Below, one piece after another: positions 1 through 64,000 of a stretch of DNA of 64,000 nt. Under the pieces are notes generated by a model. The model worked only from the letters and a program-made list of their open reading frames with translations, made no database searches and had not been told where the DNA came from. The position numbers and the translations under genes were made by a program. The DNA comes from Candidatus Nomurabacteria bacterium (lineage in GTDB: Bacteria; Patescibacteriota; Minisyncoccia; Phycocordibacterales; UBA9973). Location: assembly GCA_943354905.1 (NCBI GenBank), contig CALRDL010000002.1, positions 6,478 to 70,477 on the forward strand, read 5' to 3'. How positions within the stretch are numbered: the stretch's first letter is position 1; every line of letters begins with the position of its first letter.

Positions 1-288
1 GTAACCAATTATGGTAAACTAATAAAAGAAAATGGTATAGATTTTAACCGGATTATTTTATTTGGATCTTATGCTAAAAATTTATTCCGTAAGGGAAGTG
101 ACATAGATGTAGCTGTGATCATAAAAGATTTAAAAGATGAAGATGAACATAAAACCCAAGTAGATTTAGGTAAATTGACTTGGAACTTCGATACTCGAAT
201 CGAACCACACCCTGTTTCCCTTGAGAGTTTTTTAAACAATGAAACACCTTTCGTTAAAGAAATAAAGAAATTTGGCTTGGTATTATAA
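1..288 (+). CDS. Nucleotidyltransferase-domain protein (MNT-like minimal nucleotidyltransferase), 5' end outside the window
   Basis: The translation contains LFGSYAKN...GSDIDVAV, the GS-X9-DxD signature of minimal nucleotidyltransferases. The frame is open from base 1 and stops near 288. Confidence 0.5.
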   Translation, partial: VTNYGKLIKENGIDFNRIILFGSYAKNLFRKGSDIDVAVIIKDLKDEDEHKTQVDLGKLTWNFDTRIEPHPVSLESFLNNETPFVKEIKKFGLVL

Positions 289-367
289 AATGAAAAAAAT
301 CGACGCGCAAGTCTTGATCTGGGAATACTAAGTTGATTTTTGGCTTAAAATCGGTTATTCTATCAAT

Positions 368-955
368 ATGAATTCACGAGCCGTTGTATTTTTTGGACGA
401 TCTGGTTGTGGGAAAGGTACTCAGGCCAAACTCTTGGCCAAGTATTTTGAATCTCAAGGTCGAGAAGTGATCTATGTCGAAACAGGTAGTACTTTTCGAG
501 AAATCACAAAGCAAGACAACTTATTAGGTAAAAATGTAAATAATATCCTATCCAACGGATTTCTTATCCCAGTTTTTTTGCCTATATGGATATGGACAGG
601 GATTATTGTTCAAAAATTTACTGGAAATCAAGATATGATATTTGATGGAGTTTGTCGCAGAAAAGAAGAATCAGTAGCTCTAGATTCTCTTTTTGATTTT
701 TATAAAATTGATAACCCAAATATCATTTTGATGAATGTTTCCAAAGATTGGTCTTATACAAGGATGATGGAGCGAAAGCGAGCCGATGATACGCCGGAAA
801 AAATCCAAAATAGACTCGATTGGTATGAAAAAGATGTTATTCCGTCTGTCGATCATTTTCGAAATAGGTCTGAATATAATTTTATTGAAATCAACGGAGA
901 ACAAAGTATAGAAAAAGTCCACGAAGATATTATTAAAGCTTTAGTATTTAATTAA
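368..955 (+). CDS. adk: Adenylate kinase
   Basis: P-loop GRSGCGKGTQA. An FDGVCRRKEES segment corresponds to the NMP-binding LDGFPR region, and the C-terminal R..DD..E....RL..Y pattern fits the LID/core region. Confidence 0.75.
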   Translation: MNSRAVVFFGRSGCGKGTQAKLLAKYFESQGREVIYVETGSTFREITKQDNLLGKNVNNILSNGFLIPVFLPIWIWTGIIVQKFTGNQDMIFDGVCRRKEESVALDSLFDFYKIDNPNIILMNVSKDWSYTRMMERKRADDTPEKIQNRLDWYEKDVIPSVDHFRNRSEYNFIEINGEQSIEKVHEDIIKALVFN

Positions 956-959
956 TTTT

Positions 960-1640
960 ATGGAAGAAACAATTATAATTTCGCTTGGAGGGTCTATGAT
1001 AATTCCAGAAGAAATAGATGTAGATTTTTTGCGTGAATTTAAATCCTTAATTCTTTCGCACGTAGCCAAAGGTAAAAAGTTTGTGATTATTTGTGGAGGA
1101 GGGAAAATAGCTCGCAAATATCAGGCAGTTGCGAAAATTTTAACTGAACCAAAGGATATAGATCTGGATTGGATCGGTATTGCATCTCTGAAATTAAATG
1201 CCGAACTTTTAAGAGTGATTTTTGGAGAATATGCTCACGACGTAGTAGTTTCAGACTTAAGAAATCCTATTATTTTTAATAAACCAGTGTTAGTGGGTTC
1301 TGCTCATCAACCGGGATGGAGCTCTGATATGGATACTGTTTGGGCGGCACAAACAGTTGGTGCAAAGAAATTAATTAATCTTTCCAACGTAGACCATGTT
1401 TACGATGCTGATCCCAGAATAAATCCAAATGCTAAAAAACTAGAGAATATTTCATGGGCTGATTATAGAAAAATTATTCCTAAAGAATGGACATCCGGAT
1501 TAAATTCTCCGTTCGACCCAATAGCATCCGAGCTTGCTCAAAAAGAGGGGATAAGTGTGATGATAATGAACGGCAAGCCACTCGACAATCTCAAGAATTA
1601 TCTAAACGGCGAAAAGTTTGAGGGAACAATAATTTCGTAA
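960..1640 (+). CDS. Amino-acid-kinase-fold protein, probably UMP kinase (archaeal-type PyrH-like)
   Basis: Carries IISLGGSM and ICGGGKIARKY glycine-rich motifs typical of the carbamate/UMP kinase fold. Its position next to adk supports a nucleotide kinase. Confidence 0.5.
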   Translation: MEETIIISLGGSMIIPEEIDVDFLREFKSLILSHVAKGKKFVIICGGGKIARKYQAVAKILTEPKDIDLDWIGIASLKLNAELLRVIFGEYAHDVVVSDLRNPIIFNKPVLVGSAHQPGWSSDMDTVWAAQTVGAKKLINLSNVDHVYDADPRINPNAKKLENISWADYRKIIPKEWTSGLNSPFDPIASELAQKEGISVMIMNGKPLDNLKNYLNGEKFEGTIIS

Positions 1641-1653
1641 GTTTTAAAATTTT

Positions 1654-2442
1654 ATGATTATCATAAAAACAAAAGAAGAAATAGAAATCCTTCGCGAAGG
1701 GGGGAGGAGGTTGGCGACTGTGCTTCAAAAATTGAAAGCCAAAGTTGCTTCTGGAATTTCTACTAAAGAACTCGACCTTTATGCAGAGAAATTAATTCGT
1801 GATGGTGGAGACGAGCCAGCTTTTTTGAATTATCGTCCCAGTGGAGCTAAGTCTCCATTTCCGGCGTCGCTTTGCGTATCTGTAAATGATGAAGTCGTTC
1901 ATGGGATTCCAAATAAAAATAAAATTTTAAAAGAAGGGGATATTGTTTCACTGGATTTAGGGATTAAACACAGAGGGTTGTTTACAGATAGTGCGATCAC
2001 TGTTCCTGTCGGGAATATTTCTTCAGGATCAGAGAAATTATTAGAAGTTACCGAGAGAGCTTTGTATGTCGGGATCGAGTCGGCTATAGCTGGAAATACA
2101 ACAGGGGATATCGGTTATGCCATCGAACAATTTGTACATTCTCGACCAGATAAAAATAAAAATCAGCAATATGGGATTGTTGAAGTTTTGGCTGGGCATG
2201 GAGTGGGGAAATATATTCACGAAGATCCATATATTCCGAATTTTGGGAAAAAAGGTAAAGGCGAAAAACTCGTTCCCGGAATGGTAGTCGCTCTCGAACC
2301 AATGTTAAACAACGGCACGAAGAATGTCACCATCGATGACGACGAATGGACTTTCCGTACAGCTGACGGCAAAAGAAGCGCGCACTTTGAACACACTATA
2401 CTTATCACTGAAAGCGAGGCCCAGATATTAACAAAAGTTTGA
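1654..2442 (+). CDS. map: Methionine aminopeptidase type I
   Basis: 262 aa with the pita-bread fold signatures: IKTKEEIEILREGGR, metal-ligand context HGIPN, D..DLG, and the C-terminal HFEHTI. Confidence 0.85.
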   Translation: MIIIKTKEEIEILREGGRRLATVLQKLKAKVASGISTKELDLYAEKLIRDGGDEPAFLNYRPSGAKSPFPASLCVSVNDEVVHGIPNKNKILKEGDIVSLDLGIKHRGLFTDSAITVPVGNISSGSEKLLEVTERALYVGIESAIAGNTTGDIGYAIEQFVHSRPDKNKNQQYGIVEVLAGHGVGKYIHEDPYIPNFGKKGKGEKLVPGMVVALEPMLNNGTKNVTIDDDEWTFRTADGKRSAHFEHTILITESEAQILTKV

Positions 2443-2527
2443 TTTAGTGGTAATATTATATAAAGAAATTTATGCTACAAAAAACTATAAAATCAGTGAT
2501 TAAAATTTCTTTTAATTAAAATAGTAT

Positions 2528-3514
2528 ATGGAAAATTTTTTACCAGATACAGCTCCAGTGTTATCTAAAAATAGTAGTAATTTGGAAAATAAAGAACAGG
2601 AATTTATTTATGAGTTAAGAGATGTTGAGGGCGGCGTCCGATGTAATATTAAAGTAACATTCATTAATGAAACTTTGCCTGAGTCTTTACAAGGCAGAAA
2701 TTGCAAGGTCTTGAAAAGAGTGTTGAGGATGTCTTTCGAGGGAGCTAAGTCAGTTGATATTTTTGCTTTATGTAAAAAATCTGAAGCAACTAAAGTTTTT
2801 TTTACTGATGATGATTACCGTTATGAACATACAACTGATGAAGTATTTATTCCTGAATTTAAAACCTTGATTGATTTATATATTGCCTTTCATGAAATTG
2901 GTCATGCTGTTCAGTACAAAGAAGATATATTTAAAAATGCATGCAGGCATGGAAAATTTTTAGATATTGAAAATTTTGCACCAGCTGTTTTGTTGGCGCG
3001 AGAGAAACGAGTTGCAATTCCTATGGCTGATGAATTCTTGAATGAACTTATGCAATACTCAGTTGAGTATAATAGATATTGTCAAAGAAATATAGATGGT
3101 TCTTTAACAGAAGATGACCATATAGGATGTGAAAGTGAAAATATAAAGTTTACAGATTTTTTAAAAGAACATGAAATTAAAGAAAGTTTAGTTTCATTGA
3201 TATCTTATGAGTTGCCAAGAAGTATCTTTGAGCGAGACGCTACATTAAGGGCAATGGTTTGGGTACGCAAGGCTTCACAAGAATTGCATATTTCTTTAAA
3301 TTTTAAAACTAAAAGAAGTGATGTTGTTGTTCTCGATGAGATGTCTAAAGAATTAACTAAATGCTTAGAAGAAGATGATGTTCCTGAAGAGGTACAGGAA
3401 GCTATTTTAAGAGTTTGTGGAATGGGAAATGTTGGAGTCAGAGAAGTGATGAACTTAGCGTTATTAACTCAAGAGTCTGATAAATCTGTTCATAAATTTT
3501 TTAATGATAAATAG
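2528..3514 (+). CDS. Hypothetical protein with an HExxH motif (possible zincin-like metallopeptidase)
   Basis: Only an FHEIGHAVQY motif is recognisable; there are no other family signatures. Confidence 0.3.
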   Translation: MENFLPDTAPVLSKNSSNLENKEQEFIYELRDVEGGVRCNIKVTFINETLPESLQGRNCKVLKRVLRMSFEGAKSVDIFALCKKSEATKVFFTDDDYRYEHTTDEVFIPEFKTLIDLYIAFHEIGHAVQYKEDIFKNACRHGKFLDIENFAPAVLLAREKRVAIPMADEFLNELMQYSVEYNRYCQRNIDGSLTEDDHIGCESENIKFTDFLKEHEIKESLVSLISYELPRSIFERDATLRAMVWVRKASQELHISLNFKTKRSDVVVLDEMSKELTKCLEEDDVPEEVQEAILRVCGMGNVGVREVMNLALLTQESDKSVHKFFNDK

Positions 3515-3586
3515 TTTTATAACAGAACTTACGCTCTCCCACAAAATAATACAAACATAATACCACATTTTTGTTAAATTTAGTTT

Positions 3587-3614
3587 GACAAAGTTTTTAC
3601 ATTGTATATACTGG
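3587..3614 (+). promoter_or_regulatory. Near-consensus sigma70-type promoter (TTGACA-N16-TATACT) upstream of the toxin-antitoxin pair
   Basis: The sequence tagtTTGACAaagtttttacattgtaTATACTgggtatt sits directly 5' of the 3602 ORF start. Confidence 0.4.
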
Positions 3615-3895
3615 GTATTATGAATACAATGATTACAATTCGGACAGATGCAGATTTAAAAAATCAAGCACAAAACCTTGCTGAAAGGTTAGGTATTTCT
3701 ATTTCTGCAATAGTAAATAATTCTTTAAGAGAATTTGTTCTTAATAAGAAAGTTGTTTTCGCTGAACCTTTGACTTTAAATATTGCTACAAGAAAGCGTT
3801 TAGATAAAATAATTAAAGAAATAGATAAGGGAAAAAATCTTTCTAAATCTTTTTATACAGCAAAAGATGCTATAGCACATCTGAAAAGTCTATAA
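3602..3895 (+). CDS. Type II antitoxin, DinJ/RelB-like (ribbon-helix-helix)
   Basis: The N-terminus ITIRTDADLKNQAQNLAERLGISISAIVNNSLREFV is RHH/DinJ-like. It lies immediately upstream of a RelE/YafQ-like toxin. Confidence 0.6.
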   Translation: MYILGIMNTMITIRTDADLKNQAQNLAERLGISISAIVNNSLREFVLNKKVVFAEPLTLNIATRKRLDKIIKEIDKGKNLSKSFYTAKDAIAHLKSL

Positions 3896-3901
3896 AATTA
3901 A

Positions 3902-4159
3902 ATGAAGATCAATTTTCATAAAAGTTTTGATAAGATGTTTGCGAAATTACCAAAATTTGTTAAAGAAAAGTTTTACATTAGACTTGAAATTTTCTCCCTC
4001 AATATCAATAATCCATTATTAAATATTCATCCACTAAAAGGTAAACGGAGAGGGCAATGGAGTATAAATATAACAGGGGATTGCAGAGCTTTATACATAG
4101 AGCAAGAAGATGGGGTGATTTTTTTAGAAATCGGCACGCATCCACAATTATATGAATAA
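3902..4159 (+). CDS. Type II toxin, RelE/YafQ (ParE superfamily) mRNA interferase
   Basis: 85 aa with HPLKGKRRGQWSINITGDCRALY, the conserved core of YafQ/RelE toxins. It sits 6 bp after the antitoxin gene. Confidence 0.65.
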   Translation: MKINFHKSFDKMFAKLPKFVKEKFYIRLEIFSLNINNPLLNIHPLKGKRRGQWSINITGDCRALYIEQEDGVIFLEIGTHPQLYE

Positions 4160-4365
4160 ATTTGAATACTTTTTAGCCACACTATTTTGATTAGAGAAGG
4201 AGAGGTGGAGATTTTGACGAAGATATAAAATATGAAATTTCATTCGATTGAAGATTTGAGAAATGGCTAATATCTAGTGTTTATGGAAATTATTCGACAT
4301 CCTGATATCATTAAAGATTTTAAAAAATTAGATAGAAATCCCTCACCCATGCTACAATATCTTAG

Positions 4366-7131
4366 ATGGATAAATCTTTTTTAAAAGATATGCCTAAGTT
4401 TAAGACTCCTGAAGAGGAGCTGGATTATCTGCGTGCCCATGTCGCCAAGCGTGAAGAAGAACTCATCAAGATAGGGCATATAGAACACGCTAAAGACAAC
4501 GCTACCATAGATGTGATTGAAGAATACAAAGATGCTCCGATAGAAAATGTAATCGAGGAGAGTCATAGACTTGACTCGAAACAAACAGAAGGTATAGTGT
4601 TAGCTCTCAAGCCCGAGAGTCATGACATTATTATGGAAGAGCTTTTAGGGCTAGTCATTACGAAGGGCATAAAGAATGCTTTGTCGGTTGTAGAAAATAT
4701 GGATAGTCCTCATATAGAAGATGATTTTCATAGAATACTTATTCAATATTTAAAAACAGGGCAAATAAATTTTCAATTTAAAGAAGGGACACCAATGTAC
4801 AAATCTTTAAATATGACTTTGTTTGAGATCACTCTTCCACCGCCTACGGATGAAATAGACAAGTCGAAAGGTTTTAAAGAATTTATCGGGGCAATGGAAC
4901 AATTTTATGCAGGAATGCATTCTATTTCGCAAGGCAAAAATAACAAAGAAGAAAATTATTTTACACTCGAGATTGCCCTGAGCGATGAGAGTGATGAAGT
5001 CATAATCTACGCTAGTATTCCAAACAAACACATCACCCTTTTTGAAAAACAGATTTTAGCATTTTATCACAATGCCAAAGTTAGCGAAGTTCCGGATGAC
5101 TACAACATCTTCAACGAGCAAGGCGCATCCGTGGGTGCTTATGCATCTTTTGCTGAACGAGGAGTTATGCCGATCAAGACTTATGACAACATCGAACACG
5201 ATCCGATGAACACTATCTTAAATGTTTTTTCTAAATTAAAAACCAAAGGTGAGGGTGCGGGGATTCAGCTCGTGATAGCTCCTGCTGGAGATCAGTTTAT
5301 AAATGAATTTCACAAAATTTTAGATGATGTAAAGGATGGACTTTCTGTAAAAAATGCTTCTGATAATTTTTATAAATTCAATAGTGCTTTTATGAAGATA
5401 GGCAAAGAATTCATATTTGGAACAAAAAAAGCACCAGAAGAAAATAAGGAACGAAATATGAAGGGCAGGAGAGCTGTAGACGAAGGAGCAGTGGAGAAAA
5501 TAGGTAATAAGACAAAGAGCACGATCATGAAGGCAAATATTCGGGTGGTGGCTTCAGCCGAAACAAAATCTCGAGCAGAAGAGATCTTGAAAGAACTGGA
5601 ATCTTCTTTTCATCAATTTTCTGAACCTGCTAGCAATTCTTTCTTTTTCGAACAAGCTCATGGTAGCAATTTGAAAAAGTTTTTTCATGATTTCTCATAT
5701 CGTTCTTTTTCACCTGATAAAATATTGCCGATGAATTTGAAAGAACTTTCTTCAGTTTTTCATTTTCCAGTAGGCATAGGTAGCCAGCCCCAACTCAAAG
5801 AAGCAAAGGCTGGCATCGCTCCGGCACCACTTGAGATGGGCCACGATGGAGTAACTCTTGGCATAAATGATTATCGAGGTAAAAAAACAGAAGTAAAACT
5901 CGCTCGTGAAGACCGTATGCGACATTTTTATGTTATTGGTCAGACTGGTACTGGTAAAACAAATATAATGTTGAATATGATAACTCAAGATATTAAAAAT
6001 GGAGATGGATGTTGTTATATAGATCCACACGGGACAGATATTCAAACCATCCTTTCTCGTATTCCAAAAGAGCGTATCGATGATGTCATATACTTTGATC
6101 CAGCATATACTGCGCGTCCTATGGGGCTGAATATGCTCGAGTATGATCTAAGATATCCAGAACAAAAGACTTTTGTGGTCAATGAACTCATGGGTATTTT
6201 TAATAAACTTTTTGATATGAAAGCCGGAGGTGGAGCTATGTTTGAACAATATTTCAGAAATAGTGCTTTCTTGGTGATGGAAGATCCAGAATCTGGCTCG
6301 ACATTGCTCGAGATCACTCGAGTTCTCGCTGATAAAGAATTTCGTGATATGAAACTCCAGAAATGCAAGAATCCGATCATTAAACAATTTTGGGTTTCAG
6401 CCGAACAGACGACAGGGGATCAAAGTCTCGCCAACTTCGTGCCATACATTTCTTCAAAGTTCGATAACTTTATCAGCAATGACATCATGCGTCCGGTTGT
6501 TCTCCAGCAAAATTCTGTTTTTAATTTTAGAAAAATAATGGACGAAAAGAAAATTCTTTTGGTAAATCTTTCCAAGGGTCGTCTCGGGGATATCAATGCG
6601 AACTTGATCGGCTTAGTCCTTGTCGGCAAGATCCAGATGGCGGCGCTTTCTCGCGTTGATATGTTTGGGAAACATATGAATGATTTCTATTTATATATCG
6701 ACGAGTTTCAAAACGTTACCACTGATTCTATCGCTTCTATTTTATCTGAAGCACGCAAATATAGACTTTCGCTTAATATTGCTCATCAATACATCTCTCA
6801 GCTTGAAGACAATATTAAAAATGCAGTTTTTGGAAATGTCGGCTCGATCGCAGTATTTCGTGTTGGGACCGAAGATGCGACTTTTCTCGAGCCAAAATTT
6901 AAACCTCAATTTACTGCTTCTGATATTACTAAATTAGACAATTTCAATGCTTATATGAGTATGCTGATCAAAGGTCAACCGACTAAGCCGTTTAATATTG
7001 CGACCATCGCTCCAGAAAAGGGTAATCCCGAAATAGTAGATAATCTCAAAGAACTTTCGTATGTAAAATATGGTCGTGATCGAGCCGAAGTCGAAGCCGA
7101 AATCATGGCGAAGTATCAGACGATGGAGTAA
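4366..7131 (+). CDS. Large P-loop ATPase of the FtsK/HerA/TraG-VirD4 (DUF87/AAA_10-like) superfamily
   Basis: 921 aa. Walker A is HFYVIGQTGTGKTNIM at about aa 520 and Walker B is FYLYIDEFQNV. The ~500-aa N-terminal soluble region has no recognisable motif. Confidence 0.5.
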   Translation: MDKSFLKDMPKFKTPEEELDYLRAHVAKREEELIKIGHIEHAKDNATIDVIEEYKDAPIENVIEESHRLDSKQTEGIVLALKPESHDIIMEELLGLVITKGIKNALSVVENMDSPHIEDDFHRILIQYLKTGQINFQFKEGTPMYKSLNMTLFEITLPPPTDEIDKSKGFKEFIGAMEQFYAGMHSISQGKNNKEENYFTLEIALSDESDEVIIYASIPNKHITLFEKQILAFYHNAKVSEVPDDYNIFNEQGASVGAYASFAERGVMPIKTYDNIEHDPMNTILNVFSKLKTKGEGAGIQLVIAPAGDQFINEFHKILDDVKDGLSVKNASDNFYKFNSAFMKIGKEFIFGTKKAPEENKERNMKGRRAVDEGAVEKIGNKTKSTIMKANIRVVASAETKSRAEEILKELESSFHQFSEPASNSFFFEQAHGSNLKKFFHDFSYRSFSPDKILPMNLKELSSVFHFPVGIGSQPQLKEAKAGIAPAPLEMGHDGVTLGINDYRGKKTEVKLAREDRMRHFYVIGQTGTGKTNIMLNMITQDIKNGDGCCYIDPHGTDIQTILSRIPKERIDDVIYFDPAYTARPMGLNMLEYDLRYPEQKTFVVNELMGIFNKLFDMKAGGGAMFEQYFRNSAFLVMEDPESGSTLLEITRVLADKEFRDMKLQKCKNPIIKQFWVSAEQTTGDQSLANFVPYISSKFDNFISNDIMRPVVLQQNSVFNFRKIMDEKKILLVNLSKGRLGDINANLIGLVLVGKIQMAALSRVDMFGKHMNDFYLYIDEFQNVTTDSIASILSEARKYRLSLNIAHQYISQLEDNIKNAVFGNVGSIAVFRVGTEDATFLEPKFKPQFTASDITKLDNFNAYMSMLIKGQPTKPFNIATIAPEKGNPEIVDNLKELSYVKYGRDRAEVEAEIMAKYQTME

Positions 7132-7134
7132 TTT

Positions 7135-7710
7135 ATGGAAGAATTTGAGATAAAATTTTTAGAGGTGGATGTGCCTGCTTTAGAAAAGAAGCTTGTGGAA
7201 ATAGGCGCAGAAAAAGTGGGGGAGTTTGACTATCTTAGAAAGATTTTTTATTTTAATGAAAATCATGTAGGTAGTGAAGATGGATGGATCAGAGTCCGTA
7301 CTGATGGCAAAGAAACTACTTTAACTTATAAAAAAAGTATAAAAGAAAAATTAGAAGATGGTACTGTAAAAAATACAGGTATGAATGAGATAGAGGTAAT
7401 AGTAGATGATTATGAAAAGACTTGTGAGCTTATAAATGCTATGGGGCTCATTTTGAATAAAACAGAAAAAAATAAAAGAATACGATACTCTAAAGGAGAT
7501 GTAGTTTTCGATATAGATTTCTGGCCATTTATTCCCACGTATTTAGAAATTGAATCTAGTTCATATGAAAAAACAAAAATTGCTGCGATAGAAATCGGTT
7601 TTGATCCAAATTTAGGAATTATAGGTAGTGCAGGTAGTGTTTATAAAAAATATGGTTTCAATATTAATGACTATTCTGCTATAACTTTTGAGGGTATGAT
7701 AAAGAAATAG
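7135..7710 (+). CDS. CYTH-domain protein (CyaB/triphosphate-tunnel metalloenzyme family), paralogue 1
   Basis: Starts EFEIKFLEV (the E-x-E-x-K signature) and continues ...GWIRVRTDG...TLTYK...YLEIE, which is the typical CYTH strand pattern. Confidence 0.6.
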   Translation: MEEFEIKFLEVDVPALEKKLVEIGAEKVGEFDYLRKIFYFNENHVGSEDGWIRVRTDGKETTLTYKKSIKEKLEDGTVKNTGMNEIEVIVDDYEKTCELINAMGLILNKTEKNKRIRYSKGDVVFDIDFWPFIPTYLEIESSSYEKTKIAAIEIGFDPNLGIIGSAGSVYKKYGFNINDYSAITFEGMIKK

Positions 7711-7772
7711 ATTTTGCAAAAAGGCTTTTTTCTGATAGGATAAGGATATTATAATATTAATTTTGAATTCAT

Positions 7773-8294
7773 ATGACACAAGAAAAGACATTGATAATTT
7801 TTAAGCCAGATGCTGTTCAGAGAGGTATCGTCGGAGAGATATTGGCTCGTTTTGAAAAAGTAGGACTCAAGATAGTCGCTGCTAAAATGCTCCAACCTGA
7901 CCAAAATCATTATTTCCATCATTATGAAAATATAGGTAAAATGGTTTCTCGTCGTGGACAAAAAGCCTTTGATGTAACTCTCGAAATGATGAACGCTGGT
8001 CCAGTCATTGCTTTTATCTTGGAAGGTATAGAGGCGGTTGCTCTCGTGCGCAAGATGGTGGGATCTACAGAACCAAAGAGCGCCCTTCCAGGCACTGTTC
8101 GAGGAGACTACTCTCACATGAGTTTTGCTCACGCAGATGTAAATGAGATAGGGATACCAAATCTAATGCATGCTTCCGGAGATGTTGAAGAAGCTAAATC
8201 CGAGATAGCTCACTGGTTTGCTGAGTCAGAACTTTTTGACTACGAAACTACTCACGAAAAATTTACTCAAGTAAAAAAGTCTCACAAAAAGTAA
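7773..8294 (+). CDS. ndk: Nucleoside diphosphate kinase
   Basis: Contains LIIFKPDAVQRGIVGEIL and the catalytic-His region (H..) NLMHASGDVEEAKSEIAHWF. Confidence 0.9.
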   Translation: MTQEKTLIIFKPDAVQRGIVGEILARFEKVGLKIVAAKMLQPDQNHYFHHYENIGKMVSRRGQKAFDVTLEMMNAGPVIAFILEGIEAVALVRKMVGSTEPKSALPGTVRGDYSHMSFAHADVNEIGIPNLMHASGDVEEAKSEIAHWFAESELFDYETTHEKFTQVKKSHKK

Positions 8295-8297
8295 TTT

Positions 8298-8328
8298 AAA
8301 AAACGTCCCGCATAAAGCGGGGCGTTTT
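8298..8328 (+). terminator. Rho-independent terminator after ndk
   Basis: The sequence aaaaACGTCCCGCataaaGCGGGGCGTtttaa is a 9-bp GC-rich stem followed by a T run. Confidence 0.6.
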
Positions 8329-8344
8329 AAGTTATAATATCTGT

Positions 8345-8899
8345 ATGTACGAAGTTGAAATTAAATCAAAACTAAAAGATCGAGAAACAGTTGTAGCCAA
8401 GCTAGAATCTTTGGGTTGTAAGTTTGGGCCGGAGCTTCATCAGGCTGACCACGTCTTTACACCCAAAGGAACATTTCTGCCGAGAAGTCCTTTGGGAAGC
8501 CCAGCTTTACGAGTGCGAAAACAAAATGATAAATATATTTTTACTTTAAAAATTTCTCAGTCTAATCATCAAGATTCTATTGAAAGGGAAATGGAAATTG
8601 GGGATGGCAAGATGATGATTGAAATCCTAGAACTCATGAAATGGAACAAAATGCCAATCGTAGAGAAGCGAAGAATTAAAACAAATTTTAAAGATATGGA
8701 AATAGTATTAGATACTGTCGAAAATCTAGGTGAATTTATTGAAGCCGAAAAAATAGTTACCGAAGAAAGCAGGGAAGCTAGAGCTAAAATTCAAGAAGAA
8801 TTGTTGGATTTTTTAGAGACAGTCGGAATTCCAAGAGAAGATCAGATTATAGATGGGAAATATGATATTATGCTTTATGAGAAGTTGAATGGAAGATAA
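8345..8899 (+). CDS. CYTH-domain protein, paralogue 2
   Basis: Starts YEVEIKSKL and continues ...ALRVRKQNDKYIFTLK...FIEAE, the CYTH pattern. Confidence 0.6.
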   Translation: MYEVEIKSKLKDRETVVAKLESLGCKFGPELHQADHVFTPKGTFLPRSPLGSPALRVRKQNDKYIFTLKISQSNHQDSIEREMEIGDGKMMIEILELMKWNKMPIVEKRRIKTNFKDMEIVLDTVENLGEFIEAEKIVTEESREARAKIQEELLDFLETVGIPREDQIIDGKYDIMLYEKLNGR

Positions 8900-9452
8900 A
8901 ATTATGTCTATTAAAATAACTTATTTTGTACATGGGACTACTACGGATAATGAGAAACATATTTCTTCAGGCTGGTATGATGTGGAACTTTCGGAGCTGG
9001 GAGTACAGCAATCCAAAGAATTACGGGAACAGGTAGAAGATGAAGTTTTTGATGTGGTTTTTTGTTCGGATTTAAAGAGAGCAGTAGATTCTGCACATTT
9101 TGTTTTCGAAGGAATATATCCGATTATTCTTGATGCTCGACTTCGCGAATGTAATTACGGAAAATTAAACGCCTCACCAAATGCTGTTGTCGAACCGTTG
9201 TGCGAAGACGAATGTATCTATAATAAATTCCCCGACGGGGAGAGTTATGAAGATGTAAAAGCTCGCATGGCGGACTTTCTGGAATTTCTAAAAAAGAATT
9301 ATGATGGAAAACATATAGCCATCGTAGCTCACAAAGCTCCACAGCTTTCTCTCGATGTATTATTAAAAGGTTATACATGGGAAGAAGCTTTAGCAAAAGA
9401 TTGGCGTAAGACAAAATCATGGCAACCAGGGTGGGAATACCAATTAAATTAA
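8889..9452 (+). CDS. Histidine phosphatase family protein (phosphoglycerate-mutase-like)
   Basis: The N-terminus ITYFVHGTTTDN is an RHG-type catalytic motif variant, and the overall size fits the family. Confidence 0.55.
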   Translation: MEDKIMSIKITYFVHGTTTDNEKHISSGWYDVELSELGVQQSKELREQVEDEVFDVVFCSDLKRAVDSAHFVFEGIYPIILDARLRECNYGKLNASPNAVVEPLCEDECIYNKFPDGESYEDVKARMADFLEFLKKNYDGKHIAIVAHKAPQLSLDVLLKGYTWEEALAKDWRKTKSWQPGWEYQLN

Positions 9453-9475
9453 CAGCCAGTGCCTTAGACTCTGTC
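9453..9475. repeat. REP-like 23-bp element, left copy (CAGCCAGTGCCTTAGACTCTGTC)
   Basis: The reverse complement recurs at 10161-10184 (one mismatch), and a third inverted copy lies inside the transposase ORF at 9669-9689. Confidence 0.6.
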
Positions 9476-9497
9476 TATATTATGCTATACTTAACTA

Positions 9498-10172
9498 ATG
9501 AGAAAACAACCAATAGTAACAGGTGAATATTATCACGTATATAATCGTGGCGTAGATAAAAGGGATATTTTTAATGATAATAATGATTTATACCGTTTTG
9601 TTGAGAGTATTTACGAATTTAATAAAATTGAAACAATAGGAAGCATAAGAGATGCGAGAAAGAATAAAACAGAGTCTAAGGCACTGGCTATGTTGTCTTT
9701 TGAGCCATTGGTTGCGATCGTTGCGTATTGTATTAATCCAAATCATTTTCATTTTGTGTTAAAACAACTAGCAGATGGTGGAATATCTAAGTTTATGCAA
9801 AAACTCCAAGGAGGATACACTTATTTTTTTAATGTGAAACATTCTCGAACGGGTTCTCTTTTTCAAGGTACTTTTAAATCACATCACATGAGTAGCGAAA
9901 ATTACTTCAATAAAATCCTCGGGTATGTAAATAAAAATTATCAAGTTCATAGTATTCCCAAAAAAAAGATGAGTTTTATTTTAGCTGGTGATTATGAGTA
10001 TGAGAATAATAATTTCAAAATTATCTCAAAGATAGAAGGTAAAAAATTTTTAGTGATTTTTGATGGACCCAAAAGTTTTAAAAAACATTGTGATGAGATG
10101 GTGGATATTGTAAGACAAGAAAGAGGTAAACTTTCGCTATTAGAAGAAGATAATTTACCAGACAGAGTCTAA
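9498..10172 (+). mobile_element. IS200/IS605-family Y1 (HuH) transposase, RAYT-like (REP-associated tyrosine transposase)
   Basis: Carries the YHVYNRG motif, the HuH motif HFHFVL, and the distal G.LFQG.F...H region typical of Y1 transposases/RAYTs. It is flanked by inverted REP-like 23-mers. Confidence 0.6.
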
Positions 10173-10184
10173 GGCTCTGGCTGG
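10161..10184. repeat. REP-like element, right (inverted) copy
   Basis: GACAGAGTCTAAGGCTCTGGCTGG is the reverse complement of the 9453-9475 element. It contains the transposase stop codon. Confidence 0.6.
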
Positions 10185-10231
10185 AGGGTTTTTGATGGTA
10201 AGTATGATATTATGCTTTATGAGAAGTTGAA

Positions 10232-10873
10232 TTGGAAATAAATTTTATGGAAAACCTAACAAATCTTTTTAAAATAATGCAGTTGACTCGTTCGATGCCT
10301 CAATACGGCTACGTAGTGGCAGGGATTAAGCAGAATGATTTAAGTAATTTGGCTGAGCATCATTATCTGGTGACATTCATTGCCTGGCAAATAGCTCTAT
10401 CTCTGAAAGAAAAAGGAGCGAATTTAGATATATTGAAAGTTTTAGAAATATCAATGGTGCATGATGTTGGGGAATTATTTGGTGGAGATGTCTCTTTTCA
10501 TTACGGCCGAGCACATAAAGTTGCAAGACAGAAAGCTAAGGAATTTGAAAAAGAAAATGTTCTATTTTTGAGTAGATTTTTTAATAAGCCAGAAAAGTTT
10601 TTGGAATTAAATTCTTTAGAGCGTGAAGAAGTAACTTCCGATGAAGCTATCATATCACGTTTTGCTGATCTCATAGAATGCATCTATTACAAAATGACTT
10701 TAGATAAAGTTACTCCAAAGGATATCGAGGAGACGGTGGAAGCTTTAAAGGCTAGAGCACTAGAAGCAAAAGATGAAATCACTAAAAAAGAATTATTAAA
10801 TTTTCTGGATGCTTTCTCTGGAGTTCTGGATGGAAAAAGCGTGCAAGATATTATTTGGGATAATAAAGATTAA
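10232..10873 (+). CDS. HD-domain phosphohydrolase (YfbR-like 5'-deoxynucleotidase family)
   Basis: The HD motif context is AEHHYLV...MVHDVGELFGGD, and the size (213 aa) fits. Confidence 0.55.
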   Translation: MEINFMENLTNLFKIMQLTRSMPQYGYVVAGIKQNDLSNLAEHHYLVTFIAWQIALSLKEKGANLDILKVLEISMVHDVGELFGGDVSFHYGRAHKVARQKAKEFEKENVLFLSRFFNKPEKFLELNSLEREEVTSDEAIISRFADLIECIYYKMTLDKVTPKDIEETVEALKARALEAKDEITKKELLNFLDAFSGVLDGKSVQDIIWDNKD

Positions 10874-10877
10874 TTTT

Positions 10878-11416
10878 ATGCAAGAAATTGAAACAAAAGT
10901 TTTGGAGGTTAATGTAGAAGAAATAAAAGTAAAGTTAAAAGACTTAGGGGCAAAAGAGACTCAAGACACTCGCCTTGTTGTTGATTGGTATTGTCCAAAG
11001 GGGATAGCCATACCGAACATCCTTGGTATCTTCGTGTGCGGACCACAACCGACGGCAAGAGTGAGGTGAGTTGGAAATCTTTACCGAAGATAGTAGGCAA
11101 TACTCGACATTCGGATGAAGTGAATATAAATGTTTCTGATGCAGTGATGGCCGGGAAACTTTTAAAAAATATTGGACTTGAAAATTATGCTCATCAAGAG
11201 AAAGATAGAATTTCTTTTACACTCAAGGATTGGAATTTTGACTTAGATCAATATCCGGGCATGCCAGCATATCTCGAGATCGAGGGGACTAGTCACGAAC
11301 ATGTGCAAGAGGCTATAAAAATTTTGAATTTAGAAAATCATACAAGCATCGGTGATGGTGAGAGAGTTTTGATAGAAAAGAAATACGGGCTTGATTGGTA
11401 CAGTATGCGTTTTTAG
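10878..11416 (+). pseudogene. CYTH-domain protein, paralogue 3, interrupted by a frameshift near 10,990-11,010
   Basis: The CYTH N-terminus MQEIETKVLEV... is in one frame (ORF 10809..11069). The continuation ...WYLRVRTTTDGKSEVSWKS...YLEIEG is in another frame (ORF 10985..11416). Confidence 0.5.
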
Positions 11417-11627
11417 ATTAATTTTTTTTGAGATAATTTAGATACAAAAAACTAGTTCTGTCTAGTTGCATATGTTTTAAGGTTTGTTACAATTTTAGTA
11501 GGGTTATTTCTGATTATTACCTAGAACAATAATTTATGGGAGTCTCGATTGGGTTAGACCTTGGTCTCTCGCATCTGACACCCACTTAGCTTTAAGCTAT
11601 GGTAATATTTCTGAAATAGTCCTAAGA

Positions 11628-11655
11628 AGCACCCCCGGTATACGGGGTTTTTTCT
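11628..11655 (+). terminator. Hairpin plus T-tract (cacCCCCGgtataCGGGGtttttt); a terminator or the 3' element of a small RNA or leader
   Basis: A GC stem followed by six T lies 7 bp upstream of the next start codon. Confidence 0.35.
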
Positions 11656-11661
11656 TACAAA

Positions 11662-12105
11662 TTGGGATATAATACTAAAATGGATAGAAAAAAATTATTA
11701 ATTCGAATAGCTTCGCTTATCTTTTTTATTTTTATATTAAATTATTTGGCTGGAAAGTTTTATTGGTATTCGGCTATATGGTATTTTGATATAATCATGC
11801 ATTTCTTGGGTGGTTTATGGGCAGGACTCGCTTCTATTTGGTTTTTTTCTCGCATTAGCGATAGCTTTAGCGATTCTCTCAGCTCTATTTCATTCAATAT
11901 AGTCCTGAAAATTCTTCTAGGTGTTTTAGTTATAGGCATAGCTTGGGAGATTTTTGAATTATATTTTATAAATCACATTGCCAGCAATCCTTTCGATCTT
12001 CTTGATACTATCTCTGACATATTTTTTGATTTATCTGGTGGCCTTTTTGCTATTTTGTATTTCTTTAATCAAATTATGCCAAAGAACAAAAATAAGGTAG
12101 AATAA
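11662..12105 (+). CDS. Small integral membrane protein (hypothetical)
   Basis: Four hydrophobic segments and no recognisable motifs. Confidence 0.3.
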   Translation: MGYNTKMDRKKLLIRIASLIFFIFILNYLAGKFYWYSAIWYFDIIMHFLGGLWAGLASIWFFSRISDSFSDSLSSISFNIVLKILLGVLVIGIAWEIFELYFINHIASNPFDLLDTISDIFFDLSGGLFAILYFFNQIMPKNKNKVE

Positions 12106-12110
12106 AGGTT

Positions 12111-13475
12111 ATGCAGAATAATGTAAAGATAACTTTTTGTGGAGGAACCGGCTCAGTAACTGGAGCCAATTTTTTATTGGAAATAGATGGCAAAAAAATC
12201 TTGATAGATTGTGGACTTACTCAAGGTAACAAGATCGCTGACGATACAAACTGGGATCCTTTTATCTATGATGCGAAAACCATAGATATACTTTTTATAA
12301 CTCATGCTCATATAGATCATTTAGGTAGAGTGCCAAAACTAATCCATGAAGGTTTTGTGGGGAAAATATATTCTACCGTACCTACCAAATCTCTAGCTCT
12401 GCCTATGCTCGAAGATACCGCTGGAATATTATCCAAAAATACTGAACTCAAATTAGACGAAGTATATTCAGCTGAGAATATAAAAACTTCTCTTTCCTTG
12501 TGGCAGGGCTTTGACTATCATGAGAATTTACAAATCACTCCGGAGTTAGAAGTATCATTTTATAATGCTGGGCACATTCTCGGCTCAGCTATGATTTTAT
12601 TTGTATATAAAGGCAAAAAGATTCTTTTCACTGGAGATCTAGGGAATAGCCCTTCTCCACTTTTGCCAGATACTGAAAAAGTTCCTAATGTTGATTATCT
12701 AATCATGGAGTCTGTGTATGGCGACAGGAATCACGAATCTAGAGACGAACGACGCAAGTTTTTAGAAGAAGTTATAGAAGATAATTATAAGCGAAAGGGT
12801 ACTCTGATCATTCCTACATTTTCTCTCGAACGTTCCCAAGAACTTCTCTTTGAATTAAATTCTTTAGTAGAAGGAAATAGAATTCCTGTTATGCCTATCT
12901 TTTTAGATTCACCACTCGCTATCCGCCTAACAGAAGTTTTCAAGAAACACAAAGATTATTTCAACGAACAAGCTCAAAAGGCTATGTCGAGTGATAAATA
13001 TTTATTTAATTTCCCTGGTCTTCGACATACTCTAAAATCAGAAGAGTCAAAAATGATTAGAAGCGTCCCGAATCCCAAGATAGTCATTGCTGGGAGCGGT
13101 ATGTCGACTGGCGGACGAGTGGTCCATCATGAAAGGCATTATTTGCCTGACCCGAACAACACTCTACTTCTTGCGGGGTATCAATCTGTAGGCACTCCAG
13201 GACGCTTGATTCAAGAAGGATTGAAGACCATACGCATCACGGGGGAAGAGGTAGAAGTCAGAGCGCATATTGTAAATATTTTTGGATATTCCGGACACAA
13301 AGATTCCAACGGTCTCTTAAATTTTGTAGAAGATATGCAAGAAACACTCAAAAAAGTTTTTGTAGTGATGGGAGAGCCAAAGAGCTCTATGTTCCTTGTT
13401 CAAAAATTGCGTGACAATCTGGCCATCGATGCTGTCGCTCCGGAGCAAGGGAGTAGTGTGGAATTAGATTTTTAA
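12111..13475 (+). CDS. Beta-CASP MBL-fold ribonuclease (RNase J/CPSF73-like)
   Basis: Metallo-beta-lactamase motif 2 is FITHAHIDHLG. The 454-aa length and the distal beta-CASP-type GHSGH-like region (FGYSGHKD) fit the family. Confidence 0.6.
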   Translation: MQNNVKITFCGGTGSVTGANFLLEIDGKKILIDCGLTQGNKIADDTNWDPFIYDAKTIDILFITHAHIDHLGRVPKLIHEGFVGKIYSTVPTKSLALPMLEDTAGILSKNTELKLDEVYSAENIKTSLSLWQGFDYHENLQITPELEVSFYNAGHILGSAMILFVYKGKKILFTGDLGNSPSPLLPDTEKVPNVDYLIMESVYGDRNHESRDERRKFLEEVIEDNYKRKGTLIIPTFSLERSQELLFELNSLVEGNRIPVMPIFLDSPLAIRLTEVFKKHKDYFNEQAQKAMSSDKYLFNFPGLRHTLKSEESKMIRSVPNPKIVIAGSGMSTGGRVVHHERHYLPDPNNTLLLAGYQSVGTPGRLIQEGLKTIRITGEEVEVRAHIVNIFGYSGHKDSNGLLNFVEDMQETLKKVFVVMGEPKSSMFLVQKLRDNLAIDAVAPEQGSSVELDF

Positions 13476-13498
13476 AAAAATAAATGTATAATTAGATC

Positions 13499-14101
13499 AT
13501 GCTTTCATCTTTAAATTTTGAAAAAAAACACGGACACAATCAAATAAAAATTTGCGTTTCTGGCGCGGCGGAGACTGGGCACTGTGGGATAGATGCGCTT
13601 GAGAAAGCTAAAGAGCTTGGCCGAGAGATAGTTCGTCAAGGCGCGGTCTTAGTTTCTGGCGCGACTACCGGCTTTCCACTTTGGGCTGCTATGGGCGCAA
13701 AAGAAGAGGGAGGTATCTCTATAGGTATTTCTCCAGCAGCTTCCGAGAAAGAACACGTCGAAGTCTACAAACTTCCACTGGATTATATGGATTTAATTAT
13801 CTATACAGGATTCGGGTATCCTGGGCGAGATATTCTCCTTACTAGAAGCTCAGATGCTGTCATATGTGGTTGTGGGCGAGTGGGGACTATACATGAGTTT
13901 ACTGTCGCATTCGAAGATGGTAAACCCATTGGAATATTTGAAGGTCCTTGGGAGATGGGGGATCAACTCAAAGATATAATCGAGAAAGGTCATCGTCCCA
14001 ATGCCAAGATAGTTTCTGGAGATGATCCTAAAAAACTAATAGAAGACATAATCATTTTGGTTAAAAAAGATAAAATATCTGAATATAAGATAGTTACCTA
14101 A
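13499..14101 (+). CDS. TIGR00725/LOG-like Rossmann-fold protein
   Basis: Contains ICVSGAAETG...LVSGATTG...GFPGRDIL..., the pattern seen in LOG/DprA-like SLOG proteins. Confidence 0.45.
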   Translation: MLSSLNFEKKHGHNQIKICVSGAAETGHCGIDALEKAKELGREIVRQGAVLVSGATTGFPLWAAMGAKEEGGISIGISPAASEKEHVEVYKLPLDYMDLIIYTGFGYPGRDILLTRSSDAVICGCGRVGTIHEFTVAFEDGKPIGIFEGPWEMGDQLKDIIEKGHRPNAKIVSGDDPKKLIEDIIILVKKDKISEYKIVT

Positions 14102-14129
14102 AAAGGCAGAAAATAATTTTTAGTTTTAA

Positions 14130-14474
14130 TTACTTTACTGTTTCTAAAACTTTAGCAAAAGTTTTTGGATTATTCTCGGCTAGGTCAGCCAAGATTTTGC
14201 GATCTAGCATTATGTTTTTCTTTTTGAGTGCGTCTATGAATTTTGAATAAGACATACCGAGCTCACGAGTGCCTGCGTTTATCTTGATATTCCACAATGT
14301 TCGGTTATCAGATTTTTTATCTTTTCGATGAGCAAAAGAATAATTCCCCGCGTGCAAGAGCGCGTCTTTTGCTTGTCTTTCTTTTGTGCTTCGTCCATGT
14401 CTAAAACCTTTCGTCTGTTTCAAGACACTTCTTCGTCTTTTCAATGCGTGTACTCCTTTTTTTACTCTGGTCAT
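14130..14474 (-). CDS. rplT: 50S ribosomal protein L20
   Basis: Contains RVKKGVHALKRRRSVLKQTKGFRHGRS...NRTLWNIKINA, the canonical L20 sequence. Confidence 0.9.
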   Translation of the reverse strand: MTRVKKGVHALKRRRSVLKQTKGFRHGRSTKERQAKDALLHAGNYSFAHRKDKKSDNRTLWNIKINAGTRELGMSYSKFIDALKKKNIMLDRKILADLAENNPKTFAKVLETVK

Positions 14475-14537
14475 AAATCAATTACGAATTTTCAATTATC
14501 AATTACGAATTTAAATTCGTAATTCGAAATTGTTAAT
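14475..14537 (-). promoter_or_regulatory. Palindrome- and repeat-rich leader between rpmI and rplT (possible L20 autoregulatory or attenuator structure)
   Basis: Contains a perfect 24-bp palindrome AATTACGAATTTAAATTCGTAATT plus CAATTACGAATTT direct repeats. Confidence 0.3.
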
Positions 14538-14735
14538 TTAACTAAATGGTAATAAGTGACTTCTTGGTTTGTTTTTGATTACAAAGTTTTTGCTCTTTCT
14601 GCCAGCGAGCTGGGTTGTTCTGGATTGCTTGGCATTAAAATGGTTGAATCCCGCCTTACGGGAAAGAATCTTGCCATTTTTGGTAAGTTTTAATCTTTTG
14701 CTAAATGACTTATTTGTTTTCATTCCCTTTCCCAT
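14538..14735 (-). CDS. rpmI: 50S ribosomal protein L35
   Basis: A 65-aa basic protein beginning MGKGMKTNKSFSKRLKLTKNGK, which is L35-like. It lies between infC and rplT. Confidence 0.85.
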   Translation of the reverse strand: MGKGMKTNKSFSKRLKLTKNGKILSRKAGFNHFNAKQSRTTQLAGRKSKNFVIKNKPRSHLLPFS

Positions 14736-14748
14736 AAATTTATTTAAA

Positions 14749-15279
14749 TTATCTCTTCTCTATTGTTGTTGTTAAACCCTTCGGACCTTTTTTGTATGCG
14801 TCTGATATTTTATAATCTTCGGTGATCAAATGTAAAATTCTATCCAAGCGTTCTTTTAAAAACTTTTCATCCATATATTTGGCGCGCCCAGCTAGGAAAA
14901 GTTCTACCTTGATTCTGTGTCCTTCCTTGAGCCATTTGGATGCAGTTTTGGCTTTGAGCTCTAGGTCGTGGTCTCCGGTGCCTATCTTGATCTGGATACC
15001 TTTGGTTTCTGTCGCCTTGGCTCCACCTTTTTGTTTCTTTAATTTTTTACTGGCTTCGTATTTATACTTACCGAAATCCATTATTTTTGCGAGTGGGGGA
15101 GTTGCGTTTGGGCTTATTTCTATCAAGTCCAAACCCTGATTTTGAGCCATTTCCAAGGCATCTCTAATACTTAAAACACCGATATTTTTGTTTTCGCTGT
15201 CCAAAACCCGAAGTTCTCCTGCCCGTATTTGGTTGTTTATTCTTTCACGCAATTGATAAATAGAACCAAAACCAGCCAA
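14749..15279 (-). CDS. infC: Translation initiation factor IF-3
   Basis: Contains INNQIRAGELRVLDSENKNIGVLSIRDALEMAQNQGLDLIEISPNATPP and heads the conserved infC-rpmI-rplT operon. Confidence 0.85.
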   Translation of the reverse strand: MAGFGSIYQLRERINNQIRAGELRVLDSENKNIGVLSIRDALEMAQNQGLDLIEISPNATPPLAKIMDFGKYKYEASKKLKKQKGGAKATETKGIQIKIGTGDHDLELKAKTASKWLKEGHRIKVELFLAGRAKYMDEKFLKERLDRILHLITEDYKISDAYKKGPKGLTTTIEKR

Positions 15280-15500
15280 AAGCTAGTGTCGATTAATTAA
15301 AATATAGCTTATTCGGGGTTGAAAGTCAACATATTGTGGACAAGGGGGAAATTTTGTTGAACCGCCTTAAAGATTACCTCATTCGGTTTTGGTCTTTTTA
15401 TCAAAGCAATAAAAACCTACGAAAAGGTCTTGCTGATGCTTGATTTTCTCTCGTTGGACTACTCACAATCAGGGTATTGAAGGATTATCAACAGAAGTGT

Positions 15501-15928
15501 TTATTTGAATAATGCAATCAAGCTAATTATGAGAGCGAGTCCAGATATTATAACTACAATTCTGGTCTCCTTAGCTTGGTCTTTTTTTAGCAGAGCATCA
15601 ATTATAATTTGACGTTCAATAGTTCCATTTGAATTGCCATAACTTCGAATTTTCCACTTAGAGGCTTCGTTCTCAAGAGCACTGTCTGACATCTTATGAT
15701 ATTTATCTGCGTTTGATGTAAAAAATCCCATATCATTTTTCATATAATTTTCTTATTTTGATAATTCCAATAAAGAAACATCAAGAAGATTATTAGTCCA
15801 CTAGTTAAAGAAAAGGCAATAAATTTCTCTCCTCCTGTTAGGTCTTCTCCATTTTTCAGCATGTGAACAAAGCTAATAAGTAATAACCACCAATTACGCC
15901 CAAGAAATTTTCTAAATGATTCTTTCAT
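15501..15928 (-). CDS. Two consecutive small membrane proteins (hypothetical; ORFs 15501..15743 and 15740..15928)
   Basis: Hydrophobic helices only. Confidence 0.2.
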
Positions 15929-15931
15929 AAT

Positions 15932-16453
15932 TTATCCGAATATACCCAGAAACTTTTTTATTTTACCATCTTCGCCAAGATAATTGTAAATAGTTTCGTG
16001 AAATTTTATATGGAATGCTTGCCGTACTTTTTGAAGTTTCTCTTGTATTATCTTATCGCCATGAAAAATCATAGCTCGCATAAACTGAGGGGAAGTGTCG
16101 GGGGGTAATTGACCATTTACTATTCTTTGCTCCATTATTCCTTTTGTTTTGTCCCAATCTTTTATATACACACTATGGGTTTTAGCAAACTGATACTTAT
16201 TCCCACAATTAAATATTAGGTCATCAACTTGAGCATTTTCCATTTCCCTCGTCATTTTAATAAAGCTTTCTAAAGCCAGCTCTTCCTCTTTTGAAAGTCC
16301 AGTATCCATATATTTTTTATTAGAAACTAAATTTTTTGCATTAAAAGAAACAAGAGCTTCTGTAGCCATTGCCTGTAAATACAATACAAGAGGAAGAAAC
16401 TTTTTTGTTTCCGTCCAAAATCTTTCATTTATTTCCTCGCTGAACTTCCACAT
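15932..16453 (-). CDS. Hypothetical protein; possibly the 3' part of a frameshifted gene continuing from ORF 16524..16712
   Basis: Two same-strand ORFs are separated by about 70 bp with no other feature between them. Confidence 0.25.
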   Translation of the reverse strand: MWKFSEEINERFWTETKKFLPLVLYLQAMATEALVSFNAKNLVSNKKYMDTGLSKEEELALESFIKMTREMENAQVDDLIFNCGNKYQFAKTHSVYIKDWDKTKGIMEQRIVNGQLPPDTSPQFMRAMIFHGDKIIQEKLQKVRQAFHIKFHETIYNYLGEDGKIKKFLGIFG

Positions 16454-16803
16454 TAGGTTATTGCTATGATGCTGACTTACTAACTTAAAATTATCCCATA
16501 CCCGTGCTCTTGAATTAGCTTCATCAAAAAATGAAACGTCTTCTTTCTGTAGTTTTAAAGTTCAACTTATCACAGAACTCAAGCATCATATCTTGAATAA
16601 ATTGCCAAGCTTGTCCTTTGAAAGAGCTGACATCAAAATCTTTCATATAGTTTTCAGACATAACAATAAAAGCTAGCTGATAATGGCTATCATGGGAAGC
16701 ACAGAACCCCACGCCAGCTAGGTCTTACGACCCTTTTATAAACGTTAAACCTTATACATTATAACACTAATTAAAAATAATGAAGAAATGAGTCACAGAT
16801 CAT

Positions 16804-17088
16804 TTACTCGTCGACAGATTTAGATAATTTTGTTGGAATATTTTTACTATACAAACTTATCAACTTTTCTTTTTTATCTCTACGCCATTTTTTAATTTGA
16901 ATTTCTCTTTTTCTTGCTTCTGCTAAAGAATGGTGATTTTCTAAAAACACAATTTTAAATTCATCGCAGTTTTTGGTAAAATCTGCACCTTGTTTTGTAT
17001 TATGTTCTTTCAATCTTCGTTCTGGATTATCTGTAATACCTATATATAAATTTCCGTATGAATTTTTAATCATGTATACGAAATACAT
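16804..17088 (-). CDS. GIY-YIG nuclease-family protein
   Basis: YFVYMIKNSYGNLYIGITDNPERRLKEHN is the canonical GIY-(10)-YIG motif followed by R..EH. Confidence 0.7.
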   Translation of the reverse strand: MYFVYMIKNSYGNLYIGITDNPERRLKEHNTKQGADFTKNCDEFKIVFLENHHSLAEARKREIQIKKWRRDKKEKLISLYSKNIPTKLSKSVDE

Positions 17089-17252
17089 ATATAGATTTTA
17101 ACATAAATCGATCCAAAATACGCCCATTCGAGTCCTCGCTTTGCTCGTCCCTCAGGGCACTCGCCTCAAAACAAAAAACATTCTTTGAAGAATGTTTTTT
17201 GTTTTCCGCTGTGGCTTGCCACGAGCGAGTTTTGCCTTAAGCAAAACGAGTC

Positions 17253-17647
17253 GAGTGGAACTGACGAGAATTGAACTCGTGTGCAATAGGTTTTTGTAAA
17301 GAAGTCTACATACATAGCATGCTTTTCTGTTTAAATTAAAATATTCTTAAGCAAGCGAAATATATTTTAATCGAGCTCTAAGTTTTTGTGAAATGCTCGA
17401 GCAAACATTTCCTTATCCCGATAATATTACACCTCTACTCATATATCGGAAGTCTATAAGAGAGACGCCAGCTCAGGCTTACGCGAAAGCTGGAGCGAAA
17501 GCAAAATCATTCATACCGAAGTATGGTGACGCTTTAGCCTTAGAAGTCAATTTTGCAATTAACATTTAGACAAATTTTTACGAGATTATGTCTATGCTCG
17601 ATACGCATCTTTGACAAATAGGCCTACTGTCTATGCCTTGCAGTCCC
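17253..17647 (-). ncRNA. ssrA: Candidate tmRNA (ssrA)
   Basis: On the minus strand the 5' GGGACTG pairs with the 3' CAGTTCC to give a 7-bp acceptor stem with a G3:U70 wobble, the Ala identity element. The T-arm is ACGAG-TTCAATT-CTCGT followed directly by CAGTTCC-A. The gene lies immediately downstream of smpB. An internal ORF ends ...NDFAFAPAFA-TAA, a Mycoplasma-like tag ending. Terminator-like hairpins follow at 17174-17205 and 17228-17248. Confidence 0.55.
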
Positions 17648-17660
17648 AGGTATTTTATTT

Positions 17661-18107
17661 TCAACGTCCTTTGTATTCTCTTCTGATCTCGCGATCCGTG
17701 TCGCGCTTTTTTATGCTCTCGCGCTTATCAAATTTCTTTTTGCCTTTTACTAAAGCAATTTGTATCTTGATTTTCCTACCCTTATTATACACTGAAATAG
17801 GCACTATTGTCAAACTCTTATTTTTCTCACTCCCAACCAATTCTGTATTTTCTTTTTTGGTTAATAAAAGTTTTCTGTTGCGAAGTGGGTCATAATCTTT
17901 CGGCGCATTTTTTACTTGGTATGGAGGAATATTTGAGTTGATTAAAAAGGCTTCTCCTCCTCGCACAATAACAAAAGCTCCCTCGAGAGACATTTGTCCA
18001 CCGCGGACAGACTTTACTTCCGTACCCAAAAGCTCAATACCTGCTTCGTACTTTTCCAAGATTTGATAATCAAATCTAGCTTTTCGGTTTTCTGTGTAAT
18101 TTGCCAT
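17661..18107 (-). CDS. smpB: SsrA-binding protein SmpB
   Basis: Contains NRKARFDYQILEKYEAGIELLGTEVKS...GAFV...Y...LLL, typical of SmpB. Confidence 0.9.
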   Translation of the reverse strand: MANYTENRKARFDYQILEKYEAGIELLGTEVKSVRGGQMSLEGAFVIVRGGEAFLINSNIPPYQVKNAPKDYDPLRNRKLLLTKKENTELVGSEKNKSLTIVPISVYNKGRKIKIQIALVKGKKKFDKRESIKKRDTDREIRREYKGR

Positions 18108-18171
18108 GATTTTAATCTTACCATAGATTCCGTGACTGTTTATTTTAGATTTTTTATGTTAATCTTTATTT

Positions 18172-27880: not shown

Positions 27881-28489
27881 TTAAATTCTAGAATACGAAA
27901 CTCCTTTTCCTGTTTTTCCGACTTGTTTAATTTTATTTTCCTTTCCCAAGATATTTAGATATCGGGTTGCTGTTGCGTCAGACACATGCAAATACTTTTC
28001 GACTTCGTCGTTAGTTATATTTTTCTTTTTCAAAAACAAAGTCATTATTTTTTCCAGTTTCTTTCTTTTGCCGATTTGGACTTTATCTAGGAACTTTTTC
28101 CATAAATCTTTTTGGGAGAGTTTTGTTTTTACTGGTTCAGGTCTGGATTCAGGAATTGGTTTTATTTCAGTTTGTTTAACTTCTTCTTTTACTGGTTCAG
28201 GTTTTACTTCGGGAACTTCTATCTCTACTCGCTCGCCTAACGGCTCGCTCGTAGAGTTCAACGGCTCAAATACCGGTGTTTGAGCCGTTGGGGTTTCAGT
28301 TACCTTAGGAGCTTCGTTCTCCATGGGGATTATCTCAGGGGGGATAGCTTGCTCTGGCTCGGCTTTCGCCTCGCCTAAAGCTTCGCTTGCGATAGAAGTA
28401 GGTTCAGGACTAGAAATCGGCTCCTGCGAAGCCTCGGGTTTAGGTTGAGTTATTGTCGTATCGCTTGAAGTTTCATCTACCATACTCAT
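27881..28489 (-). CDS. DNA-binding protein: Pro/Glu-rich low-complexity N-terminus plus C-terminal winged-HTH
   Basis: The C-terminus is ...NDEVEKYLHVSDATATRYLNILGKENKIKQVGKTGKGVSY. Confidence 0.35.
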   Translation of the reverse strand: MSMVDETSSDTTITQPKPEASQEPISSPEPTSIASEALGEAKAEPEQAIPPEIIPMENEAPKVTETPTAQTPVFEPLNSTSEPLGERVEIEVPEVKPEPVKEEVKQTEIKPIPESRPEPVKTKLSQKDLWKKFLDKVQIGKRKKLEKIMTLFLKKKNITNDEVEKYLHVSDATATRYLNILGKENKIKQVGKTGKGVSYSRI

Positions 28490-28542
28490 ATTATATCAGA
28501 ATTTTTATTGAAAAATAAACGAAAACATGGGATGATTAAGTT

Positions 28543-29202
28543 ATGAAAATTAAGGATTTTGACAAAGTAGATTTACCACGCGAAAAACTTGCGAAATACG
28601 GCTCAGGTAAATTAAAAGATCACGAACTTCTCGCAATTCTTCTCGGTTCTGGAATAAAAGGGCTGAATGTACTTGAACTTTCTAAAAAAATTCTCAAGGT
28701 TGTTGAGAAAATCGGAATAAAAAATATAACACTAAAAGATTTATTAGAAATAAAAGGACTTGGTAATGCTAAAGCTTCGCAAGTGTTCGCATTGTTTGAA
28801 TTGGGGAAGAGATTAAATTCCGATAATAAAACAGAAATTCTGTCAGCTAAAGATATTTGGAAATTATGCTCCGATGTCTGCGAATCAAAGAAAGAACATT
28901 TTCTCGCATTTTATTTAGATACACAAAATAGATTAATTGAAAAACAAGTTATTTCAATCGGCACGCTTAACTCAAGTCTTGTTCATCCAAGAGAAGTTTT
29001 TGAACCAGCTATCGCACTTCATTCAGCAAGCATAATAATTGCACATAATCATCCATCTCAAGATCTGACTCCATCTGCCGAAGATAAGAAAATTACAGAA
29101 AGACTTGTTGAAGCAGGGAAAATTTTAGGAATTGAAATTTACGACCATGTTATTTTGAGCAAATCGGGTTATCTAAGTTTTCAAAAAGAACATCTACTCT
29201 AA
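28543..29202 (+). CDS. radC: RadC-like JAB-domain protein
   Basis: Contains LLAILLGSG..G.NV...LGNAKA (HhH region) and the JAMM motif IIAHNHPSQDLTPSAEDKKIT. Confidence 0.8.
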   Translation: MKIKDFDKVDLPREKLAKYGSGKLKDHELLAILLGSGIKGLNVLELSKKILKVVEKIGIKNITLKDLLEIKGLGNAKASQVFALFELGKRLNSDNKTEILSAKDIWKLCSDVCESKKEHFLAFYLDTQNRLIEKQVISIGTLNSSLVHPREVFEPAIALHSASIIIAHNHPSQDLTPSAEDKKITERLVEAGKILGIEIYDHVILSKSGYLSFQKEHLL

Positions 29203-29261
29203 AACACCAAATACAGAACAAAAAGTTTTCCACAGGCTAGGGGGTTGCTTTTTTAGTTTAA

Positions 29262-29867
29262 ATGCAGTATACTATCTGTATGTATATGAAAATATCAAAT
29301 TTCGCAGAGGTAATAAATGGCTATACCTTTAGAGGAGCCATAGAAACTGCTGAAAATAGGGATATTCTTGTATTACAGGCAAAAGATATAACCCAAGGAG
29401 AAAATGTCACAGAAATTGAAAAACTAACCCCTATTTCCTTCAAGGGCACTCGCACAGCTTCATTTCTTCAAAAAGACGACGTCCTTGTAGTTTCTCGTGG
29501 TATGGGTGTTGGTTCGTTTCGTTCTGTCATTTTTAGTTTAGATACTTCTAATATTATCGCCTCATCATCACTTTTAATTTTAAGAATAAAAAATAAAGAA
29601 GTACTGCCAGAATACATATCGCTCTATTTTAATTCAATAGAAGGACAGAATAAAATTTTAGAAACAGTAGCGGGTTCATACATACGGGCAATATCACGGA
29701 AAAAGTTTGAAGAAGAAATAAAAATACCAATACCCCCGCTAGTAATACAACATTCTTTAATCAAACTAAACCAAAACATCAAACAGCAAGAAAAAATATA
29801 TGATAGGAAAAAAGAACTTAAAAAAGAAATTATTAACGCAACTATTACAAATTTAATTAAGAAATAA
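29262..29867 (+). CDS. hsdS: Type I R-M specificity subunit, half-size (single target-recognition domain)
   Basis: 201 aa with the N-terminal VINGYTFRG TRD start and a C-terminal conserved coiled region. It sits directly upstream of hsdM. Confidence 0.55.
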   Translation: MQYTICMYMKISNFAEVINGYTFRGAIETAENRDILVLQAKDITQGENVTEIEKLTPISFKGTRTASFLQKDDVLVVSRGMGVGSFRSVIFSLDTSNIIASSSLLILRIKNKEVLPEYISLYFNSIEGQNKILETVAGSYIRAISRKKFEEEIKIPIPPLVIQHSLIKLNQNIKQQEKIYDRKKELKKEIINATITNLIKK

Positions 29868-29868
29868 T

Positions 29869-31386
29869 ATGACTACACAAAAAGAAATAGAAAAACAAGA
29901 AGAATTAAACAAAGTCCTATGGGATTCAGCAAATTCTTCCCGTAGTCAGCTTAACGCTGCAGATTATATGGGCTATGTTTTACCCATGCTTTTTTTAAAG
30001 TATCTAAGTGATAAATCAAAACAAGCACACGAAGAATACAAAAAACGTTTTGGATCTGATGAAAAGCGTGTTGAAGAAAAAATGAAGCTTGACCGATTCT
30101 TTCTTCCTAAAAAAGCTTCATTTGATTATATCTATTCTATTATAGAGCAAGATAATTTGGGAGAAGAAATAAATAAAGCTCTTGAGCGAATAGAAGATGC
30201 AAACAAAGAAAAGCTTGAGGGTGTATTTAGTGTAGATTTCAATTCTGAGTCATCGCTTGGAAAATTAAATGAAAGAAATAAAATGTTGCGGAACCTTGTT
30301 AATGATTTTGCAAAAATTGACCTCTCAGAAGTGAAAGACGACATTATTGGTAATTCATATATGTATCTTATTGAACGCTTTGGGGCTGACGCAGGAAAAA
30401 AAGCGGGAGAATTTTTCACCGTGAGAAATGTCGCACACTTAGTGGCAAAACTTGCTGAGCCAAAATCGGGAGCTCGTATATGCGACCCTTGTTGCGGATC
30501 CGGCGGGCTACTTTTACTCGCAGGAGAAGAGGTAGAAAAACAAGGTTCAACAAATTATGCTCTCTATGGGCAAGAATCAACAGGTTCCACATATCAGCTT
30601 GCTCGAATGAATATGTTTCTTCATGGAAAAGATTCTGCTCGTCTTGAATGGGGTGATACTTTAAATAATCCTCTGCTTGTAGAAAATGACCACCTTATGA
30701 AGTTTGATAATATCGTAGCGAACCCACCTTTTTCTCTTAAGAAATGGGGTGCTGAACACGCTGATGCAGATAAATATAAAAGATTTTGGAGAGGTGTTCC
30801 ACCAAAAGATAAAGGAGACTTTGCATTTATTACCCACATGATAGAAACAGCCAAGCCAAAGACGGGACGCATTGCTGTTATTGTTCCTCATGGTGTACTT
30901 TTCCGCTCTGGCGCGGAAGGTAAAATCCGTGAGCAATTAATCAAAGAAAATATTATTGATGCTGTTATTGGACTTCCTGCGGGATTATTTCAAACTACTG
31001 GTATCCCTGTCGCTATTCTTGTAATAGATAGGTCAAGAGAAAAAGGTGGAGCAAATGAAAACAAAAAAGATATTTTCTTTATAGAGGCCTCAAAAGAATT
31101 CAAGGCAAACAAAGCTCAAAATATTCTAGCCGAAGAAAATATTGAAAAGATTTATTCCACATACAAGAAAAGAAAAGATGTAGAGAAATTTGCTCGGAGT
31201 GTAAAGTTTTCAGAGCTTGAAGAAAATGATTTTAATTTGAACATCACTCGCTATGTAGATACTTTTATAGAAGAAGAACCAGTGAACATAAAAGCAAACT
31301 TAAAAGAGCTTGCGGAATTAGAACCACAGCTTCAAAAATTGGAAAAACAAATGGTCGCGTATTTAAAGGAATTAGGGGTTAAATAA
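29869..31386 (+). CDS. hsdM: Type I R-M N6-adenine DNA methyltransferase subunit M
   Basis: HsdM N-domain, AdoMet motif CDPCCGSGG, and catalytic motif IVANPPFS. Confidence 0.85.
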   Translation: MTTQKEIEKQEELNKVLWDSANSSRSQLNAADYMGYVLPMLFLKYLSDKSKQAHEEYKKRFGSDEKRVEEKMKLDRFFLPKKASFDYIYSIIEQDNLGEEINKALERIEDANKEKLEGVFSVDFNSESSLGKLNERNKMLRNLVNDFAKIDLSEVKDDIIGNSYMYLIERFGADAGKKAGEFFTVRNVAHLVAKLAEPKSGARICDPCCGSGGLLLLAGEEVEKQGSTNYALYGQESTGSTYQLARMNMFLHGKDSARLEWGDTLNNPLLVENDHLMKFDNIVANPPFSLKKWGAEHADADKYKRFWRGVPPKDKGDFAFITHMIETAKPKTGRIAVIVPHGVLFRSGAEGKIREQLIKENIIDAVIGLPAGLFQTTGIPVAILVIDRSREKGGANENKKDIFFIEASKEFKANKAQNILAEENIEKIYSTYKKRKDVEKFARSVKFSELEENDFNLNITRYVDTFIEEEPVNIKANLKELAELEPQLQKLEKQMVAYLKELGVK

Positions 31387-31439
31387 AATTATTAATCAAT
31401 TTGTCGATGTCGGCAAATGATAATTAAAAAATTAATTAT

Positions 31440-32261
31440 ATGAAAACATCAATTTTTGAAGAATTAAAAAAGATAAATGAATATGGACAAGAATATTGGA
31501 GTGCTCGAAAGCTTGGGGAAGTTTTGGGATATTCAGAATATCGTTTTTTTATTCCAGTTATAGAGAAAGCAAAAAAAGCGTGTGAAAATAGCGGTTTTTT
31601 GCCACCCGACCATTTCGAGGATGTCCACGGTATGGTTCCCATAGGTTCTGGTGCGGAACGTCAAATTTCTGATACAAACATGTCTAGATATGCTTGTTAC
31701 CTAGTTGTTCAGAGTGCTGATTCTTCAAAAGTGATTGTAGGAAAAGCAAAATCATATTTTGCAATTCAAACCCGTAGACAAGAAACTCAAGACCAACTTT
31801 TAGATGATAGCAAGCGAGTTATGCTTCGTGGTGAAATGACAGAACATAATAAAAAACTTGCGAGTGCTGCAAAATCTGCGGGTGTTTTCAATTATGCTAA
31901 TTTTCAAGATGCTGGATATATAGGACTTTATGGCGGACTTCGTCAAAAAGATATTCATGCTCGAAAAAAATTAAATGAAAAACAAAGTATTCTTGATCAT
32001 ATGGGGAGTGAAGAATTAGCTGCGAATTTATTCCGAGCAACTCAAACAGAAGCAAAACTTCGTCGTGAAAATATTCGTGGTCAAGGATTAGCAAGTACTG
32101 CCCATCAAGAGGTCGGTGCAAAAGTTCGGAAAACTATTATTGAATTGGGTGGCACAATGCCTGAAAACCTGCCAACAGAGGAAAGTATTAGAGAGCCGAA
32201 AAAGAGACTGAAGGCAGTAAATAGAAAATTATTAAAAGGTAGTAAAAAGAAAGATAAATAA
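31440..32261 (+). CDS. DinD-like (DNA-damage-inducible protein D family) protein
   Basis: Contains YGQEYWSARKLGEVLGY...HFEDV..MV.IGSGAERQI.D...SRYACYL...YFAIQTRRQE, matching remembered E. coli DinD. Confidence 0.5.
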   Translation: MKTSIFEELKKINEYGQEYWSARKLGEVLGYSEYRFFIPVIEKAKKACENSGFLPPDHFEDVHGMVPIGSGAERQISDTNMSRYACYLVVQSADSSKVIVGKAKSYFAIQTRRQETQDQLLDDSKRVMLRGEMTEHNKKLASAAKSAGVFNYANFQDAGYIGLYGGLRQKDIHARKKLNEKQSILDHMGSEELAANLFRATQTEAKLRRENIRGQGLASTAHQEVGAKVRKTIIELGGTMPENLPTEESIREPKKRLKAVNRKLLKGSKKKDK

Positions 32262-32342
32262 ATTATCCACAACCATATCGTCCCATACGGACAAAATGGT
32301 CAAAACAGTCGAATTTAAAAGAATTAAGGGTTAAATAAATAT

Positions 32343-32972
32343 ATGAAACAAGAATATACACCACCAGCATATAAAGAAACAGCATTTAATTGTCCATTTT
32401 GTAATGCTTACGCTAATCAATTTTGGGATAGTCTCGCTAAGGTTGAACGTGCAAAATGGCATTATAGTGATGTTGATGGATGTGTGTGTACTCGTTGTGG
32501 TCATGAATCAATTTGGTTTAAAAATATAATGGTCTATCCTTCTTTTGAAGGAGTTCAGCCCCCAAATCAGGATTTAAGCGAAGATATTCAATTTGATTAT
32601 CAGGAAGCGGCATCGATACTTCAAAAATCGCCTCGTGGAGCGGCGGCTCTCCTTCGTCTTGCTATTCAAAAGTTATGTAAAGAGTTCGGAGAAGAAGGAA
32701 AAAACATTAACACTGACATAAAAAATCTTGTTGCAAAAGGTTTACCATCAGCCGTTCAAAAATCCCTTGATATTGTCCGAGTTATTGGAAACGACGCTGT
32801 TCACCCTGGGCAAATAGATATTAGTGATGATATCGAAACAGCAAAAGCATTATTTAAACTTGTTAATTTAATTGCTGAAAAAATAATAACAGAGAAAAAA
32901 GAGGTCGAAGAAATTTATAATAGTTTGCCTGAATCAAAGCGACAAGAAATTGAAAAGCGTGATTCTAAATAA
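32343..32972 (+). CDS. DUF4145-domain protein (frequent companion of type I R-M loci) with an N-terminal CxxC zinc-ribbon
   Basis: Contains AAALLRLAIQKL...LD.VRVIGNDAVH and an N-terminal CPFC...CTRC. Confidence 0.5.
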   Translation: MKQEYTPPAYKETAFNCPFCNAYANQFWDSLAKVERAKWHYSDVDGCVCTRCGHESIWFKNIMVYPSFEGVQPPNQDLSEDIQFDYQEAASILQKSPRGAAALLRLAIQKLCKEFGEEGKNINTDIKNLVAKGLPSAVQKSLDIVRVIGNDAVHPGQIDISDDIETAKALFKLVNLIAEKIITEKKEVEEIYNSLPESKRQEIEKRDSK

Positions 32973-33789
32973 AAATATGAACACTTTAAAAGAAAGATGG
33001 AGAATGTTTGGTAGTGTGGCTCTTGGTCCTGGGGCAATAATCTTTTCTTTGCTCACTGTAGGAAGTTTAATTGTTGCGTATATTTTTAACACCAACCTAC
33101 TGTTCTCTACACTCCTGACTATTCTTGCCAGTTTTTTTGCAAGTTTTGCCGGTAGTTTTATAAAAGACGACTATGACAAGATAGCAGGCCAAAATGTCTT
33201 GGAGAAAAAAGGTAGATCTGCTCTTCGTACCTTAGAATCATTAAATCGCCAAGTAAAAAGGATTTGTTCTTATGTTAGAGAAGAAATAGATAATAATAAA
33301 AAACCAAATCAGCATTTTTTGGTAGAAATAAATAGGCATATGTTTTCCATGGAAGACAGTATCGCTTCTAGTGTTGAAGATTGGGTGGATGTTATTCCCG
33401 AACTTGCTCAAACTATGGAAGAAATAAGAAAAATTAATAAGTTGTCTTTTGAAATTGAAGACTTAAAACAGAAAGAGCAAGAACACCAGAAAAATGAAGA
33501 AGATGGTGCTAAAAAAGAGGGTGAGTTAAGAAAAATAATTGAAGAGAAAGAATCGAGCTTAAGAGAATTACGACAAAAAAGAAGCATGTCAAATAATACT
33601 GTACTATTTAATCCTTCTATTATTTCTAACGGTGGGTCACCGTTTGCTTATCCAAACCAAGTTTTTCTTTCGTCTCCTTGTGCTAATTGCGGAAATCCAA
33701 TTGATCTCAGTTCTCCAATTTTGAGACTAAATTCAAGTCTTTGCCATAACTGTCAGGGCGCTGGAGGGCTTTATGCTAGAGCTTCATAA
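32950..33789 (+). CDS. Membrane-anchored coiled-coil protein (hypothetical) inside the hsd locus
   Basis: Two N-terminal TM helices, a charged coiled-coil middle region, and a C-terminal CANCG...CHNC. Confidence 0.3.
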   Translation: MKSVILNKNMNTLKERWRMFGSVALGPGAIIFSLLTVGSLIVAYIFNTNLLFSTLLTILASFFASFAGSFIKDDYDKIAGQNVLEKKGRSALRTLESLNRQVKRICSYVREEIDNNKKPNQHFLVEINRHMFSMEDSIASSVEDWVDVIPELAQTMEEIRKINKLSFEIEDLKQKEQEHQKNEEDGAKKEGELRKIIEEKESSLRELRQKRSMSNNTVLFNPSIISNGGSPFAYPNQVFLSSPCANCGNPIDLSSPILRLNSSLCHNCQGAGGLYARAS

Positions 33790-35050
33790 AAGTAAAATGA
33801 AACCTAACCAATCACAAAAAAATATTTCAAAAGAATGGCAAACAAGAAAACTAGACAGTATGTTTACCGTGCGTCGAGGTGGGTCACCAAGACCAATTGA
33901 AAGTTATATTACAAATAGAGCTGATGGGTTAAACTGGCTTAAAATTGGCGATATTGACGTTGGTGCAAAATATATTACGAAAACTAGTAGTAAAATCTTA
34001 AAAGAAGGATTATCTAGAACAACACTGGTCAAAAAAGGAGATTTTATACTTTCTAATTCCATGAGTTTTGGAAGACCATATATTATGGGTATAGATTCGT
34101 GTATTCACGACGGCTGGCTAACTTTTCAAGATATTAAAACTAATATTTTAGATCGTGATTTTTTATATTATCTACTTTCACAATCAAAAACCCAAGCAAT
34201 ATTTACATCAATTTCTGCTGGTTCTGGTGTTCAAAATTTAAAAAAAGAAACTGTTTCTGGTGTTGTATTATCAATTCCTCCTCTCCCTGAGCAAAACCGC
34301 ATCGTTGCAGTGCTTGAAACTTGGGACAAGGCGATTGAAAATTTAAATAAGAAAATTGAAATTAAAAAACAAATTAAAAAAGGTTTGATGCAGGATTTGT
34401 TGACTGGCAAAAAAAGATTAAGTGGATTTAAAGAAAAATGGGAAACAAAAACATTGGGAGATGTTTCTGATTTCATTAATGGCTATACCTTTAAAAGTGG
34501 AAATTATGTTGATGGAGGAAAGTATAAAATTATAACGATTGCTAATGTTCAAGATGGATTTATGTTTATTGACGAACCTAAAACCATTAATGAATTACCG
34601 GAAAATATAGGTAAGGAACAAATTTTAAAAAAGGGAGATATTTTAATATCTATGACGGGGAATGTTGGAAGAGTTTGTGTGGTCAATAGTGATAACTGTC
34701 TACTAAATCAAAGAGTTGGCAAAATTATGACTAAAGATATTAATAAGGAATTACTGTATTTATTTTTATACGATAGAAGGTTTCTATATCAAATGATTGG
34801 AAGTGCACAGGGTGGAGCACAAGCAAATTTATCAACCGAAGATATAAAAGAATATATTTTTGATCTTCCTAAAACAAAAGAAGAACAAAATGCTGTTGCT
34901 GAAATTTTAACTACTGCTGATAAGGAAATTACAGAGCTAGAAAAGAAATTATCAATTATAAAAGATCAGAAGAAGTTTTTATTAAACAATTTAATCACTG
35001 GGGCGATTCGAACTCCGGTGAATATGCAGTTGTACGGAAAAATCGTATAA
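33773..35050 (+). CDS. hsdS: Type I R-M specificity subunit, full length (two TRDs)
   Basis: 425 aa with two TRDs separated by the central conserved helix (PPLPEQNRI...) and the C-terminal repeat (LPKTKEEQNAVAEIL). Confidence 0.8.
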   Translation: MLELHKSKMKPNQSQKNISKEWQTRKLDSMFTVRRGGSPRPIESYITNRADGLNWLKIGDIDVGAKYITKTSSKILKEGLSRTTLVKKGDFILSNSMSFGRPYIMGIDSCIHDGWLTFQDIKTNILDRDFLYYLLSQSKTQAIFTSISAGSGVQNLKKETVSGVVLSIPPLPEQNRIVAVLETWDKAIENLNKKIEIKKQIKKGLMQDLLTGKKRLSGFKEKWETKTLGDVSDFINGYTFKSGNYVDGGKYKIITIANVQDGFMFIDEPKTINELPENIGKEQILKKGDILISMTGNVGRVCVVNSDNCLLNQRVGKIMTKDINKELLYLFLYDRRFLYQMIGSAQGGAQANLSTEDIKEYIFDLPKTKEEQNAVAEILTTADKEITELEKKLSIIKDQKKFLLNNLITGAIRTPVNMQLYGKIV

Positions 35051-35288
35051 CTGAAACATTATCAATTAAAGTTTAATTATGGCGAATATGCCACAAATAG
35101 AAATATGAAAAAGAAACAAACACAAGAAAAGAAAACGACTCCAAAAGAAGAAGAGTGGATGAAGCTATTTAGTGAGGTTACTGGAGCAGTGTTTGTTGAT
35201 GTAACACCAGAGAAATTATCACAAAGAAATTTTAAAGGAGTAAGGGTGTTAAATGGTCGTGTTGTAAATAAAAAGAAATTAAAATAAT

Positions 35289-38200
35289 ATGTTAGAAAAA
35301 GTAAATTTTGATGAGGCAAAGCAGTCGCAACTTCCATTCATAGAGTTGTTATTTAATATGGGCTATAAGTATATTTCGACAGATGAAGCCCTACGACAAC
35401 GTGGTGGTGATACAACAAACTTTATACTTTCTGATATTGCTGTGAAAAAATTGATGGAAATAAACGGCTATGAGGTTGATGAGGTTAAATATAAATTCAG
35501 TGAGAAAGATGTACGAGATGTGATAGACGAAATAGAGCATATTCAATATGAAGGGCTTATTGATACGGCGCAAAATATTTACAATATGATTATGCCGACT
35601 TCTGGAGGCAAGACTATCAAAGTAAGCCATGATGGCAAGCCGATTTCTAAAAACTTTAGATTTATAGATTTCAAAAATATTGAAAATAATAATTTTCATG
35701 TTACGGCTGAATTTACAGCTAGTGGAAAGCAAAATATCCGTCCTGATATTGTTTGTTTTATAAATGGTATTCCTTTTGCAATTATTGAGAATAAGAAAAA
35801 AAGTGTTTCTATCAAAGAAGCTATTGGGGATTTGATAAAAAAGCAAAGTCCTGAATATTGCCCTAAATTATATACTTATGCTCAACTTCTAGTGGCGACA
35901 AATGCTAGTGAATTACAATATGGAACGACTGGGACGTTAAATAAATTTTTTGCTGTTTGGAAAGAGAAAGGAAAAGATATAAAAGAAATAGACGCTCATA
36001 TCAAAGAAATAATGTCTAAACCTATTGATAAAGAAGTCTATTCTCAGATACTCACAGATCTTAATGGGTGGACAAAAGGACATACACAAAAGATAGATAG
36101 GGTTATTACGGGTCAAGACAGAGGTATTGTTTCATTATTTGAGCCGGAAAGACTTTTAGATTTAACTAAAAATCATATTCTTTTTGACGCAGGAGTAAAG
36201 AAAATTTCCCGCTATCAACAATATTTTGCTATTCGTAAGATGTTGAAGAGAATTGAGGAAGAGGAAATTGTAAATGAAGATACTACTCGCCGAAAGGGCG
36301 GGCTTGTTTGGCATACTCAAGGTTCTGGTAAATCTCTCACTATGGTTATGTTTGTGAAAGCTCTTATTGAAGACCCTAAGATTATTAATCCGAGAGTTAT
36401 TATTGTCACAGACAGACGCGACCTTGATAGACAAATTAGAGATACTTTCAAAAATTGTAATTTAAAAAAGGAAGTAGTGCAGGCTACAAGCGGGCAACAT
36501 TTACTCAATTTAATTAAAGAAAAGAATTTAGGCGTTATTACTACAATTATTGATAAATTTGAATCAGCAAGTAAAAAATATGCTAATTTTGTAGATAAAG
36601 ATAATAATATTTTTGTTTTAATTGACGAAGCTCACAGAAGTCAAAGTGGTATGGCAAATTTTGAAATGAATAGGATTATTCCCAATGCTTGTTATATAGG
36701 ATTTACGGGAACACCTTTAATGAGAAGTGAGGGAGAAAGCTGGAGAAAATTTGGCGGATATATTGATAAATATACGATAGATGATGCTCTTGCTGATAAA
36801 ATCATTCTACCTCTTATTTACGAGGGACGATATATAAATTTAGAACAAAATAAAACACAAATAGATAAACATATTGATCGTGTGTCAGAAGATATGAGCA
36901 GGAAATACAATGAAAATACAGTAAGTAATGAGCATAAAATAAAACTCCAAAAGCAAATTACAGCTGATATTCTAAAAAATAATCCACAAAGAATAGAAGA
37001 AATTGCTAGAGACATAGAAAAACACTTCACAGAACATTTCAAAGACACAGGACTCAAAGCTCAAATTGTTGCCCCATCAAAATATTCAGCTATCTTATTC
37101 CAAAACTTTTTTGAAAAGCGCGGAAATATAAATACTGCTGTGGTTATTTCTGACGAGCATGATGACGGCGATGAAGATAATACTCACAAAATAGAAGTAG
37201 TGAAGTATTTAGACAAAATTCGCAAAAATCACAGCAGTATTACGAAATACGAAAAAGATGTTATTGAAAGCTTCAAACATGGCGAAGGTGGAGTTGAAAT
37301 AATCATTGTGGTAGATAAACTCTTGACGGGCTTTGATGCTCCGAGAAATACTGTCTTATATCTTTCTAAAGATCTACATGACCACGGACTACTTCAAGCA
37401 ATTGCTCGTGTAAATAGACTTTTTGAAAATAATAAACTACCAAAGACGGCTGGATATATTATTGATTATTCAGAAAATGCTAAAAACATAGATACAGCTA
37501 TGAAGCTTTTCGGTAACTATGACGAAAATGATGTTAAAGGAACACTGATTGATGTATCAGAGAAAATAAATGAATTAGAACAGAGTTATGGTTTAATTCA
37601 TGACTTATTTAATGAAATAAAAAATTCGTCTGACGACGAAGTTTATTTGCAATTTCTTAAGGATGAAGCAAAAAGAGAAATGTTTTATAAAAGCTTAAAT
37701 GATTTTATAAGAAACTTAAATGAATGTTTTATTTTACAGGATTTTGTTCATGAATTCAAAGATAAGATAGGAATGTATAAAAAAGATTTAAAGAAATTTA
37801 TGGAAATCCGAAAATCAGCCAGTCTTCTTTATAGAGAAAGGGTGGATTTGTCAGAATATAAACAGTCATTGATTAAAATTCTTGATAAATATGTTGACGC
37901 CAAAGGAGTTGAATTGCTCACAAAACAAGTAAATATTACAGACAGGGAGCAATTTAAAGAAGCTGTTGAAAATCTTGGTTCTAATAAATCAAAAGCGGAA
38001 GCGATAGCCTCTCAAACACAAAGAACTATTAGCGAACAAATGTATAAAGATCCAGAATTTTTTGAAAGATTTTCAAAGAAGATAGAGGAAATCATAGAAA
38101 AAATGAGGTTGGGAAAATTAGCGGATATTGAAGCCCTAAAGCAAATGAGACTCATTAGTGACGATGTGCTCAATAAAAAAGGAGATGACTTGCCAAAGGA

Positions 38201-38507
38201 GATAAAAGGGCTAAATGGCTCAGATGTCTTTTATCGTAATTTAAAGGTCCAATTTGAGGGTTTAGGGGTCAATAATGGGGTATATGTCTCAATTGTCCTA
38301 GATATTTTCTCTATACTTAAACAGGGAGCAATAATTGACTGGCAGAAAAATATGGATGTTAAAAGAAAAATTAGAAACACAATTGATGACTATTTATATG
38401 ATGTAGTAAAAGGAGAAAAAGGAATAGATATTGATAGTGATTTTATTAAATCAATTATTGATACCATTATGCTTTTAGCTGAAAATAACTTTGAACTATT
38501 TTTATAA
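35289..38507 (+). CDS. hsdR: Type I R-M restriction subunit R (helicase/endonuclease)
   Basis: 1072 aa with PD-(D/E)xK N-domain residues, GSGKSLTMV and DEAHRSQ helicase motifs, and a C-terminal helical domain. Confidence 0.85.
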   Translation: MLEKVNFDEAKQSQLPFIELLFNMGYKYISTDEALRQRGGDTTNFILSDIAVKKLMEINGYEVDEVKYKFSEKDVRDVIDEIEHIQYEGLIDTAQNIYNMIMPTSGGKTIKVSHDGKPISKNFRFIDFKNIENNNFHVTAEFTASGKQNIRPDIVCFINGIPFAIIENKKKSVSIKEAIGDLIKKQSPEYCPKLYTYAQLLVATNASELQYGTTGTLNKFFAVWKEKGKDIKEIDAHIKEIMSKPIDKEVYSQILTDLNGWTKGHTQKIDRVITGQDRGIVSLFEPERLLDLTKNHILFDAGVKKISRYQQYFAIRKMLKRIEEEEIVNEDTTRRKGGLVWHTQGSGKSLTMVMFVKALIEDPKIINPRVIIVTDRRDLDRQIRDTFKNCNLKKEVVQATSGQHLLNLIKEKNLGVITTIIDKFESASKKYANFVDKDNNIFVLIDEAHRSQSGMANFEMNRIIPNACYIGFTGTPLMRSEGESWRKFGGYIDKYTIDDALADKIILPLIYEGRYINLEQNKTQIDKHIDRVSEDMSRKYNENTVSNEHKIKLQKQITADILKNNPQRIEEIARDIEKHFTEHFKDTGLKAQIVAPSKYSAILFQNFFEKRGNINTAVVISDEHDDGDEDNTHKIEVVKYLDKIRKNHSSITKYEKDVIESFKHGEGGVEIIIVVDKLLTGFDAPRNTVLYLSKDLHDHGLLQAIARVNRLFENNKLPKTAGYIIDYSENAKNIDTAMKLFGNYDENDVKGTLIDVSEKINELEQSYGLIHDLFNEIKNSSDDEVYLQFLKDEAKREMFYKSLNDFIRNLNECFILQDFVHEFKDKIGMYKKDLKKFMEIRKSASLLYRERVDLSEYKQSLIKILDKYVDAKGVELLTKQVNITDREQFKEAVENLGSNKSKAEAIASQTQRTISEQMYKDPEFFERFSKKIEEIIEKMRLGKLADIEALKQMRLISDDVLNKKGDDLPKEIKGLNGSDVFYRNLKVQFEGLGVNNGVYVSIVLDIFSILKQGAIIDWQKNMDVKRKIRNTIDDYLYDVVKGEKGIDIDSDFIKSIIDTIMLLAENNFELFL

Positions 38508-39213
38508 TATGAAAAAATTTGTCTTTGGAACATTCATATATGAATATCATCTTATCAAACAAGATAGAAAAACTCTTTCTTTGACAGTTGTTCCCGATTT
38601 AAAAATCATTCTTAAATGTCCGCATAATGCTGATGATAAGAGGATAGAGGAATTTTTGAAAAGAAAATGGTTTTGGCTAGAAAAACAACTTTCCTTTTTC
38701 AAGAAATATCAAAGAAATATTTACCAAAAAGAATATATTTCTGGCGAGGGATATTTATATCTTGGCAGACAATACAAACTTGTCGTTAAACACGGCAAGG
38801 AAGATCTGGTCACCCTTACAAAAGGCAAACTAATGGTGTCTTCGACTAAATTAGTATCAAATGGCAATTACAATAAAAAATTGATTGATATTTGGTTTTT
38901 AGAAAAAATGCAGAAAATCTTTCAAGAAAGATTTTCTGCTATGTTGGATAAATTTGATTACAAAAATAATCCAGTTTTGAAAATACGAGAAATGAAAAAA
39001 CGCTGGGGTAGTTTTTTGAATAAAGACAAAATTTTTCTCAATCCCAAGCTCATTAGTACACCAAAAGAATGTATTGATTACGTAATAGTTCATGAGCTTT
39101 GTCATCTAAAATACAAAAATCATGACAAAAGGTTTTTTGAGTTGTTCAATAAAAAATTTCCAAAATGGGAAAAAGTTAAAGATAAATTAGAAATTTTAGG
39201 AGTAGGTATTTAA
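38491..39213 (+). CDS. DUF45/YgjP-like (M48-related) zinc metallopeptidase
   Basis: Contains YVIVHELCHL (HExxH) and lies downstream of hsdR, a known association. Confidence 0.55.
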   Translation: MNYFYNMKKFVFGTFIYEYHLIKQDRKTLSLTVVPDLKIILKCPHNADDKRIEEFLKRKWFWLEKQLSFFKKYQRNIYQKEYISGEGYLYLGRQYKLVVKHGKEDLVTLTKGKLMVSSTKLVSNGNYNKKLIDIWFLEKMQKIFQERFSAMLDKFDYKNNPVLKIREMKKRWGSFLNKDKIFLNPKLISTPKECIDYVIVHELCHLKYKNHDKRFFELFNKKFPKWEKVKDKLEILGVGI

Positions 39214-39214
39214 T

Positions 39215-39452
39215 TGAAGCCCACCCTCGCCCCATCGCCCATACCAAAAAAAAGAATTCCCCCCCCGCCAAACTAAAATAGAATGGAAATGCGATGGAGT
39301 GAGGGCAGACGACGAGCTTAAGCTCGTCGTGGCGGAATTGTTAGCGTTACCACATTAGTAGAGCGTGAAAAATAGTTTAGAAAAATAATAGTCGTAGAGC
39401 GTGAGATTAAGTATTTTGCTGGAAAAAAGTTCGTGCAAAGGTTAGGATTACT
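39215..39452. repeat. GC-rich repeat modules (homologous to 27317-27400 in inverted orientation) preceding the recombinase left inverted repeat
   Basis: The shared string is cctcgcccc..cccataccaaa...cccccgc..aaa...atggaaatg..tgg. Confidence 0.5.
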
Positions 39453-39591
39453 CCGCAAATTGAAACTTCCTCGGCAGAAAGCGAAAAAAGCGGGCGCGCC
39501 AAAGGCGCGGTATGAAGTGATGAAATGAAATCCGCCTTGCGGGTGCAGGTGAAAATGGAGGGCGGGCAGAAAAAGAAATGAGATTGAAATA
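39453..39591. repeat. Left terminal inverted repeat (~139 bp) of the serine-recombinase element
   Basis: Its reverse complement matches 41018-41149 almost perfectly, with a single ~7-nt indel. Confidence 0.75.
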
Positions 39592-39620
39592 GTATTATCA
39601 GTTTTGAATCCAAAAGCAAT

Positions 39621-41198
39621 ATGAACAAACCAAAATATTTTCTCTATGCTCGCAAGTCCACAGAAGATGATGACAGACAAGTCATGTCCATTGAAGCACA
39701 GCTTTTTGAATTGCGTGAATTTGCGAGCAGAGAAAATCTTGAAATTCTTGAAGAATTTCAAGAGTCAAAAAGCGCAAAGAGTCCGGGACGAAGTGTCTTC
39801 GGCGAAATGATGAATAAAATTGAAAGTATGGATGGTGTTGGTATTCTTGGATGGCACCCGGATCGTTTAGCGAGAAATTCAATTGACGGTGGACGCATCA
39901 TTTATGCCGTAGACACTACAAAAATAGTTTCTTTACGCTTTCCGACATTTTGGTTTGAACCCACACCGCAGGGGCTGTTTATGCTTCAAGTGGCATTCGG
40001 ACAAAGTAAATATTATTCTGACAACCTAAAACAGAATGTTGAGCGAGGTTTTCGCCAAAAACTGCGACGAGGTGAATGGCTAACGCGCGCGCCATTTGGT
40101 TATGTGAACAATTTAATTACGCACAATATTGAACCTGATCCGGTGAAATCTAAAATCATCGTGCGCGCGTACAAAGCGTACGCAACAGGTTCACATACTC
40201 TCGTTTCGTTATCGCAGTTTTTGGCGGAACATGGTGTTGTCCAAAAGTCCGGAACGCCACTTGTCAAAGCTTCCGTGCAAAGAATGTTATCCAATCGCGC
40301 ATATCTCGGCCTCGTCAAACACCACGGCGAGTTCTTCACCGGAAGCTTTGCGTCAATTCTTTCTCCAACACTATTTGAAGCTGTGCAAAAAGTTTTAGAG
40401 AGACGAGCACATCCGAGACATAGCAAGATATCTCACAATTTTCCATTCACCGGTCTTTTTCGATGCGCTGAATGTGACAGTATGATTTCCGCACAATGGG
40501 CAACTGGAAAATGTGGTGGGCGGTATCGGTACTATCGATGCTCGAAAAAACGCGGTGTCTGTTTACAAAAATATCTTCGTGAAGATCTGCTCGTCTCCCA
40601 AATCAGAGAACAGCTTCAAGCAGTGTCGCTTCCCGAAGAGTGGTCGGATTATATGCTCAAAAAGGTAGAAAGATTTGAGCATGAAGAAACCAACGCTTCA
40701 GAAAGTCGGCTCGGGCAGATGAAAGAAGATTTAAAAATGCTTGAAGCGAAACTCGACGCATTAGTTGATTTATACTTAAACAAAGATATTGAAAGAGAAA
40801 TATATTTAGTGAAAAAAGATATTTTAATGCGTCAAAAAATCTCGCTTCAAGCCAAATCTTCATCTACCCGAGCCGAGAGAAAGAATTGGGTCGAACCCCT
40901 GCGGAAATGGATTTTGGATTCAAAACACGCGGGGTTTCTCGCTACGAGTGAAAATCTCCACGAAATGAGAGATTTTCTTCGTTCCTTTGGAACGAACCCC
41001 GCGCTGAATGACAAAACTATTTCAATCTCATTTTGCCCGCCCTCCATTTTCACCTGCACCCGCAAGGCGGATTTCATTTCATCACTTCATACCGCGCCTT
41101 TGGCGCGCCCGCTTTTTTCGCTTTCTGCCGAGGAAGTTTCAATTTGCGGACAGAGTGAGATTCGAACTCACGGTCCTTTTAAGGGGACGGCGGTTTAG
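39621..41198 (+). mobile_element. Large serine recombinase (resolvase/invertase catalytic domain plus recombinase domain plus zinc ribbon). The annotated C-terminus reads through the right inverted repeat and tRNA, so the true stop is uncertain
   Basis: Catalytic-Ser motif YARKSTEDDDRQVMSIEAQ, resolvase fold (GILGWHPDRLAR), and zinc ribbon CAECDSM...CGGRYRYYRC. Confidence 0.7.
41018..41149. repeat. Right terminal inverted repeat of the serine-recombinase element, ending exactly at the 3' end of the minus-strand tRNA
   Basis: Reverse complement of 39453-39591. The last bases (..ATTTGCGG) overlap the tRNA acceptor/discriminator. Confidence 0.75.
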
Positions 41199-41233
41199 TA
41201 AACCGCTCCCGTAAACCACTTGGGTATCTGTCC
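41147..41233 (-). tRNA. Type II (long variable arm) tRNA, Ser-like, with apparent anticodon ACT (unusual); CCA not encoded
   Basis: Minus strand: acceptor GGACAGA/TCTGTCC with discriminator G, D-stem CCC/GGG, anticodon stem-loop GCGGT-TTACTAA-ACCGC, long variable hairpin GTCC..GGAC, T-arm GTGAG-TTCGAAT-CTCAC. Confidence 0.45.
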
Positions 41234-41333
41234 AGATACAAATCGAGTATAGCAGAAAAAAATAAAAAATGCAGAGAAATTTATGGAAAAATACAAGAAA
41301 TATGTTAGAGTAGTTAAGTAATAGATTACGTAT

Positions 41334-41423
41334 GGAGCCGTGGGAGAGCGGTCTAATCTACATCTTTGCTAAAGATGCAGGGGTTAAACCCCCTCGCGAG
41401 TTCGAATCTCGCCGGCTCCGCCA
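41334..41423 (+). tRNA. tRNA-Ser(GCU), CCA encoded
   Basis: Acceptor GGAGCCG/CGGCTCC with discriminator G followed by CCA, anticodon stem-loop CATCT-TTGCTAA-AGATG, long variable arm CAGGGGTTAAACCCCCT, T-arm GCGAG-TTCGAAT-CTCGC. Confidence 0.7.
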
Positions 41424-41465
41424 AAATTGGGAATCCGCATTTCTGGCGGGAATGCTTCACCCGAA

Positions 41466-41667
41466 TTTTTGTGGTATCTACTGGACAAAGTTCGAATGTT
41501 TTTTGCTAATAATCCTGACGACCAATGATGCGCGCCTCGTTCGCTCCCTGTGGTCGCGGGAGCAAAAACCAAAAATTTTCCTTACCTTTCTTATTTTCCT
41601 CGGCGGGGGGTGTGGGGGGGGGAGCCGACAAAAAATGGAAAGGAAATTTTTGGTTTTGCTTCGCCGC
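41466..41667. repeat. Inverted repeat copy 1 (~200 bp, GC-rich, with G6/G9 homopolymers) bounding the xre-fic cassette
   Basis: Its reverse complement matches 43846-44047. The central 150 bp are near-identical and the edges diverge. Confidence 0.7.
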
Positions 41668-41729
41668 TATGTTAATAATATACGAAAATGGTATATTCCA
41701 CAATAGACTATATTATGTTAATATCTATA

Positions 41730-41947
41730 TGTCGAAAAAATATTTGCCAAAATATCAAAAACTCACCGCAAAACTTCTTTCTGCTCGCCTAGAAGCAGGT
41801 TTAACACAGGTTGAAGTAGGTAAAAAGCTCAAGAAACCACAGGTGTATCTTTCTAAGATAGAACGAGGTGAGCGCGGAGTTGATGTGGTAGAATTAGCAG
41901 AACTGGCAAAGATTTACAATAAAGACATTAACTATTTTGTAAAATAA
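41730..41947 (+). CDS. XRE-family helix-turn-helix transcriptional regulator
   Basis: Contains LSARLEAGLTQVEVGKKLKKPQVYLSKIERGER, an HTH_3-type motif. The longer upstream extension given in the ORF track (41525..) lies inside the repeat and is probably not translated. A paralogue lies at 62047-62268. Confidence 0.55.
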
Positions 41948-42115
41948 TATGCCCAGAAACACTGAGCAAAAGAAAAAAGAGATAGAAGGCATCCTGGCTC
42001 GATACGAGGCAGGAATGATTATTCTAAGGCAGAAGCGAGATAAGATTATTTCCACTTTTCTTGAGTTGTTGAAAGAGAAAAAACTTGAAGAATTAAGAAA
42101 TTCACTCAAACAATT

Positions 42116-43576
42116 ATGAAATCCCCCGAAAATTTTACACCACCACAGACAGAAGTATCAAAAACTGAAAGTGAGATGACTCTATCTCCAGAGGTTGAAG
42201 TAGTGGAAGCCACTACTGAGTCGCTGGAACAATACAAAGAAACAGTAGAAGCTCATATTGATGAGCAATCGACAAATATAAATGCAGAAGCTGGACAAAA
42301 GATTGAAAGTTCCGCTAAAAATATGAATGTATCCCCTGAATTACTGGATTCAACAAAAGCAGAGAGTGGGTTAGAAAACCAAATGGCTGAAATTCAAGAT
42401 GAAGCAAATCAATTAAATCGAGTAGTAAAATTAGAGATTTCTGAAACGGTCGCAGAAGCTCCAGTGGAGAACACTCCTGAATCGGAAGTAAATCTCTCGG
42501 GAGGAAATGAATCAAAGGAAGATAAATTAGAAACCGGAGGAAAAGTTTTTGAATTTTTAGACCGCACAAAATTTTTGGATGTTCGAAAATCAGACGAACA
42601 ATTTAATGAGTGGCTTCAAAAACTTTCTTACGAAGATTATACAGATTACGTTACGCGCCTAAATGGTATTTTACGCGAAGTTCCAATAAAAGATCGTGGG
42701 GTAGATGGCGGAGAGGGTGAAGAAGTTTCTATCGGTACTAGAGGATATAATTTTTATGTTCCACCTGGTGCTGAACAAAAAGATGGTTTAATGCGAGAAA
42801 GTTTTCAAGCTCTCAAACAAATACCAGACAACGAAGATCGTGCTCTTTTAGCGTATTATACGATGCAAGCCGTTCACCCGTATGCTGACGGAAATGGTAG
42901 AACTGGTAGATTACTCCATGAAATAATTTCTGAAGACGGTAAAGAAATCACTAGCGAAAAACTCTCTGAACTTTTGGATCATGAGGAAAAAGGGCCGAAT
43001 GCTGTTGGAAAAGGACAAGATATTTTCTCTGAAAGAGTTTTAGAACCAAGCAGTGCGTATGAGTACATTAACCGAGAAGTTGCAAAAGAGGTTCTTGGTG
43101 ATGATTTTTTTAAGCAATATGGCTCTATCCATGTCGAACGTGGAGTTGGTAAAGATGCTGCTTTTTTACCAACAGCAGTAAAAGAAAAATTATCGCCAGA
43201 AGATGTAATTTTAGCTGAAAAAATTTTAGGTGAAGCAGGCATAAAAAATTTCTCTACTAGCGGCATAGTTTTAGCAAGGCTACTTTTGGAAAAAAGTGAT
43301 GAAATTTATAATCAATATCACTACGAGTATCCATTAAATGAGGAGGCTGACATGTCTATGGAGGGTATGGAAAAAAAGTATTTTGGAATTGATGGGCAAA
43401 ATCTTATGGCAAATTTGAGTGAAGAAGATGCACACAGGTTGATAGAAATTCACGCAAGTGTAAAAAATAGATTTATTGAAGACATGATTGATATTTTTGT
43501 ACATCCAGAGAATCGTCAAATGAAAGACGAAAACGGGAAAGATATTCCGATCAAGAGCGTCTTTCGTCGCAGTTAA
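42116..43576 (+). CDS. Fic-domain protein (AMPylase/Fic-Doc family)
   Basis: Canonical Fic motif HPYADGNGRTGRLL and an acidic N-terminal region. A small ORF (~41949-42118) lies between xre and this gene. Confidence 0.7.
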   Translation: MKSPENFTPPQTEVSKTESEMTLSPEVEVVEATTESLEQYKETVEAHIDEQSTNINAEAGQKIESSAKNMNVSPELLDSTKAESGLENQMAEIQDEANQLNRVVKLEISETVAEAPVENTPESEVNLSGGNESKEDKLETGGKVFEFLDRTKFLDVRKSDEQFNEWLQKLSYEDYTDYVTRLNGILREVPIKDRGVDGGEGEEVSIGTRGYNFYVPPGAEQKDGLMRESFQALKQIPDNEDRALLAYYTMQAVHPYADGNGRTGRLLHEIISEDGKEITSEKLSELLDHEEKGPNAVGKGQDIFSERVLEPSSAYEYINREVAKEVLGDDFFKQYGSIHVERGVGKDAAFLPTAVKEKLSPEDVILAEKILGEAGIKNFSTSGIVLARLLLEKSDEIYNQYHYEYPLNEEADMSMEGMEKKYFGIDGQNLMANLSEEDAHRLIEIHASVKNRFIEDMIDIFVHPENRQMKDENGKDIPIKSVFRRS

Positions 43577-43581
43577 GGGAG

Positions 43582-43627
43582 CAATCCCCGCCGTTTTATA
43601 ATATCTCCTAAAAAACGGCGGGGATTT
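43582..43627 (+). terminator. Strong hairpin terminator after fic
   Basis: CAATCCCCGCCGTTTT..(loop)..AAAACGGCGGGGATTTG forms a ~15-bp stem. Confidence 0.5.
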
Positions 43628-43845
43628 GTGCGCGCACAGGGCGGGCGGGGCAAGCACATACAGATTTGTTTGTGCCTAGCACAATCCGCTTTATGAGTTA
43701 CCACTGTTCTCTGTCGAAGCCACAGAGTATCAAGCTACCACAGAACATCGAGAGGAAGCGCCTCGTCTCGCCGCAAGGACGGAGAAATGAACAACGCCAA
43801 AGAACCACAAATGATATAATGAAAATGTTAATTTCATAGTCTGTA

Positions 43846-44047
43846 GCGGCGAAGCAAAACCAAAAATTTCCTTTCCATTTTTTGTCGACTCCCCCCCACC
43901 CCCCGCCGAGGAAAATAAGAAAGGTAAGGAAAATTTTTGGTTTTTGCTCCCGCGACCACAGGGAGCGAACGAGGCGCGCGATTAGTAGCTTTCATCAGGA
44001 TTTAGCTCGAAGTAATTTCGAACTTTGTCCAGTAGATACCACAAAAA
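43846..44047. repeat. Inverted repeat copy 2 bounding the xre-fic cassette
   Basis: Reverse complement of 41466-41667. Confidence 0.7.
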
Positions 44048-44130
44048 TTGGCATAAGGTACATTTTCCGTGGCTTGTTTTGAGGGTTTTACCCTTGTGGT
44101 ATATAACTAGAAGTGCTAACTTTTAATTAT

Positions 44131-44337
44131 GAATTTAAAAAAACAACAAAATATGTAGTATTTGTGGTTCTAGTGAGGTGATTAAAAGAGGAATACAAGA
44201 TGGAGTACAAGTATATAAATGTAAAAAATGTGGAATTAGATTTAGAAATCAAAGAAGAGAGAAAGTAAATTTAGAAAAATATATTTTACCAAAAACTGAT
44301 TTAAAAAGCCACGGAAAATGTATCTTATGCCTCAAAT
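44131..44337 (+). pseudogene. Remnant of an IS transposase N-terminal zinc-ribbon (IS1595/ISXO2- or IS1-like), frameshifted with no intact start
   Basis: The translation ICGSSEVIKRGIQDGVQVYKCKKCGIRFRNQRREKVNLEKY... shows a CxxC-x16-CxxC transposase zinc-ribbon pattern. The only ATG is in another frame. Confidence 0.3.
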
Positions 44338-44877
44338 AATCTAATTTCTGATTTTACAGAAGAAGTTCAAGCATCTATAGAGGTTAAAAAATAGTAGGAT
44401 TCTATAAAATTATAGTTATCCACAACAACTTGAATAATTCCTGTATTTTAGTATACTATAAGTATCTCATTTACCTAGTGTAAAAGGAGCACTTGAAACG
44501 CCTCGCAAGAGGCGTTTCTTGCTATGTGGGGCTAGAATTTTTGGAATACTTTTCAAACTCTTTGCGGTGTCGTTTTTTCTGATATGGATAATCAACGTAG
44601 ATTCCAGTGATAATATAAAATCCATGTTTATTTTCATCTAGTATCACAAGATAGCTACCACATTCTAAATATAGGCACACACGATTTGTTTTTCGTTTAT
44701 TGCAGTAATTTTTTCTTTTGGTACATATATAGAACCAAGCACCATAACTGGGGCTTTATCAAACTCTAAATGGTTGCTTTCGTCGCAGTAAATATTGTAT
44801 TCGGTCATAACGCATTGTATTATAGCAAAATTTTGTAGTTTTTGGGAGCAAAAATCATGCGCGCGAACGGGAGGGTG

Positions 44878-45010
44878 GGTTAAGCACATGCATTCTGTGC
44901 CTCGGGCATTTCCGCTAGGGTGTTCACGATTAAAGGACGAGTGCCTGACCCGAATTGCAATCCATAATCGAAAGCGAAAGCTACACACCAAACATAATAT
45001 TGAAAAACGT
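44878..45010. repeat. GC-rich repeat module (same family as 27727-27833 inverted and 43630-43690)
   Basis: The string gcgaacgggagggtgggttaagcacatgcattctgtgcctcgggcatttccgctagggtg..aaaggacgagtgcct..aattgcaa..agcgaaagc aligns with the other copies. Confidence 0.55.
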
Positions 45011-45171
45011 AGAGTGGGGATGGCGATAGTGCGACCCGTATATCTAAAACTATTTTAGAAAAATTCTAGCTAATCTCAATTCTTCATACGAATAATCCTC
45101 TCCCAAAATTTCGCGAACTGGAGCCAATAACATACCGCCAGTTTTTTTAAATGCATCTCTGATTATTTCCT

Positions 45172-46404
45172 TTAGTTTCTTATCTCTAATGGAGCCCTTT
45201 TAACACACTTGTCGCAATTTTCACAATTTACTTGCATATAGTCCTCGTTAAAATATCCGAGTAAGAATTTACGACGGCACTTGTACAAATTCCCATACTG
45301 GATTACTTTGTCCAAATTCTCTTGCGCATTTTTCTGTTCTTTTATATCGGTCATGCCTCGAATAAAATAGTCTTGCTTAAATTTATCAGCATAAGAGAAC
45401 AACAGTACACACCTTGACGGGGAACCATCTCTGCCTCCTCGACCAGTCTCTTGATAATATCCTTCGATGGATTTCGGCAGACTTTGATGGATGACAAGAC
45501 GCACATCTGGTTTGTCTATGCCCATACCGAAAGCGATAGTCGCAACCATGATCTGTACTTCATTTTTAATAAATTTGTCTTGATTATCCCTTCTAGTTGT
45601 CGCATCTAGCCCTGCATGATATGCTGCTGATTTATGGCCATAATGGTTTAAATTATGCACTAAATTCTCTGTGTCATTACGCGAGAAACAATATATTATG
45701 ACACTTTTGTTTTTATGACTTTGTAATAACGCAAGAATTAATTTTAAAGAATCTTTTTTAGGTATGACTTCATAGCTCAGATTTGGTCTATTGAAACTAG
45801 AAATAAAAACTTGGGGATTATCTAAATTAAGTTGTTTGACTATATCCTCACGGACCCTCGTGGTGGCAGTAGCAGTCAGAGCAATGATTGGAATCGTGGA
45901 GAATTTTTTTCGTAATAGTTTTAAATTTCTGTAGTCGGGCCTAAAATCATGACCCCATTCCGAAATACAATGTGCTTCGTCAATCGCGATTAAACTGATC
46001 TTTAGAGTGTGTAAAAATTCTTCGAAACCCGGCACTGACAATCTTTCGGGAGCTATGTATATAATTTTTAATTTTCCTGTTTTGGCTCGATTCATTACAT
46101 TCACAATCTCTATTTGAGAAAGTGTGCTGTTTATTAGCTCAGCGGTTATACTTTTTTTATTTAGGGCATCTACCTGATCTTTCATTAAAGAAATCAAGGG
46201 TGATATGACAACCGCCACCCCTTCCAGCATCATAGCTGGTAACTGAAAACACAGGGATTTTCCTCCACCTGTAGGCATTAGCACTACGCAATCTTTTCCA
46301 ACCAAAACTCGCTCAATTATTTCTTTCTGAAGTGGTCTAAATTCTTCGTAGCCAAAATGTTTTTTTAAAATACCTTGCAAGGCAGATTTATCTTGATTTA
46401 CCAT
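45172..46404 (-). CDS. recQ: ATP-dependent DNA helicase RecQ (short form, no HRDC)
   Basis: Contains GYEEFRPLQKEII, PTGGGKSLCFQLPA, DEAHCISEWGHDFRPDY, and the zinc-binding C...C..C..C. Confidence 0.85.
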   Translation of the reverse strand: MVNQDKSALQGILKKHFGYEEFRPLQKEIIERVLVGKDCVVLMPTGGGKSLCFQLPAMMLEGVAVVISPLISLMKDQVDALNKKSITAELINSTLSQIEIVNVMNRAKTGKLKIIYIAPERLSVPGFEEFLHTLKISLIAIDEAHCISEWGHDFRPDYRNLKLLRKKFSTIPIIALTATATTRVREDIVKQLNLDNPQVFISSFNRPNLSYEVIPKKDSLKLILALLQSHKNKSVIIYCFSRNDTENLVHNLNHYGHKSAAYHAGLDATTRRDNQDKFIKNEVQIMVATIAFGMGIDKPDVRLVIHQSLPKSIEGYYQETGRGGRDGSPSRCVLLFSYADKFKQDYFIRGMTDIKEQKNAQENLDKVIQYGNLYKCRRKFLLGYFNEDYMQVNCENCDKCVKRAPLEIRN

Positions 46405-46559
46405 ATTGGTATATTATACTTTATAGAAAAATAGTCTATATTTATTTTAGCTCTAGACTAGCTAACAAATGCTAAACTAGAGAATATGTTGAAAAGAAAA
46501 GCTCGTTTAGGAAAAAGTAAAGGAAAGATGAGTATAAGAAAAATACTTTGCAAACATAC

Positions 46560-46588
46560 TTGACAATACCCCCTAGGGGTATATACTC
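46560..46588 (+). promoter_or_regulatory. Promoter (TTGACA-N16-TATACT) whose spacer carries a perfect GC-rich palindrome ATACCCCCTAGGGGTAT; predicted CsoR operator
   Basis: Located immediately upstream of csoR-copA. A palindrome of this type resembles remembered CsoR boxes. Confidence 0.5.
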
Positions 46589-46593
46589 TCATT

Positions 46594-46857
46594 ATGCAAA
46601 CAAATAAGCCAAAACTTATACGCCATCTGAAAATAATTGAGGGGCAAATAAGGGGTCTACAAAATATGATAGAGAAAGATACTTATTGTATTGATGTTAT
46701 CACTCAAACATCTGCCATAAAACAATCACTCTCTAGTATAGAAGATACTCTCATGGAAGGACATCTTGGACATTGTGTGGTCAATCAAATAAAGAAAGGT
46801 CAAACAGAAAAAGCTACAGGTGAAATATTAAAAGTGTATCGCCTAAAACGCAAGTAG
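46594..46857 (+). CDS. csoR: CsoR/RcnR-family metal-sensing transcriptional repressor
   Basis: 87-aa four-helix family: L.RI.GQ..GL.....Y C.DV..Q..A.......H L..HC, which is the Cys-His-Cys metal site pattern. Confidence 0.75.
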   Translation: MQTNKPKLIRHLKIIEGQIRGLQNMIEKDTYCIDVITQTSAIKQSLSSIEDTLMEGHLGHCVVNQIKKGQTEKATGEILKVYRLKRK

Positions 46858-46871
46858 AATTTTATAAAATT

Positions 46872-49226
46872 ATGAACCACACACAAACATATAGAATAAA
46901 AGGAATGCACTGTGCCTCGTGTGCTGGGATTATTGAGAAAACTTTCAAAAAAATGGATGGTGTTGATTTGGCTGAAGTAAACTACGGAACTGAAACTGCG
47001 AAGGTTGCTTTTGATCCGTCAAAGACAAATCCTCACCATCTCTCGGAGAATATAGAAAAGCTTGGCTACTCTCTTGATATACCAGAAACAGCTGAAGCTA
47101 TGGGTATGTCTGAAAATGAGCATGCTACTCATTTAGGTTTGAACCAATCAAAAAAAGAGAAATTAGCTGAAGTCGCAGACATGCGATCAAAAGTTTTGTC
47201 TGCAATTCCGCTAGCCATCTTTAGTATTTTTGTTATGGGATGGGATATTTTTGCTCAATACGGAATAGTCTCGAAAATGAGTGTGACAATATATGAATTC
47301 GTACACCATATTCTTCCAATTTTTGCTACCTATGTACTCTTTGTGGTCGGAAAACCATATCTCCTTGGTTTTTATAGATTTTTGCGTTACGGCAAAGCCA
47401 ATATGGATACGCTTATCGGTATTGGTACTGTCTCGGCTTTTTTATACAGCTTTGCTGTTACGGCTTTTGAAGATGTTTTGAAGCCGTTTATAAATGTTGA
47501 TCACACTTACTATGATGTAACGATTGTCGTCATTACTTTTATCGCACTCGGAAAATATTTAGAAGCAAGGTCTAAAATAAAGACGGGAGATGCTATTGAA
47601 AAACTTCTCAATCTTCAGGCAAAAACCGCAATGGTTATTCGAGATGGAAAAGAAATGGAAATTTCAGTTGATCAAGTAGTTCACGGTGATTTAATTATTA
47701 TAAAACCCGGAGCTAAAATTCCGGTTGATGGTGTGATAACCGAGGGTATGTCTTATATCGATGAGTCGATGGTTACAGGAGAACCTATGCCTACTCAGAA
47801 AAAAGTTGGCGATAATGTTGTGTCAGGCACATTGAATACCAGCGGATCATTCACCTTTAAAGCTACTAAAGTGGGATCGGAAACCTTGCTTGCTCAGATT
47901 ATAAAAATGGTAGAGGAGGCACAAGGGAGCAAAGCACCAATCCAAGCTCTTGCGGATAAAATCTCAAGCGTTTTTGTGCCTGTTGTAATTGTTCTCTCAT
48001 TCTTGACTTTGGGATCATGGCTTTTGTTTGGAACTGGTCCTTTAGGATTTTCGCAAGCATTATCATTTGGGCTCGTTTCTTTTGTTGGAATTTTAGTCAT
48101 TGCTTGTCCTTGTGCGCTTGGTCTTGCAACGCCAACCGCTATTATTGTCGGAGTGGGTAAAGGAGCAAAAGAGGGTATTCTCGTAAAAGATGCGGCAACT
48201 CTCGAGAAGCTCCACAAAGTAGATATTGTCATTGTTGATAAAACAGGAACGATTACTATTGGAAAGCCGACACTTGTCAATATAGTTTTGGCTCCTCAAG
48301 GTCAAACCTTAGGAATTCAAAAAGGTTCGACCTTTTCCCACCAAGAGGTGGAATTTATATCCATACTCGCTTCTCTTGAGAAAAAATCTGAACATCCTAT
48401 TGCTCATGCGATTGTGAATTATGTCGAAGATCCTGTAAGGGCACAGGAAAAAAATATCTCAATATCAGATGTTTCAAACTTTGAAAGCATTCAAGGTAAG
48501 GGTCTTAAGGGAATAATTGACGGCACAGAATATTTTGTCGGAAATGCAAAACTGATACAAGGCCTTGGTGTATCATTTGATGCATCAAAAATGGAGCAAT
48601 ATACTTCGGAAGGCAAGACTCCTGTTATTCTCACAACCAAAGAAAGAGTTCTAGGATTTGTTATGGTTTCTGATGAGGTAAAAGTTGCATCAAAGCAGGC
48701 TATTACTGATCTCCACAAGCTCGGTATCAAAGTGATTATGCTTACAGGTGATGATGAAAAGGCAGCCAAGCACATTGCATCGCTTGTCGGTATTGATGAA
48801 GTAGTTGCGCATGTTTTACCACAAGACAAGCTCGCAAAAATTAAAGAGCTTCAGTCACAAGGGAAGATTGTCGCTATGGCAGGGGATGGTGTGAACGATG
48901 CACCTGCTTTGGCCCAAGCCGACGTAGGTATCGCTATGGGGACTGGAACGGATGTGGCGATTGAGTCGGCAGGAATTACACTACTCGGCGGAGATATTTC
49001 CAAACTTGTGAAAGCAATAAAACTTTCAAAAATGACTATGCGAGGTATTAAACAAAATCTTTTCTGGGCATTTATTTACAACATCGTGGGCATTCCACTT
49101 GCAGCTGGAGTTTTCTATCCCGTCTTCGGCTGGCTCCTATCACCTGTATTTGCAGGATTTGCTATGGCGATGTCGTCAGTGTCTGTGGTCGGAAATTCAC
49201 TGCGAATTAAAGGAATGAAATTATAA
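46872..49226 (+). CDS. copA: Copper-translocating P1B-type ATPase
   Basis: N-terminal HMA domain GMHCASCAG, TGE, CPC (ACPCALGLATP), DKTGTIT, and GDGVNDAP. Confidence 0.9.
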   Translation: MNHTQTYRIKGMHCASCAGIIEKTFKKMDGVDLAEVNYGTETAKVAFDPSKTNPHHLSENIEKLGYSLDIPETAEAMGMSENEHATHLGLNQSKKEKLAEVADMRSKVLSAIPLAIFSIFVMGWDIFAQYGIVSKMSVTIYEFVHHILPIFATYVLFVVGKPYLLGFYRFLRYGKANMDTLIGIGTVSAFLYSFAVTAFEDVLKPFINVDHTYYDVTIVVITFIALGKYLEARSKIKTGDAIEKLLNLQAKTAMVIRDGKEMEISVDQVVHGDLIIIKPGAKIPVDGVITEGMSYIDESMVTGEPMPTQKKVGDNVVSGTLNTSGSFTFKATKVGSETLLAQIIKMVEEAQGSKAPIQALADKISSVFVPVVIVLSFLTLGSWLLFGTGPLGFSQALSFGLVSFVGILVIACPCALGLATPTAIIVGVGKGAKEGILVKDAATLEKLHKVDIVIVDKTGTITIGKPTLVNIVLAPQGQTLGIQKGSTFSHQEVEFISILASLEKKSEHPIAHAIVNYVEDPVRAQEKNISISDVSNFESIQGKGLKGIIDGTEYFVGNAKLIQGLGVSFDASKMEQYTSEGKTPVILTTKERVLGFVMVSDEVKVASKQAITDLHKLGIKVIMLTGDDEKAAKHIASLVGIDEVVAHVLPQDKLAKIKELQSQGKIVAMAGDGVNDAPALAQADVGIAMGTGTDVAIESAGITLLGGDISKLVKAIKLSKMTMRGIKQNLFWAFIYNIVGIPLAAGVFYPVFGWLLSPVFAGFAMAMSSVSVVGNSLRIKGMKL

Positions 49227-49263
49227 ATGGTCGCATTATTAAATTAATTAATTAAAAAATATT

Positions 49264-49632
49264 ATGAAAAACATTCAGAAAATTATTCTATTTTTCACTT
49301 CTATTGTTCTCCTGCATTTTTTTGCTAACACTTTCGGCTTGTATGAGATGTCCTTTGTTTGGTTCGATAATATTTTGCATATATTAACTGGCATTGGATT
49401 CGGATTAGTGTGGCTGTGGGTTTTCAGAGGCTCATTAAAAGGAGCAATTATCTTTGTTGTTGCACTTGCTATACTCTGGGAACTCCTCGAGTTTGGTTTC
49501 TTGCAATTATTCCCAATCTACGCCTATAAATTAAGTATTTTTTCACCTAATATTGGAGAAGCTTTAGAAGATATCTTTTCTAATATATTCGGTGTAGCCA
49601 TCATGGCAATATATTTAAAATTAAAGGAATGA
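49264..49632 (+). CDS. Small membrane protein (hypothetical)
   Basis: Hydrophobic helices; the gene ends within the junction repeat TTAAAGGAATGAAATTATAA. Confidence 0.3.
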   Translation: MKNIQKIILFFTSIVLLHFFANTFGLYEMSFVWFDNILHILTGIGFGLVWLWVFRGSLKGAIIFVVALAILWELLEFGFLQLFPIYAYKLSIFSPNIGEALEDIFSNIFGVAIMAIYLKLKE

Positions 49633-49679
49633 AATTATAAAGGTCGAATATTATTAAATTAATCAAAAAATAAATTATT

Positions 49680-49901
49680 ATGAAACTTTCAAAAATATTT
49701 CATGTTATAGGTGCTATTGTCGGATGGGTTGGAGTTATTGCTCTTTTGAGCGCTTGGTTTGCAAGTAAAAATGGTTTAGTATTAGGAATGAGTGAGACGC
49801 ATCTTTTTATGGATGCAATAGTTCTTGTGCTTGTTGCTATCTGGCTTCAACTTGGAACAATTCACCACATGATGTTGGAGAAGACTGGGGAGAAAATATA
49901 A
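49680..49901 (+). CDS. 73-aa two-TM protein, paralogue family member 1 (C-terminal IHHMMLEKTGEKI)
   Basis: Near-identical family members lie at 51264..51485 and 52840..53061. Confidence 0.45.
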   Translation: MKLSKIFHVIGAIVGWVGVIALLSAWFASKNGLVLGMSETHLFMDAIVLVLVAIWLQLGTIHHMMLEKTGEKI

Positions 49902-49910
49902 CTATCATTT

Positions 49911-50303
49911 ATGATTACTCAAAAACTAAAAACCATATTTTTTATATCAATTCCAATCTTTATTGCTCACGGCATTGAAGAGTATTTTACTGGCTTATAT
50001 AATTTTGATTTTTTCTATCAATCTTTTTCTAATCCAAAATTAGTATTTGTAATTGTTGTTCCTGTCTTAGCAAATATTTTATTAATAGTTTCTTATGTAC
50101 TTGTTAAAAAAAATAAATGGGTGTTTGGTTTATCTTTTTTACTAGGGCTACTCTTTATTTTTGAATTAACTCATATCTATGAAGCTATTATGGTAAGGGG
50201 CTATTATCCTGGATTATATACTGCAATTCCTTTACTAATTGTCGGATTTCTTTTCTGGAAAGAATTATTAAAAAATTATAAAAGTCGAACATTATTAAAA
50301 TAA
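49911..50303 (+). CDS. Small membrane protein (hypothetical)
   Basis: Three or four TM helices. Confidence 0.3.
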   Translation: MITQKLKTIFFISIPIFIAHGIEEYFTGLYNFDFFYQSFSNPKLVFVIVVPVLANILLIVSYVLVKKNKWVFGLSFLLGLLFIFELTHIYEAIMVRGYYPGLYTAIPLLIVGFLFWKELLKNYKSRTLLK

Positions 50304-50314
50304 ATAAAAATAAC

Positions 50315-50938
50315 ATGAATAATAAAATTGTATTTGGAATAGGAGGAGTCGTAGTCGGTTTAGTTTTAGCAGGCATGTTTGGGGGAAGTATGTTTTCTGC
50401 ATTTAACAATGGGAATAATAGAATGATGGGTAACAATCAAAATACAGGAAGTAGTCAAATGATGGGGAGTATAGACAAACATTTCATCGAGCAGATGATT
50501 CCGCACCATGATGGAGCTGTTGCGATGGCAACACTCGCTCTCGAAAAATCAAAGCGTCCCGAAATTAAAACTCTCGCGAACGCAATAATTGAAGCTCAAA
50601 ATAAAGAAATAGTGGATATGCGAAGCTGGTATAAAAATTGGTTTGGTAAAAATGTTCCAAAAGAAAGTACAGGTATGATGGAGGGAGGAATGATGTCCGG
50701 GGGTGGAATGCATATGGGAGGAGATGAAGATATTAAGGCTCTAAAAAATGCGATAGATTTTGACAAGGCATTTCTTGAGGGGATGATCCCACATCATCAG
50801 TTAGCTATAATGATGGCACAGATGTTGAAGTCAGGAACTGATAGACCAGAGATGCTGACACTTGCGGATAATATCATCGAATCACAATCTAAAGAGATAA
50901 AACAAATGCAAGGTTGGTATAGTAATTGGTATAAATAA
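50315..50938 (+). CDS. DUF305-family protein (copper-resistance-associated four-helix protein)
   Basis: Two F.E.MIPHH repeats plus a Met/Gly-rich linker (MMEGGMMSGGGMHMGG). Confidence 0.7.
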   Translation: MNNKIVFGIGGVVVGLVLAGMFGGSMFSAFNNGNNRMMGNNQNTGSSQMMGSIDKHFIEQMIPHHDGAVAMATLALEKSKRPEIKTLANAIIEAQNKEIVDMRSWYKNWFGKNVPKESTGMMEGGMMSGGGMHMGGDEDIKALKNAIDFDKAFLEGMIPHHQLAIMMAQMLKSGTDRPEMLTLADNIIESQSKEIKQMQGWYSNWYK

Positions 50939-50988
50939 AATTATAAACATCTGTCGAGATTATTAAAAGTTAATTAAAATAAAAATAT

Positions 50989-51243
50989 ATGCATAATTCA
51001 TCATGTTGTGGGGGAAAAGGAGAAAAAGATAGGTCATGTTGTAATGCAGAAGATAAGTCTTGTTGCGGGGAAGGAAAAACATCTGGAAATATGGTCGTGG
51101 ATGTAGTGTGTGGCATGGAAGTTGATCCGAAAGAAACCAAGATTCAATTGGAGTACAAAAATAAAGTATATTACTTCTGTAACGTTGATTGCAAAAGTAA
51201 ATTTGAAAACGATCCTGAGAAATACGTTGTTAAAAATAATTAA
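50989..51243 (+). CDS. YHS/TRASH-domain metal-binding protein with an N-terminal Cys-rich segment
   Basis: Contains DVVCGMEVD....YKNKVYYFCNVDC (YHS domain) and an N-terminal SCCGG..SCCN..SCCGEG segment. Confidence 0.6.
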   Translation: MHNSSCCGGKGEKDRSCCNAEDKSCCGEGKTSGNMVVDVVCGMEVDPKETKIQLEYKNKVYYFCNVDCKSKFENDPEKYVVKNN

Positions 51244-51263
51244 TAAATTAATTAAAAAATATT

Positions 51264-51485
51264 ATGAAACTATCAAAATTATTTCACGTTCTAGCTGCTG
51301 TTGCGGGATGGGTTGGAGTTATTATGCTTTTCAGCGCTTGGTCTGCCGGAGAAAATGGTACAGTGTTTGGGTTTACACAAACACATCTTTTTACTGATGC
51401 AGCCATACTTGTTTTGGTTGCTATCTGGATGCAACTTGCTACTACGCATCATATGACGCTTGAGAAGACTGGAGAGAAAATATAA
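51264..51485 (+). CDS. 73-aa two-TM protein, paralogue family member 2
   Basis: MKLSKLFHVLAAVAGWVGVIMLFSAW...ATTHHMTLEKTGEKI. Confidence 0.45.
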   Translation: MKLSKLFHVLAAVAGWVGVIMLFSAWSAGENGTVFGFTQTHLFTDAAILVLVAIWMQLATTHHMTLEKTGEKI

Positions 51486-51510
51486 GATATTAAAAATAAA
51501 CCTTTAATTT

Positions 51511-52818
51511 ATGGATAAATCAAGCAAAAAATATGTAGTTATTATTCTGGGTATTTTCCTCATTGGTTTGAGTATTTTACTATTTGCTCGGCAAGTTGAG
51601 ATTTTATCACTTTTTAAATTCGTGTTCATTCGAGTTTTCGGTCTAGTGATCTCTCTTGGAGCTGCTGGATTCTTTATTTTCTGGATTATTCGCAAATTCC
51701 ATTCGTTGAAGATCGCTGCCATTTTCTCAGTTATTCTTGTTGGAGTTTCTTTCTTTCTTTTTATGCCTTATGCATTTCCGGAGCGACTGCAGTACCCTTT
51801 CTTTTTGAAAACATTCGGACCTTCTGATGGGCCGAGTCTCCCGCTCAAAAACGTGCTGACGTTCTTTTTGAAGCAATCAAATATGGAGCGGGTATCAGAT
51901 ATCGCCCGAGATCCTAATGATCTGCCACCACCAATCACACGTATCTCCCCTGAGCGCGTAAAAATTGAACTAGAAACACAAGAGGTAATCGCTGAAATGG
52001 CAGATGGGGTAAAGTTTAATTATTGGACATTTAATGGCACTGTGCCAGGACCGTTTCTGCGTGTGAGAGAGGGAGACACTGTTGATCTAACTCTTAAAAA
52101 CAGTGCTTCCAGTCTCCATCATCATAATATTGACCTTCATGCCGTTACCGGGCCTGGTGGCGGAGCGGCTGTTACTAATATTGCCCCTGGTGAATCCAAA
52201 ACCTTTACTTTCAAAGCCATAAATCCAGGACTGTACGTCTATCATTGTGCGCATCCAAATGTTGCTACCCATGATGCTCATGGTATGTATGGTCTTATTC
52301 TCGTCGAACCAAAGGAGGGTCTTCCAAAAGTTGATAAGGAATTTTATGTTATGCAAGGTGAATTTTATAGCACTGGTGGATTGGGAAAGAAAGGACTCCA
52401 GATCTTTGACGCTCAAAAGATGCTTGACGGAAAGCCTGAATATGTGGTCTTTAACGGTCGTGTTGGAGGATTAAACAGTAAAATGAAAGCTCAAGTTGGA
52501 GAAAAAATACGAATATTTGTGGGCAACGGAGGTGTGAACTTTATTTCCTCTTTTCATGTGATCGGAGAAATATTTGACACTGTGTATCCCGAAGGATCAA
52601 TGGGCGGAGCGATGTTTAAGAATGTTCAGACTACATTGGTTCCCGCAGGAGGATCAGCAATCGTCGAGTTTGATACCGAAGTACCCGGCAAGTATATACT
52701 AGTAGACCATGCTCTTTCAAGATTAGACCGTGGTGCCTGGGGGGTACTAGAACTTATTGGTGAACCAAGCAAAGATATCTTTGACGGAGTGTTTGATATT
52801 AATAATAAAAGTCATTAA
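51511..52818 (+). CDS. nirK: Copper-containing nitrite reductase (NirK-type two-domain cupredoxin) with an N-terminal membrane anchor
   Basis: HHHNIDLHAVTGPGGGA corresponds to the NirK HNIDFHAATG region holding T1 and T2 Cu His ligands. YHCAHPNVATHDAHGM has H-C adjacent and then C-x7-H-x4-M, the T1 Cu ligands. About three TM helices at the N-terminus. Confidence 0.6.
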   Translation: MDKSSKKYVVIILGIFLIGLSILLFARQVEILSLFKFVFIRVFGLVISLGAAGFFIFWIIRKFHSLKIAAIFSVILVGVSFFLFMPYAFPERLQYPFFLKTFGPSDGPSLPLKNVLTFFLKQSNMERVSDIARDPNDLPPPITRISPERVKIELETQEVIAEMADGVKFNYWTFNGTVPGPFLRVREGDTVDLTLKNSASSLHHHNIDLHAVTGPGGGAAVTNIAPGESKTFTFKAINPGLYVYHCAHPNVATHDAHGMYGLILVEPKEGLPKVDKEFYVMQGEFYSTGGLGKKGLQIFDAQKMLDGKPEYVVFNGRVGGLNSKMKAQVGEKIRIFVGNGGVNFISSFHVIGEIFDTVYPEGSMGGAMFKNVQTTLVPAGGSAIVEFDTEVPGKYILVDHALSRLDRGAWGVLELIGEPSKDIFDGVFDINNKSH

Positions 52819-52839
52819 ATTAGTTTATAAAAATATATT

Positions 52840-53061
52840 ATGAAAATATCAAAAATAATGCATGTTGCTAGTGTTATCGTGGGGTTGATCGGAGTGGTTG
52901 TCTTTGTTAGGACACTTGGAGTTCCGTCAGATGGAATGGTTTTTGGAATCGCAAAGTTTGATGCGCTATTTTGTGTAGCAATTCTTTTCCTTATTGCTAT
53001 ATGGGTTCAGATTGGAACAATTCACCACATGATGTTGGAGAAGACTGGGGAAATTATTTAA
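52840..53061 (+). CDS. 73-aa two-TM protein, paralogue family member 3
   Basis: ...IGTIHHMMLEKTGEII; followed by the junction repeat. Confidence 0.45.
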   Translation: MKISKIMHVASVIVGLIGVVVFVRTLGVPSDGMVFGIAKFDALFCVAILFLIAIWVQIGTIHHMMLEKTGEII

Positions 53062-53083
53062 AGGAATGAAATTATAACAATTT

Positions 53084-53491
53084 ATGAAAATTAAAACTAT
53101 TTGTATTTGTGGGTCTATGAAACTTAAAGATAGGATTATAGAAATAGGAGAAAAACTTAAAGTTTTGGGTTATGATGTTTATACTCCAAACATTTCAGAA
53201 ACTAATAATTATTCTGTAATGACAGAAGAAGAACAAAAAATTCATAAGAATAGAATGATTGTCGATCATCTTTATAAAATAAAAAAATCAGATACAATTT
53301 TAGTTATAAACGAAAAACTCAATGACATAGAAGGATATATCGGAGCAAATTCATTTCTTGAAATCGGATTTGCTTTTGCCCTAGAAAAGAAAATATTTTT
53401 GCTTAACAATATTCCTCAACAACCGAATTCAGTTGAGATAAAAGGTATGTTACCAGAGGTTATTAATGGTGACTTATTAAAAATAAAATAA
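53084..53491 (+). CDS. Nucleoside 2-deoxyribosyltransferase-like Rossmann protein (hypothetical)
   Basis: ICGSMK... at the N-terminus and a ...EIGFAFA.. acidic motif near the C-terminus resemble the NDT/Rcl-like family. This is weak. Confidence 0.3.
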   Translation: MKIKTICICGSMKLKDRIIEIGEKLKVLGYDVYTPNISETNNYSVMTEEEQKIHKNRMIVDHLYKIKKSDTILVINEKLNDIEGYIGANSFLEIGFAFALEKKIFLLNNIPQQPNSVEIKGMLPEVINGDLLKIK

Positions 53492-53495
53492 ATTT

Positions 53496-54113
53496 ATGAT
53501 TTCGTGGATAATTATTTGGTTAATTTTTTGGGTTAGTGCGCTAGGTTTTACTAGTTATCTTTTTAAAAAGCACAGGATTACTTATTATGAAAAATCTTGG
53601 CAACATACTCTTTTTTTCATAATCCTCTCACTAATCCTTTTTGTTGTTTATCAAAACCAGTTTTCTGTATATTTTACCAGTCTTTCCTTGTGGCATTTAA
53701 TGGCTGTTGTAGCTTTATTTATAATCTGGCTTCTTGTTCCAAATCTTTACAAAAATGATTACTACGCTAAAAAAGAAAGGTTTGGTTATCAGTTACCAAA
53801 GTTTTTTGAAATTCTTTTTCAAGATATTTGTTTCTTAGGCGGGCTACTTACTTTCGGACTTTCTCCCGTTTTTTTTGGTTTAGTATTTTTTGTAGTTCAC
53901 ATACCTGCCGTATTTCTCCTCCCGAAAAAATTTGCTCTTTTTCCAATAATCGGCTCACTCTTTGGTGGAATAATTTTTGCATATTTGCAGTCTCAGGGAA
54001 TTTTAGGATTTTTAGTTGCATTTTTAATACATTTATCATTTTGGAGTTCCTTACATTACGCACTCTCACAATCAAAAAGTGGCTTTTTGGGGATAATGCC
54101 ACTAAAAAGATAA
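53496..54113 (+). CDS. Integral membrane protein (hypothetical)
   Basis: Six hydrophobic segments. Confidence 0.3.
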   Translation: MISWIIIWLIFWVSALGFTSYLFKKHRITYYEKSWQHTLFFIILSLILFVVYQNQFSVYFTSLSLWHLMAVVALFIIWLLVPNLYKNDYYAKKERFGYQLPKFFEILFQDICFLGGLLTFGLSPVFFGLVFFVVHIPAVFLLPKKFALFPIIGSLFGGIIFAYLQSQGILGFLVAFLIHLSFWSSLHYALSQSKSGFLGIMPLKR

Positions 54114-54205
54114 ATTTTATGAAAAATCAAACACAACAAAACAATAAAAACCAATTAGCGATTTTTGAAAATTTTAAGATATAAAAAAGTAAGAACGAAA
54201 ATTAT

Positions 54206-54941
54206 ATGAAAAAATTAAATTCACAAATTGTCATATATAAAGACCAAAATGGAAATATTAAAATAGATGTGCGTTTTGATGGTGAAAATGTGTGGCTCAC
54301 ACAGGATTTGATGGCAGAGCTTTTTGGAAAGGGAAGATCTACAATCACAGAACATATTCAGAACATATTTAAAGAAGGAGAATTGGATGAAAAACTGGTA
54401 AGTCGGGATTTCCGACATACCACTAAGCATGGGGCAATAAAAGGTAAAACACAAGACTCTTCTATAAAATATTATAATCTTAAAGTTATAATTGCTGTAG
54501 GATATAGAGTTAAATCATCTCAAGGTACGAGATTTAGGCAATGGGCGACAGAAAGATTAGGGGAGTATGTTTTGAAAGGTTTTGTGGTGGATAGCGAACG
54601 ATTGAAAAATCCAGATTTACCTTTTAATTATTTTGAAGAACTTGAAAGAACTGTAGCAGATATACGCACTAGCGAAAAAGTTTTTTATCGTAAAATCACT
54701 GATATTTATGCTACGAGTATTGATTACGATCCGACGAGCGATGCAAGTAAATGAAAGAAATATTTTACAAGATGCAGGAAAGGTATCTCATCAGCTGATG
54801 GTAGAACTTGCTGAAAAGAAGTTTGATGAGTATAAACAAATAGAAGCCAAGCAAGATGTGGATTTTGATGAAGTAATACTTAAAGCGCTTGAGAGCGTAA
54901 AAAAGAAGGATATAAAAGTAGTTAAAGATAAGAAGTTATAA
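54206..54941 (+). pseudogene. rhuM: RhuM-family (virulence-associated/Bro-N-related) gene, frameshifted near 54,750
   Basis: The RhuM N-part VIIAVGYRVKSSQGTRFRQWATERL.EYV.KGF is in ORF 54206..54754. The C-part ...ERNILQDAGKVSHQLMVELAEKKFDEYK is in ORF 54708..54941 in another frame. Confidence 0.5.
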
Positions 54942-54966
54942 ATTATAAATATGGTAAAATAAAATT

Positions 54967-55500
54967 ATGATATATTTCGTACGACATGGAGAAACTGAGT
55001 CAAATATAAGAGGTGTTTTTGCTGGGCAAAAAGACGATTCTATTCTTACTGAAAAAGGAAAAGAACAAGCAAGAATTACAGCTCAAAATATAAAATCTCA
55101 AATTCCAAAAATTGATAGAGTTATCTGTTCACCATTAAAAAGAACAGTTGAGACGGCACAAATAATTGCAAAAGATATTAACTTTGATTTATATAAAATA
55201 GAAATTGATAACCGTATTATTGAACACGACACAGGGAGTATGACTGGGACTCCGTTCGCAGGTGTTTCGTCTTTCGCTTTAACAACTTGTGATGGAGCAG
55301 AAGATAGTGATAAATTTCGTGACAGAGTATTTTCTTTTTTCAAAGATTTATCAGAAAATCCTGAAACTATTTTAGTTGTTAGTCATGGAGCAGTAGGGAG
55401 AATGTTAGAAACTATCAAAAAAAATGGTGATACAAAATTACTCTACGACATTCCTGTTTGGGATAATGCTTCCGTGACTAAAATTGATTGGATTAAATAA
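54967..55500 (+). CDS. Histidine phosphatase family protein (second copy in the window)
   Basis: MIYFVRHGETESNIRGVFAGQ.D..LT.KG..QA (RHGE catalytic motif) and a distal SHGA. Confidence 0.65.
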   Translation: MIYFVRHGETESNIRGVFAGQKDDSILTEKGKEQARITAQNIKSQIPKIDRVICSPLKRTVETAQIIAKDINFDLYKIEIDNRIIEHDTGSMTGTPFAGVSSFALTTCDGAEDSDKFRDRVFSFFKDLSENPETILVVSHGAVGRMLETIKKNGDTKLLYDIPVWDNASVTKIDWIK

Positions 55501-55503
55501 TTT

Positions 55504-55875
55504 ATGGACAAAAATCAGTTAGCAATTTTTGAAAATTTTAAGATTAGGCGACATTTTGATGAGAAAGAAGAAAAATGGTATTTTTCTGTGGTGGATATTG
55601 TGGCGGCGTTGACAGATTCTATTAATCCAACAGATTATTTAAAGAAGTTACGAAAGAGAGATTTAGAGGTTGGAACATACATAGGGACAAATTGTCCCCA
55701 TGTAGAAATGCTTACGAAAACTGGAAAATATAGGAAAACATTAGCTGGAAACCCAGAAAATTTACTGCGTATTATTCAAGCTATACCATCTAAAAAAGCC
55801 GAACCTATAAAACTTTGGTTGGCAAAGGAGAATTTTTTATTAGCAAAACAAAAAGAAGAAAGCATCGCGTCTTAA
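55504..55875 (+). CDS. Bro-N domain protein. A 5' fragment of the same gene (MKNQ..NQLAIFENFKI) is duplicated at 54118-54183
   Basis: NQLAIFENFKIRRHFDEKEEKWYFSVVDIVAALTDS is the Bro-N consensus. Confidence 0.5.
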   Translation: MDKNQLAIFENFKIRRHFDEKEEKWYFSVVDIVAALTDSINPTDYLKKLRKRDLEVGTYIGTNCPHVEMLTKTGKYRKTLAGNPENLLRIIQAIPSKKAEPIKLWLAKENFLLAKQKEESIAS

Positions 55876-55882
55876 TTGACGA

Positions 55883-56938
55883 TTGCACGATGTGATTTCG
55901 CTAAATCATATGAAAACATATACATTCCATGTTTCTGGCACACATTGCGCATCATGCAAAATCTTGATTGAAGATATTTTGAACGAGCAAGATTTTATTA
56001 AAAAATCAAAAGTGGATTTGAAGAAAGAAACTGTGGAAATTGAAACTGATGGCGAAAAAGATCCCGAAGAAATCATAAACGTATTAAATGAAAAAATAAA
56101 ACTAAATGGTTATATGCTTAGTGTCGTTAGGCAAGACCTAACGACAGAGGATAGCGATGTAATTTGGAAAGCTCTGCCTATTGGGCTCGCTTTTCTAGTC
56201 CTCTTTTTTATTTTACAAAAGTCCGGTATTCTAAATCTCGGATTTGGGAGCGAGGCAACACCTACAACCAGTTTCATGATTGGTCTTATTGCTTCAGTGT
56301 CTTCCTGTCTTGCTGTTGTCGGTGGGCTTGTGTTGTCTCTTTCAGCAAAGGTATCACAAGATAAAATTAACGACACTAAAACTTTTCTGCTTTTTCACAT
56401 AGGAAGACTGTTCAGTTTTGCACTGCTCGGAGGAGTGTTGGGGATAATGGGGCAAGCGATAGGGATCAATGTTACTTTTACTGCAGTTTTGGGACTCCTA
56501 GCTTCAATGGTGATGTTGGTGCTTGGATTAAATTTAGTGGGAATATTTGCGAAAAACAAAATTGCACTATCTTCTGACATTTTTCAAAAAGTTTTTTCTA
56601 TCTTTAAAAAAATAGAACATAAAACACTCACTCCACTTTTAGTTGGCTTTGGAACATTCTTTTTACCTTGCGGATTTACTCAAGCGATGCAAGTCGCCGC
56701 TTTATCTAGTGTCTCATTTCTTTCGGGAATGCTTATTATGTTTGCTTTCGCTCTCGGGACTTTGCCGATGCTCATATTACTCTCATTTGGTTCGGCATCT
56801 TTTGCTCATAGTAAACATGGCAAACACGCACCTCTCTTCTTTAAATCTGCAGGCATAGTCGTGATTGGGCTTGGAATATTTGGATTACTGACAGGACTCA
56901 CAGGTTTGGGTATTATTAATCCACTATTTAGTATTTAA
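55883..56938 (+). CDS. HMA-domain (GTHCASC) fused to a multi-TM permease (DsbD_2/UreH-like); putative metal transporter
   Basis: An N-terminal ferredoxin-like HMA with the CxxC motif, then six to eight TM helices with FLPCGFTQ. Confidence 0.5.
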   Translation: MHDVISLNHMKTYTFHVSGTHCASCKILIEDILNEQDFIKKSKVDLKKETVEIETDGEKDPEEIINVLNEKIKLNGYMLSVVRQDLTTEDSDVIWKALPIGLAFLVLFFILQKSGILNLGFGSEATPTTSFMIGLIASVSSCLAVVGGLVLSLSAKVSQDKINDTKTFLLFHIGRLFSFALLGGVLGIMGQAIGINVTFTAVLGLLASMVMLVLGLNLVGIFAKNKIALSSDIFQKVFSIFKKIEHKTLTPLLVGFGTFFLPCGFTQAMQVAALSSVSFLSGMLIMFAFALGTLPMLILLSFGSASFAHSKHGKHAPLFFKSAGIVVIGLGIFGLLTGLTGLGIINPLFSI

Positions 56939-56956
56939 TTTTGATATAATTACCAG

Positions 56957-57358
56957 ATGAACAAAATAGTTTTAATTATTATAACTCTTGGACTTGTTGT
57001 CGTTCTCGGCATCGTATTTTGGGGTGGTGGTTCAAAACCACAGACAGGTGAAAATGTTGCAGACGAAGGACAAAGTGTTGAAATAAAAAATGGTGTCCAA
57101 TATATCACCATTGATGCGAAAGGCGGGTATTTCCCCAAAGTCGTTACAGCTCAAGGTGGTATACCTACAAAACTTATTGTAAAAACAAACGGTACTTTTG
57201 ACTGCTCGGCATCGCTTGTAGTCCGTTCTGTCGGATTTCAAAAGATTTTACCCCCAACAGGAGAAACAGAAATTGACCTAGGCATTCCTAAATCAGGCGA
57301 GCCAGTCGTAGGGGTCTGCGGTATGGGAATGTATAATTTTCAAATTAATTTTAGTTAG
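56957..57358 (+). CDS. TM-anchored cupredoxin-like domain protein
   Basis: An N-terminal TM helix plus a small beta domain with C...GVCGMGMY. It is frequently paired with HMA permeases. The family assignment is tentative. Confidence 0.35.
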   Translation: MNKIVLIIITLGLVVVLGIVFWGGGSKPQTGENVADEGQSVEIKNGVQYITIDAKGGYFPKVVTAQGGIPTKLIVKTNGTFDCSASLVVRSVGFQKILPPTGETEIDLGIPKSGEPVVGVCGMGMYNFQINFS

Positions 57359-57459
57359 GATTATTTTTGTTCATAATAGTCCGCACAATAAATAAAAACT
57401 CCGAAAGGCGTTTTTATTTTGCAAAAGATGTCGAAATAAACTAGTATTAACTATTGTAA

Positions 57460-57532
57460 GCCGTTATAGCTCAGGTAGTAGAGCACGTCATTGGTAATGA
57501 CGAGGTCAACAGTGCAAATCTGTTTAACGGCT
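57460..57532 (+). tRNA. tRNA-Thr(GGT)
   Basis: Acceptor GCCGTTA/TAACGGC, D-arm GCTCAGGTAGTAGAGC, anticodon stem-loop CGTCA-TTGGTAA-TGACG, T-arm AACAG-TGCAAAT-CTGTT (an atypical T-loop). Confidence 0.55.
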
Positions 57533-57625
57533 CATTTTCTGTCATTTATTTGCACTTAAAACTAGTTTCAAGTATAATATATTCAAATTTGAAACAAATT
57601 TGAAAGTCAATATTATAAAATATTT

Positions 57626-58291
57626 ATGATAAGCAAAAAACAAAAAGAAATATACGATTTCATTGTGTCTTATGCAAAAGACAATGGGTACGCCCCATCG
57701 CTAGAAGAGATAGCTAAAAATTTCTCTTTTTTGGCGTACCCCTCTTCTGCTCACTACCATGTAAAAAAATTACAAGATGAAGGATACATTGAAAGAGAAT
57801 CAAATATTCCTAGATCAATTGGTATATATAGAGATAAAACAATAAAAACTCCTTTTCTAAAAACTACAGGGTTAGATTCAATAAGAATACCGATTCTAGG
57901 AGCCGTAAATGCTGGCCCCGCTACTATTTTTGCAGAGGAAAATATTGAGGGATATTTAAAAGTTTCTCGTAGTTTATTAAATAATAAAAATGAAGTTTTT
58001 GCTTTGAGAGTTGAGGGTGACTCAATGAACAAGGCAAGGATTGATCGTAAGAATATAGAAACAGGTGATTTTGTTTTAATTGATTCTGAATATAAAAATC
58101 CAAAAAACGGTGACCTTGTTTTGTCTGTAATTGACGGATGTGCAAACATTAAGAAGTTTGAAAAAAATGATAAAACTGGCGAGGTAAGACTGGTGTCAGA
58201 ATCTACAAATTCTACACACAAACCGATTTTTGTATCTAGTAAAGACGATTTTATGATAAATGGAAAAATTATTTTAGTAGTTAAAAAATAG
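57626..58291 (+). CDS. lexA: LexA repressor
   Basis: The N-terminal wHTH (QKEIYDFI...GYAPSLEEIA) and the S24 peptidase core (...VEGDSMNKARI... with Lys in the ...K.. context). Confidence 0.8.
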   Translation: MISKKQKEIYDFIVSYAKDNGYAPSLEEIAKNFSFLAYPSSAHYHVKKLQDEGYIERESNIPRSIGIYRDKTIKTPFLKTTGLDSIRIPILGAVNAGPATIFAEENIEGYLKVSRSLLNNKNEVFALRVEGDSMNKARIDRKNIETGDFVLIDSEYKNPKNGDLVLSVIDGCANIKKFEKNDKTGEVRLVSESTNSTHKPIFVSSKDDFMINGKIILVVKK

Positions 58292-58326
58292 GCTAGCCCT
58301 TCCCAAAAGAAAGTTAATTTTCTATA

Positions 58327-60867
58327 ATGTATATGATGAACAATGGAATCAAAAAAAAGCCCTTAACTTACATAAGCCTGTTTAGTAGTGCTGGCGTTGG
58401 TTGTTATGGATTTAAACTTGAAGATTTTGAATGTGTTGCGACAAATGAAATTATAGAAAGACGTTTGAATGTACAAAAACATAATAATAAATGTCGTTAT
58501 GAAAGTGGTTATATAGCTGATGATATCCTAAAAGAGGAAACCAAAAATAAAATAAGAAAAGAACTCGAATTTTGGAAGAAAAATCATGATGTTAAAGAAC
58601 TTGATGTTTTAATTTCAACTCCACCCTGCCAAGGAATGTCAGTTGCAAATCATAAAAAGGGTGACGAGTTAGCTCGTAATTCTTTGGTTATAGAATCTAT
58701 TAAACTTGTTGACGAAATTAGACCTAAATTCTTTATCTTTGAAAATGTTAGGGCTTTTTTGAATAGTTTATGCACTGATACTGATGGAAAAGATAAAAAA
58801 ATTCGTGAAGCCATCGAATTAAATTTAGGAGGTAAATATAATATACATTACCAAGTAATAAATTTTAAAGATTATGGTAACCCGTCTAGCAGAACTAGAA
58901 CTCTTGTTCTCGGTACAAGAAAAGACTTGCAAGAAATAACCCCATTAGATTTTATGCCAACTTTGCAAAAAGAAAAAACAATTCGGGAAGTTATCGGTCA
59001 TTTACCAAGTTTAAAAGTTATGGGAGAAAGTGATACGAAAGACATTTATCATAATTTTAGATCATATGCAGATCGTATGCGAAATTGGATAAGTGGAACA
59101 AAAGAAGGTGAGTCGGCTTTTGATAACAAAAATCCAAAATTTCGTCCACATAAAATAATTGATGGGGAGCTAGTTTCTAATACGCAAAAAAATGCTGATA
59201 AATACAGTAGGTGTTTCTGGAATAAAGTTTGCCCTTGTATTCATACAAGAAATGATATTCTCGCTAGTCAAGCAACCATACATCCATCCGATGATCGTGT
59301 TTTTAGTGTAAGAGAGTTAATGAAACTTATGTCTATTCCAGACTCATATAGATGGACTGGTATATCTGAAGAAAAACTTAATAACTTATCACCTGAAGAA
59401 AAATTAAAATTCTTTAAGAAAGAAGAAGTGAATATACGTCAATCAATCGGTGAAGCTGTTCCCACAATTATTTTTCAACAAATCGCTAAGAATATAAAAA
59501 GATCTATCCAGCGAAATATTTTAGATGAAAAAGATATAGAAAAAATTATCATTAACAACAATCTAACTGAAATAGAGAATTTAAAATCTTTTCTTAATGA
59601 GCATTTAGTTAAATATTCATTTGCCGAATTATCAAAAATAGTAGAATTAGCTAATGCCTATAGATTTAAACACGCGGCTTATTATACTCGTCAAGATATA
59701 TGCTTTACCGTTATTAAAGATTTACCTGATGCTTCAAATTTCAATTCAATTAAAATTTTAGAGCCATCCGTTGGGGCAGGAAACTTTTTACCCCTTTTAA
59801 TTGAAAAATACAAATCGATTTCAAGTGTCCAGATTGATGTAATAGATATAGATAAAAACGCAATTGATATACTAAAAATCTTAATCAAAAAACTAAATAT
59901 CCCAGTAAATATAAAAATCAATTTTCTAAACGAAGATTTTCTCTTATTTGGACAGAATGGCCTTTTCTCAAATGAGAATGTCCACTACGATATAGTCGTC
60001 GGCAATCCTCCCTTTGGAAAAATTTCTGACAACGAATCATTACTCACGGAATACAAAAGAGGAAAATTTAATACAAAAACTAGTAATTTGTTTTCCTTTT
60101 TTCTCGAGAAATCCATTAATCATGCAGATACTGTTGCATTAATAATACCAAAAAGTTTTTTATCATCTCCTGAATTTGATGCTACTCGAGAGTTTGTTTC
60201 TAAATTTGCAGTGTCAAAAATCACAGACTACGGAGAAAAAGGATTTAAGGGGGTCAAAATAGAAACGATAAGTCTTATTATAAATACAAAAAAAACAAGT
60301 ATAAATAATCAGACTTTAGTTGAATCTTATATAAAAAATGAATTTGGTTTTAAAGACCAAAATTATATTTGCTCTAAAGAATTTCCTTATTGGCTAGTGT
60401 ATCGAGATTCATTTTTTGACGAAGTAGCTTCAAGGCTTAGTTTTGGAGTATTCACTGCATATAGAGATAGGCAAATAACTAAACAGATTACAAAAAATAA
60501 AGGACAAATACGAGTTCTCAAATCAAGAAATATTGGAAGTAATAAAATTGTAAATATTCCAGATTATGATTCCTATGTAGATGAGTATAAAAATCTATCG
60601 ATAGCAAAATATATAAACCACGACGAAGCTGTTCTTGTTCCAAATCTCACATATAATCCTAGAGCCTGTTTTCTTCCAGAAAATACCATCGTGGATGGTT
60701 CTGTCGCAATTCTTATTCCTATAAATAAAACAAAAATTACAAAAAATGATCTCGCATATTACAATTCAGAGGAATTTGTTGGATTCTATCGAGTTGCTAG
60801 AAATTATGGTACCAGATCTCTCAATATAGATAACAATTCAGTTTTCTTCTTTGGGTTAAAAGTCTAA
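58327..60867 (+). CDS. Fused DNA methyltransferase: N-terminal C5-cytosine MTase plus C-terminal N6-adenine/N4 (NPPF) MTase
   Basis: FSSAGVGCYG (motif I), PPCQGMSVAN (PCQ motif IV), FIFENVRAF (ENV), then a second domain with EPSVGAGNFL and VVGNPPFGK. Confidence 0.65.
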   Translation: MYMMNNGIKKKPLTYISLFSSAGVGCYGFKLEDFECVATNEIIERRLNVQKHNNKCRYESGYIADDILKEETKNKIRKELEFWKKNHDVKELDVLISTPPCQGMSVANHKKGDELARNSLVIESIKLVDEIRPKFFIFENVRAFLNSLCTDTDGKDKKIREAIELNLGGKYNIHYQVINFKDYGNPSSRTRTLVLGTRKDLQEITPLDFMPTLQKEKTIREVIGHLPSLKVMGESDTKDIYHNFRSYADRMRNWISGTKEGESAFDNKNPKFRPHKIIDGELVSNTQKNADKYSRCFWNKVCPCIHTRNDILASQATIHPSDDRVFSVRELMKLMSIPDSYRWTGISEEKLNNLSPEEKLKFFKKEEVNIRQSIGEAVPTIIFQQIAKNIKRSIQRNILDEKDIEKIIINNNLTEIENLKSFLNEHLVKYSFAELSKIVELANAYRFKHAAYYTRQDICFTVIKDLPDASNFNSIKILEPSVGAGNFLPLLIEKYKSISSVQIDVIDIDKNAIDILKILIKKLNIPVNIKINFLNEDFLLFGQNGLFSNENVHYDIVVGNPPFGKISDNESLLTEYKRGKFNTKTSNLFSFFLEKSINHADTVALIIPKSFLSSPEFDATREFVSKFAVSKITDYGEKGFKGVKIETISLIINTKKTSINNQTLVESYIKNEFGFKDQNYICSKEFPYWLVYRDSFFDEVASRLSFGVFTAYRDRQITKQITKNKGQIRVLKSRNIGSNKIVNIPDYDSYVDEYKNLSIAKYINHDEAVLVPNLTYNPRACFLPENTIVDGSVAILIPINKTKITKNDLAYYNSEEFVGFYRVARNYGTRSLNIDNNSVFFFGLKV

Positions 60868-60869
60868 AA

Positions 60870-62045
60870 CTAAATATTAGAGAATACTGATTCTACTTGA
60901 TCTAAACTAGAAGTTTCTTTTAATTTAAGATTAAAGGCTGAGTTTATTACTTGTATGAATCTATTCAACATATAAAAATCCTCCCCATTTTTTAAAGATG
61001 TTTTTATATTTTCAAATTTTCTTTTTAGACAAACTTTTTGAAACTCAGGATCAATTCTGTGTGTGTTACCTTGAATATGAGCATACGACAAGTGTTGTCC
61101 TGGAGTTAGTGCAATTAAATTTTCTCTAAAGAGGGCGAACTCGGGATTTGAATGTTGGGGTAACATATGGTGAATATGAACGCCTCCCTCTGGTGTGAAA
61201 TTATATTCTTGCTCTTGAATTTCACTAATTCCATTATATTTTTTCTTTATATCAGCTTTAACTTTCTGTAATAATACTACCCCGACAACACCACTTGCAT
61301 CGATATCTAAGAGTATGCTTTCTCTATACTCTTGTCTTGTCATACCTGACGGCATGTTTTCGTCTCTGAAATTTTTACGATTATATATCAAAAAAGAATA
61401 CGGACATGGGCCACTTGTTATGTTTGAACCATCCTCTCCGGGTATTCTGTGTTTATAACAATAAACATTAAACATTTTATTAAATACTCGGTAAGTATGT
61501 TTACGATCAGTGCCTCTTATTTTTGTATTGATTTTTGCCCATAACCAATACTTATCTTTAGCAATTAAGTGATTTGCTTGTGTAGGATTATTTTTGTATT
61601 TTTCAAAATCTACAATAAGCCCATTATCAGTTAAAAATTTCTCAGTATATTCAGTTAAGAATTTAGAAGCATTAAGGTCGTTCGTAGACATATACTCCAA
61701 TGCCTCCAGATTTGTAATCTTGTATTGTTTGGGGCGGTCACTAACTTTTTCAAGAATACCTGCGTAAGATAATAGTCCTAATTGATAGGAACTAACTTTG
61801 TTATATTCTCTTGGGGCAAGAGCTTGTGATGGTTTGGAAAAATAATCTTGCATTAAATTATCGAATAAAGACGAAAGTCTTATTTCGCTATCTGAAAATA
61901 CTAGATTTCTATCGTTTTTTGTAATATCAAGAATAACCAAAGAAACACACCATAATAAATCTGGCGTAGTTTTCTGCTCGTAATGAAGCCCTTGTTTAGG
62001 GATTTTTCTTAAATTTTTATTTGTAAAATACTCTTGGAAATTCAT
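60870..62045 (-). CDS. Putative type II restriction endonuclease (partner of the fused MTase)
   Basis: It is convergent with and abuts the MTase, and is co-transcribed with an upstream C-protein. It has a His-rich GGVHIHHMLPQH segment. No family could be assigned. Confidence 0.4.
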   Translation of the reverse strand: MNFQEYFTNKNLRKIPKQGLHYEQKTTPDLLWCVSLVILDITKNDRNLVFSDSEIRLSSLFDNLMQDYFSKPSQALAPREYNKVSSYQLGLLSYAGILEKVSDRPKQYKITNLEALEYMSTNDLNASKFLTEYTEKFLTDNGLIVDFEKYKNNPTQANHLIAKDKYWLWAKINTKIRGTDRKHTYRVFNKMFNVYCYKHRIPGEDGSNITSGPCPYSFLIYNRKNFRDENMPSGMTRQEYRESILLDIDASGVVGVVLLQKVKADIKKKYNGISEIQEQEYNFTPEGGVHIHHMLPQHSNPEFALFRENLIALTPGQHLSYAHIQGNTHRIDPEFQKVCLKRKFENIKTSLKNGEDFYMLNRFIQVINSAFNLKLKETSSLDQVESVFSNI

Positions 62046-62046
62046 A

Positions 62047-62268
62047 TCATTTTATGAAAAAAGACAGCTCCTTTTTATAAATTTTTGCAAACTCTTTGAG
62101 TTGTGTAATATCAAGTCTGCGTTGCCCAGCTTCAATTTTTGATACATGAGGTTGAGTTTTACGAAGTAGCTTCGCTACATCAGCTTGATCTAATCCAGCT
62201 TCAAGACGAGCTTTTTTAAGCTGTTCAACAGTATATTTATGATCTTTAGAAAAAATCGCCTTTGTCAT
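62047..62268 (-). CDS. XRE-family HTH controller (C) protein of the type II R-M module
   Basis: 73 aa with LKKARLEAGLDQADVAKLL..QPHVSKIEAGQR. It sits immediately upstream of, and overlaps, the REase gene, which is the classic C-protein arrangement. Confidence 0.5.
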   Translation of the reverse strand: MTKAIFSKDHKYTVEQLKKARLEAGLDQADVAKLLRKTQPHVSKIEAGQRRLDITQLKEFAKIYKKELSFFIK

Positions 62269-62509
62269 ATCCTTGTATTATAGTATTCCGTTGTGTTATA
62301 TTCCAAGTTGTTATATGATATATAAGGACTGCTTCCCACCAAAAATCCGCCGTGTATTCCCATTGACAGGTACCCCAAATTTAAGACACCTTTTTAGGTA
62401 AGATTGATAACTTAGATTCTAGAAAATAAGTTAGTTTGTTAGTATCACAAATATATTGTGATACTATAATAGTTATAGACATTTTATATATTAATTATTA
62501 AATTATTTT

Positions 62510-63316
62510 ATGAACTTTAAAGAATACAAATCAACGTCTGAAGAAATAAAAAGTGCAGAGCAAATGATGACTCCAAAACAACAACTCGCTTTTAATTTAC
62601 GCGAAAAGTTTTTGAGCAACAACTTTGAAATACCAGAAAACGCCACCGAACAACAAAAGGCAGATGTTGAAAAAGAAACTGGAGATGTTGCTAGAATTCT
62701 CAATGAGTATGGAAAGCCATGGTTTCTTGGTGGTGGTACTTCGTTAGAATTGGCACAGGGCGAAATAACTCGCGATCATCACGATAGCGACATAGTAATG
62801 CCTTATGAAAATGTAGCCGACTTTTTTGATTATGCACATGAGCTTGGCTATAGATTTACTGATATGAAAGAAAAAGATATTTTGTCTAAAGAAGATTTAG
62901 TAAATGAAAGAGAAAATGCTTTTCTTCATAAAATTGATAGAACCAAATCTGGTACACAAGGTTTTGAAATAATTTTTTTGCTTCAAAAATTGACGAAGCA
63001 ATTTCAAAAAGCAGTGAGAAATTTAACACTACTATCGGTCAAGTTTTTGAAATTTCTAGTCACATAAGTTCTCCAGAAAATTTTCTTGATGAAGTTAAAA
63101 AAGAATTTGGCGAAGATTTAGTTGCACAAAGAAAGGTAGAATTTGATGAAGTCGCTAAATTCCTTTTTGGAGAAAAGAAACCGACAGAGGAAGAATTTAG
63201 AGAATTTGCACATCGTGCATTCAATATTCAGAAATATCTTGAAGAGAAAATGAAAAGTGAGGCATTGGATATGCAAAGATGGGAAGTCAGGAATAAGAAT
63301 GAAAAAGTTATAAAAT
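62510..63316 (+). pseudogene. Nucleotidyltransferase (Lnu/ANT-like fold), apparently frameshifted near 63,000-63,070
   Basis: WFLGGGTSLELAQGEITRDHHDSDIV is the GG...(R)xHxD(I)D nucleotidyltransferase motif. The continuation (...FGEDLVAQRKVEFDEVAKFL...) is in another frame. Confidence 0.4.
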
Positions 63317-63769
63317 AGGTTATTATTTTTAGCCGTCGAATTTCCAAAAACTCCATTCCGAAATTAAAAAACTTTTTCGGCGCCAAGTCATCGTTCTTGT
63401 TTTGTTGCCCACTCAAAGGCATAAATTAAATCGCCAGAAACCGTCGTACGACCTTCTTGTGCTTTAAATCCTTCATTTTTGATTTTTTCGGCATCCTTCT
63501 CTGAACTCGTGCCGTGCGTGATAAATTCAGGTGATTTCATATCAATTTATTTGTATTGTGTAAGATACCACAATTCTTAAGACAAAAATTCTAGTAATTA
63601 ATTTAATTTTAATATGCTGGGTTCTTTAAAGCAAATTCTCTCAACGACATTCTTAATATTGTATGAATTCTAATATTTGTGTATATGTATTCTTTGGTTA
63701 GATTACTAATACGACTATTTTACTATTAATCTTACCGGAATGTGTGTCTTAAATTCGGCATCCGAACCC

Positions 63770-64000
63770 GATTTTGTTTTTTGGCGGTGTGTGTTGGACA
63801 AAGTTCGAAACTATTTCGAGCAAAATCCAAACGATTAAAATGGACTCGGCAGGGCGAAATAATTTGTCTAGGGGAAAGGATTCGCCCTGCCTCGGCTGAT
63901 TTCCCGCCCGCAGGAGAGATCCGCTATGAGGAAAAGTCAAGCATTTCGGTAGACAGTTTTGTGTTTCAACATCATCCAAACTATGTTCACAATCTGACGG
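63770..64000. repeat. Another copy of the GC-rich repeat family (truncated by the window end)
   Basis: Shares TGGACAAAGTTCGAA with the ends of the xre-fic inverted repeats, shares ccgctatgaggaaaag with 27845-27860, and has the hairpin GGCAGGGCGAA...TTCGCCCTGCC. Confidence 0.5.

Follow-up and report, generated by a model that had tools for sequence, protein, structure and literature searches.

Do three CYTH genes lying beside genes for nucleotide- and phosphate-processing enzymes constitute a dedicated metabolic system, and what chemistry would their products perform? The genes (C1, C2 and C3) are on the plus strand of a Nomurabacteria sequence, at 7135-11416 of the window, by which we mean the whole 64,000-nucleotide stretch of DNA analyzed. 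The original prediction was of a nucleotide-phosphate neighborhood that could be dedicated to (poly)phosphate or nucleotide-signal metabolism. The reading that we favor, with a probability of about 0.6, takes the cluster to be a patch of nucleotide-housekeeping genes that varies among relatives, in a tiny genome of the Nomurabacteria/Paceibacteria type (CPR), and not a signalling system; C3 has recently been broken.

All six genes named earlier are present, and all score above the Pfam gathering thresholds. C1 (7135-7710, 191 aa) is a single-domain triphosphate tunnel metalloenzyme scoring 34.6 bits against Pfam CYTH, for which the cut-off is 23.2 bits. C2 (8345-8899, 184 aa), of the SaTTM/CyaB-like type, scores 61.6 bits, and the interrupted C3 (10878-11416) scores 38.2 bits when joined over its frame break; its C-terminal ORF (10985-11416) alone gives 26.5 bits. 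The N-terminal ExExK strings quoted previously (MEEFEIK, MYEVEIK and MQEIETK) were found in the translations. By BLASTP C3 is 31% identical to C1 and 26% identical to C2, and C1 and C2 have no significant similarity. Judged from their sequences, the three are old, diverged copies and not recent duplicates.

The other genes are also on the plus strand. The nucleoside diphosphate kinase gene ndk (7773-8294) is of the 173-aa type (Pfam NDK, 129.1 bits). A histidine phosphatase of superfamily branch 1 at 8889-9452 (His_Phos_1, 103.2 bits) starts at 8904, not 8889, according to the Logan/ENA gene caller; VHG replaces the usual RHG and is kept in three orthologues, and there is no NCBIfam equivalog at cut-off. 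The HD-domain phosphohydrolase at 10232-10873 is of the HD_3/YfbR-like type (HD_3 39.9 bits; YfbR-like 33.8 bits with a cut-off of 25.9; HD 23.6 bits). Its score against the NCBIfam 5'-deoxynucleotidase is 24.8, far under the cut-off of 122, and we describe the predicted product as 5'-deoxynucleotidase-like. PADLOC found no defence-family match for the cluster genes.

A seventh gene, absent from the original prediction, encodes a Y1 (HUH) transposase-like protein (9498-10172; Y1_Tnp 30.2 bits; NCBIfam REP_Tyr_transpos 28.7 bits, sub-cut-off). It lies in an element spanning 9453-10183 with three copies of a hairpin-forming repeat of 21-24 nt, at 9453-9476 (inverted), 9669-9689 (internal) and 10160-10183; three matches were found, against zero expected by chance. 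Y1 genes at four related loci (L018, L009, L029 and L005) are surrounded by three repeat copies laid out in the same way, but with other hairpin sequences. The element is an interloper outside the metabolic set. An insertion scar is also seen: a direct repeat (D1) pairs 8847-8903 with 10189-10245 (86% identity over 57 nt, 95% in a 39-nt core). The second copy is what remains of a duplicated C2 3' end; it encodes FDGKYDIMLYEKLN.. and lies immediately upstream of the HD gene. From this 57-nt duplication we conclude that the histidine phosphatase and Y1 genes (8904-10188) were inserted between C2 and the HD gene.

Chemistry of the CYTH proteins

Are these enzymes class IV (CyaB-type) adenylate cyclases, such that the cluster would make or degrade a cyclic-nucleotide signal? 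C2 scores 75.3 bits against TIGR00318 ('cyaB', class IV adenylate cyclase), over the equivalog cut-off of 57.95 (C1 reaches 38.5, under it), its profile matches the Yersinia enzyme with E = 2.9e-10, and the JGI label for C3 homologues is 'adenylate cyclase class 2'. However, Vogt et al. (2021; PMC8233210) have described three motifs that separate class IV cyclases from triphosphatases: the cyclases have HFxxxxExExK, lack the first Arg of RxR, and carry ExA not ExE. C1 (E3xE5xK7, W51xR53xR55, E138xE140), C2 (E3xE5xK7, A54xR56xR58, E133xE135) and C3 (E3xE5xK7, D36xY38, Y51xR53xR55, E134xE136) each fail all three tests. ExExK is at residues 3-7, and the two residues that precede it are too few to accommodate the HF. 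RxR and ExE are invariant in the orthologue alignments of C1 (A4; 14 sequences, in which E3, E5, W51, R53, R55, E138 and E140 are all invariant), C2 (A5) and C3 (A1). Moreover, there is no cNMP-binding or phosphodiesterase gene among the neighborhood ORFs scanned, and the nearest solved relative of all three proteins, SaTTM, prefers PPPi ~19-fold over NTPs and forms no cAMP (PMC8233210). We consider cyclase activity very improbable, and the nucleotide-signal option of the original prediction is set aside on the same motifs.

SaTTM is the best PDB match of the C1 profile (7ns8, E = 1.2e-11), the C2 profile (8.5e-19) and the C3 profile (1.8e-9). An AlphaFold2 model of C3 (pLDDT 91.8) has SaTTM as its top Foldseek match (7nsd, E = 9e-12, TM 0.81). 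The three proteins fit triphosphatase-type tunnel enzymes, and since ExExK, RxR and ExE, the complete residue set of a two-metal triphosphatase, are all kept, hydrolysis of a terminal phosphate is the most likely chemistry and not cyclization to cAMP. By the published heuristic that predicts CYTH substrates from motifs, the reaction would most likely be conversion of PPPi, an NTP or dNTP, or another organic triphosphate into the diphosphate and Pi. Around such reactions, NDK would bring the NDP and NTP pools back to equilibrium. The three paralogues probably differ in substrate. C2 has the small residue (AxRxR) found in inorganic-triphosphatase-type enzymes such as SaTTM. The aromatic residue of C1 and C3 (W/YxRxR), invariant or nearly so among the respective orthologues, belongs to a motif otherwise typical of thiamine triphosphatases, in which the residue at this position stacks against the organic part of the substrate; in C1 and C3 it could have another role instead.

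Interruption of C3

Frame 0 of C3 runs from the ATG at 10878 to a stop at 11069, and what is left of the domain is read in the -1 frame as far as 11416. A frame change had been predicted near 10,990-11,010; the break is real, and the lesion is at 11011/11012, 1-2 nt past that range. It is a one-base deletion, ATGACC to ATACC (site 11010-11013), placed by codon-by-codon comparison with 13 intact C3 homologues. The window reads GCC ATA CCG AAC ATC CTT GGT AT, where the nearest homologue (locus L029) has GCC ATG ACC GAA CAT CCT TGG TAT. C3 is intact (179-181 aa) in every relative found; of the 478 homologues found, the closest intact protein has 179 aa and 85% identity.

The original prediction left a choice between a decaying gene and an assembly error. 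The same lesion is found, by contig-level comparison, in at least four other assemblies, two of them separately assembled runs (ENA ERZ27280310 and ERZ27280224; runs ERR5863117 and ERR3719140), and the deletion-bearing string is identical in L001, L031, L032 and L033. Since the lesion is shared between separate assemblies and the relatives are intact, we conclude that this is a real and recent inactivation, and not an assembler error. Could the deletion nevertheless be a sequencing or consensus artefact, the gene being intact in the organism? The deletion is known from contigs that are 99.97-100% identical and could stem from one population or study, and C3 conservation otherwise appears perfect, with a single lesion, no second, and all 57 family-invariant residues retained (A1). 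Yet the 1-nt gap recurs in MEGAHIT-style ENA contigs (two analyses), in ERR5863117 and ERR3719140 and in the source contig, the site is not within a homopolymer, and a database of 5.8 billion clusters yielded no intact allele with more than 85% identity. An artefact is accordingly most unlikely.

Broken C3 is inferred to be non-functional, although a functional protein through some rescue is possible. One such route would be -1 ribosomal frameshifting. A heptamer A_AAG_GGG (10997-11003) in frame 0 of C3 lies 8 nt upstream of the deletion, and a -1 slip there would restore the frame, aided by a hairpin (11010-11029) that starts 6 nt downstream of the heptamer. Three variable-loop residues would be replaced (KGIAI to KGDSH), giving the trans-frame peptide …CPKGDSHTEHPWY…. 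The heptamer is a perfect X_XXY_YYZ with exact -1 re-pairing, its codons AAG (20%) and GGG (16%) are minority synonymous codons, C3 has no further lesions, and it is through the deletion that the ATACC...GGTAT stem becomes complete (-5.2 versus -3.9 kcal/mol in the homologue sequence). However, in-frame heptamers of this kind occur at 1.3% per codon in the window, so that chance alone would give ~0.36 in an overlap of 28 codons. The hairpin is weak at -5.2 kcal/mol, the folding of the region does not stand out from that of shuffled sequences (z = -1.07), and both heptamer and frameshift are absent from all relatives, with no conservation. We regard the heptamer as a coincidence and rescue by frameshifting as the least probable of all the explanations considered. 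In our favored reading, C3 would have been knocked out very recently in this strain, as one case of repeated gene loss at this location.

Variation of the slot in related genomes

The cluster occupies a slot in a string of genes comprising a ribosomal-protein operon, secY, adk, pyrH, map, a T4CP-like ATPase, the slot, a small RNA, DUF2238, a beta-CASP nuclease and SLOG. The conserved backbone is the T4CP-like ATPase, ndk, the unannotated RNA, and then DUF2238 or beta-CASP. The order T4CP-C1-NDK-C2-C3-DUF2238-MBL, with C1 and C2 optional, occurs in 23 GTDB species representatives and five other loci.

Just beyond the cluster, at 11497-11654, lies a conserved, covarying RNA of ~158 nt with no Rfam match. 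It is a more novel item than the CYTH cluster.

Is this a dedicated pathway or operon, maintained by selection as one unit, in which the CYTHs, NDK, histidine phosphatase and HD protein act sequentially on one substrate class (inorganic tri/polyphosphate, for instance, or a single nucleotide)? The genes at 7135-11416 run in one direction with short gaps, and a terminator scan of this region listed no strong plus-strand terminator. A GC-rich hairpin between ndk and C2 (8304-8324; CGTCCCGC-ATAAA-GCGGGGCG, flanked by A6 and T4) was listed as a minus-strand terminator (8321-8307), and looks like a weak or bidirectional one. The order C1-NDK-C2-C3 is repeated in 10 related loci, and two distant, rearranged loci (L022 and L025) keep C3 near a C2-like CYTH and a T4CP-like gene. 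Against this, every member is dispensable. Of 63 loci anchored on the RNA, 45 have ndk alone in the slot, with no CYTH, 15 carry one or more CYTH genes, and a single locus has all three; every combination of zero to three CYTH genes is seen, and in L024 C1 is reduced to a 71-aa remnant. The histidine phosphatase and Y1 genes are a recent, secondary insertion, and the former lies before C3 in L003 and L007 and after it in L026. The HD gene is at its present position in the window and L007 only. This strain tolerates loss of C3, the best conserved of the three CYTHs among relatives. Lastly, no polyphosphate kinase or exopolyphosphatase was seen in the window ORFs scanned (368-14101) or in those slot ORFs of related loci that were examined. 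A dedicated pathway is therefore unlikely, and the proposal of a fixed cluster did not survive the comparison with relatives.

The broader description as a nucleotide-phosphate neighborhood fares better. Besides CYTH and histidine phosphatase genes, the slot of relatives holds HD (six loci), adenylate-kinase-like (five) and HAD (four) genes, together with Nudix, HIT and Maf; this richness in nucleotide enzymes was judged by inspection. It also contains toxin-antitoxin genes, a transposase and, at one locus, an arginine-biosynthesis operon, content that would also fit a simple hot spot for insertion. The constant gene is ndk. Homologues of the window NDK with 80-88% identity are common in Paceibacteria/Nomurabacteria, and it is ~33% identical to a 194-aa NDK in the same slot of C3-anchored loci.

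We suggest that this is a variable part of a conserved housekeeping string, where the slot would tend to keep ndk and, in different lineages, gather dispensable enzymes that cleave or transfer nucleotide phosphates. Here these would be three anciently diverged CYTHs, an HD_3/YfbR-like nucleotidase and a histidine phosphatase, the last probably arriving along with the hairpin-flanked Y1 element.

Comparison with known triphosphate tunnel enzymes

The class IV adenylate cyclases (Aeromonas CyaB and Yersinia pestis AC-IV; 2FJT, 3N0Y) share the fold and the parental sequence cluster; C2 resembles them in exceeding the TIGR00318 threshold and in its profile match (to 3N0Y), but by the published motifs all the window CYTHs are non-cyclases. 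The mammalian 25-kDa thiamine triphosphatase (3BHD, 5A64) has the CYTH fold, ExExK and ExE, and its W53xR55xR57 is matched by C1 and by C3 (with Tyr). However, the sequence matches are marginal (E = 0.06-0.16 for the C1 profile, none for the C3 profile) and the window proteins are bacterial and ~40 residues shorter; thiamine triphosphate would be no more than a candidate substrate. For NeuTTM of Nitrosomonas (2FBL, 3TYP) and E. coli YgiF (5A60) the same chemistry, PPPi to PPi and Pi, would be expected. These are more distant (NeuTTM E = 0.17 with the C2 profile; YgiF E = 0.1-0.2, and rank 9 in the C3 fold search), and YgiF has an extra CHAD domain that the window CYTHs lack.

The closest known system is SaTTM (Saci_0718 of Sulfolobus acidocaldarius; PDB 7NS8, 7NS9, 7NSD; PMC8233210). 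It differs in being archaeal and thermophilic, with ~19-26% identity, whereas the window has three paralogues side by side. Its full DxY is not found in C1 (IxY) or C2 (DxV). Like C2, it carries Ala where C1 and C3 have the W/Y residue. Nevertheless, it is a single-domain CYTH of ~180 aa like all three, with which it has ExExK, RxR and ExE in common. C3, whose model finds its best fold match there, also has the water-positioning DxY motif, and its Y132 and Y170, invariant in A1, correspond to the aromatic F133/Y168 pair of SaTTM.

The gene neighbourhood and the broken third paralogue

ORF listing and Pfam scans upheld all six gene identities of the original prediction. On the + strand these are the first CYTH paralogue C1 (7135-7710; 34.6 bits), ndk (7773-8294; PF00334 (NDK), 129.1 bits), the second paralogue C2 (8345-8899; 61.6 bits), a His_Phos_1 phosphatase (8889-9452; 103.2 bits), an HD_3/YfbR-like hydrolase (10232-10873; 39.9 and 33.8 bits), and the third paralogue C3 (10878-11416). 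C3 is split into a frame-0 ORF, from the ATG at 10878 to a stop at 11069, and a -1-frame ORF extending to 11416 that scores 26.5 bits as CYTH; when joined the two score 38.2 bits. The gathering score of the CYTH profile PF01928 is 23.2, and thus all three paralogues have profile support. Their translations carry the N-terminal ExExK signature that had been claimed, as MEEFEIK (C1), MYEVEIK (C2) and MQEIETK (C3), and the NDK active-site motif NxxH(G/A)S is present as ...PNLMHASGD.... The interleaving with ndk, the histidine phosphatase and the HD hydrolase was correctly seen, but a Y1_Tnp-like gene on the same strand (9498-10172; 30.2 bits, cut-off 23 bits) had been overlooked.

The cluster is preceded by a string of genes that runs from ribosomal proteins through secY, adk, a pyrH-like kinase and map to a T4CP-like ATPase of 921 aa. 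Following it are genes for a membrane protein of the DUF2238 family, a beta-CASP MBL nuclease and a SLOG/LDcluster4 protein, and then, on the opposite strand, rplT-rpmI-infC. The homologues of C3 and NDK carry the names Candidatus Nomurabacteria, Paceibacterota or Minisyncoccia. We also considered an anti-phage defence system, in which CYTH, HD, MBL and SLOG proteins can occur. This was rejected; the cluster genes gave no PADLOC match, and the context is a ribosomal and housekeeping string. In the histidine phosphatase the canonical RHG catalytic motif is replaced by VHG, which is kept in three orthologues; the remaining core residues seem to be present.

The change of frame in C3 had been noted, and ascribed either to decay or to an assembly error. 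A search with joined C3 gave 478 homologues, of which the best intact ones are 179 aa long and 84-85% identical; nothing is closer except the ORF of the window itself, truncated to 116 aa. Alignment to the DNA of P0001 and P0002 shows the reading in frame 0 to be intact as far as ...CPKGIAI. Codon-by-codon comparison then places the lesion, since the nearest related locus (L029) reads GCC ATG ACC GAA CAT CCT TGG TAT where the window reads GCC ATA CCG AAC ATC CTT GGT AT. A single base has been lost at 11011/11012, at a site outside any homopolymer. The same deletion is found in two ENA assemblies (ERZ27280310, ERZ27280224) and in two Logan assemblies of single runs (ERR5863117, ERR3719140), in contigs 99.97-100% identical over 1.3-17.8 kb. 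On this ground we take the deletion to be real in this strain, and an inactivating lesion is favoured over an assembly artefact. C3 is free of any second lesion, and each of the 57 residues invariant in a 30-sequence alignment is still present; by this comparison the deletion is recent.

Could the frame be rescued in translation? A perfect -1 slippery heptamer of the form X_XXY_YYZ, A_AAG_GGG, lies in the zero frame at 10997-11003, 8 nt upstream of the deletion, and is followed after 6 nt by a 7-bp hairpin. By chance alone, however, the C3 frame overlap is expected to contain 0.36 such heptamers, the hairpin is weak (-5.2 kcal/mol; region z -1.07), and the arrangement is conserved in no relative, all of which have one continuous C3 ORF. 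Programmed frameshifting was consequently rejected as the main reading, and we regard the heptamer as very probably a coincidence. In a related Nomurabacteria genome (L024, 8283-8495) C1 has been cut to a 71-aa remnant that is 76% identical to the C1 of the window, a further case, beside C3, of a decaying CYTH gene in this neighbourhood.

The region also carries the mark of an insertion. As to local REARRANGEMENT, the 3' end of C2 (8847-8903) recurs at 10189-10245, directly before the start of the HD gene, as a direct repeat of 57 nt that is 86% identical, with a 39-nt core at 95%. The relic upstream of the HD gene reads FDGKYDIMLYEKLN. Since this repeat brackets the His_Phos and Y1 genes, it shows that they were inserted at a former C2-HD junction, and is the scar of that event. 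The Y1 gene is associated with three copies of a hairpin-forming 21-24-nt repeat (0 expected by chance), located upstream in inverted orientation (9453-9476), internally (9669-9689) and at the 3' end (10160-10183). The same three-copy layout surrounds Y1 genes in four related loci (L018, L009, L029 and L005), with hairpin sequences that differ by lineage. Against the NCBIfam REP_Tyr_transpos equivalog the gene scores 28.7, under the cut-off of 80. Gene and hairpins together fit an IS200/REP-type element, and the sequences suggest that such an element recurs in the neighbourhood, co-evolving with its own hairpins.

A structured RNA downstream of C3

The 245-nt spacer following C3 holds an element far better conserved than the flanking proteins. 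It occupies 11466-11654 on the + strand, between C3 and the DUF2238 gene, and comprises a promoter-like site TTG-N-TAnAnT (11466-11493) and a core RNA (11497-11654). This RNA has a ~135-nt core, closed by a 12-bp stem, and ends in a variable GC hairpin with a U-run (11633-11654), an intrinsic terminator. Among 115 non-redundant sequences the proposed helices are 96.8% paired, compared with 33-47% for slid partners, and contain 308 double-change (compensatory) cells compared with 10-46 in the slid controls. A second variant with a longer apical arm accounts for 17/115. Searched with a covariance model, the window yields one copy only, on the + strand, which scores 172 bits versus 39 for the antisense. 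Rfam 15 gave no match at gathering score in the region downstream of C3, nor at a relaxed E<=1-5 in the window or eight related loci.

Just upstream of the promoter-like site is a conserved inverted repeat (11440-11465 and its equivalents in related loci; consensus TTCAGAAACAAAAAATTnTTTCTGTCTAG), kept even where the upstream gene differs, which may be a terminator of the upstream gene or an operator. Directly beyond the U-run is an extended -10-like element (11655-11682), TGnTAnAAT in relatives and GATATAAT in the window, positioned ~5-8 nt before the DUF2238 ATG at 11680. DUF2238 would thus be transcribed from an extended -10 element of its own, and the short distance to the ATG suggests that its mRNA is leaderless or near-leaderless.

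The RNA always precedes one of two genes, DUF2238 in 87 loci and beta-CASP in 23, and a novel riboswitch is one candidate. However, the terminator stem varies freely, with no covarying partner in the invariant core. This, together with the apparent own -10 element of DUF2238, leads us to lean toward a stand-alone small RNA. Its predicted shape, a rod with a large central bubble, makes it a candidate 6S-like sRNA. Our literature searches returned nothing relevant on 6S RNA in CPR or DUF2238 riboswitches, nor on CYTH in Patescibacteria or TTM (triphosphate tunnel metalloenzyme) with NDK. This conserved and unannotated RNA is probably more novel than the CYTH cluster, and may be of wider interest.

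Other RNA genes in the window are a tRNA-Ile with anticodon UAU (20587-20661), a tmRNA (17253-17647, - strand) and two tRNA-Ser calls (41146-41233, - strand; 41334-41423, + strand) made by ARAGORN only and absent from Rfam at gathering score.

A variable slot beside ndk

We have compared the stretch between the T4CP-like ATPase and the RNA, the slot, in related loci. In a sample anchored on C3 (23 species-representative loci and five from exact-protein look-ups), the order T4CP-C1-NDK-C2-C3-DUF2238-MBL recurs. All three CYTH genes are present in 10 of these loci, and C1 or C2 is absent from others. The His_Phos-Y1-HD block of the window is shared only with L007; the phosphatase follows C3 in L026 and precedes it in L003. 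Conservation of the cluster, and with it the original idea of a dedicated (poly)phosphate or nucleotide-signal cluster, might seem borne out by the recurring order. But this sample is biased toward C3, and we therefore re-sampled using the conserved RNA as anchor, giving 63 metagenome loci that show both the T4CP end and the RNA.

Here the picture changes. Between T4CP and RNA there is ndk only in 45 of the 63; at least one CYTH gene is present in 15/63, and the full trio in just one. The slot otherwise contains HD proteins in 6 loci, an adenylate-kinase-like protein in 5 and a HAD phosphatase in 4, besides more HD_3, two Nudix, one HIT and one Maf protein. A small number of toxin-antitoxin genes also occur, and one locus has genes for arginine biosynthesis. 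The constant feature is thus ndk in a variable slot. By inspection of its occupants, the slot seems to collect nucleotide-phosphate enzymes preferentially, not exclusively, and the CYTH trio represents a rare maximal state, no fixed operon. These counts argue against a dedicated cluster.

The ATPase (4366-7131; 921 aa) is the constant neighbour, ending 4 nt upstream of C1. It matches TrwB_AAD_bind, TraG-D_C and DUF87 (precomputed, DUF8128). Its identity is 52-92% within the lineage and drops to 38% in distant, rearranged loci where CYTH genes are still nearby. The window ndk is of a 173-aa type, ~33% identical to the 194-aa NDK of all 23 C3-anchored relatives. This type is widespread in Paceibacteria, with identities of 80-88%, so that a single slot position is occupied by one or the other of two NDK types.

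The type of CYTH enzyme

The three paralogues are of old divergence, being 31% (C1/C3) and 26% (C2/C3) identical by BLASTP, with C1/C2 not significant. The CYTH ORFs of each relative fall cleanly into three orthologous groups, and the ExExK glutamates are invariant in each orthologue alignment (A4, A5 and A1 for C1, C2 and C3). C3 alone was modelled with AF2 (pLDDT 91.8, pTM 0.85), giving a predicted eight-stranded beta-barrel tunnel with a C-terminal plug helix. The top 26 matches of this model in a Foldseek search of the PDB are all TTM/CYTH, the best being the Sulfolobus acidocaldarius enzyme SaTTM (TM 0.81). SaTTM is also the best solved-structure match for all three family profiles. Though annotated as a cyclase, it forms no cAMP and acts as a hydrolase that prefers PPPi to NTPs by ~19-fold (Vogt et al., 2021; PMC8233210).

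Subtype was judged by PDB profile ranking and motif tests. Class IV adenylate cyclases (AC-IV) differ from triphosphatases and ThTPases (thiamine triphosphatases) in having HFxxxxExExK, in loss of the first Arg of xRxR, and in ExA replacing ExE (PMC8233210). None of these applies to C1, C2 or C3. The first Glu is preceded by just two residues in each; no upstream in-frame extension exists for C1 or C2, and that of C3 in frame 0 reads KINFMQEIETK. Both Arg residues and both Glu residues are retained and invariant in orthologues, at R53/R55 and E138xE140 (C1), R56/R58 and E133xE135 (C2), and R53/R55 and E134xE136 (C3). AC-IV identity is thus rejected on all three motifs, and the adenylate-cyclase or nucleotide-signal option of the original prediction falls. 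In favour of cAMP signalling, public annotation calls such proteins 'adenylate cyclase class 2/IV', and C2 passes the NCBIfam cyaB equivalog TIGR00318 (75.3; cut-off 57.95), while C1 (38.5) and C3 (37.9) lie below. Evidently this model also picks up SaTTM-like triphosphatases; judged by the motifs, the cyaB name is wrong for C2 despite its passing the cut-off. The motif test points to triphosphatases, and so the CYTH proteins of the window are no evidence for cAMP production in CPR genomes.

On our best-supported reading, a set of putative triphosphatases, each useful independently of the others, accompanies NDK together with an HD nucleotidase and a phosphatase. The slot enzymes would serve to trim or sanitise the pools of tri-, di- and monophosphates in a salvage-dependent organism, with C3 apparently newly lost in this strain. 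The finding is useful mainly as correction and context. A recurrent variable slot by ndk in Paceibacteria, collecting CYTH, HD, His_Phos, HAD, Nudix, HIT and Maf hydrolases, bears on the way in which ultra-small bacteria that scavenge nucleotides adjust their nucleotide pools.

The paralogues differ at the W/YxRxR aromatic, which is treated as diagnostic of ThTPases (PMC8233210). It is W51 in C1 and Y51 in C3, and is replaced by A54 in C2, which thus lacks this ThTPase feature. Only C3 has a full DxY motif (D36, Y38). These residues suggest three catalytically competent enzymes whose substrate recognition has diverged, and which would make a compact natural test set for CYTH substrate choice; what each acts on we infer from sequence. 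It is conceivable, though we think it improbable, that C1 and C3 represent a subgroup of small bacterial tunnel enzymes confined to CPR, with a SaTTM/CyaB-type core and an aromatic clamp until now taken as diagnostic of animal ThTPases, hydrolysing a specific organic triphosphate (ThTP as an adenylate kinase by-product, or a particular (d)NTP), the trio and NDK forming a triphosphate-sanitising module in organisms living wholly on salvaged nucleotides. If so, a bacterial ThTPase-type enzyme would be new. The profile rankings revealed no closer relatedness to ThTPases than to other TTMs; for C1 they ranked below SaTTM and Pyrococcus proteins (E 0.06-0.16), and they are missing from the PDB profile match lists of C2 and C3. 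C2 has in common with SaTTM the Ala at the W/YxRxR position, where C1 and C3 are aromatic instead. C1 and C3 have the aromatic residue in common with the ThTPases, but by profile they are closer to SaTTM.

Follow-up and report, generated by a model that had tools for sequence, protein, structure and literature searches.

RAYTs and their REPs are the best-studied case of a transposase turned into a long-term, vertically inherited genome resident. In E. coli, TnpA(REP) binds and cuts REPs. Units in which RAYT / TnpA(REP) genes are flanked by cognate REPs are known as REPtrons (Nunvar 2010, PMC2817692; Ton-Hoang 2012; Di Nocera 2013, PMC3733652; Quentin 2018, PMC6006769), and have been reported also in species that lack REP families. 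TnpA(Y1) subclass 2.4 (Bertels group 4) has "double-foot" long REPs, which also occur in frame inside the tnpA(REP) gene (PMC6006769); in-frame REPs inside tnpA(REP) genes are thus already known. Subclass 2.1 genes were reported without REP-like structures, and the TIRYT set, which falls largely into 2.1, has flanking inverted repeats mostly of the consensus GGGG[AT][CG]A[CG] (PMC6006769). The same study lists an NHFH / FQ signature for part of subclass 2.1 (PMC6006769).

Here, we describe a RAYT-like locus in a stretch of 64,000 nucleotides of Candidatus Nomurabacteria DNA (the window), in which a Y1/HUH gene is accompanied by three copies of one palindrome. The components of this module are:

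9453..9476, minus strand: upstream copy of the palindrome (U), degenerate and in reverse complement to the internal and 3' copies
9483..9491, plus strand: extended -10 box TGcTATACT, ending 6 nt before the ATG of the RAYT gene
9498..10172, plus strand: RAYT-like Y1/HUH gene, 224 aa, Pfam Y1_Tnp
9668..9690, plus strand: internal palindrome copy (I), in frame, encoding K-T-E-S-K-A-L-A (residues 58-65)
10158..10184, plus strand: 3' palindrome copy (D), which forms a stable hairpin whose loop is the stop codon TAA (10170-10172)

Both motifs by which the earlier note had recognized a Y1/HUH transposase, YHVYNRG and HFHFVL, are found in the 224-aa open reading frame at 9498-10172, and residues 72-146 match Y1_Tnp (PF01797) at 30.2 bits (E 5e-7), above the gathering threshold of 23. 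The HUH motif is formed by H83-F-H85, and the catalytic tyrosine is Y143. Among 21 family members, N82-H83-F-H85 and Y143 do not vary; they align with the NHFH/NHIH motifs and the tyrosine of YVEANP/YIELNP in two annotated class-2 proteins. The full class-2 motif Y-x-x-x-N-P is not present: the protein reads Y143-V-N-K-N147-Y148, in which the asparagine is kept and the proline is replaced by an invariant tyrosine. Its score against the NCBIfam RAYT model (NF047646) is 28.7 bits, below the cutoff of 80, while proteobacterial comparators reach 75-77. Homology searches retrieved 3222 homologues, all named ones of which come from Patescibacteria. We assign 9498-10172 to a large, Patescibacteria-specific family of RAYT-like Y1/HUH proteins of class 2, putative domesticated relatives of IS200 transposases.

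The 23-mer CAGCCAGTGCCTTAGACTCTGTC occurs three times in the window. It lies on the plus strand at 9453-9475, and its reverse complement recurs at 10161-10183 with one mismatch and at 9668-9690 with two, the 21-nt core of the latter (9669-9689) matching at 21 of 21 positions. A repeat finder recovered the same inverted pairs (24 nt at 96% and 21 nt at 100% identity). Allowing up to three mismatches, the 64-kb window contains no fourth copy, and no match appeared in 100 shuffles. Both the inverted pair flanking the gene, whose right-hand copy had previously been placed at 10161-10184, and the third inverted copy inside the reading frame (9669-9689) had been described in the earlier note and proved correct; the feature that it overlooked is that the element is itself a degenerate palindrome.

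The three copies occupy distinct positions. U abuts the stop codon of the upstream histidine phosphatase gene and sits at the -35 position of the RAYT promoter. I falls within a family-specific insertion that separates helix alpha-A from the HUH strand and adds ~25 aa relative to proteobacterial class-2 Y1 proteins. D folds as CCAG-A-CAGAGTC/TAA/GGCTCTG-G-CTGG, with -9.7 kcal/mol as DNA (z = -4.5), and U and I in the window have no significant fold alone (z -0.5 to -0.9). In the window, conservation concerns how the copies match or complement one another rather than whether each of them folds. An A to G change in U between the window and the homologous locus L004 is matched in I by a T to C change, and all three window copies depart from the perfect palindrome of the orthologous locus L010 at identical positions of one arm. 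The GT[AG]G guide tetranucleotide is absent from the 5' foot of the window element, which reads CCAGACAG.

Comparison of 67 non-redundant homologues (42-79% identity) revealed three fixed palindrome sites in the family: 15-55 nt upstream of the ATG (U, -55..-15), in frame at codons ~57-70 (I, +168..+210), and on or just after the stop codon (D). Hairpins of ~9 bp or more were found at U in 46 of 64 loci, at I in 39 of 67, and at D in 50 of 65, compared with 6.4% of 2531 control windows. One 14-mer is common to all three sites in 46 of 61 loci and to the upstream and stop-codon sites in 53 of 61, and the stop codon is the loop triplet of D in 18/53 loci. The copies are homogeneous within loci (median identity 0.92) and divergent between them (0.44). 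Their stems covary: 91.7% of cells are paired versus 60.6% in shuffles, a percentage that is inflated by the choice of sites with a hairpin finder, a choice of which the positional and three-copy evidence is independent. The covariation score is 0.806 versus 0.227 in shuffles and at most 0.13 in slid controls, and double changes were seen in 11 of 12 stem pairs. The layout of palindromes and gene is a conserved family architecture and not a product of chance, which supports the REP-RAYT-type arrangement suggested by the earlier note.

Several features vary within this architecture. The relative orientation of the copies is mixed across loci, and the variable peptide encoded by I covaries with the DNA element; two paralogues of one genome, which are 75% identical, differ in their palindrome-encoded peptides. 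A second in-frame copy is present at about +460 in L069 and L080. Of the foot, only [AG]G is conserved in alignment A2, with G9 invariant, and a few distant loci (L060, L064, L073) carry a true GTAG.

The promoter is conserved as well. Across 65 loci, the -10 columns read T-15 G-14 n T-12 A-11 T-10 A-9 a/c-8 T-7; TATAAT is matched at five or more of six positions in 50 of these loci, and in 34 the end of the hexamer is exactly 6 nt from the start, against a control rate of 20/1892. A conserved TGnTATAAT box 6 nt before the ATG implies that the mRNA is leaderless, a prediction that would place U outside the gene's own transcript. This bears on a model in which the palindromes act in RNA and the enzyme is uninvolved, serving as 5' and 3' stabilizing or terminating hairpins together with an intragenic attenuator or RNase III site, or as a U-I fold-back that inhibits read-through transcripts. 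Consistent with it, D lies on the stop codon and is followed 5 nt later by TTTTT, U and I of the window are perfectly complementary over 21 nt while neither folds alone, their changes between the window and L004 are compensatory, and internal stem mismatches on the sense strand are more often G.T (20) than A.C (10). We nevertheless regard this model as highly doubtful. It conflicts with the predicted position of U upstream of the transcript, it has no need for three hairpins per locus that share one sequence and differ between paralogues, and copies are also found in intergenic clusters and in other reading frames. Moreover, no intrinsic terminator was predicted at D, G.T predominates only weakly, the orientation is mixed, and no Rfam family matched.

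The genes and repeats around the module are:

8345..8899, plus strand: CYTH2 gene (class IV adenylate cyclase / CYTH family; Pfam CYTH 1e-16; NCBIfam cyaB 75 bits)
8847..8903, plus strand: direct repeat copy 1, made up of the CYTH2 tail with its stop codon and of the spacer that precedes the ATG of His-phosphatase
8904..9452, plus strand: histidine phosphatase gene (Pfam His_Phos_1 1.6e-29)
10189..10245, plus strand: direct repeat copy 2, in which the 16 terminal codons and the stop of a CYTH2-type gene survive in frame as a relic, followed by the junction that leads to the ATG of HD_3
10247..10873, plus strand: HD_3/YfbR-like phosphohydrolase gene (Pfam HD_3)
10878..11416, plus strand: CYTH3 gene, in two parts owing to a single-nucleotide deletion in the G run 11000-11003

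CYTH2 has orthologues at the syntenic locus in L093, L101, L103 and L104. The split of CYTH3 (reading frames 10809-11069 and 10985-11416) recurs in the gene calls of an independent assembly, and its orthologues in L093 and L101 are intact at 180 aa. HD_3 and the CYTH gene that follows it (CYTH3 in the window) form a conserved pair in L093 and L098. At the same locus, L093 has a His-phosphatase gene, 18 nt, and then the HD_3 orthologue, with neither RAYT nor CYTH tail; L101 and L103 also lack the RAYT gene there, so that the comparison with relatives proposed in the earlier note did yield syntenic loci without it. Since His-phosphatase and HD_3 adjoin each other in L093 without a RAYT, we judge the His-phosphatase to be a resident of a variable nucleotide-hydrolase cassette rather than cargo of the RAYT. 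The CYTH2-CYTH3 interval is a fast-rearranging cassette of such genes (HIT, HD, His-phosphatase), and deletions within it have left gene-end relics in L103 and L013. L004 contains two tandem CYTH2 paralogues.

The adjacency of His-phosphatase and RAYT recurs in L004, L010, L013 and L046. In the first three of these, the RAYT gene follows the His-phosphatase gene and encodes proteins 71-77% identical to that of the window; a shared position at such limited identity indicates long vertical residence, and inheritance of the module at this locus (window, L004, L010, L013) appears to have been mostly vertical. The closest homologues (78-79%) are found in a different context, sigma70-like / RAYT / DUF8128.

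The search for a REP family proposed in the earlier note gave no sign of one. The other ~63 kb of the window contain 0 extra palindrome copies, which leaves room for at most a dispersed family of low copy number (roughly <35 copies), and among 185,579 species-representative genomes the sole exact match to the 21-mer is the 3' end of a RAYT orthologue in one Nomurabacteria MAG. Most relatives have no extra copies within +-4 kb, and extra copies or intergenic clusters were detected in L006, L054, L074 and L083. These, the second in-frame copies of L069 and L080, a homologue in L063 that is truncated exactly at site I and the two paralogues with differing palindrome peptides resemble the behavior of REPs. 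A second copy of the RAYT gene was not found in the 64-kb window, a tnpB-like reading frame does not adjoin it, and a search of 2.9 million viral contigs found nothing. These results weigh on the possibility that the 732-bp unit is an active insertion sequence of the IS200/IS605 type, with U and D as its end hairpins, that inserted fairly recently between His-phosphatase and HD_3. The unit is indeed compact, with a hairpin at each end, a promoter beside the left end and a stop codon in the right end, and the three syntenic sites without RAYT, the different context of the closest homologues and the extra palindrome copies of some relatives all agree with mobility. Still, we consider an active element distinctly improbable: in addition to the missing second copy, tnpB and viral matches, paralogues within one genome are just 75% identical, the position behind His-phosphatase is constant in L004, L010 and L013 at 71-77% identity, and the tyrosine motif, Y-x3-N, belongs to class 2, IS200 having Y-x3-Q instead (Table 1 of PMC6006769).

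The module is followed by the second copy of a direct repeat. The earlier note had observed that ~50 bp of the CYTH 3' end recur here; on alignment, the repeat is real and slightly longer, with 57 ungapped nt (8847-8903 / 10189-10245) at 86% identity and an identical core of 33 nt in the repeat search. Both copies extend to the ATG of the next gene, and copy 1 is formed by the last 51 nt of CYTH2 and the junction. Copy 2 begins 4 nt past the D hairpin and abuts the RAYT 3' palindrome. It reads in frame as a CYTH tail, FDGKYDIMLYEKLNWK and a stop, plus the usual stop-to-ATG junction, and both its translation and its junction (AAATAAATTTTATG) agree with those found where CYTH2 meets the next gene in L004 and L104.

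A target-site duplication was considered and rejected, as the repeat is 57 nt long, only 86% identical and composed of a gene tail and junction, and as copy 1 is parted from U by the whole His-phosphatase gene, so that the copies do not abut both ends of the unit. To our knowledge, Y1 transposases (IS200/IS605) make no such duplications, and the earlier proposal that an insertion had duplicated its target does not hold. The repeat is most likely the scar of an ordinary rearrangement, by recombination or deletion. A CYTH2-type gene would once have lain directly upstream of HD_3 and would then have been truncated at the RAYT 3' palindrome, either as a tandem CYTH2 paralogue that was mostly deleted or through recombination of a CYTH2-tail/His-phosphatase/RAYT segment into the locus; recombination between tandem CYTH paralogues, which the earlier note gave as its alternative, is viable. 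L103, the closest relative, has similar gene-end relics, namely the first 10 codons of His-phosphatase and a CYTH3 tail. The uninterrupted CYTH-HD junction that had been suggested as a check, with CYTH2 directly before HD_3, was found in none of the relatives examined (L093, L098, L101, L103 and L104 among them).

A different history of the repeat is that a block of ~1.3 kb, His-phosphatase plus RAYT, moved as a unit into a CYTH-HD junction, the repeat marking the insertion either as a target duplication or, more plausibly, as the homology through which a circular or linear CYTH-tail/His-phosphatase/RAYT fragment integrated. The repeat brackets exactly these two genes, copy 2 starts 4 nt after D and keeps a native-looking CYTH-stop-to-ATG junction before HD_3, and the pair is recurrent (L004, L010, L013, L046); HD_3 is 84% identical to its L093 orthologue, compared with 61-65% for flanking core genes, which hints at a separate history. 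We consider this block insertion rather unlikely. A repeat of 57 nt is far too long for a target duplication, which Y1 transposases do not make, the palindromes bound RAYT alone (9453-10184), the His-phosphatase of L093 is resident and adjoins HD_3 without a RAYT, and none of the relatives examined places CYTH2 immediately upstream of HD_3. The relic is explained equally well if a tandem CYTH2 paralogue, of which L004 has two, was deleted, given the relic-leaving deletions in this interval of L103 and L013. The unit is a 732-bp REPtron-like module (9453-10184) and not the 1.3-kb transposon that the earlier note had proposed.

Taken together, we favor as reasonably probable that 9453-10184 is a self-contained, REPtron-like RAYT module, vertically inherited and equipped with its own hairpins, next to a rearrangement scar of 57 nt. 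The module consists of four parts: U, a cognate palindrome located at -35; a promoter with an extended -10 box, from which a leaderless mRNA would start at the ATG; the 224-aa reading frame, with the in-frame copy I in a presumed surface insertion between alpha-A and the HUH strand; and copy D, whose loop supplies the stop codon. By analogy with E. coli TnpA(REP) and its REPs, we infer that the palindromes act as single-strand-DNA hairpins that are bound and cut by the encoded HUH enzyme. U could then double as an operator for autoregulation, and the copies may be kept alike by copy-correction, through gene conversion or enzyme-mediated cleavage and rejoining, as well as by co-evolution with the specificity of the enzyme.

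A further-reaching variant, which we think unlikely, holds that the three palindromes of its own gene are the principal, perhaps the only, substrates of the enzyme, which would be a domesticated HUH nuclease of streamlined Patescibacteria genomes, with no dispersed REP population. Self-directed cutting and rejoining would then keep the three copies identical (concerted evolution) and autoregulate transcription at U, and deletion or inversion of the U-I promoter/N-terminal segment would provide a self-editing on/off switch. The module would in that case be a minimal self-maintaining replicator or regulator, not a REP mobilizer. A switch of this kind is hinted at by the homologue in L063, which is truncated exactly at site I.

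The family adds a very large, previously undescribed RAYT-like branch with thousands of members across Paceibacteria/Nomurabacteria. Few of its palindromes lie away from the gene in the sampled DNA, and the copies occupy functionally loaded sites: promoter, coding loop and stop codon. This makes it a compact, testable system for the co-evolution of HUH enzyme and hairpin, for regulation or editing of the enzyme's own gene, and for the upkeep of three identical short copies. In annotation, the module should not be read as an active insertion sequence, nor the neighboring His-phosphatase as its cargo, and the CYTH2-CYTH3 interval should be seen as a hot spot for swap and decay of nucleotide-hydrolase genes (HIT, HD, His-phosphatase).

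Among known systems, the module resembles IS200 (subclass 1.1 of IS200/IS605) in its size of ~0.7 kb, its single Y1 gene, the hairpin at each end, a structure near the left end beside promoter or start, and the lack of a target duplication. In IS200 the motif is Y-x3-Q, each genome carries several copies that are nearly identical, and a hairpin in the 5'-UTR hides the ribosome-binding site, whereas the module has a class-2 motif, single diverged copies, a predicted leaderless mRNA and a palindrome reused inside the reading frame. The closest annotated relatives belong to subclass 2.1 / TIRYT (Bertels group 1). These Skermanella and Rhodospirillum plasmid "transposases" share 24-28% identity across the core and carry the motifs NH[FI]H and YIELNP/YVEANP. 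Members of this subclass are of similar length (~235-250 aa) and share a C-terminal extension, but this C-terminal domain does not align with that of the CPR family, which, unlike them, has perfect palindromes at three sites.

Subclass 2.4 is similar in having an in-frame cognate palindrome in a variation-tolerant region of the enzyme's own gene, long palindromes whose foot is paired into the stem (for example TGTAGACGTC-G-GACGTCTACA in distant members), and flanking repeats of low copy number. Its internal copies lie between HuH and Y, whereas the main internal copy here precedes the HuH motif, between alpha-A and beta-2, at one fixed site in a family-specific insertion, and a copy after the tyrosine is found in few loci only. 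Of its motifs, NH[IFV]H / WQ / YIxNNP, the first fits the NHFH of our protein, which continues with FQ (LFQG) and YVNKNY; the hosts here are Patescibacteria, which were absent from the sample of that study (PMC6006769). With REPtrons in general, the module shares a low-copy, vertically inherited Y1/HUH gene, flanking locus-specific palindrome copies that can reach into the gene at its 5' or 3' end, and a palindrome type of its own for each paralogue. It departs from them in that no dispersed REP/REPIN population was seen (0 extra copies in about 63 kb), that the window element has no GT[AG]G foot, and that the protein, far below the NCBIfam RAYT cutoff, has FQ / Y-x3-N-Y in place of the W[EQ] / Y-x3-N-P of typical RAYTs. 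Finally, the family differs from REPtrons in its fixed three-part architecture with a conserved promoter for a predicted leaderless mRNA.

The RAYT-like Y1/HUH gene of the window (hereafter RAYT) is accompanied by three copies of one 23-mer, U upstream of the ATG, I inside the ORF and D at the stop codon. In the following list, genes come from Pfam matches and ORF calls, and 23-mer copies from direct sequence matching.

7135-7710, CYTH gene
between this gene and 8345-8899, NDK gene
8345-8899, CYTH gene (CYTH2)
8847-8903 and 10189-10245, copies 1 and 2 of a direct repeat (repeat finder)
8904-9452, His_Phos_1 gene (His-phosphatase)
9453-9475, 23-mer CAGCCAGTGCCTTAGACTCTGTC (U)
9483-9491, extended -10 box TGcTATACT, with the ATG at 9498
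9498-10172, + strand, Y1_Tnp gene (RAYT), 224 aa
9668-9690, reverse-complement copy of the 23-mer with 2 mismatches, 21/21 over 9669-9689 (I)
10161-10183, reverse-complement copy of the 23-mer with 1 mismatch (D)
10247-10873, HD_3 gene
10878-11416, third CYTH gene (CYTH3), split by a frameshift

The 23-mer with two inverted copies flanking and inside the RAYT ORF, described in the earlier note, was recovered at the positions listed, and a repeat finder yields the same inverted pairs. No further copy was found in the 64-kb window with up to three mismatches allowed, and shuffles gave 0 matches. The locus is also found in two independent metagenome assemblies. The 23-mer is a decayed palindrome, not a plain terminal inverted repeat. 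As single-stranded DNA, D folds (10158-10184; -9.7 kcal/mol, z = -4.5) with the stop codon TAA as its loop. U and I have in common one substitution that breaks the stem of each, and neither folds above background; despite this, they are perfectly complementary to one another.

Detectable homologues of the RAYT protein number at least 3222; the best is 79% identical, and all named ones belong to Patescibacteria, which places the organism in this phylum (Nomurabacteria/Paceibacteria). An alignment of 21 homologues showed that their most variable stretch is the I-encoded peptide K-T-E-S-K-A-L, which varies jointly with the C-terminus: TESKAL occurs with proteins ending in PDRV and APKAL with those ending in PDSA, and some homologues end in PTESKALAG. 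A single DNA element translated at two sites, in a different frame at each, would produce such joint change. We fetched 80 metagenome loci encoding homologues 42-74% identical, and nearly all have the same three-site layout. The element is locus-specific, 20-30 nt long and usually a perfect palindrome with a stem of 9-18 bp and a loop of 3-5 nt (for example, CAGATAGCGCC-TAA-GGCGCTATCTG, ATTCGGACGT-TGG-ACGTCCGAAT and TTTGGAGGC-CTT-GCCTCCAAA). It lies 15-55 nt 5' of the ATG (U), at +168 to +210 within the ORF (I), and at the stop codon or just 3' of it (D). Among 67 non-redundant genes, on which the family counts are based, hairpins of at least about 9 bp are present at U in 46 of 64, at I in 39 of 67 and at D in 50 of 65, compared with 6.4% of 2531 control windows. 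A 14-mer is common to U, I and D in 46 of 61 loci, and the median identity of copies is 0.92 within a locus versus 0.44 between loci (0.76 in the closest subfamily).

The stems covary. In 46 stop-codon hairpins, 91.7% of cells are paired versus 60.6% in shuffles, a percentage inflated by the use of a hairpin finder to locate the hairpins; the fixed positions and the agreement of the three copies do not depend on that step. The covariation score is 0.806 versus 0.227 in shuffles and at most 0.13 with the partner column slid, and both sides change in 11 of 12 stem pairs. Comparison with individual relatives shows joint evolution of the copies, not separate selection of each for folding: between the window and locus L004, an A to G change in U is matched by T to C in I, and relative to the perfect palindrome CCAGCCAGTGCC-TTA-GGCACTGGCTGG of the orthologous locus L010, all three window copies deviate in one arm at identical positions. 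Inversion of U with respect to I and D is only a trend and does not define the layout (inverted versus direct, 16 to 10 for U-I and 18 to 14 for U-D; I-D favours direct, 17 to 10).

The protein passes Pfam Y1_Tnp, with N82-H83-F-H85 and Y143 invariant, and scores 28.7 bits with the NCBIfam RAYT model, far under its cutoff of 80. Its motifs are NHFH, LFQG and Y-V-N-K-N-Y. The closest annotated relatives are "transposases" from proteobacterial plasmids, with 24-28% identity in the core; they carry NH[FI]H, W[EQ] and YIELNP, the motifs of subclass 2.1 (Quentin et al.). Aligned with two annotated class-2 proteins, the Patescibacteria proteins have ~25 residues inserted after helix alpha-A and before the HUH strand, and the palindrome-encoded peptide sits within this insertion. 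The insertion was placed by sequence alignment because structure prediction was too poor: the AlphaFold2 model, built with 21 close homologues, reached a pLDDT of 54.6, with residues 55-67 (the palindrome-encoded peptide) below 50, and Foldseek against the PDB returned nothing at E <= 0.001. Profile searching of the PDB sequences did not retrieve any Y1 protein, and the viral contigs searched yielded nothing related to RAYT.

Aligning the upstream regions revealed an extended -10 box, which in almost every locus lies in the stretch from U to the ATG. Its column profile in 65 loci is T-15, G-14, n, T-12, A-11, T-10, A-9, a/c-8, T-7; TATAAT is matched at five or more of six positions in 50 of these loci, and in 34 the hexamer ends exactly 6 nt 5' of the start codon. 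A TGnTATAAT-like box occurs at about 1% (20/1892) of random positions. A generic sigma-70 scan, which demands a -35 hexamer, did not list the RAYT promoter. In the window, the spacing between box and ATG leaves no space for a Shine-Dalgarno sequence, and together with the conserved position of the box this leads us to infer a leaderless RAYT mRNA starting at or beside the ATG. The predicted start would place U at the -35 position, outside RAYT's own transcript. This kind of promoter seems to be widely used by these organisms, since in locus L103 an unrelated 94-aa ORF has TGgTATAAT-N6-ATG with equal spacing.

These observations make it less likely that the palindromes act in RNA only. The predicted transcription start lies 3' of U, and hairpins acting as RNA would not need to be alike inside each locus yet different from paralogue to paralogue. 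An unbiased recount of stem mismatches (20 G.T versus 10 A.C) is too weak to separate RNA from DNA. Over the region, Rfam gave no family at E <= 1 besides a chance lncRNA match, and D was not called in a scan for intrinsic terminators.

The features established here are the three-site architecture and its conservation, stem covariation, the promoter, and an internal palindrome placed in a family-specific protein insertion; how they may work together is suggested by analogy. The palindromes would be single-strand hairpins recognised by the encoded enzyme, as in the biochemistry of E. coli TnpA(REP) and IS200/IS605. Terminal repeats allow autoregulation in many insertion sequences, and U at the -35 position would permit it here. 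The three copies might be homogenised through copy-correction and co-evolution with the enzyme.

RAYT is present once in the window. At the syntenic locus (DUF8128 ... beta-CASP), His-phosphatase is followed by RAYT in L004, L010 and L013, and this conserved position of proteins only 71-77% identical to that of the window points to long vertical residence. There is also turnover: RAYT is absent from the relatives L093, L101 and L103, which provide the comparison proposed in the earlier note. The nearest homologues occupy another conserved locus (sigma70-like, RAYT, DUF8128), and one Nomurabacteria genome has two paralogues, 75% identical, whose palindrome peptides differ. This low-copy, diverged and mostly vertical pattern is that of RAYTs rather than of insertion sequences (PMC5581495). 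A DUF8128/TrwB-like ATPase gene lies near RAYT in both contexts of the family's closest members (913 aa, upstream at 4366-7131 in the window; 468-473 aa, directly downstream in the P0002/P0003 loci, L085/L089), which may reflect linkage or chance.

The palindromes of some relatives resemble REPs in their behaviour. L006 carries a BIME-like cluster, with five copies and a repeated flank in a single 770-nt intergenic spacer (3228-3976); L054 has three extra copies upstream (2930-3850), L074 one 1.7 kb downstream (6393) and L083 one inside another ORF, 3.1 kb upstream (859). L069 and L080 have a second in-frame palindrome at about +460. In L063 (1500-2260), the 5' part of a RAYT homologue is missing exactly up to I, leaving residues ~69-221, with the 3' palindrome intact and a solo palindrome 250 nt upstream, which suggests that I is a breakpoint hot spot. 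In about 63 kb of the window's genome, no dispersed copy was seen. If this genome has the size usual for these bacteria, about 0.7-1 Mb, the result argues against a typical REP population and is compatible with a family of fewer than about 35 copies.

The CYTH2-CYTH3 interval around RAYT is a variable cassette.

Gene order in the interval
Window: CYTH2, His-phosphatase, RAYT, (CYTH tail relic), HD_3, CYTH3
L093: CYTH2, HDa, HDb, His-phosphatase, HD_3, CYTH3
L101: CYTH2, HIT, CYTH3
L013: His-phosphatase (frameshifted), RAYT, CYTH3 fragment
L004: CYTH, CYTH2, His-phosphatase, RAYT, HIT
L103: CYTH2, 10 codons of His-phosphatase, unrelated ORF, CYTH3 tail relic

In L093, 18 nt separate His-phosphatase from the HD_3 orthologue without RAYT, so His-phosphatase is a resident gene, not cargo. 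Of the REP-RAYT-REP insertion proposed earlier, the cognate palindromes around RAYT stand, and a transposed 1.3-kb block is not supported. Relative to L093, the window has 794 extra bases, made up of the 732-bp RAYT module (9453-10184), 4 nt and a CYTH tail with its junction. The direct duplication of the CYTH 3' end is real (57 nt, 86% identity), and target-site duplication, one of the origins suggested earlier, is excluded. Copy 2 translates in frame as FDGKYDIMLYEKLNWK followed by a stop and ends with AAATAAATTTTATG, the same as the junction of CYTH2 with the next gene in L004 and L104 (tails compared by eye on printed sequences). The in-frame tail and native junction indicate that a CYTH2-type gene probably once lay directly 5' of HD_3 and was truncated where RAYT's 3' palindrome now ends it. 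Copy 2 could have arisen by two routes. Most of a tandem CYTH2 paralogue may have been deleted, for which L004 offers a tandem CYTH pair and L103 shows that deletions here leave such relics; alternatively, a CYTH-tail/His-phosphatase/RAYT segment could have been brought in by recombination. A survey of HD_3 and CYTH2 homologues found no relative with the uninterrupted CYTH-HD junction, CYTH2 directly before HD_3; the upstream neighbours of HD_3 differ (His-phosphatase, RpoC, TyrRS). Genes may be exchanged within the cassette, as hinted by the identity to L093 of HD_3 (84%; His-phosphatase 78%) versus the core genes DUF8128 (65%) and beta-CASP (61%); phylogenetically closer relatives have more distant His-phosphatases (68-75%).

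The interval decays through deletions that leave gene-end relics. L103, the closest relative by DUF8128 (94%), retains at 3300-3780 only the first codons of His-phosphatase, and a relic of the CYTH3 tail, DWFNMHF-stop, is left. The split of CYTH3 in the window is a 1-nt deletion in a G run (11000-11003), called identically in the independent assembly L001, and the orthologues in L093 and L101 are unbroken; this marks either slippage or a pseudogene.

Elsewhere in the window, a GC-rich stretch without a long ORF (27520-27880) stands out in this low-GC genome (about 27-46% G+C across 6-13 kb). Two strong hairpins lie within it (27578-27610 and 27632-27663). No Rfam family matches it even at E <= 1, and it may encode a structured RNA. 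The ORF 27881-28489 (- strand) contains a related palindrome arm, AACGGCTCAAAT..TTGAGCCGTT, at 28258-28290. Known RNA genes in the window are:

17253-17647, - strand, tmRNA gene (Rfam, 109 bits)
20587-20660 and 57460-57532, two tRNA genes

Taken together, the earlier observation is confirmed and its interpretation partly supported. Earlier work describes REPtrons, also where the genome has no REP family, and REPs that extend over the ends of the gene (PMC3733652); in subclass 2.4, tnpA(REP) genes with REPs inserted in frame are known (PMC6006769). Within the literature library searched, we found no paper connecting RAYTs to Patescibacteria. What sets the RAYT-like family apart from the described systems is its host phylum, its motifs and its score below the RAYT model cutoff, together with the constant placement of the internal copy ahead of the HUH motif and the conserved, predicted leaderless promoter. 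The local event, a scar beside a resident RAYT module, is ordinary; the RAYT/REPtron type itself is already known, and the conserved three-palindrome architecture is what is new in this family.

Follow-up and report, generated by a model that had tools for sequence, protein, structure and literature searches.

The tmRNA is universal in bacteria, where it frees ribosomes that have stalled and labels the incomplete protein for degradation. Many annotation pipelines use ARAGORN for the identification of tmRNA genes. For a genome set of 2013, calls of BRUCE/ARAGORN were shown to overlap with 1983 of the ~2040 tmRNA genes known, and 97.5% of the calls were true positives (PMC4131195). The commonest arrangement of the tmRNA gene, ssrA, is next to smpB (PMC4131195). 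Its 3' end is a site into which genomic islands integrate (PMC4131195), and group I introns with homing endonucleases were identified in the tmRNA T-loop of Bacillota (PMC13011429). The tags of Mollicutes end in NYAFA (PMC9382460); they are read by Lon, and ClpXP is absent there (PMC9382460, PMC8403727). Here, the ssrA locus of a Candidatus Nomurabacteria bacterium is described and compared to these systems. The DNA analysed comprises 64,000 nucleotides (GCA_943354905.1 CALRDL010000002.1:6478-70477), referred to as the window, and all positions are counted from its first letter (Table 1).

Table 1. Features of the window at the ssrA locus and in its surroundings.
Feature	Position	Strand	Basis or remark
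tmRNA (ssrA), one-piece	17256..17647	-	ARAGORN, RF00023, pairing, covariation
Acceptor stem, 5' strand GGGACUG	17641..17647	-	pairs with 17263-17257
Acceptor stem, 3' strand CAGUUCC	17257..17263	-	direct reading, pairing, covariation
T-arm ACGAG-UUCAAUU-CUCGU	17264..17280	-	5 pairs
PK1, stem 1 CGAG/CUCG, stem 2 AGACA/UGUCU, just upstream of resume codon	17568..17600	-	both stems canonical
Tag reading frame, 25 codons, giving AKLTSKAKASPYFGMNDFAFAPAFA	17479..17556	-	ARAGORN; frame conserved in 80 relatives
Helix 5, GUAA loop holding the tag stop codon	17468..17493	-	8/8 pairs in window
PK2 (17467-17416), PK3 (17411-17375), PK4 (17372-17317)	17317..17467	-	pairing and covariation
smpB, tmRNA protein partner, 148 aa	17661..18107	-	Pfam PF01668, E 1.7e-51, profile 2-142 of 143
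Sigma-70 site TTGACA-18-TATAAT within smpB coding sequence	17784..17813	-	12/12 match, consensus scan
3' trailer, conserved structured GIY-YIG leader	17089..17255	-	fold and comparison of cassettes
A/U-rich 17-bp hairpin followed by U tract, third of three	17168..17205	-	MFE fold
GIY-YIG gene, 94 aa	16804..17088	-	E 1.2e-17
infC	14749-15279		on the downstream side of the smpB-ssrA module in the window
ftsH	18172-20094		divergent from smpB
Type I restriction-modification	hsdM 29869-31386, hsdS 33773-35050, hsdR 35289-38507		within 29869-43576
Large serine recombinase	39621-41198		3' end overlaps the tRNA(ACU) gene on the opposite strand
Fic-domain protein	42116-43576

For the region between smpB and the gene of a GIY-YIG protein, a tmRNA gene of about 395 nt had been proposed by an initial annotation, together with searches by ARAGORN and Rfam models. 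Both programs detected the gene. ARAGORN reported a tmRNA at 17255-17647(-) with the tag AKLTSKAKASPYFGMNDFAFAPAFA*, the sole tmRNA in the 64-kb window, and the Rfam model RF00023 matched 17253-17647(-) with 109.1 bits compared to a gathering score of 47 (E ~1e-41). The match covers positions 1-374 of the 374 positions of the model and is not truncated. The mature tmRNA comprises 392 nt up to the discriminator and 395 nt including CCA, as had been estimated, and starts 13 nt after smpB. The only ORFs of at least 50 aa in the gap are antisense and code for 58 and 94 aa.

Synteny and covariation led to the same assignment. A scan with SmpB, using one genome per species, yielded 80 loci (L001-L080) with SmpB proteins 79-89% identical, all of them from Candidatus Nomurabacteria, Paceibacterota or the Patescibacteria group, with some records labelled Saccharibacteria. 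Using nhmmer with a tmRNA profile built from the ARAGORN-called genes, a tmRNA homolog was identified directly after smpB, in the same orientation, in all 80 loci (E 1e-44 to 1e-128).

The tRNA-like domain was read directly from the sequence and compared in an alignment of 71 sequences, consisting of the window and 70 relatives (alignment A1). The acceptor stem had been described before as 7 bp formed by GGGACTG at 17647-17641 and CAGTTCC at 17262-17256; the two strands and their pairing were recovered, with the 3' strand placed at 17263-17257, since the earlier position was one base too low. Its third pair, G17645:U17259, is the G3:U70 alanine identity pair that had been noted, and GU is invariant at this place (71/71 sequences). 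In 11 sequences, pairs 4 and 5 of the acceptor stem change together from GC/AU to AU/CG, the window carrying the minority form. Directly before the acceptor 3' strand, the predicted T-arm ACGAG-TTCAATT-CTCGT was read at 17280-17264; it is 100% paired in the clade, with compensatory changes in 4 of its 5 pairs. The discriminator is A17256 and the next bases are CTC, so that no CCA is encoded in the window, while CCA is encoded in about 16 of the relatives.

For the complete fold, a structure of 100 pairs was built by hand, comprising the acceptor stem, helices 2a, 2b and 2d, both stems of PK1-PK4, helix 5 and the T-arm. A structure obtained from RNAalifold only had recovered the acceptor stem, the T-arm, helix 5 and one stem per pseudoknot, with helix 2 mis-paired, and the hand-built structure was used instead. 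All but one of the 100 designed pairs are canonical in the window. Across the 71 sequences, 92.4% of the cells are paired compared to 36-51% after displacement of the 3' partners by 1-3 columns, and compensatory changes occur in 67 pairs compared to 17-29 after displacement. None of 500 shuffles attained the observed pairing and compensatory values. Compensatory changes were seen in every helix except stem 2 of PK2, which is invariant. For PK1, the pairing amounts to 98.6% in stem 1 and 96.9% in stem 2, with covariation in each of the 5 pairs of the latter. For PK2-PK4, all six stems are canonical in the window save one U-U mismatch in stem 2 of PK4; they are 87-100% paired in the clade, and 5 of the 6 show compensatory changes.

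Several relatives contain additional nucleotides in the pseudoknot region, namely 45-50 nt in L018 (4073-4123), L039 (3016-3064) and L073 (~45 nt extra), and 10 nt in L035. The insertions of 45-50 nt are probably expansion hairpins, being too short for a group I intron.

The tag reading frame starts with the resume codon GCA at 17556-17554, which is preceded by UAAUU, and terminates with the stop codon UAA at 17481-17479; both PK1 and the resume codon were found where the initial annotation had suggested looking for them, upstream of the tag. The frame GAT TTT GCT TTC GCT CCA GCT TTC GCG TAA (...FAFAPAFA) that had been read there ends at this stop codon. Among the 80 relatives, UAAUU precedes GCA in 79 and GUA in one. 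The tag stop codon is UAA in nearly all complete genes of the relatives and UAG in L062. Helix 5 shows covariation in all 6 outer pairs. A clade consensus of the tag was deduced as AKL[AT]SK.KA..SPYFGM[NK]DFAFA, followed by PAFA/PALA or by [SR]VSA[SLY]A. The clade tags consist of 25-29 residues, and the tag of the window, with 25 residues, ends in ...DFAFAPAFA. Nearly all tags of the 80 loci have a terminal Ala, preceded by F, L, S or Y; ALA, ASA, AYA or VLA ends were identified in relatives, and an AA end in none. For a distant lineage, the SmpB of which is 52% identical, the tag is ANKTVAPAFAFA.

The loop of helix 5 (17468-17493(-); columns 163-191 of A1) was observed in several forms. GUAA, which contains the stop codon, occurs with the short ...PAFA tags, and UUCG, UUUA or UUAC occur with tags extended to ...SVSA[SLY]A, where the stop codon lies further on. 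Since the loop alternates with the tag type, tag length and a stable tetraloop evolve together.

The score of the model, the presence of a homolog in the same place in 80 of 80 related loci, and the covariation exclude a chance match. On these grounds, positions 17256-17647 are assigned, with a probability of about 0.95, as the functional one-piece ssrA of Candidatus Nomurabacteria (Patescibacteria), predicted to act in standard trans-translation. It would be highly improbable for the gene to be instead a decayed or mobile-element-borne copy, that is, a pseudogene or a fragment from island integration: ssrA is known as an integration hot spot at which gene fragments are left behind (PMC4131195), and a GIY-YIG gene cassette adjoins its 3' end in the window, but the untruncated match to RF00023, the almost complete set of canonical pairs, the intact tag frame and the constant position after smpB in all relatives contradict decay, as do the lack of a second 3'-end copy in the window and of a phage match. 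Phage origin had been considered using blastn of 17090-18110 against 50,697 phage records, which gave no match. Likewise, an island integration duplicating the ssrA 3' end was rejected, as the last 26 nt have no second copy in the window with up to 3 mismatches allowed. The functional ssrA assigned here is of the textbook one-piece type with four pseudoknots, ordinary, and a member of a well-known family. Its value is one of annotation only, since it completes ribosome rescue by SmpB and SsrA in a reduced Patescibacteria genome.

ARAGORN called the tmRNA in only 19 of the 80 relatives, and two calls had wrong tags and one a displaced resume codon. All 20 loci without an ARAGORN call that were tested with RF00023 gave 103-123 bits. 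The start of the T-loop is near-universally GTTC. In the clade (columns 399-415 of A1, 71 tmRNAs), 27 T-loops start with G-T-T-C, 35 with A-T-T-C, which implies an A53-U61 pair, and 9 with G-C-T-C. The calls of ARAGORN were distributed over these groups as 19/27, 0/35 and 0/9, respectively. As about three quarters of the clade tmRNAs are missed, MAG annotations based on ARAGORN would often report ssrA as missing.

Concerning the expression of ssrA, a sigma-70 site was identified within the smpB coding sequence, with the -10 box ending 136 nt before the tmRNA 5' end. The site matches the consensus at 12/12 positions in 71 of 81 loci and at 11/12 or more in 78 of 81. The codons carrying the hexamers are frozen at synonymous sites, with Leu encoded by TTG in 81/81, Thr by ACA in 76/81, Tyr by TAT in 78/81 and Asn by AAT in 80/81 loci, and the codons for Ile, Pro and Ser in the spacer vary freely at their third positions. 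Judged from this pattern, the TTGACA-18-TATAAT site in smpB is probably the promoter of ssrA, with conservation for another reason being possible in principle. A view in which ssrA lacks its own promoter and is transcribed solely by read-through from the smpB promoter, the site being kept for the protein sequence LTIVPISVYN, appears unlikely. The distance of just 13 nt between the smpB stop codon and the tmRNA 5' end and the highly conserved amino acids across the site would be in agreement with such read-through; however, a six-fold degenerate Leu encoded by TTG in every locus and Thr by ACA in most, next to varying third positions in the spacer, and the full consensus in 71 loci argue against this view.

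The smpB-ssrA module (window ~17255-18130) was found between infC and ftsH in every one of the loci L001-L080, in two orientations. Twenty-six loci are organized like the window, with ftsH divergent from smpB and infC downstream, and 47 have the module inverted. On a tree of the module, 20 parsimony changes in orientation were counted compared to a random mean of 21.1, and on a tree of FtsH (51 loci) 14 changes compared to a random mean of 17.1 and a minimum of 13; as both trees were built by simple neighbour joining, the numbers of inversion events are approximate. L055 and L067, which have the most similar FtsH proteins of the set (12.6% divergent), differ in orientation. On the ftsH side, the breakpoints are located a short distance upstream of the -10 box, and on the infC side next to the -35 box. 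A search for long inverted repeats flanking the module revealed none, with only short similarities among the -10 regions of smpB, ftsH and infC. The orientation thus carries almost no phylogenetic signal, which points to a recurrent inversion of the module, and a single ancient inversion can be regarded as excluded by this comparison of sequences.

For the region downstream of ssrA, two terminator hairpins had been noted in the initial annotation. Hairpins were indeed identified after the gene; the MFE fold of the trailer shows three of them (z = -5.4 compared to shuffles), of which only the third, at 17205-17168, is terminator-like. This hairpin was not called by a consensus scan because it has too few G-C pairs. 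In related cassettes, a hairpin of other sequence is present at its place. From the folding model, it is likely to be the intrinsic terminator of the smpB-ssrA transcript. The hairpins after ssrA are mostly part of the conserved leader of the GIY-YIG gene, and not of ssrA termination.

In the window, this leader consists of TCGACTC, hairpin 1 (17247-17229), the 21-mer TCGCTCGTGGCAAGCCACAGC (17228-17208), the terminator-like hairpin and GAGGCGAGTG. Hairpin 1 has 7 bp, all of which covary, and the 21-mer is exact in the window and in 5 of 6 cassette loci. The 3' part of the leader, after the variable terminator-like hairpin, reads GAGGCGAGTG...TCGAATGGGCATAT; in L013, L020 and L022, a promoter TTGA[A/G]C-17-TATAAT is predicted within this part, ~7 nt before the ATG. 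Further, CACTCGACTC and GAGKCGAGTG form an outer helix of 10 bp, which takes in the last three bases of ssrA; it is perfect in L081 and L100, with a compensatory change in L073. No Rfam family was assigned to the trailer, since a permissive search of 16500-17300 resulted in sub-threshold noise only.

Besides the window, only 6 of the 80 loci (L013, L020, L022, L041, L064, L073) contain the leader together with the GIY-YIG gene. The start of the cassette is constant, right after ...UCCAC, with ...CCAC joined to TCGACTC at the junction. The cassette has a size of ~450-550 bp, and the GIY-YIG ORF codes for 86-97 aa across the carriers. Scanning metagenomes for the exact 21-mer resulted in 22 contigs (L081-L102), at least 17 of which have a tmRNA directly upstream, including tmRNAs of 317-354 nt from lineages with SmpB proteins only 52-60% identical.

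Free-standing GIY-YIG homing endonucleases combine a catalytic with a DNA-binding domain, occur sporadically at one target site and cleave the empty site. Compared to these, the protein of the window has the catalytic domain, but it comprises 94 aa without an extra domain; the cassette is sporadic and occupies a single site. As with mobile DNA at ssrA, additional DNA with a gene of a nuclease family directly adjoins the 3' end of ssrA, and it does so in a minority of genomes only. Unlike such mobile DNA, the cassette lacks an integrase, an intron and a duplicated ssrA end, and its size is only ~450-550 bp. Clear horizontal mobility of the cassette was not supported, as its divergence largely tracks the host: the identity of the GIY-YIG proteins correlates with that of the tmRNAs (r = 0.76). 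It is therefore at least as probable that the cassette is old and was lost on many occasions as that it is mobile.

In the metagenome contig L087, ~3.9 kb (1274-5203) lie between ssrA and the GIY-YIG leader, ahead of which TTTCCAC is retained. This insert contains a match to LOOT RNA (RF03000, 83 bits, 1643-1763). It may be an island at the ssrA end.

A far-reaching, rather doubtful view would combine these features and treat the ssrA neighbourhood as a hot spot that is dynamic in two ways. The smpB-ssrA module of ~900 bp with its own promoters would be invertible, with at least 14 to 20 inversions between the divergent genes infC and ftsH, and possibly still switching in populations, by which read-through of the very strong ssrA promoter would be redirected to either essential operon. 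The undescribed structured element at the 3' end, with the 10-bp outer helix, three hairpins, the invariant 21-mer and the 94-aa GIY-YIG gene, would be a site-specific cassette that is either selfish or related to processing. If true, the embedded promoter, the recurrent inversion and the GIY-YIG leader would be of greater interest than the tmRNA itself.

Further features were observed elsewhere in the window. Just past ftsH, a tRNA-Ile with the anticodon UAU is encoded at 20587-20661 (+), which is conserved in most of L001-L080 and decodes AUA without a TilS-modified CAU tRNA. Two divergent type II tRNA genes are located at 41147-41233 (-) and 41334-41423 (+), one being tRNA-Ser(GCU) and the other having the anticodon ACU. 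Outside tRNA-Arg, A34 is rare in bacteria. The ACU tRNA scores 51.7 bits with the Rfam tRNA model and was missed by the gathering search of the whole window. The same divergent pair was identified in contig L087 at 12734-12821 (-) and 12903-12992 (+), and this conservation in a related metagenome contig makes it probable that the ACU tRNA gene is genuine. The G+C content increases up to 0.43 at 40-42 kb of the window. The region 29869-43576 may be an integrated element beside the tRNA-Ser genes.

For the functioning of ssrA, the following course is proposed. Transcription would start mainly from the embedded sigma-70 promoter (17813-17784) and/or proceed by read-through from smpB, after which RNase P would remove a leader of ~130 nt. 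At the 3' end, an endonuclease would cut after A17256, and a CCA-adding enzyme, needed because CCA is not encoded, would supply the CCA. AlaRS is predicted to charge the tmRNA by recognition of G3:U. Together with SmpB, the tmRNA would enter ribosomes stalled on non-stop mRNAs, and resumption of translation on GCA would append (A)AKLTSKAKASPYFGMNDFAFAPAFA. The hydrophobic A-x-A carboxyl end would then mark the product for an AAA+ protease.

As to the protease, a readout of the Lon or FtsH type is considered somewhat more likely than one by ClpXP, which is a guess made by analogy: as in Mollicutes, the clade tags end in A-[FLSY]-A and not in LAA of the ClpX type. That the tag is a degron for ClpXP and its likeness to Mollicutes superficial is the less probable option, yet one that carries some weight. 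In most bacteria, the tags are read mainly by ClpXP (PMC9382460, PMC8403727), and the terminal Ala of nearly all tags gives a small hydrophobic end like that of other ssrA tags; against this stand the absence of an AA end from the clade and the varied penultimate residue, both unlike the LAA read by ClpX. Neither Lon nor ClpX was found among the ORFs of at least 330 aa in the window, where FtsH is present; with 64 kb covered, the lack of ClpX is weak evidence against ClpXP. The literature on the protease content of Patescibacteria yielded nothing usable. With a Lon- or FtsH-type readout still slightly favoured, the clade consensus ending in A-x-A instead of LAA provides a concrete substrate for the question of which protease clears the tags in minimal cells.

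Compared to the tags of Mollicutes such as Mesoplasma florum and Mycoplasma pneumoniae, those of the clade are similarly long (25-29 residues compared to 27 in M. pneumoniae) and share an A-F-A carboxyl end, and small, A+T-rich genomes are found in both groups (PMC9382460, PMC8403727). The remainder of the clade tag, with its SPYFGM.DF core, is unrelated, and many relatives end in ALA, ASA or AYA. The Mycoplasma-like character proposed initially therefore holds for the length and the AFA end only, since the Mollicutes end in NYAFA and the clade has a consensus of its own. Because Nomurabacteria and Mollicutes are unrelated, the likeness is convergent at most.

A close correspondence is to the one-piece bacterial tmRNA (RF00023), for example E. 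coli SsrA with SmpB. Common to both are the tRNA-like domain with G3:U70 and T-arm, helix 2, PK1 ahead of a resume codon for Ala, a stop codon located in the helix 5 loop, PK2-PK4, and smpB as a neighbour. Unlike E. coli SsrA, the tag of the window has 25 instead of 11 residues and ends in AFA instead of LAA, CCA is not encoded, and a probable promoter is located inside smpB. A further difference concerns the clade, in which 44 of 71 T-loops start with the A53-U61 pair or have C54 instead of starting with G-T-T-C, the T-loop of the window being canonical.

Follow-up and report, generated by a model that had tools for sequence, protein, structure and literature searches.

A large serine recombinase between inverted repeats at a tRNA 3' end, and a widespread family of probable small tRNA-inserting islands in CPR bacteria

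Organization of the locus

The 64-kb stretch of DNA analysed here (the window) contains a large serine recombinase (LSR) gene that is bracketed by a long inverted repeat and runs towards the 3' end of a tRNA-Ser(ACU) gene (Table 1). A repeat search delimited arms at 39452-39576 and 41026-41150 (125 nt, 98% complementary) and, past a 7-nt indel, their continuation at 39576-39600 and 41009-41033 (25 nt, 92%); blastn joined both segments in a single 149-column alignment (94%). The reverse-complementary arms and their indel had already been recognized in a preliminary description made from this sequence, although the limits given there (39453-39591 and 41018-41149) were slightly short at the inner end. 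The enrichment in G+C reported at the same time was also observed (0.44-0.50 over 39.2-41.7 kb versus about 0.25-0.33 upstream). An arm repeat of this kind is too long for chance and was found again at the equivalent position of 64 independent loci, so it cannot be fortuitous. The repeated sequence is referred to below as X.

The right arm extends to 41150, i.e. 4-5 nt into the acceptor end of the tRNA gene, in agreement with the overlap noticed initially. The tRNA gene was complete according to both Rfam and ARAGORN (tRNA-Ser, anticodon ACT, 41146-41233, minus strand). The arms themselves remained unmatched in Rfam at gathering and E-value thresholds, the only matches being tRNAs and tmRNA. 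Among the 64 loci, a hairpin followed by a T-run faced outward in 39 and inward in 3. The short inner repeat before the ATG recurred at -25..-1 and +1284..+1308 in many loci.

Table 1. Positions of the features discussed, numbered from the first nucleotide of the window
Feature	Position	Strand	Evidence or remark
Left region, outer part of a long arm mirrored at the far island end in relatives (IR2)	39224..39402	+	
P-arm, about 50 nt, promoter-like, putative outer arm of attP-like site S2	39403..39452	+	nhmmer E = 2e-11
IR-L = X(L), putative inner arm of S2, 5' leader of the recombinase gene	39452..39600	+	repeat search, blastn
Left box, CCGC+A (tRNA N71 N72 N73, C, A), inferred crossover region	39453..39457	+	
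Mirror copy of the terminator-like hairpin	39495-39509	-	
Short inner inverted repeat, directly before the ATG	39601..39620	+	partner 40907-40926 inside the ORF; 20 nt, 90%
LSR ORF, 525 aa	39621..41198	+	TAG stop at 41196-41198
IR-R = X(R)', putative inner arm of attL-like site S3, codes for the variable C-terminal tail	41009..41150	+	repeat search, blastn
Terminator-like hairpin CGCGCC-TTT-GGCGCG + CCCGCTTTTT, outward-facing, inside the ORF	41093..41117	+	
Right box (tRNA N71-N73 = CCG at 41149-41147, then C, A)	41145..41149	-	
tRNA-Ser(ACU), target gene	41147..41233	-	Rfam tRNA, 51.7 bits
Related neighbour, recombinase-less, sibling-like	41424..44049	+	at tRNA-Ser(GCU), 41334-41423
Putative X/X' remnant of the neighbour, about 40 nt	41424-41463		
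IR-B repeat pair of the neighbour, about 205 nt, outward P-arm-like ends	41464-41669 / 43844-44049		
Genes flanked by IR-B: XRE / Fic	41729-41947 / 42116-43576		

The recombinase

The single gene enclosed by the repeats codes for an LSR, as previously proposed, and the Pfam domains Resolvase, Recombinase and Zn_ribbon_recom were all retrieved. Resolvase (PF00239, E = 9.5e-20) covered aa 7-153, both Recombinase (PF07508) and the zinc ribbon (PF13408) were matched, and the match to integrase phrog_95 spanned aa 2-459. The YARKST motif carrying the serine nucleophile was invariant across 15 aligned homologues. In an AF2 model of moderate confidence (mean pLDDT 63), strands occurred at 288-307 and long helices at 339-386 and 392-418. 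The 21 best Foldseek matches were exclusively LSR structures (LSR-DNA complexes, E = 4e-15 to 3e-4), with identities to solved LSRs of only 10-22% over the alignments. The protein therefore displays the domains of the LSR family, i.e. resolvase catalytic domain, recombinase domain and zinc ribbon with its inserted coiled coil. An exact-protein look-up gave no record for the window recombinase; for the neighbouring YgjP it retrieved two contigs of the same strain that are arranged as in the window, one of them ending 30 nt into IR-L.

The canonical LSR body corresponds to about aa 1-460, whereas the tail (aa 463-525) is coded by IR-R and the antisense tRNA, and pLDDT fell below 50 for residues 458-525. 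The frame was initially said to have no stop of its own and to run through both repeat and tRNA. It does run through the repeat, and the first stop lay past the outer end of the repeat in all 64 loci; in the window, however, a TAG occurs about 50 nt inside the antisense tRNA, which the frame thus enters but does not traverse. Through IR-R, the ORF frame was open in 64/64 loci, frame +1 in 41/64 and frame +2 in 5/64.

Relatives in CPR bacteria

Relatives were abundant (at least 573 matches in GTDB species representatives), the best 120 proteins displaying 62-93% identity; no relatives occurred in viral contigs. In all 64 evaluable related CPR (Paceibacteria-type) loci, the same repeat of about 115-155 nt bracketed the recombinase gene. 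Over their first 115 nt, the two arms of a locus had a median identity of 100%, against 82% for the best between-locus match, and the mismatch rate was lowest in the first 10 nt (0.8%). G+C of the element followed that of the host (r = 0.75), which would fit long residence better than frequent transfer and rules out G+C as a sign of recent transfer.

The orientation opposite to that of the window was found in clean contigs at two loci (L016 and L068) and, from the C-terminal signature, in 12 of the 120 homologues (about 10%), the variants coming from different organisms. Copies in both orientations, which the preliminary description had proposed looking for, thus exist. Two loci did not fit simply with the island model given below: L081, dropped as an example of opposite orientation because of a scaffold NN gap inside X, and L082, whose hybrid arms with different boxes may reflect a mosaic or an assembly chimera.

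The tRNA target and the box

A convergent tRNA gene was located at +1516..+1528 from the ATG in 69 of 80 loci, with about 20 anticodon types; across the 64 loci with the repeat, the partner was a tRNA for Glu, Ser, Ile, Ala, Arg, Gly, Val, Leu or Lys. At the outer end of each arm, a stretch of 4 nt, termed the box, always corresponded to tRNA positions 71-73 plus C, and co-varied with the tRNA: TCAC for Glu, Ile and Leu-TAG, GCAC for Arg, Gly and Leu-GAG, CCAC for Ala and Val, CCGC for Ser and GGAC for Lys. Recombinase clusters at 80% identity or more spanned several tRNAs, mostly with a common box.

Unoccupied targets were also encountered. tRNAs without X occurred in the same related loci, and X was absent at 72/72 evaluable metagenomic tRNA-Ser(ACU) genes, which belonged to other organisms; no empty site was found in the same species. 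The empty sites anticipated by the preliminary description are thus documented across organisms. These occurrences rule out X as the native trailer of the tRNA, and the 72 metagenomic copies, all without the element, likewise rule out tRNA-Ser(ACU) as cargo. At L016, the genes for tRNA-Ser(CGA) and tRNA-Val(GAC) were 28 nt apart; at L061, they were separated by an island bounded by the sites S1 and S3 defined below. In the window, the tRNA 3' end was nowhere repeated in direct orientation, and no target duplication occurred.

Attachment-like sites and cargo

The repeats had originally been taken as the termini of the element. This did not hold, as conservation runs 50-230 nt further left. Directly outside IR-L lies the P-arm, whose consensus tgtTcgAAAtAaGTTCGcGCAAAgG.tA..Atttca was kept in 61 loci, whatever the tRNA. 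Promoter-like elements occur in it (TGGAAA at 39420-39425, a 17-nt spacing, TAGGAT at 39443-39448); a promoter scan did not call the window P-arm (8/12 matches). Beyond it, homology to the left region extended as far as -228 nt, counted from the box, in L005, L010, L014, L023 and L031. In relatives it belongs to a second, long inverted repeat (IR2, arms of 166-265 nt), and no second copy of it was found in the 64-kb window.

Three sites sharing a common box of 4-5 nt (tRNA positions 71-73 plus C-A) can be proposed from this anatomy. S3 would have the order tRNA/box/X and be attL-like; in the window it would consist of IR-R and the tRNA. S2, with P-arm/box/X, would represent a complete attP-like copy, inverted and directly upstream of the recombinase gene, for which it probably serves as promoter and leader. 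S1, with P-arm/box/native tRNA flank, would be attR-like and occurs in relatives but not in the window. Comparison of the junctions confined the shared core to tRNA nucleotides 71-73.

Solo site S1, a second inverted P-arm plus box 0.13-5.5 kb further left, was detected in 14 of the approximately 30 loci having enough upstream sequence. Its P-arm was identical at 45/45 positions in 11 of these 14, and identity between S1 and S2 stopped within or just after the box, giving way to a flank with hairpin and T-run beside genes of the host (a DEAD helicase in L053, for example). All 14 loci contained the S1 and S3 junctions in direct orientation. In the window, neither a motif search nor HMMs of the full site or the P-arm alone retrieved a second P-arm; weak P-arm matches at 63.8 kb and 44.0 kb belong to other modules. 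Inverted copies of the 3' half of tRNAs were considered as a source of the P-arm and rejected, being rare downstream of tRNAs (7/352, versus 1 in the shuffled control).

The sequence between the two P-arms was variable (0.2-5.5 kb) and carried genes for XRE (adjoining S2 in 6 loci), DNA methylases, GmrSD/HNH, AAA_15, AAA_21, GTP cyclohydrolase II and an aromatic lyase. An integrase-only insertion at a tRNA had been suggested for the window. The LSR element at a tRNA 3' end stands; yet 14 relatives carry cargo up to S1, so that "integrase-only" suits a stranded or minimal copy and not the family.

The P-arm and X lacked the dyad symmetry that typical attP sites of LSRs have. LSR att sites measure 40-50 bp, with P-type and B-type half-sites around a 2-bp crossover core. 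The motif GTTCG is found in the T-loop of tRNA-Ser(ACU) (41167-41163), 18 nt from the box, and in the P-arm (39429-39433), 24 nt from the box. In LSRs, the zinc-ribbon motif shifts by 5 bp, from half-site positions 11-19 in attB to 16-24 in attP (PMC3783163); the offset here, 6 bp and not 5, may be a close equivalent of that shift. From this anatomy, the enzyme may recognise the universal T-loop along with a 3-nt core from tRNA positions 71-73; hopping between tRNAs that have this core in common would thereby be explained.

Interpretation

Taken together, the site anatomy, the co-variation of the box, the empty sites, the cargo and the two orientations make it likely that the gene codes for an integrase by which a small island enters the extreme 3' end of CPR tRNA genes. 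Strand exchange would occur within tRNA nucleotides 71-73, and the tRNA would therefore stay intact. Recombination of S1 with S3 would release a circle, in which one inverted repeat of about 0.4 kb (left region, P-arm, box and X) would separate the recombinase from the cargo segment; no circular form was found. The 149-nt inverted repeat first noticed would thus correspond to the two copies of X, and a second one, in the P-arm region, would bracket the cargo. With its S2 and S3 but no S1, the window copy is probably stranded. As the recombinase has no stop of its own, its tail would vary with the junction, being coded by antisense tRNA or antisense P-arm. The two orientations may have arisen by integration through either repeat copy or by flipping between the arms, with the recombinase or homologous recombination as putative catalyst. 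A crossover fixed at the box cannot account for arms that are almost identical; some gene conversion or homologous recombination must therefore be at work as well, and could alone give both orientations.

A self-inverting switch, in which the recombinase would flip its own gene through S2 and S3 at the box as a selected function, seems unlikely; it overlaps with the island explanation rather than excluding it. Such flipping would toggle both expression (P-arm promoter versus read-through from the tRNA) and the C-terminal tail. The existence of both orientations (L016, L068 and 12/120 proteins), at a ratio of about 9:1 that is no neutral equilibrium, agrees with it, as do arms best matched at their outer end, box included, a sequence that allows incoming transcripts, the outward terminator-like hairpin and the many contigs breaking close to the repeat. 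However, recombination of S2 with S3 would pair an attP-type with an attL-type site, a combination foreign to characterised LSRs (PMC3783163), and flipping would alter the context of no gene but the recombinase. Both states were not seen within one population, and the orientations are equally expected from homologous recombination between arms identical over 115 nt or from integration through either attP-like copy. A related two-segment flip-flop appears still more doubtful. There, one LSR would integrate at the T-arm/acceptor end of many tRNAs and also recombine attP-like with attL-like sites, dispensing with a directionality factor (no candidate for which was identified). Its promoter would toggle between P-arm and tRNA read-through, together with its tail; a terminator ahead of any stop codon would yield non-stop mRNA and limit expression further, and the 3-nt core would be a simple, evolvable address retargeting the enzyme between tRNAs.

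The long arms could also act as RNA, as the preliminary description had envisaged with a hairpin: within one mRNA, the 5' leader would pair with the 3' end over about 140 bp, and a further 20 bp would cover the ribosome-binding region, serving autoregulation or cleavage by RNase III; the DNA symmetry would be secondary. This is very improbable, even though the leader begins approximately where a P-arm promoter would initiate, the second short repeat spans -25..-1 before the ATG and arm pairing is kept perfect. Arm mismatches comprised 90 sense-wobble and 125 antisense-wobble changes and 303 transversions, i.e. no bias towards G.U-compatible changes on the sense strand, a pattern lending the hairpin no support; moreover, perfect identity exceeds the needs of pairing, no Rfam family matched the arms, and an RNA model predicts neither S1 nor the co-variation of box and tRNA, which are features of DNA junctions. 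As for an IS-like transposon with the arms as terminal inverted repeats and the serine recombinase as transposase, a single gene between long inverted repeats and copies at different tRNAs, twice per genome, recall such an organization. It can hardly be maintained, since both the P-arm and the left region, which are conserved, are situated beyond the left arm, the far end in relatives is S1, and no direct target duplication was present. An IS607-type transposase was likewise rejected (NF033518, 18 bits versus a cut-off of 110), consistent with the initial view that this is no classical IS. Finally, inverted repeats disturb short-read assembly and contig ends were frequent near this one. A fold-back chimera is nonetheless hardly conceivable when 64 independent assemblies display the same architecture, with unique sequence on both sides and lineage-specific arms.

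Comparison with known systems

Domain order and fold are those of phage and island LSRs (A118/LI, Bxb1, phiC31, SPbeta, CcrAB, XisF), with which the element would also share a short common core, a direct attL/attR-like pair and a motif whose distance from the core is greater, by about half a helical turn, on the element side than on the host side. In contrast, these enzymes target one protein-coding gene, whereas the last 3 nt of many tRNAs appear to be used here. Furthermore, the integrated element would keep an intact inverted attP-like copy beside its integrase gene, the ORF extends across the core without a stop of its own and no directionality factor was seen.

The Hin gene of Salmonella also lies inside an invertible segment (H) bounded by inverted repeats and occurs in both orientations, so that the preliminary description was mistaken in placing the classical invertase outside the segment it inverts. 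Hin, a small recombinase, acts on 26-bp hix sites with the help of Fis and an enhancer, and the promoter that it inverts drives another gene. The small HTH recombinase and sites of about 26 bp of Hin/Gin/Cin systems contrast with a 525-aa LSR and arms of 115-155 nt, with no other gene being switched; the earlier distinction from a Hin/Gin-type switch was therefore justified. The circle, if it exists, would resemble the FLP/FRT system of the yeast 2-micron plasmid in having two unique segments separated by a long, site-bearing inverted repeat. In that eukaryotic plasmid the enzyme is a tyrosine recombinase and replication is autonomous, whereas the element integrates. Enzymes of the phiRSM type are small resolvase-like proteins on filamentous phages, for which no inverted attP duplication is known. 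According to work cited within PMC7192596, such a serine recombinase uses a tRNA-Ser 3' end as attB, a combination of enzyme class and target also encountered here.

Among tRNA-linked islands and tycheposons, small cargo islands with a tRNA-proximal integrase, defence or accessory cargo and integrase lineages split by target tRNA are likewise observed. There, tyrosine integrases are at work and about 40 nt of the tRNA end up directly repeated (10.1101/2020.12.28.424599; PMC4383910); here the enzyme is a serine recombinase, 3-5 nt are common and the conspicuous repeats are inverted. As in archaeal integrases of the SSV type, the site overlaps the integrase ORF and recombination would alter its product, and in Thermococcales integrases drive inversions between tRNA genes, which there too serve as recombination sites (PMC5495485). 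Both involve tyrosine integrases, with int split in two, whereas only the tail would change here.

No description of such an architecture was found in the literature searched, from which the retained inverted attP-like copy, the ORF crossing the core without its own stop and the two sets of identical inverted repeats are all absent; the islands form a widespread and apparently undescribed family in ultra-small (CPR) bacteria. Islands linked to tRNAs are considered the preserve of tyrosine integrases (PMC4383910). In CPR bacteria, a group for which little is known of mobile elements, a large and well-conserved LSR clade appears to take this role. The putative address code may be of interest for engineering LSRs for genome insertion, and the retained attP-like copy, the stop-less ORF and the identical repeats raise questions about LSR directionality and self-regulation. 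The repeats also break metagenomic assemblies at CPR tRNA genes. Next to the element, at tRNA-Ser(GCU), the repeat-flanked XRE and Fic genes belong to what looks, from its sequence, like a recombinase-less sibling.

Organization of the window copy

The large serine recombinase (LSR) gene of the window lies between two inverted arms, both copies of one sequence, X (read along the gene, X' at its tRNA side). The preliminary description had presented segments 39453-39591 and 41018-41149 as reverse complements, and this was borne out by two stretches joined across a 7-nt indel (see table); aligned as a whole, the arms span 149 columns at 94%. Arms and enclosed gene displayed a G+C content of 0.44-0.50 against about 0.25-0.33 upstream, in agreement with the GC-richness claimed for the repeats. 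As had also been stated, a serine recombinase is the single flanked gene, and its ORF contains all three domains named in that description. Since the right arm ends at 41150 and the tRNA at 41146 or 41147, the reported overlap with the tRNA acceptor end amounts to 4-5 nt. The recombinase frame was thought to lack a stop of its own and to cross both repeat and tRNA; it does run through the repeat, but is closed by a TAG (41196-41198) within the antisense tRNA.

The copy, its ORF intact, further comprises a P-arm (the conserved ~50 nt left of the left arm) with a 228-nt left region, adjoined by a YgjP/type I restriction operon. Anticodon ACU (A34) of the tRNA-Ser is unusual for bacteria, and a normal tRNA-Ser(GCU) lies beside it.

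Features of the window element and its surroundings
Feature	Position	Remarks
Type I restriction-modification operon	29869-39213	directly abuts left region
HsdR	35289-38507	
YgjP-like metallopeptidase	38491-39213	
Outer arm stretch	39452-39576 / 41026-41150	125 nt, 98% complementary
Inner arm stretch	39576-39600 / 41009-41033	25 nt, 92%
Short inverted repeat	39601-39620 / 40907-40926	20 nt before ATG pair with codons about 429-436 (WILDSK)
LSR ORF	39621-41198	525 aa; Resolvase, Recombinase, Zn_ribbon_recom
Outward hairpin and T-run in X'	41093-41117	
tRNA-Ser(ACU)	41147-41233 (-)	end at 41146 (ARAGORN) or 41147 (Rfam, 51.7 bits)
Probable sibling island	41424-44049	recombinase-less
Putative X/X' outer-end remnant	41424-41463	~40 nt long; follows tRNA-Ser(GCU)
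Inverted pair	41464-41669 / 43844-44049	about 205 nt; outward P-arm-like ends
XRE gene	41729-41947	inside inverted pair
Fic gene	42116-43576	inside inverted pair
Third P-arm-like end	63779-63834 (-)	nhmmer E = 0.014
Inverted repeat	27729-27820 / 44873-44964	92 nt, 83%
Poly-G/C palindrome	41565-41657; 39240-39300	AAAACCAAAAATTTTCC arms
Three tandem paralogous units	49237-53061	1.58-2.0 kb spacing

A family of tRNA-adjacent elements

Recombinase homologues numbered in the thousands; the best 120 displayed 62-93% identity over 97-100% of the length, repeat-encoded part included, and those with names point to Patescibacteria/CPR. With one genome scanned per species, at least 573 relatives were recovered, 80 of whose loci were taken for comparison. 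A convergent tRNA ending at +1516..+1528 from the recombinase ATG was found in 69 of the 80, most commonly Glu-CTC/TTC, besides five Ser isoacceptors, Ile, Ala, Arg, Gly, Val, Leu, Lys and one with anticodon TTA. The repeat (-170..-25 / +1388..+1528, 115-155 nt) occurred in all loci with both sides present, and a short second repeat (-25..-1 / +1284..+1308) in many. Over their first 115 nt, the arms of a locus displayed a median identity of 100%, against 82% for the best match to an arm of another locus; the former exceeded the latter in 58/64 loci, and the arms therefore evolve in concert. In two genomes the element was present twice, each time beside a different tRNA.

At its outer end each arm carries 4 nt, here called the box, that always equalled N71 N72 N73 of the adjacent tRNA plus C. 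The box read TCAC at Glu, Ile and Leu-TAG tRNAs, GCAC at Arg, Gly and Leu-GAG, CCAC at Ala and Val, CCGC at Ser, and GGAC at Lys. Mismatches along the arms were rarest in the first 10 nt (0.8%). The P-arm (consensus tgtTcgAAAtAaGTTCGcGCAAAgG.tA..Atttca, ~50 nt) was kept in nearly all loci regardless of the tRNA. Its sequence reads like a sigma-70 promoter (TnGAAA, 17 nt, TAnnAT) whose transcription start would fall at about the box; a consensus promoter scan did not call the window P-arm, which displays a weaker TGGAAA/TAGGAT. No dyad symmetry was found between P-arm and X. A GTTCG motif is located 24 nt from the box in the P-arm versus 18 nt in the tRNA T-loop. The half-sites of the A118-type integrase carry the zinc-ribbon motif at positions 16-24 in attP and 11-19 in attB, a 5-bp shift (PMC3783163), which the GTTCG spacing may recall, though the analogy is suggestive only and the shift is 6 bp here.

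By fold and domains the window recombinase is an LSR, remote from characterised ones. Its canonical body is predicted to end near residue 460, from the extent of the phrog_95 match (aa 2-459) and from the AF2 model, where pLDDT is below 50, without secondary structure, from residue 458. The recombinase frame was open through X' in 64/64 loci, the other two frames in 41/64 and 5/64, and the first stop lay 4-541 nt past the box in every one of the 64. A G+C-rich hairpin with a T-run in X' pointed outward in 39/64 loci and inward in 3/64. If it terminates transcription, the recombinase mRNA would lack a stop codon.

Far end and proposed organization

Among loci with enough upstream DNA, a profile of P-arm, box and X gave an extra partial match in 14. 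This match lies 0.13-5.5 kb to the left on the other strand and takes in the P-arm and box plus a few bases. This solo P-arm was identical to the recombinase-proximal one at 45/45 positions in 11/14 loci; their boxes were the same except in locus L015, where the first 3 nt agree. The two sites diverge within or directly after the box, the minimum in common being TCA (L015), and in 10/14 loci the mirrored stretch reaches past the P-arm to a length of 166-265 nt at about 96% identity. Sequence past the solo box was unrelated and often held a hairpin and T-run, as a native tRNA terminator should; a convergent host DEAD-box helicase gene shares the hairpin in L053. Variable cargo occupies the space between the P-arms: an XRE regulator adjoining the proximal P-arm and transcribed away from the recombinase (six loci), DNA methylases, GmrSD/HNH, AAA_15 and AAA_21 ATPases, a GTP cyclohydrolase II fusion and an aromatic amino-acid lyase. 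The gap between tRNA-Ser(CGA) and tRNA-Val(GAC) is 28 nt in L016, and holds the whole unit in L061. No solo P-arm was found anywhere in the 64-kb window, whose element is most simply viewed as a stranded copy.

Read from the tRNA, the order in this model is tRNA. X - (recombinase, pointing back at the tRNA) - X'. P' - cargo - P. flank, with dots for boxes. The first and last sites stand in direct orientation with only the box in common, like attL/attR of a serine-integrase element, and the middle site is a complete attP-like copy, inverted. The repeat initially noticed corresponds to the two X copies, and the P-arm repeat to a second pair. Excision would yield a circle with recombinase and cargo parted by one inverted repeat of ~0.4 kb (made up of left region, P-arm, box and X), and integration would split one copy of that repeat at the box; no circle was observed, and it is inferred here.

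Tyrosine integrases are normally held responsible for islands at tRNA genes (PMC4383910). Tycheposons, also located at tRNA genes, are credited to them too, whereas the present family uses an LSR. Neither an LSR element with an inverted attP-like copy kept beside the integrase nor this CPR tRNA-adjacent LSR family was found described in the open-access papers searched.

Orientation, insertion and mobility

Copies in both orientations and tRNAs without insertion, which the preliminary description had proposed to look for, both exist. Loci L016 and L068, on gap-free contigs, displayed tRNA-Glu followed by box, X and ATG; likewise, 12/120 homologues end in an antisense P-arm peptide (..SFARTFFQ..) rather than antisense tRNA. 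Two contigs of the window's own strain displayed the window orientation only. The recombinase itself may cause the flip, as may homologous recombination between the identical arms or integration via either attP copy. Relatives that differ from each other in orientation had recombinase bodies only 80-83% identical and X-encoded tails about 97% identical, so that arms and gene bodies have partly separate histories; arm 'alleles' were mixed between loci. In locus L082 (1186-3060), an opposite-orientation recombinase is flanked by arms of different lineages with different boxes, GGAC beside tRNA-Ile(TAT) and TCAC beside the P-arm, and just 20 nt in common, GCGAATTCGGTGGGCGGGCA; the locus is either genuinely mosaic or chimeric through assembly.

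X was absent after other tRNAs in the compared loci. Searching metagenomes with the anticodon arm of tRNA-Ser(ACU) brought up at least 120 contigs; 80 were examined, and all 72 evaluable ones lacked X and the recombinase. This tRNA is therefore an ordinary host gene with the element inserted beside it. Clusters of recombinases sharing 80% identity or more span several tRNAs, mostly with the same box (Glu and Ile, Ala and Val, Arg and Gly, all Ser); a few box changes occurred, among them that of the window lineage, CCGC within a TCAC clade. Frequent transfer is disfavoured since element G+C follows that of the host (r = 0.75, slope 0.44) and no recombinase relatives were found in viral contigs.

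Neighbouring repeats

A recombinase-less sibling island is probably present past the divergent tRNA-Ser(GCU). It begins with a remnant resembling collapsed outer ends of X and X', and its XRE gene is a homologue of the XRE carried as cargo in relatives. The outer ends of the ~205-nt pair resemble P-arm plus box (..TTTCGAACTTTGTCCAGTAGATAC CCAC A). The third P-arm-like end is similar to this repeat at 41.5 kb, and its element would extend off the window's right edge; the hairpin after this end, CAGGGCGAA..TTCGCCCTG, is found behind tRNA-Ser(ACU) as well in metagenome locus L107. The poly-G/C palindrome recurs between P-arm and XRE gene in the left regions of L013, L052 and L061.

The 92-nt repeat is G+C-rich and structured-looking (GCGAACGGGAGGG...GCACATGCATT...CCTCGGGCATTTCCGCTAGGGTG), without an Rfam match; the cargo regions of L015 and L026 seem to contain similar stretches. 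Past the terminator hairpin of some tRNA-Ser genes, part of the tRNA 3' half is repeated in inverted orientation (L039:3904+, L057:2909-, L102:3961-), as also seen in the flank after the solo P-arm in L040 and L075; such copies were rare (7/352 tRNAs versus 1 in a shuffled control). The three tandem paralogous units have conserved starts and upstream regions.

Follow-up and report, generated by a model that had tools for sequence, protein, structure and literature searches.

Unmodified adenosine at the wobble position of the anticodon (A34) is nearly absent from nature, which has been explained by a loss of fidelity in split codon boxes, and in certain contexts its discrimination has been reported as poor (PMC6103715). 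Natural tRNAs with an unmodified A34 are the tRNA-Thr(AGU) of Mycoplasma capricolum and the tRNA-Arg(ACG) of yeast mitochondria (PMC6103715; PMC11066159). An ACU anticodon has also been engineered into a tRNA expressed in E. coli, where A34 was unmodified, AGU was read at 9.4%, and reading of AGC and AGA was below detection (PMC11066159). In the literature searched, no bacterial tRNA-Ser(ACU) was found and the sole mention came from a chlorovirus tRNA list, in agreement with the original prediction that A34 is essentially unknown in bacterial serine tRNAs.

Here, we analyzed a 64-kb stretch of DNA from a Candidatus Nomurabacteria bacterium (the window), in which a gene for a tRNA-Ser with this anticodon stands divergently beside a tRNA-Ser(GCU) gene. 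As had been described, long repeats lie next to both: the arms of one cassette (cassette A) reach the 3' end of the ACU gene, and a second element (element B) starts 40 nt past the GCU gene. The features of the locus, with the supporting evidence in brackets, are as follows:

39421..39451, plus strand: conserved box GGAAAAAAGTTCGTGCAAAGGTTAGGATTAC, just outside the distal arm of cassette A (comparison with related loci)
39452..39576, plus strand: distal inverted arm of cassette A (repeat search; spanned by the independent assembly L004)
39621..41198, plus strand: large serine recombinase ORF, 525 aa (Pfam Resolvase, Recombinase and Zn_ribbon_recom)
41026..41150, plus strand: proximal inverted arm of cassette A (repeat search; terminator scan)
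41147..41233, minus strand: tRNA-Ser(ACU), type II, with A34 (ARAGORN; Rfam; fold; 67-sequence family)
41234..41333, no strand: A+T-rich spacer of 100 nt between the divergent tRNA genes (blastn against related loci)
41334..41423, plus strand: tRNA-Ser(GCU), the canonical AGY isoacceptor, CCA encoded (ARAGORN; partner family highly conserved, 70 loci)
41418..41496, plus strand: probable scar left by another recombinase cassette, one targeting the GCU gene (judged by eye against the L033 arms and distal flank)
41464..44049, plus strand: element B, a 2.6-kb cassette bounded by inverted repeats (repeat search)
41729..41947, plus strand: XRE-type HTH gene, 72 aa, within element B (gene call in L005; Pfam HTH_3)
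42116..43576, plus strand: Fic-domain protein, 486 aa, within element B (Pfam Fic, 3.4e-8)
44050..44331, no strand: 29-nt inverted-repeat pair around a 53-aa ORF, just outside element B (repeat search)

ARAGORN called tRNA-Ser(act) at 41146-41233 on the minus strand and tRNA-Ser(gct) at 41334-41423 on the plus strand. ARAGORN, Rfam and the predicted fold all agreed with the original prediction of a well-folded minus-strand type-II tRNA; ARAGORN returned the same ACU anticodon, and the plus-strand GCU gene with its encoded CCA was seen where it had been placed, 100 nt away. In a local search, the Rfam tRNA model matched the minus-strand gene (41147-41233) with 51.7 bits (E 4.3e-10), while a search of the whole 64-kb window at the gathering threshold listed neither serine tRNA, which we tentatively attribute to search filters rather than to the gene. 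The acceptor stem of the ACU tRNA is GGACAGA/TCTGTCC, followed by a discriminator G; the D stem has 3 bp; the anticodon stem GCGGT/ACCGC closes the loop TTACTAA, giving A34, C35 and U36; and the T-loop is TTCGAAT. The variable arm forms a 4-bp hairpin, GUCC-CCUUAAAA-GGAC, whose 4 pairs were 99.6% paired across 67 family sequences. G1:C72, G2:C71, A3:U70 and G73 are all present, CCA is not encoded (the gene ends in GCAAA), and the cloverleaf is the minimum-energy fold (z = -3.5). Neither disrupted stems, nor lost identity elements, nor a lack of conservation was found. The canonical AGY isoacceptor has G34; A34 takes its place in the window gene and in 94 of the 99 genes related to it.

These related genes were retrieved from metagenomes with the pattern GCGGTTTRCTAAACCGCCGTCC, which represents the anticodon arm and allows A or G at position 34. 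Since the pattern was derived from the tRNA of the window itself, the resulting ratio of 94 ACU genes to 5 others is biased towards this family and speaks for conservation inside it, not for its frequency among CPR bacteria (the ultra-small Patescibacteria). The scan overturned the idea that the ACU anticodon is unique to the window. A separate scan of genome contigs yielded seven GCU genes, from Berkelbacteria, Saccharibacteria and other CPR MAGs, together with two non-tRNA matches; that it recovered only GCU genes is due to its pattern, which contained the D-stem of the window tRNA (GGGA). Scans of viral contigs gave no match, and a phage origin was dropped.

The 67 distinct ACU sequences vary in the acceptor, D and T stems, with 99.9% of cells paired. 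Double (compensatory) changes occurred in 10 of the 24 pairs, covering 223 cells, and neither the covariation score nor the percentage paired was reached in any of 500 shuffles; controls with slid alignments were only 32-63% paired. Invariant across the alignment are G1, G2, A3, U70, C71, C72 and G73, columns that we take to be the identity elements of E. coli-type SerRS. The gene and its divergent GCU partner recur in about 90 environmental contigs, mostly with no recombinase nearby; 63 of 70 loci have the two genes in divergent orientation, and most spacers measure 61-237 nt. One contig syntenic with the window (L118) also carries the pair, and its FtsH is assigned by NCBI to Candidatus Nomurabacteria bacterium RIFCSPLOWO2_01_FULL_42_17, whereas in a Paceibacterota contig (L119) the pair was not found near FtsH. 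Only 24 of 89 ACU genes and 15 of 70 GCU genes encode CCA, so that its absence from the ACU gene in the window is normal. The ACU gene is thus conserved, with its structure under selection, invariant serine identity elements and a conserved pairing. In view of its recurrence in some 90 contigs, its covariation and its presence in a named MAG, the suggestion of a diverged or pseudo copy made or captured by a mobile element had to be abandoned.

Regarding the partner, its anticodon loop in the window reads TTGCTAA, and the single-base difference noted originally applies to the anticodon loop but not to the remainder, where about half of the aligned columns differ, which argues against a recent duplication. 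Comparison of the spacer with related loci by blastn gave 20 matches in 19 loci (37-78 nt, 73-90% identity), the conserved portion being the side adjoining the GCU gene; the spacer presumably holds the promoters of both tRNA genes. With RecQ as reference, the pair in the window lies the other way round from that in L055 and L073. That the flanking elements had inverted it was also considered and rejected, as relatives have the pair in either orientation with respect to tRNA-Ile(UAU), so that the flip is not specific to the window. ACU-bearing bacteria also carry this tRNA-Ile(UAU). An A34 tRNA was seen only for the AGY box, every other box seen using G34.

The arms of cassette A (39452-39576 and 41026-41150) are 125 nt long and 98% identical, and the proximal arm shares its outer 4 nt with the 3' end of the ACU tRNA gene. 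Each arm holds a terminator hairpin, at 39495-39509 on the minus strand (facing outwards) and at 41093-41107 on the plus strand. The recombinase has more than 5000 homologues, with named matches from Patescibacteria. Its conserved core spans aa 1-467 (to 41021), where homology to relatives stops; beyond it, the ORF crosses the proximal arm into the tRNA gene and ends at a TAG within the anticodon loop. A hybrid tRNA formed by integration at the anticodon loop was rejected, as the arms end at the 3' terminus of the tRNA and the TAG is the complement of the loop. The box outside the distal arm has the same position in L114, L115 and L117, and partly in L047; judging from TTGGAA-N18-TATAAT in L115, it may be promoter-like.

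Among relatives, recombinase genes with arms of 106-125 nt abut Ser(ACU), Ser(GCU), Glu(UUC) and Arg(GCG) genes. These units measure approximately 1.7 kb and carry no cargo; their arms are 97-100% identical within a copy and 54-73% between copies. The cassette lies within -7 to +6 nt of the tRNA 3' end, always convergently, in 9 of the 10 copies examined; in the tenth (L115), no tRNA was detected. As in integrative elements, Resolvase, recombinase and zinc-ribbon domains occur together in a gene placed at the boundary beside the host target. All 10 copies share one orientation of the recombinase relative to the tRNA, and an invertible switch for the recombinase segment was rejected for this reason. 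Many relatives carry the same tRNAs with no cassette; neither a strictly orthologous empty site nor a circle junction was recovered, and the crossover point (attB/attP) could not be placed using the ends of the arms and the distal conserved box.

Since several tRNA genes of these bacteria have the cassette at their 3' end, the tRNAs are its targets rather than its products. The picture of the tRNA pair as a hub between two inverted-repeat-bounded elements stands as a description, but with cause and effect reversed. The flanking elements belong to, or derive from, a family of recombinases that occupy tRNA 3' ends. Such a cassette would be mobile and would restore the last nucleotides of its target tRNA from its own arm, and the adjoining repeat-bounded DNA probably did not create tRNA-Ser(ACU).

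On the GCU side, the putative scar consists of the tRNA end with the first 12 nt of an arm (CCGCCAAAATTG), about 45 nt resembling a distal arm end, and the box TATCTACTGGACAAAGTTCGAA; it was probably left by a second recombinase cassette. The arms of element B (approximately 41464-41669 and 43844-44049) are 92-99% identical over their inner 140 nt and 81% over their outer 58 nt, and no recombinase was found inside it. A short-read contig (L005) contains only the interior of the element, and Fic, HTH and YgjP queries gave no matches in related loci. The 53-aa ORF beside element B appeared zinc-ribbon-like by eye, with two C-x2-C motifs, and had no Pfam match.

Taken together, tRNA-Ser(ACU) is probably a genuine, functional isoacceptor, conserved in Nomurabacteria-like Parcubacteria, that decodes AGU and was not created by the cassette; as far as the sequence goes, this bears out the "unusual decoder" that the original prediction had offered as an alternative. 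The genomically encoded A34 would stay unmodified in the mature tRNA, which would be charged with serine and read AGU only, through a Watson-Crick A:U pair, and the GCU partner would cover AGC and could wobble to AGU. With regard to codon usage, the U fraction of AGY codons was 0.58-0.72 in ACU-bearing loci, similar to other two-fold pairs, and 0.34 in 11 GCU-only CPR loci, a contrast drawn against no more than 7,836 control codons, in which G+C content and phylogeny are confounding factors.

An alternative that we consider unlikely is that A34 is converted to inosine or another modified base, so that AGU and AGC are read by a single tRNA, as is AGA in the case of inosine. Encoded A34 becomes I34 in most organisms (PMC6103715), and a CPR-specific modification is compatible with the sequence. 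However, the ACU anticodon escaped deamination even in E. coli (PMC11066159), and CPR bacteria, which use Arg(GCG), have been reported to lack tRNA-Arg(ACG), a lack linked to bacteria in which wobble inosine is not used (PMC8629427). Near Ser(ACU), Arg(GCG) and not Arg(ACG) was found in L032, L063, L085 and L097, which, with that report, suggests that tadA is absent from this organism. TadA substrates combine an ACG-type loop with a box in which the U, C and A codons are synonymous; here the loop is UUACUAA, with U32 and U36 differing from the loop that TadA recognizes, and AGA encodes arginine. AGA is, furthermore, the commonest arginine codon in the window (15.4 per 1000) and encodes the second arginine of RecQ motif VI (GRGGRDG), which we take to be an invariant helicase motif, so inosine reading AGA would be harmful. 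Finally, a separate GCU tRNA is retained, as a divergent neighbor in most loci (63 of 70).

Slightly less probable still is that tRNA-Ser(ACU) is specialized outside bulk translation, as a serine donor for the cell wall or lipids, a regulatory tRNA or a landing site for recombinases. Dedicated non-proteinogenic isoacceptors are known in Staphylococcus, the ACU tRNA is apparently redundant with the GCU tRNA, and its 3' end is used by recombinase cassettes. Yet Glu, Arg and Ser(GCU) genes are used equally by these cassettes, and the anticodon is conserved, which is unexpected for one that reads no codon. The T stem (G49:C65, U50:A64, G51:C63), whose pairs are linked to EF-Tu binding, also resembles that of ordinary elongator tRNAs, and AGU is avoided in the GCU-only CPR loci but not in the ACU-bearing loci.

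Least credible, to the point of being negligible, is that the gene is a decayed duplicate of tRNA-Ser(GCU) or a pseudogene, made or brought in by the adjacent mobile element: the ACU gene does adjoin a recombinase cassette, lacks the encoded CCA of its neighbor and is one base apart from the GCU anticodon loop, but CCA-less genes are normal here, the two window tRNAs are unlike throughout their stems, viral contigs gave no match, recombinases are absent nearby in most loci, the varied flanks of the related loci argue against copies of one mobile element, and the 94 independent occurrences, in 67 distinct sequences, show compensatory changes and intact identity elements.

Returning to tRNA-Ser(ACU) as an AGU decoder, we give even chances to the broader reading that a large CPR clade decodes a split box with a dedicated, unmodified A34 tRNA, and that cargo-less cassettes of a new class, whose arms evolve in concert, use the tRNA pair as a landing site. 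Ser(ACU) beside its GCU partner, under purifying selection in many Parcubacteria, would then be a natural counter-example that overturns the textbook exclusion of wobble adenosine from split boxes, and would offer a natural system for measuring A34 fidelity. This opens the questions of how A34 on an actual ribosome tells U apart from C, A and G, whether loss of TadA opens the way to A34 decoders, and how very small genomes balance their tRNA sets. For annotation, Ser(ACU) genes are not to be treated as pseudogenes or sequencing errors. Assembly breaks at tRNA-Ser loci in these genomes are explained by the recombinase cassette, and such cassettes may supply compact, site-specific serine integrases.

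Compared with known integrases, the recombinase of cassette A has the same domains as the large serine integrases of phages and ICEs (Geobacillus virus E2, Bacillus phage z1a), with its gene likewise beside the host-target junction, but is only about 24% identical to them. Unlike those elements, the cassette has no cargo, measures about 1.7 kb, and combines 106-125-nt arms with a site at the tRNA 3' end. Integration at tRNA 3' ends is more typical of tyrosine integrases. As in the invertible Hin/Gin segments, a serine recombinase gene lies between inverted repeats; however, the recombinase is large rather than small, the arms are around five times longer, and the two orientations of an invertible segment were not seen, the single orientation of the 10 copies examined giving no sign of switching.

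With regard to decoding, Ser(ACU) shares with canonical bacterial tRNA-Ser(GCU) the type-II structure, G73, the G1-G2-A3 start, U33, A37 and A38, and its D and anticodon arms are nearly identical to those of tRNA-Ser(GCU) from Berkelbacteria and Saccharibacteria. It differs in having A34 instead of G34 and a shorter variable arm (16 nt), and in being maintained alongside another, distinct GCU gene. The engineered orthogonal M. jannaschii tRNA (Front Genet 2024, PMC11066159) had the same ACU anticodon, its A34 remained, and it discriminated AGU from AGC by at least 95:5, the behavior proposed for Ser(ACU); it is, however, an artificial, tyrosine-type tRNA in E. coli and read AGG slightly (0.36%). 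Like the natural unmodified-A34 tRNAs, Ser(ACU) has an encoded A34 in a reduced genome that lacks or does not apply wobble deamination, the unmodified state being presumed here. In Mycoplasma and yeast mitochondria, those tRNAs serve four-fold boxes, as sole or super-wobbling decoders for which poor third-base discrimination is harmless, whereas the CPR Ser(ACU) belongs to a split AGN box (serine AGY, arginine AGR) and has a G34 partner, its GCU gene lying adjacent in the window.

Five RNA genes were predicted in the window by ARAGORN, among them two serine tRNA genes lying back to back, hereafter Ser(ACU) and Ser(GCU):

41146-41233, minus strand, tRNA-Ser(act) (ARAGORN)
41334-41423, plus strand, tRNA-Ser(gct) (ARAGORN)

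The act anticodon and the gct neighbour assigned by this tRNA caller agree with the original prediction, whose other features (stems, loops, 100-nt spacing and flanking repeats) were likewise all recovered by ARAGORN, Rfam, sequence inspection and repeat search. Ser(ACU) scored 51.7 bits (E 4.3e-10) in a local run of the Rfam tRNA model, and the cloverleaf is its minimum-energy fold (z = -3.5), comprising an acceptor stem GGACAGA/TCTGTCC with discriminator G, a 3-bp D stem, as is typical for type-II tRNAs, an anticodon stem GCGGU/ACCGC with the loop UUACUAA, a variable hairpin GUCC...GGAC and the T-loop UUCGAAU; no CCA is encoded. A 100-nt spacer separates the two genes, which are flanked by one inverted-repeat pair of 125 nt at 98% (39452-39576 / 41026-41150) and a second at about 41464-41669 / 43844-44049. 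As about half of their aligned positions are unlike, Ser(ACU) and Ser(GCU) are not recent copies of one another. Neither type-II Ser tRNA was reported by Rfam at the gathering threshold over the 64 kb, a warning for automated annotation of such genes; in the local run, Ser(ACU) lay far over threshold and Ser(GCU) was listed under the same-clan tmRNA model.

In GTDB species genomes, a first scan whose pattern took in the D stem of the window tRNA matched only tRNA-Ser(GCU) genes, belonging to Berkelbacteria, Saccharibacteria and other CPR MAGs. Their D and anticodon arms were the same as those of the window, which identifies the Ser(ACU) backbone as a CPR tRNA-Ser backbone. Scanning metagenomes with GCGGTTTRCTAAACCGCCGTCC, where R stands at position 34, yielded 99 matches, 94 of them with A at that position; since the pattern was derived from the window tRNA, this 94:5 ratio applies to this tRNA family rather than to all CPR bacteria. 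The 67 distinct ACU sequences were highly varied in their acceptor, D and T stems, and on the cloverleaf 99.9% of 1608 cells held standard pairs, with both-sided changes in 10 of the 24 pairs (223 cells). None of 500 shuffles came up to the real alignment in covariation score or in percentage paired, and sliding the partners lowered pairing to 32-63%. Invariant throughout were G1, G2, A3, U70, C71, C72 and G73, which match the known E. coli SerRS identity set. CCA is rarely encoded in either gene family (24/89 ACU and 15/70 GCU genes), so its absence from the window Ser(ACU) is uninformative. The notion of a pseudo or captured copy was rejected on the strength of the A34 matches, the compensatory pair changes, the invariant identity columns and a related locus, L118, that keeps the pair without the cassette. 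Purifying selection maintains the gene as a serine tRNA, and we consider it very probably a real, selected one.

The window has a G+C content of 30-43% and encodes adenylate kinase, NDK, RNase J, IF3, FtsH and RecG together with a tmRNA, and its FtsH shares 85-88% identity with proteins labelled by NCBI as Candidatus Nomurabacteria, Paceibacterota or 'Patescibacteria group'; gene content and FtsH matches together indicate a Nomurabacteria-like Parcubacteria host within the CPR (NCBI phylum Minisyncoccota). The tmRNA (17255-17647, minus strand; ARAGORN; Rfam 109 bits) has an unusually long predicted tag, AKLTSKAKASPYFGMNDFAFAPAFA. An ORF with an IS200-like Y1 transposase domain (9498-10172, plus strand) adjoins a 57-nt repeat present at 8847-8903 and 10189-10245. 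About 120 nt are repeated inverted, 17 kb apart and at 83% identity, at 27729-27820 / 44873-44964; they match nothing in Pfam or Rfam and could be a small RNA or miniature repeat element. A 230-nt repeat in three direct copies (49672-49901, 51256-51485 and 52832-53061; 66-77% identity, spacing ~1.58 kb) sits in a copper-resistance cluster (CopA, multicopper oxidase, CsoR-like, HMA/DsbD).

Related loci gathered from metagenomes and MAGs (L-numbers) hold 91 Ser(act) and 75 Ser(gct) genes (ARAGORN). The pair is divergent in 63 of the 70 loci holding both, with a spacer of 61-237 nt in 54 of these, and part of the window spacer is conserved in 19 loci. L118 (GCA_001785985.1; NCBI name on its FtsH, Candidatus Nomurabacteria bacterium RIFCSPLOWO2_01_FULL_42_17) shares with the window the gene order NDK, RNase J, IF3, SmpB, FtsH, tRNA-Ile(UAU), RecG, and carries the Ser pair immediately past RecG. 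The RecG-to-pair interval is ~15 kb longer in the window, the extra DNA comprising RadC, type I restriction-modification, YgjP and the recombinase cassette, which indicates that mobile DNA arrived at the tRNAs and not the reverse. The back-to-back arrangement is ancestral.

The stretch at about 26500-39213, with an endonuclease/phosphatase-family gene, RadC, type I restriction-modification (two S genes) and a YgjP-like metallopeptidase, is missing from the syntenic L118 and is a probable genomic island. Relative to tRNA-Ile(UAU), the pair is oriented as in the window in six loci and oppositely in L118 and L020; relative to RecQ, L055 and L073 are opposite to the window, and the pair has apparently undergone more than one inversion among relatives. 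Six relatives (L027, L038, L044, L089, L105 and L112) have a divergent spacer of ~1.06-1.17 kb, which in L027 (2454-3518) contains an ORF of 354 aa whose product shows, by eye, an N-terminal HTH and a pair of LAGLIDADG-like motifs.

With regard to decoding, AGA is the top Arg codon in the window (15.4 per 1000) and is the codon for the second Arg in motif VI of RecQ (GRGGRDG), an invariant helicase motif; inosine at position 34 would misread AGA, which makes I34 unlikely. AGU is used 2.4-fold more frequently than AGC. In four loci Ser(ACU) is adjoined by Arg(GCG), not Arg(ACG) (ARAGORN); tRNA-Arg(ACG) is absent from CPR bacteria, an absence linked to bacteria not using wobble inosine (PMC8629427). 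Unmodified A34 is known only in Mycoplasma Thr(AGU) and yeast mitochondrial Arg(ACG), and is thought ill-fitted to split boxes (PMC6103715). An ACU tRNA engineered in E. coli stays unmodified and reads AGU at 9.4% and AGG at 0.36%, with AGC and AGA below detection (PMC11066159). By our proposal, A34 of Ser(ACU) would stay adenosine and decode AGU by Watson-Crick pairing, and the Ser(GCU) partner would cover AGC and could wobble to AGU. Among the codon boxes seen, this is the only one with an A34 tRNA. The Arg(GCG) neighbours, heavy AGA use and the engineered tRNA favour the 'unusual decoder' first suggested, and we lean towards an unmodified, AGU-specific one. Among AGY codons, those ending in U make up a fraction of 0.72 in the window and 0.58 in ACU-bearing loci, much as for other two-fold pairs, vs. 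0.34 across 11 CPR loci with GCU only, in which other pairs reach 0.53-0.62; drawn against a small control, and with G+C content and phylogeny as confounders, this contrast lends weak support to AGU decoding.

The literature searched yielded no account of a tRNA-Ser(ACU) in bacteria, the sole mention being in a chlorovirus tRNA list; such genes have been publicly deposited from the Rifle MAGs (L118) onwards, if not earlier. Ser(ACU) is a natural split-box tRNA with an encoded, probably unmodified A34 and a G34 partner. The window also has a tRNA-Ile(UAU) (20587-20661, plus strand), with ATA at ~30 per 1000 codons; this gene recurs at a distance of 3-10 kb from the Ser pair in 9 related loci as well as in L118. 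A UAU decoder for AUA, replacing the usual lysidine-modified CAU tRNA, is rare in bacteria and may be part of the same decoding strategy as Ser(ACU).

Element A, the cassette at the Ser(ACU) 3' end, carries a recombinase gene between inverted arms:

39621-41198, plus strand, large serine recombinase ORF (Pfam)

Homology of the recombinase to its relatives stops at aa 467, exactly the inner edge of the proximal (tRNA-side) arm; past this point the ORF continues through the arm into the tRNA, where its stop is the TAG complementing the anticodon loop. In both the window (39621-41198) and L114 (315-1892) the core end lacks a stop and the ORF crosses the arm plus 52 nt of antisense tRNA, up to the TAG opposite the anticodon; many homologues are 510-530 aa long, which suggests the same read-through. 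The plan, with inverted arms of 106-125 nt on either side of a recombinase core, recurs in L033, L047, L048, L103 and L114-L117, and in L083 a convergent recombinase adjoins Ser(GCU), as known from gene position rather than arms.

Cassette targets in the window and related loci
Ser(ACU): window, L103, L114
Ser(GCU): L033, L047, L048, L083
Glu(UUC): L116
Arg(GCG): L117

Beside the arm of the L115 cassette no tRNA was found. In every case with a tRNA, the proximal arm meets its 3' end convergently; inversion of the cassette segment was therefore unsupported. The final 4-5 nt of the tRNA form the start of the arms, which leaves the tRNA gene intact. Arm identity is 97-100% within a copy vs. 54-73% between copies, despite proteins 68-87% identical, which implies concerted evolution of the arms. 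In the window cassette, both arms carry an outward-facing terminator-like hairpin, and a promoter-like conserved box lies directly outside the distal arm.

Beyond Ser(GCU), element B (2.6 kb) encodes an HTH protein, a small ORF and Fic, without a recombinase, and the outer 58 nt of its arms carry an end motif also seen in 41418-41496. This segment, from Ser(GCU) to element B, is tentatively read by eye as the collapsed ends of an L033-type GCU-targeting recombinase cassette. The remnant, element B and their common end motif tentatively mark the region downstream of tRNA-Ser(GCU) as an accretion point. A third, diverged copy of TTCGAACTTTGTCC...CCGCCAAAA, the motif at the distal junction of recombinase cassettes, occurs at 63779-63834, with neither recombinase nor tRNA nearby.

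The recombinase family has >5000 homologues, those named coming from Minisyncoccia, Taylorbacteria, Magasanikbacteria, Yonathbacteria and Paceibacteria, and many are carried on contigs of 1.7-2.2 kb; when the window's own population is assembled from short reads, the assemblies break within the arms. We interpret element A, from its architecture, as a cargo-less, tRNA-targeting recombinase element of presumed mobility, whose recombinase is ~24% identical to phage integrases.
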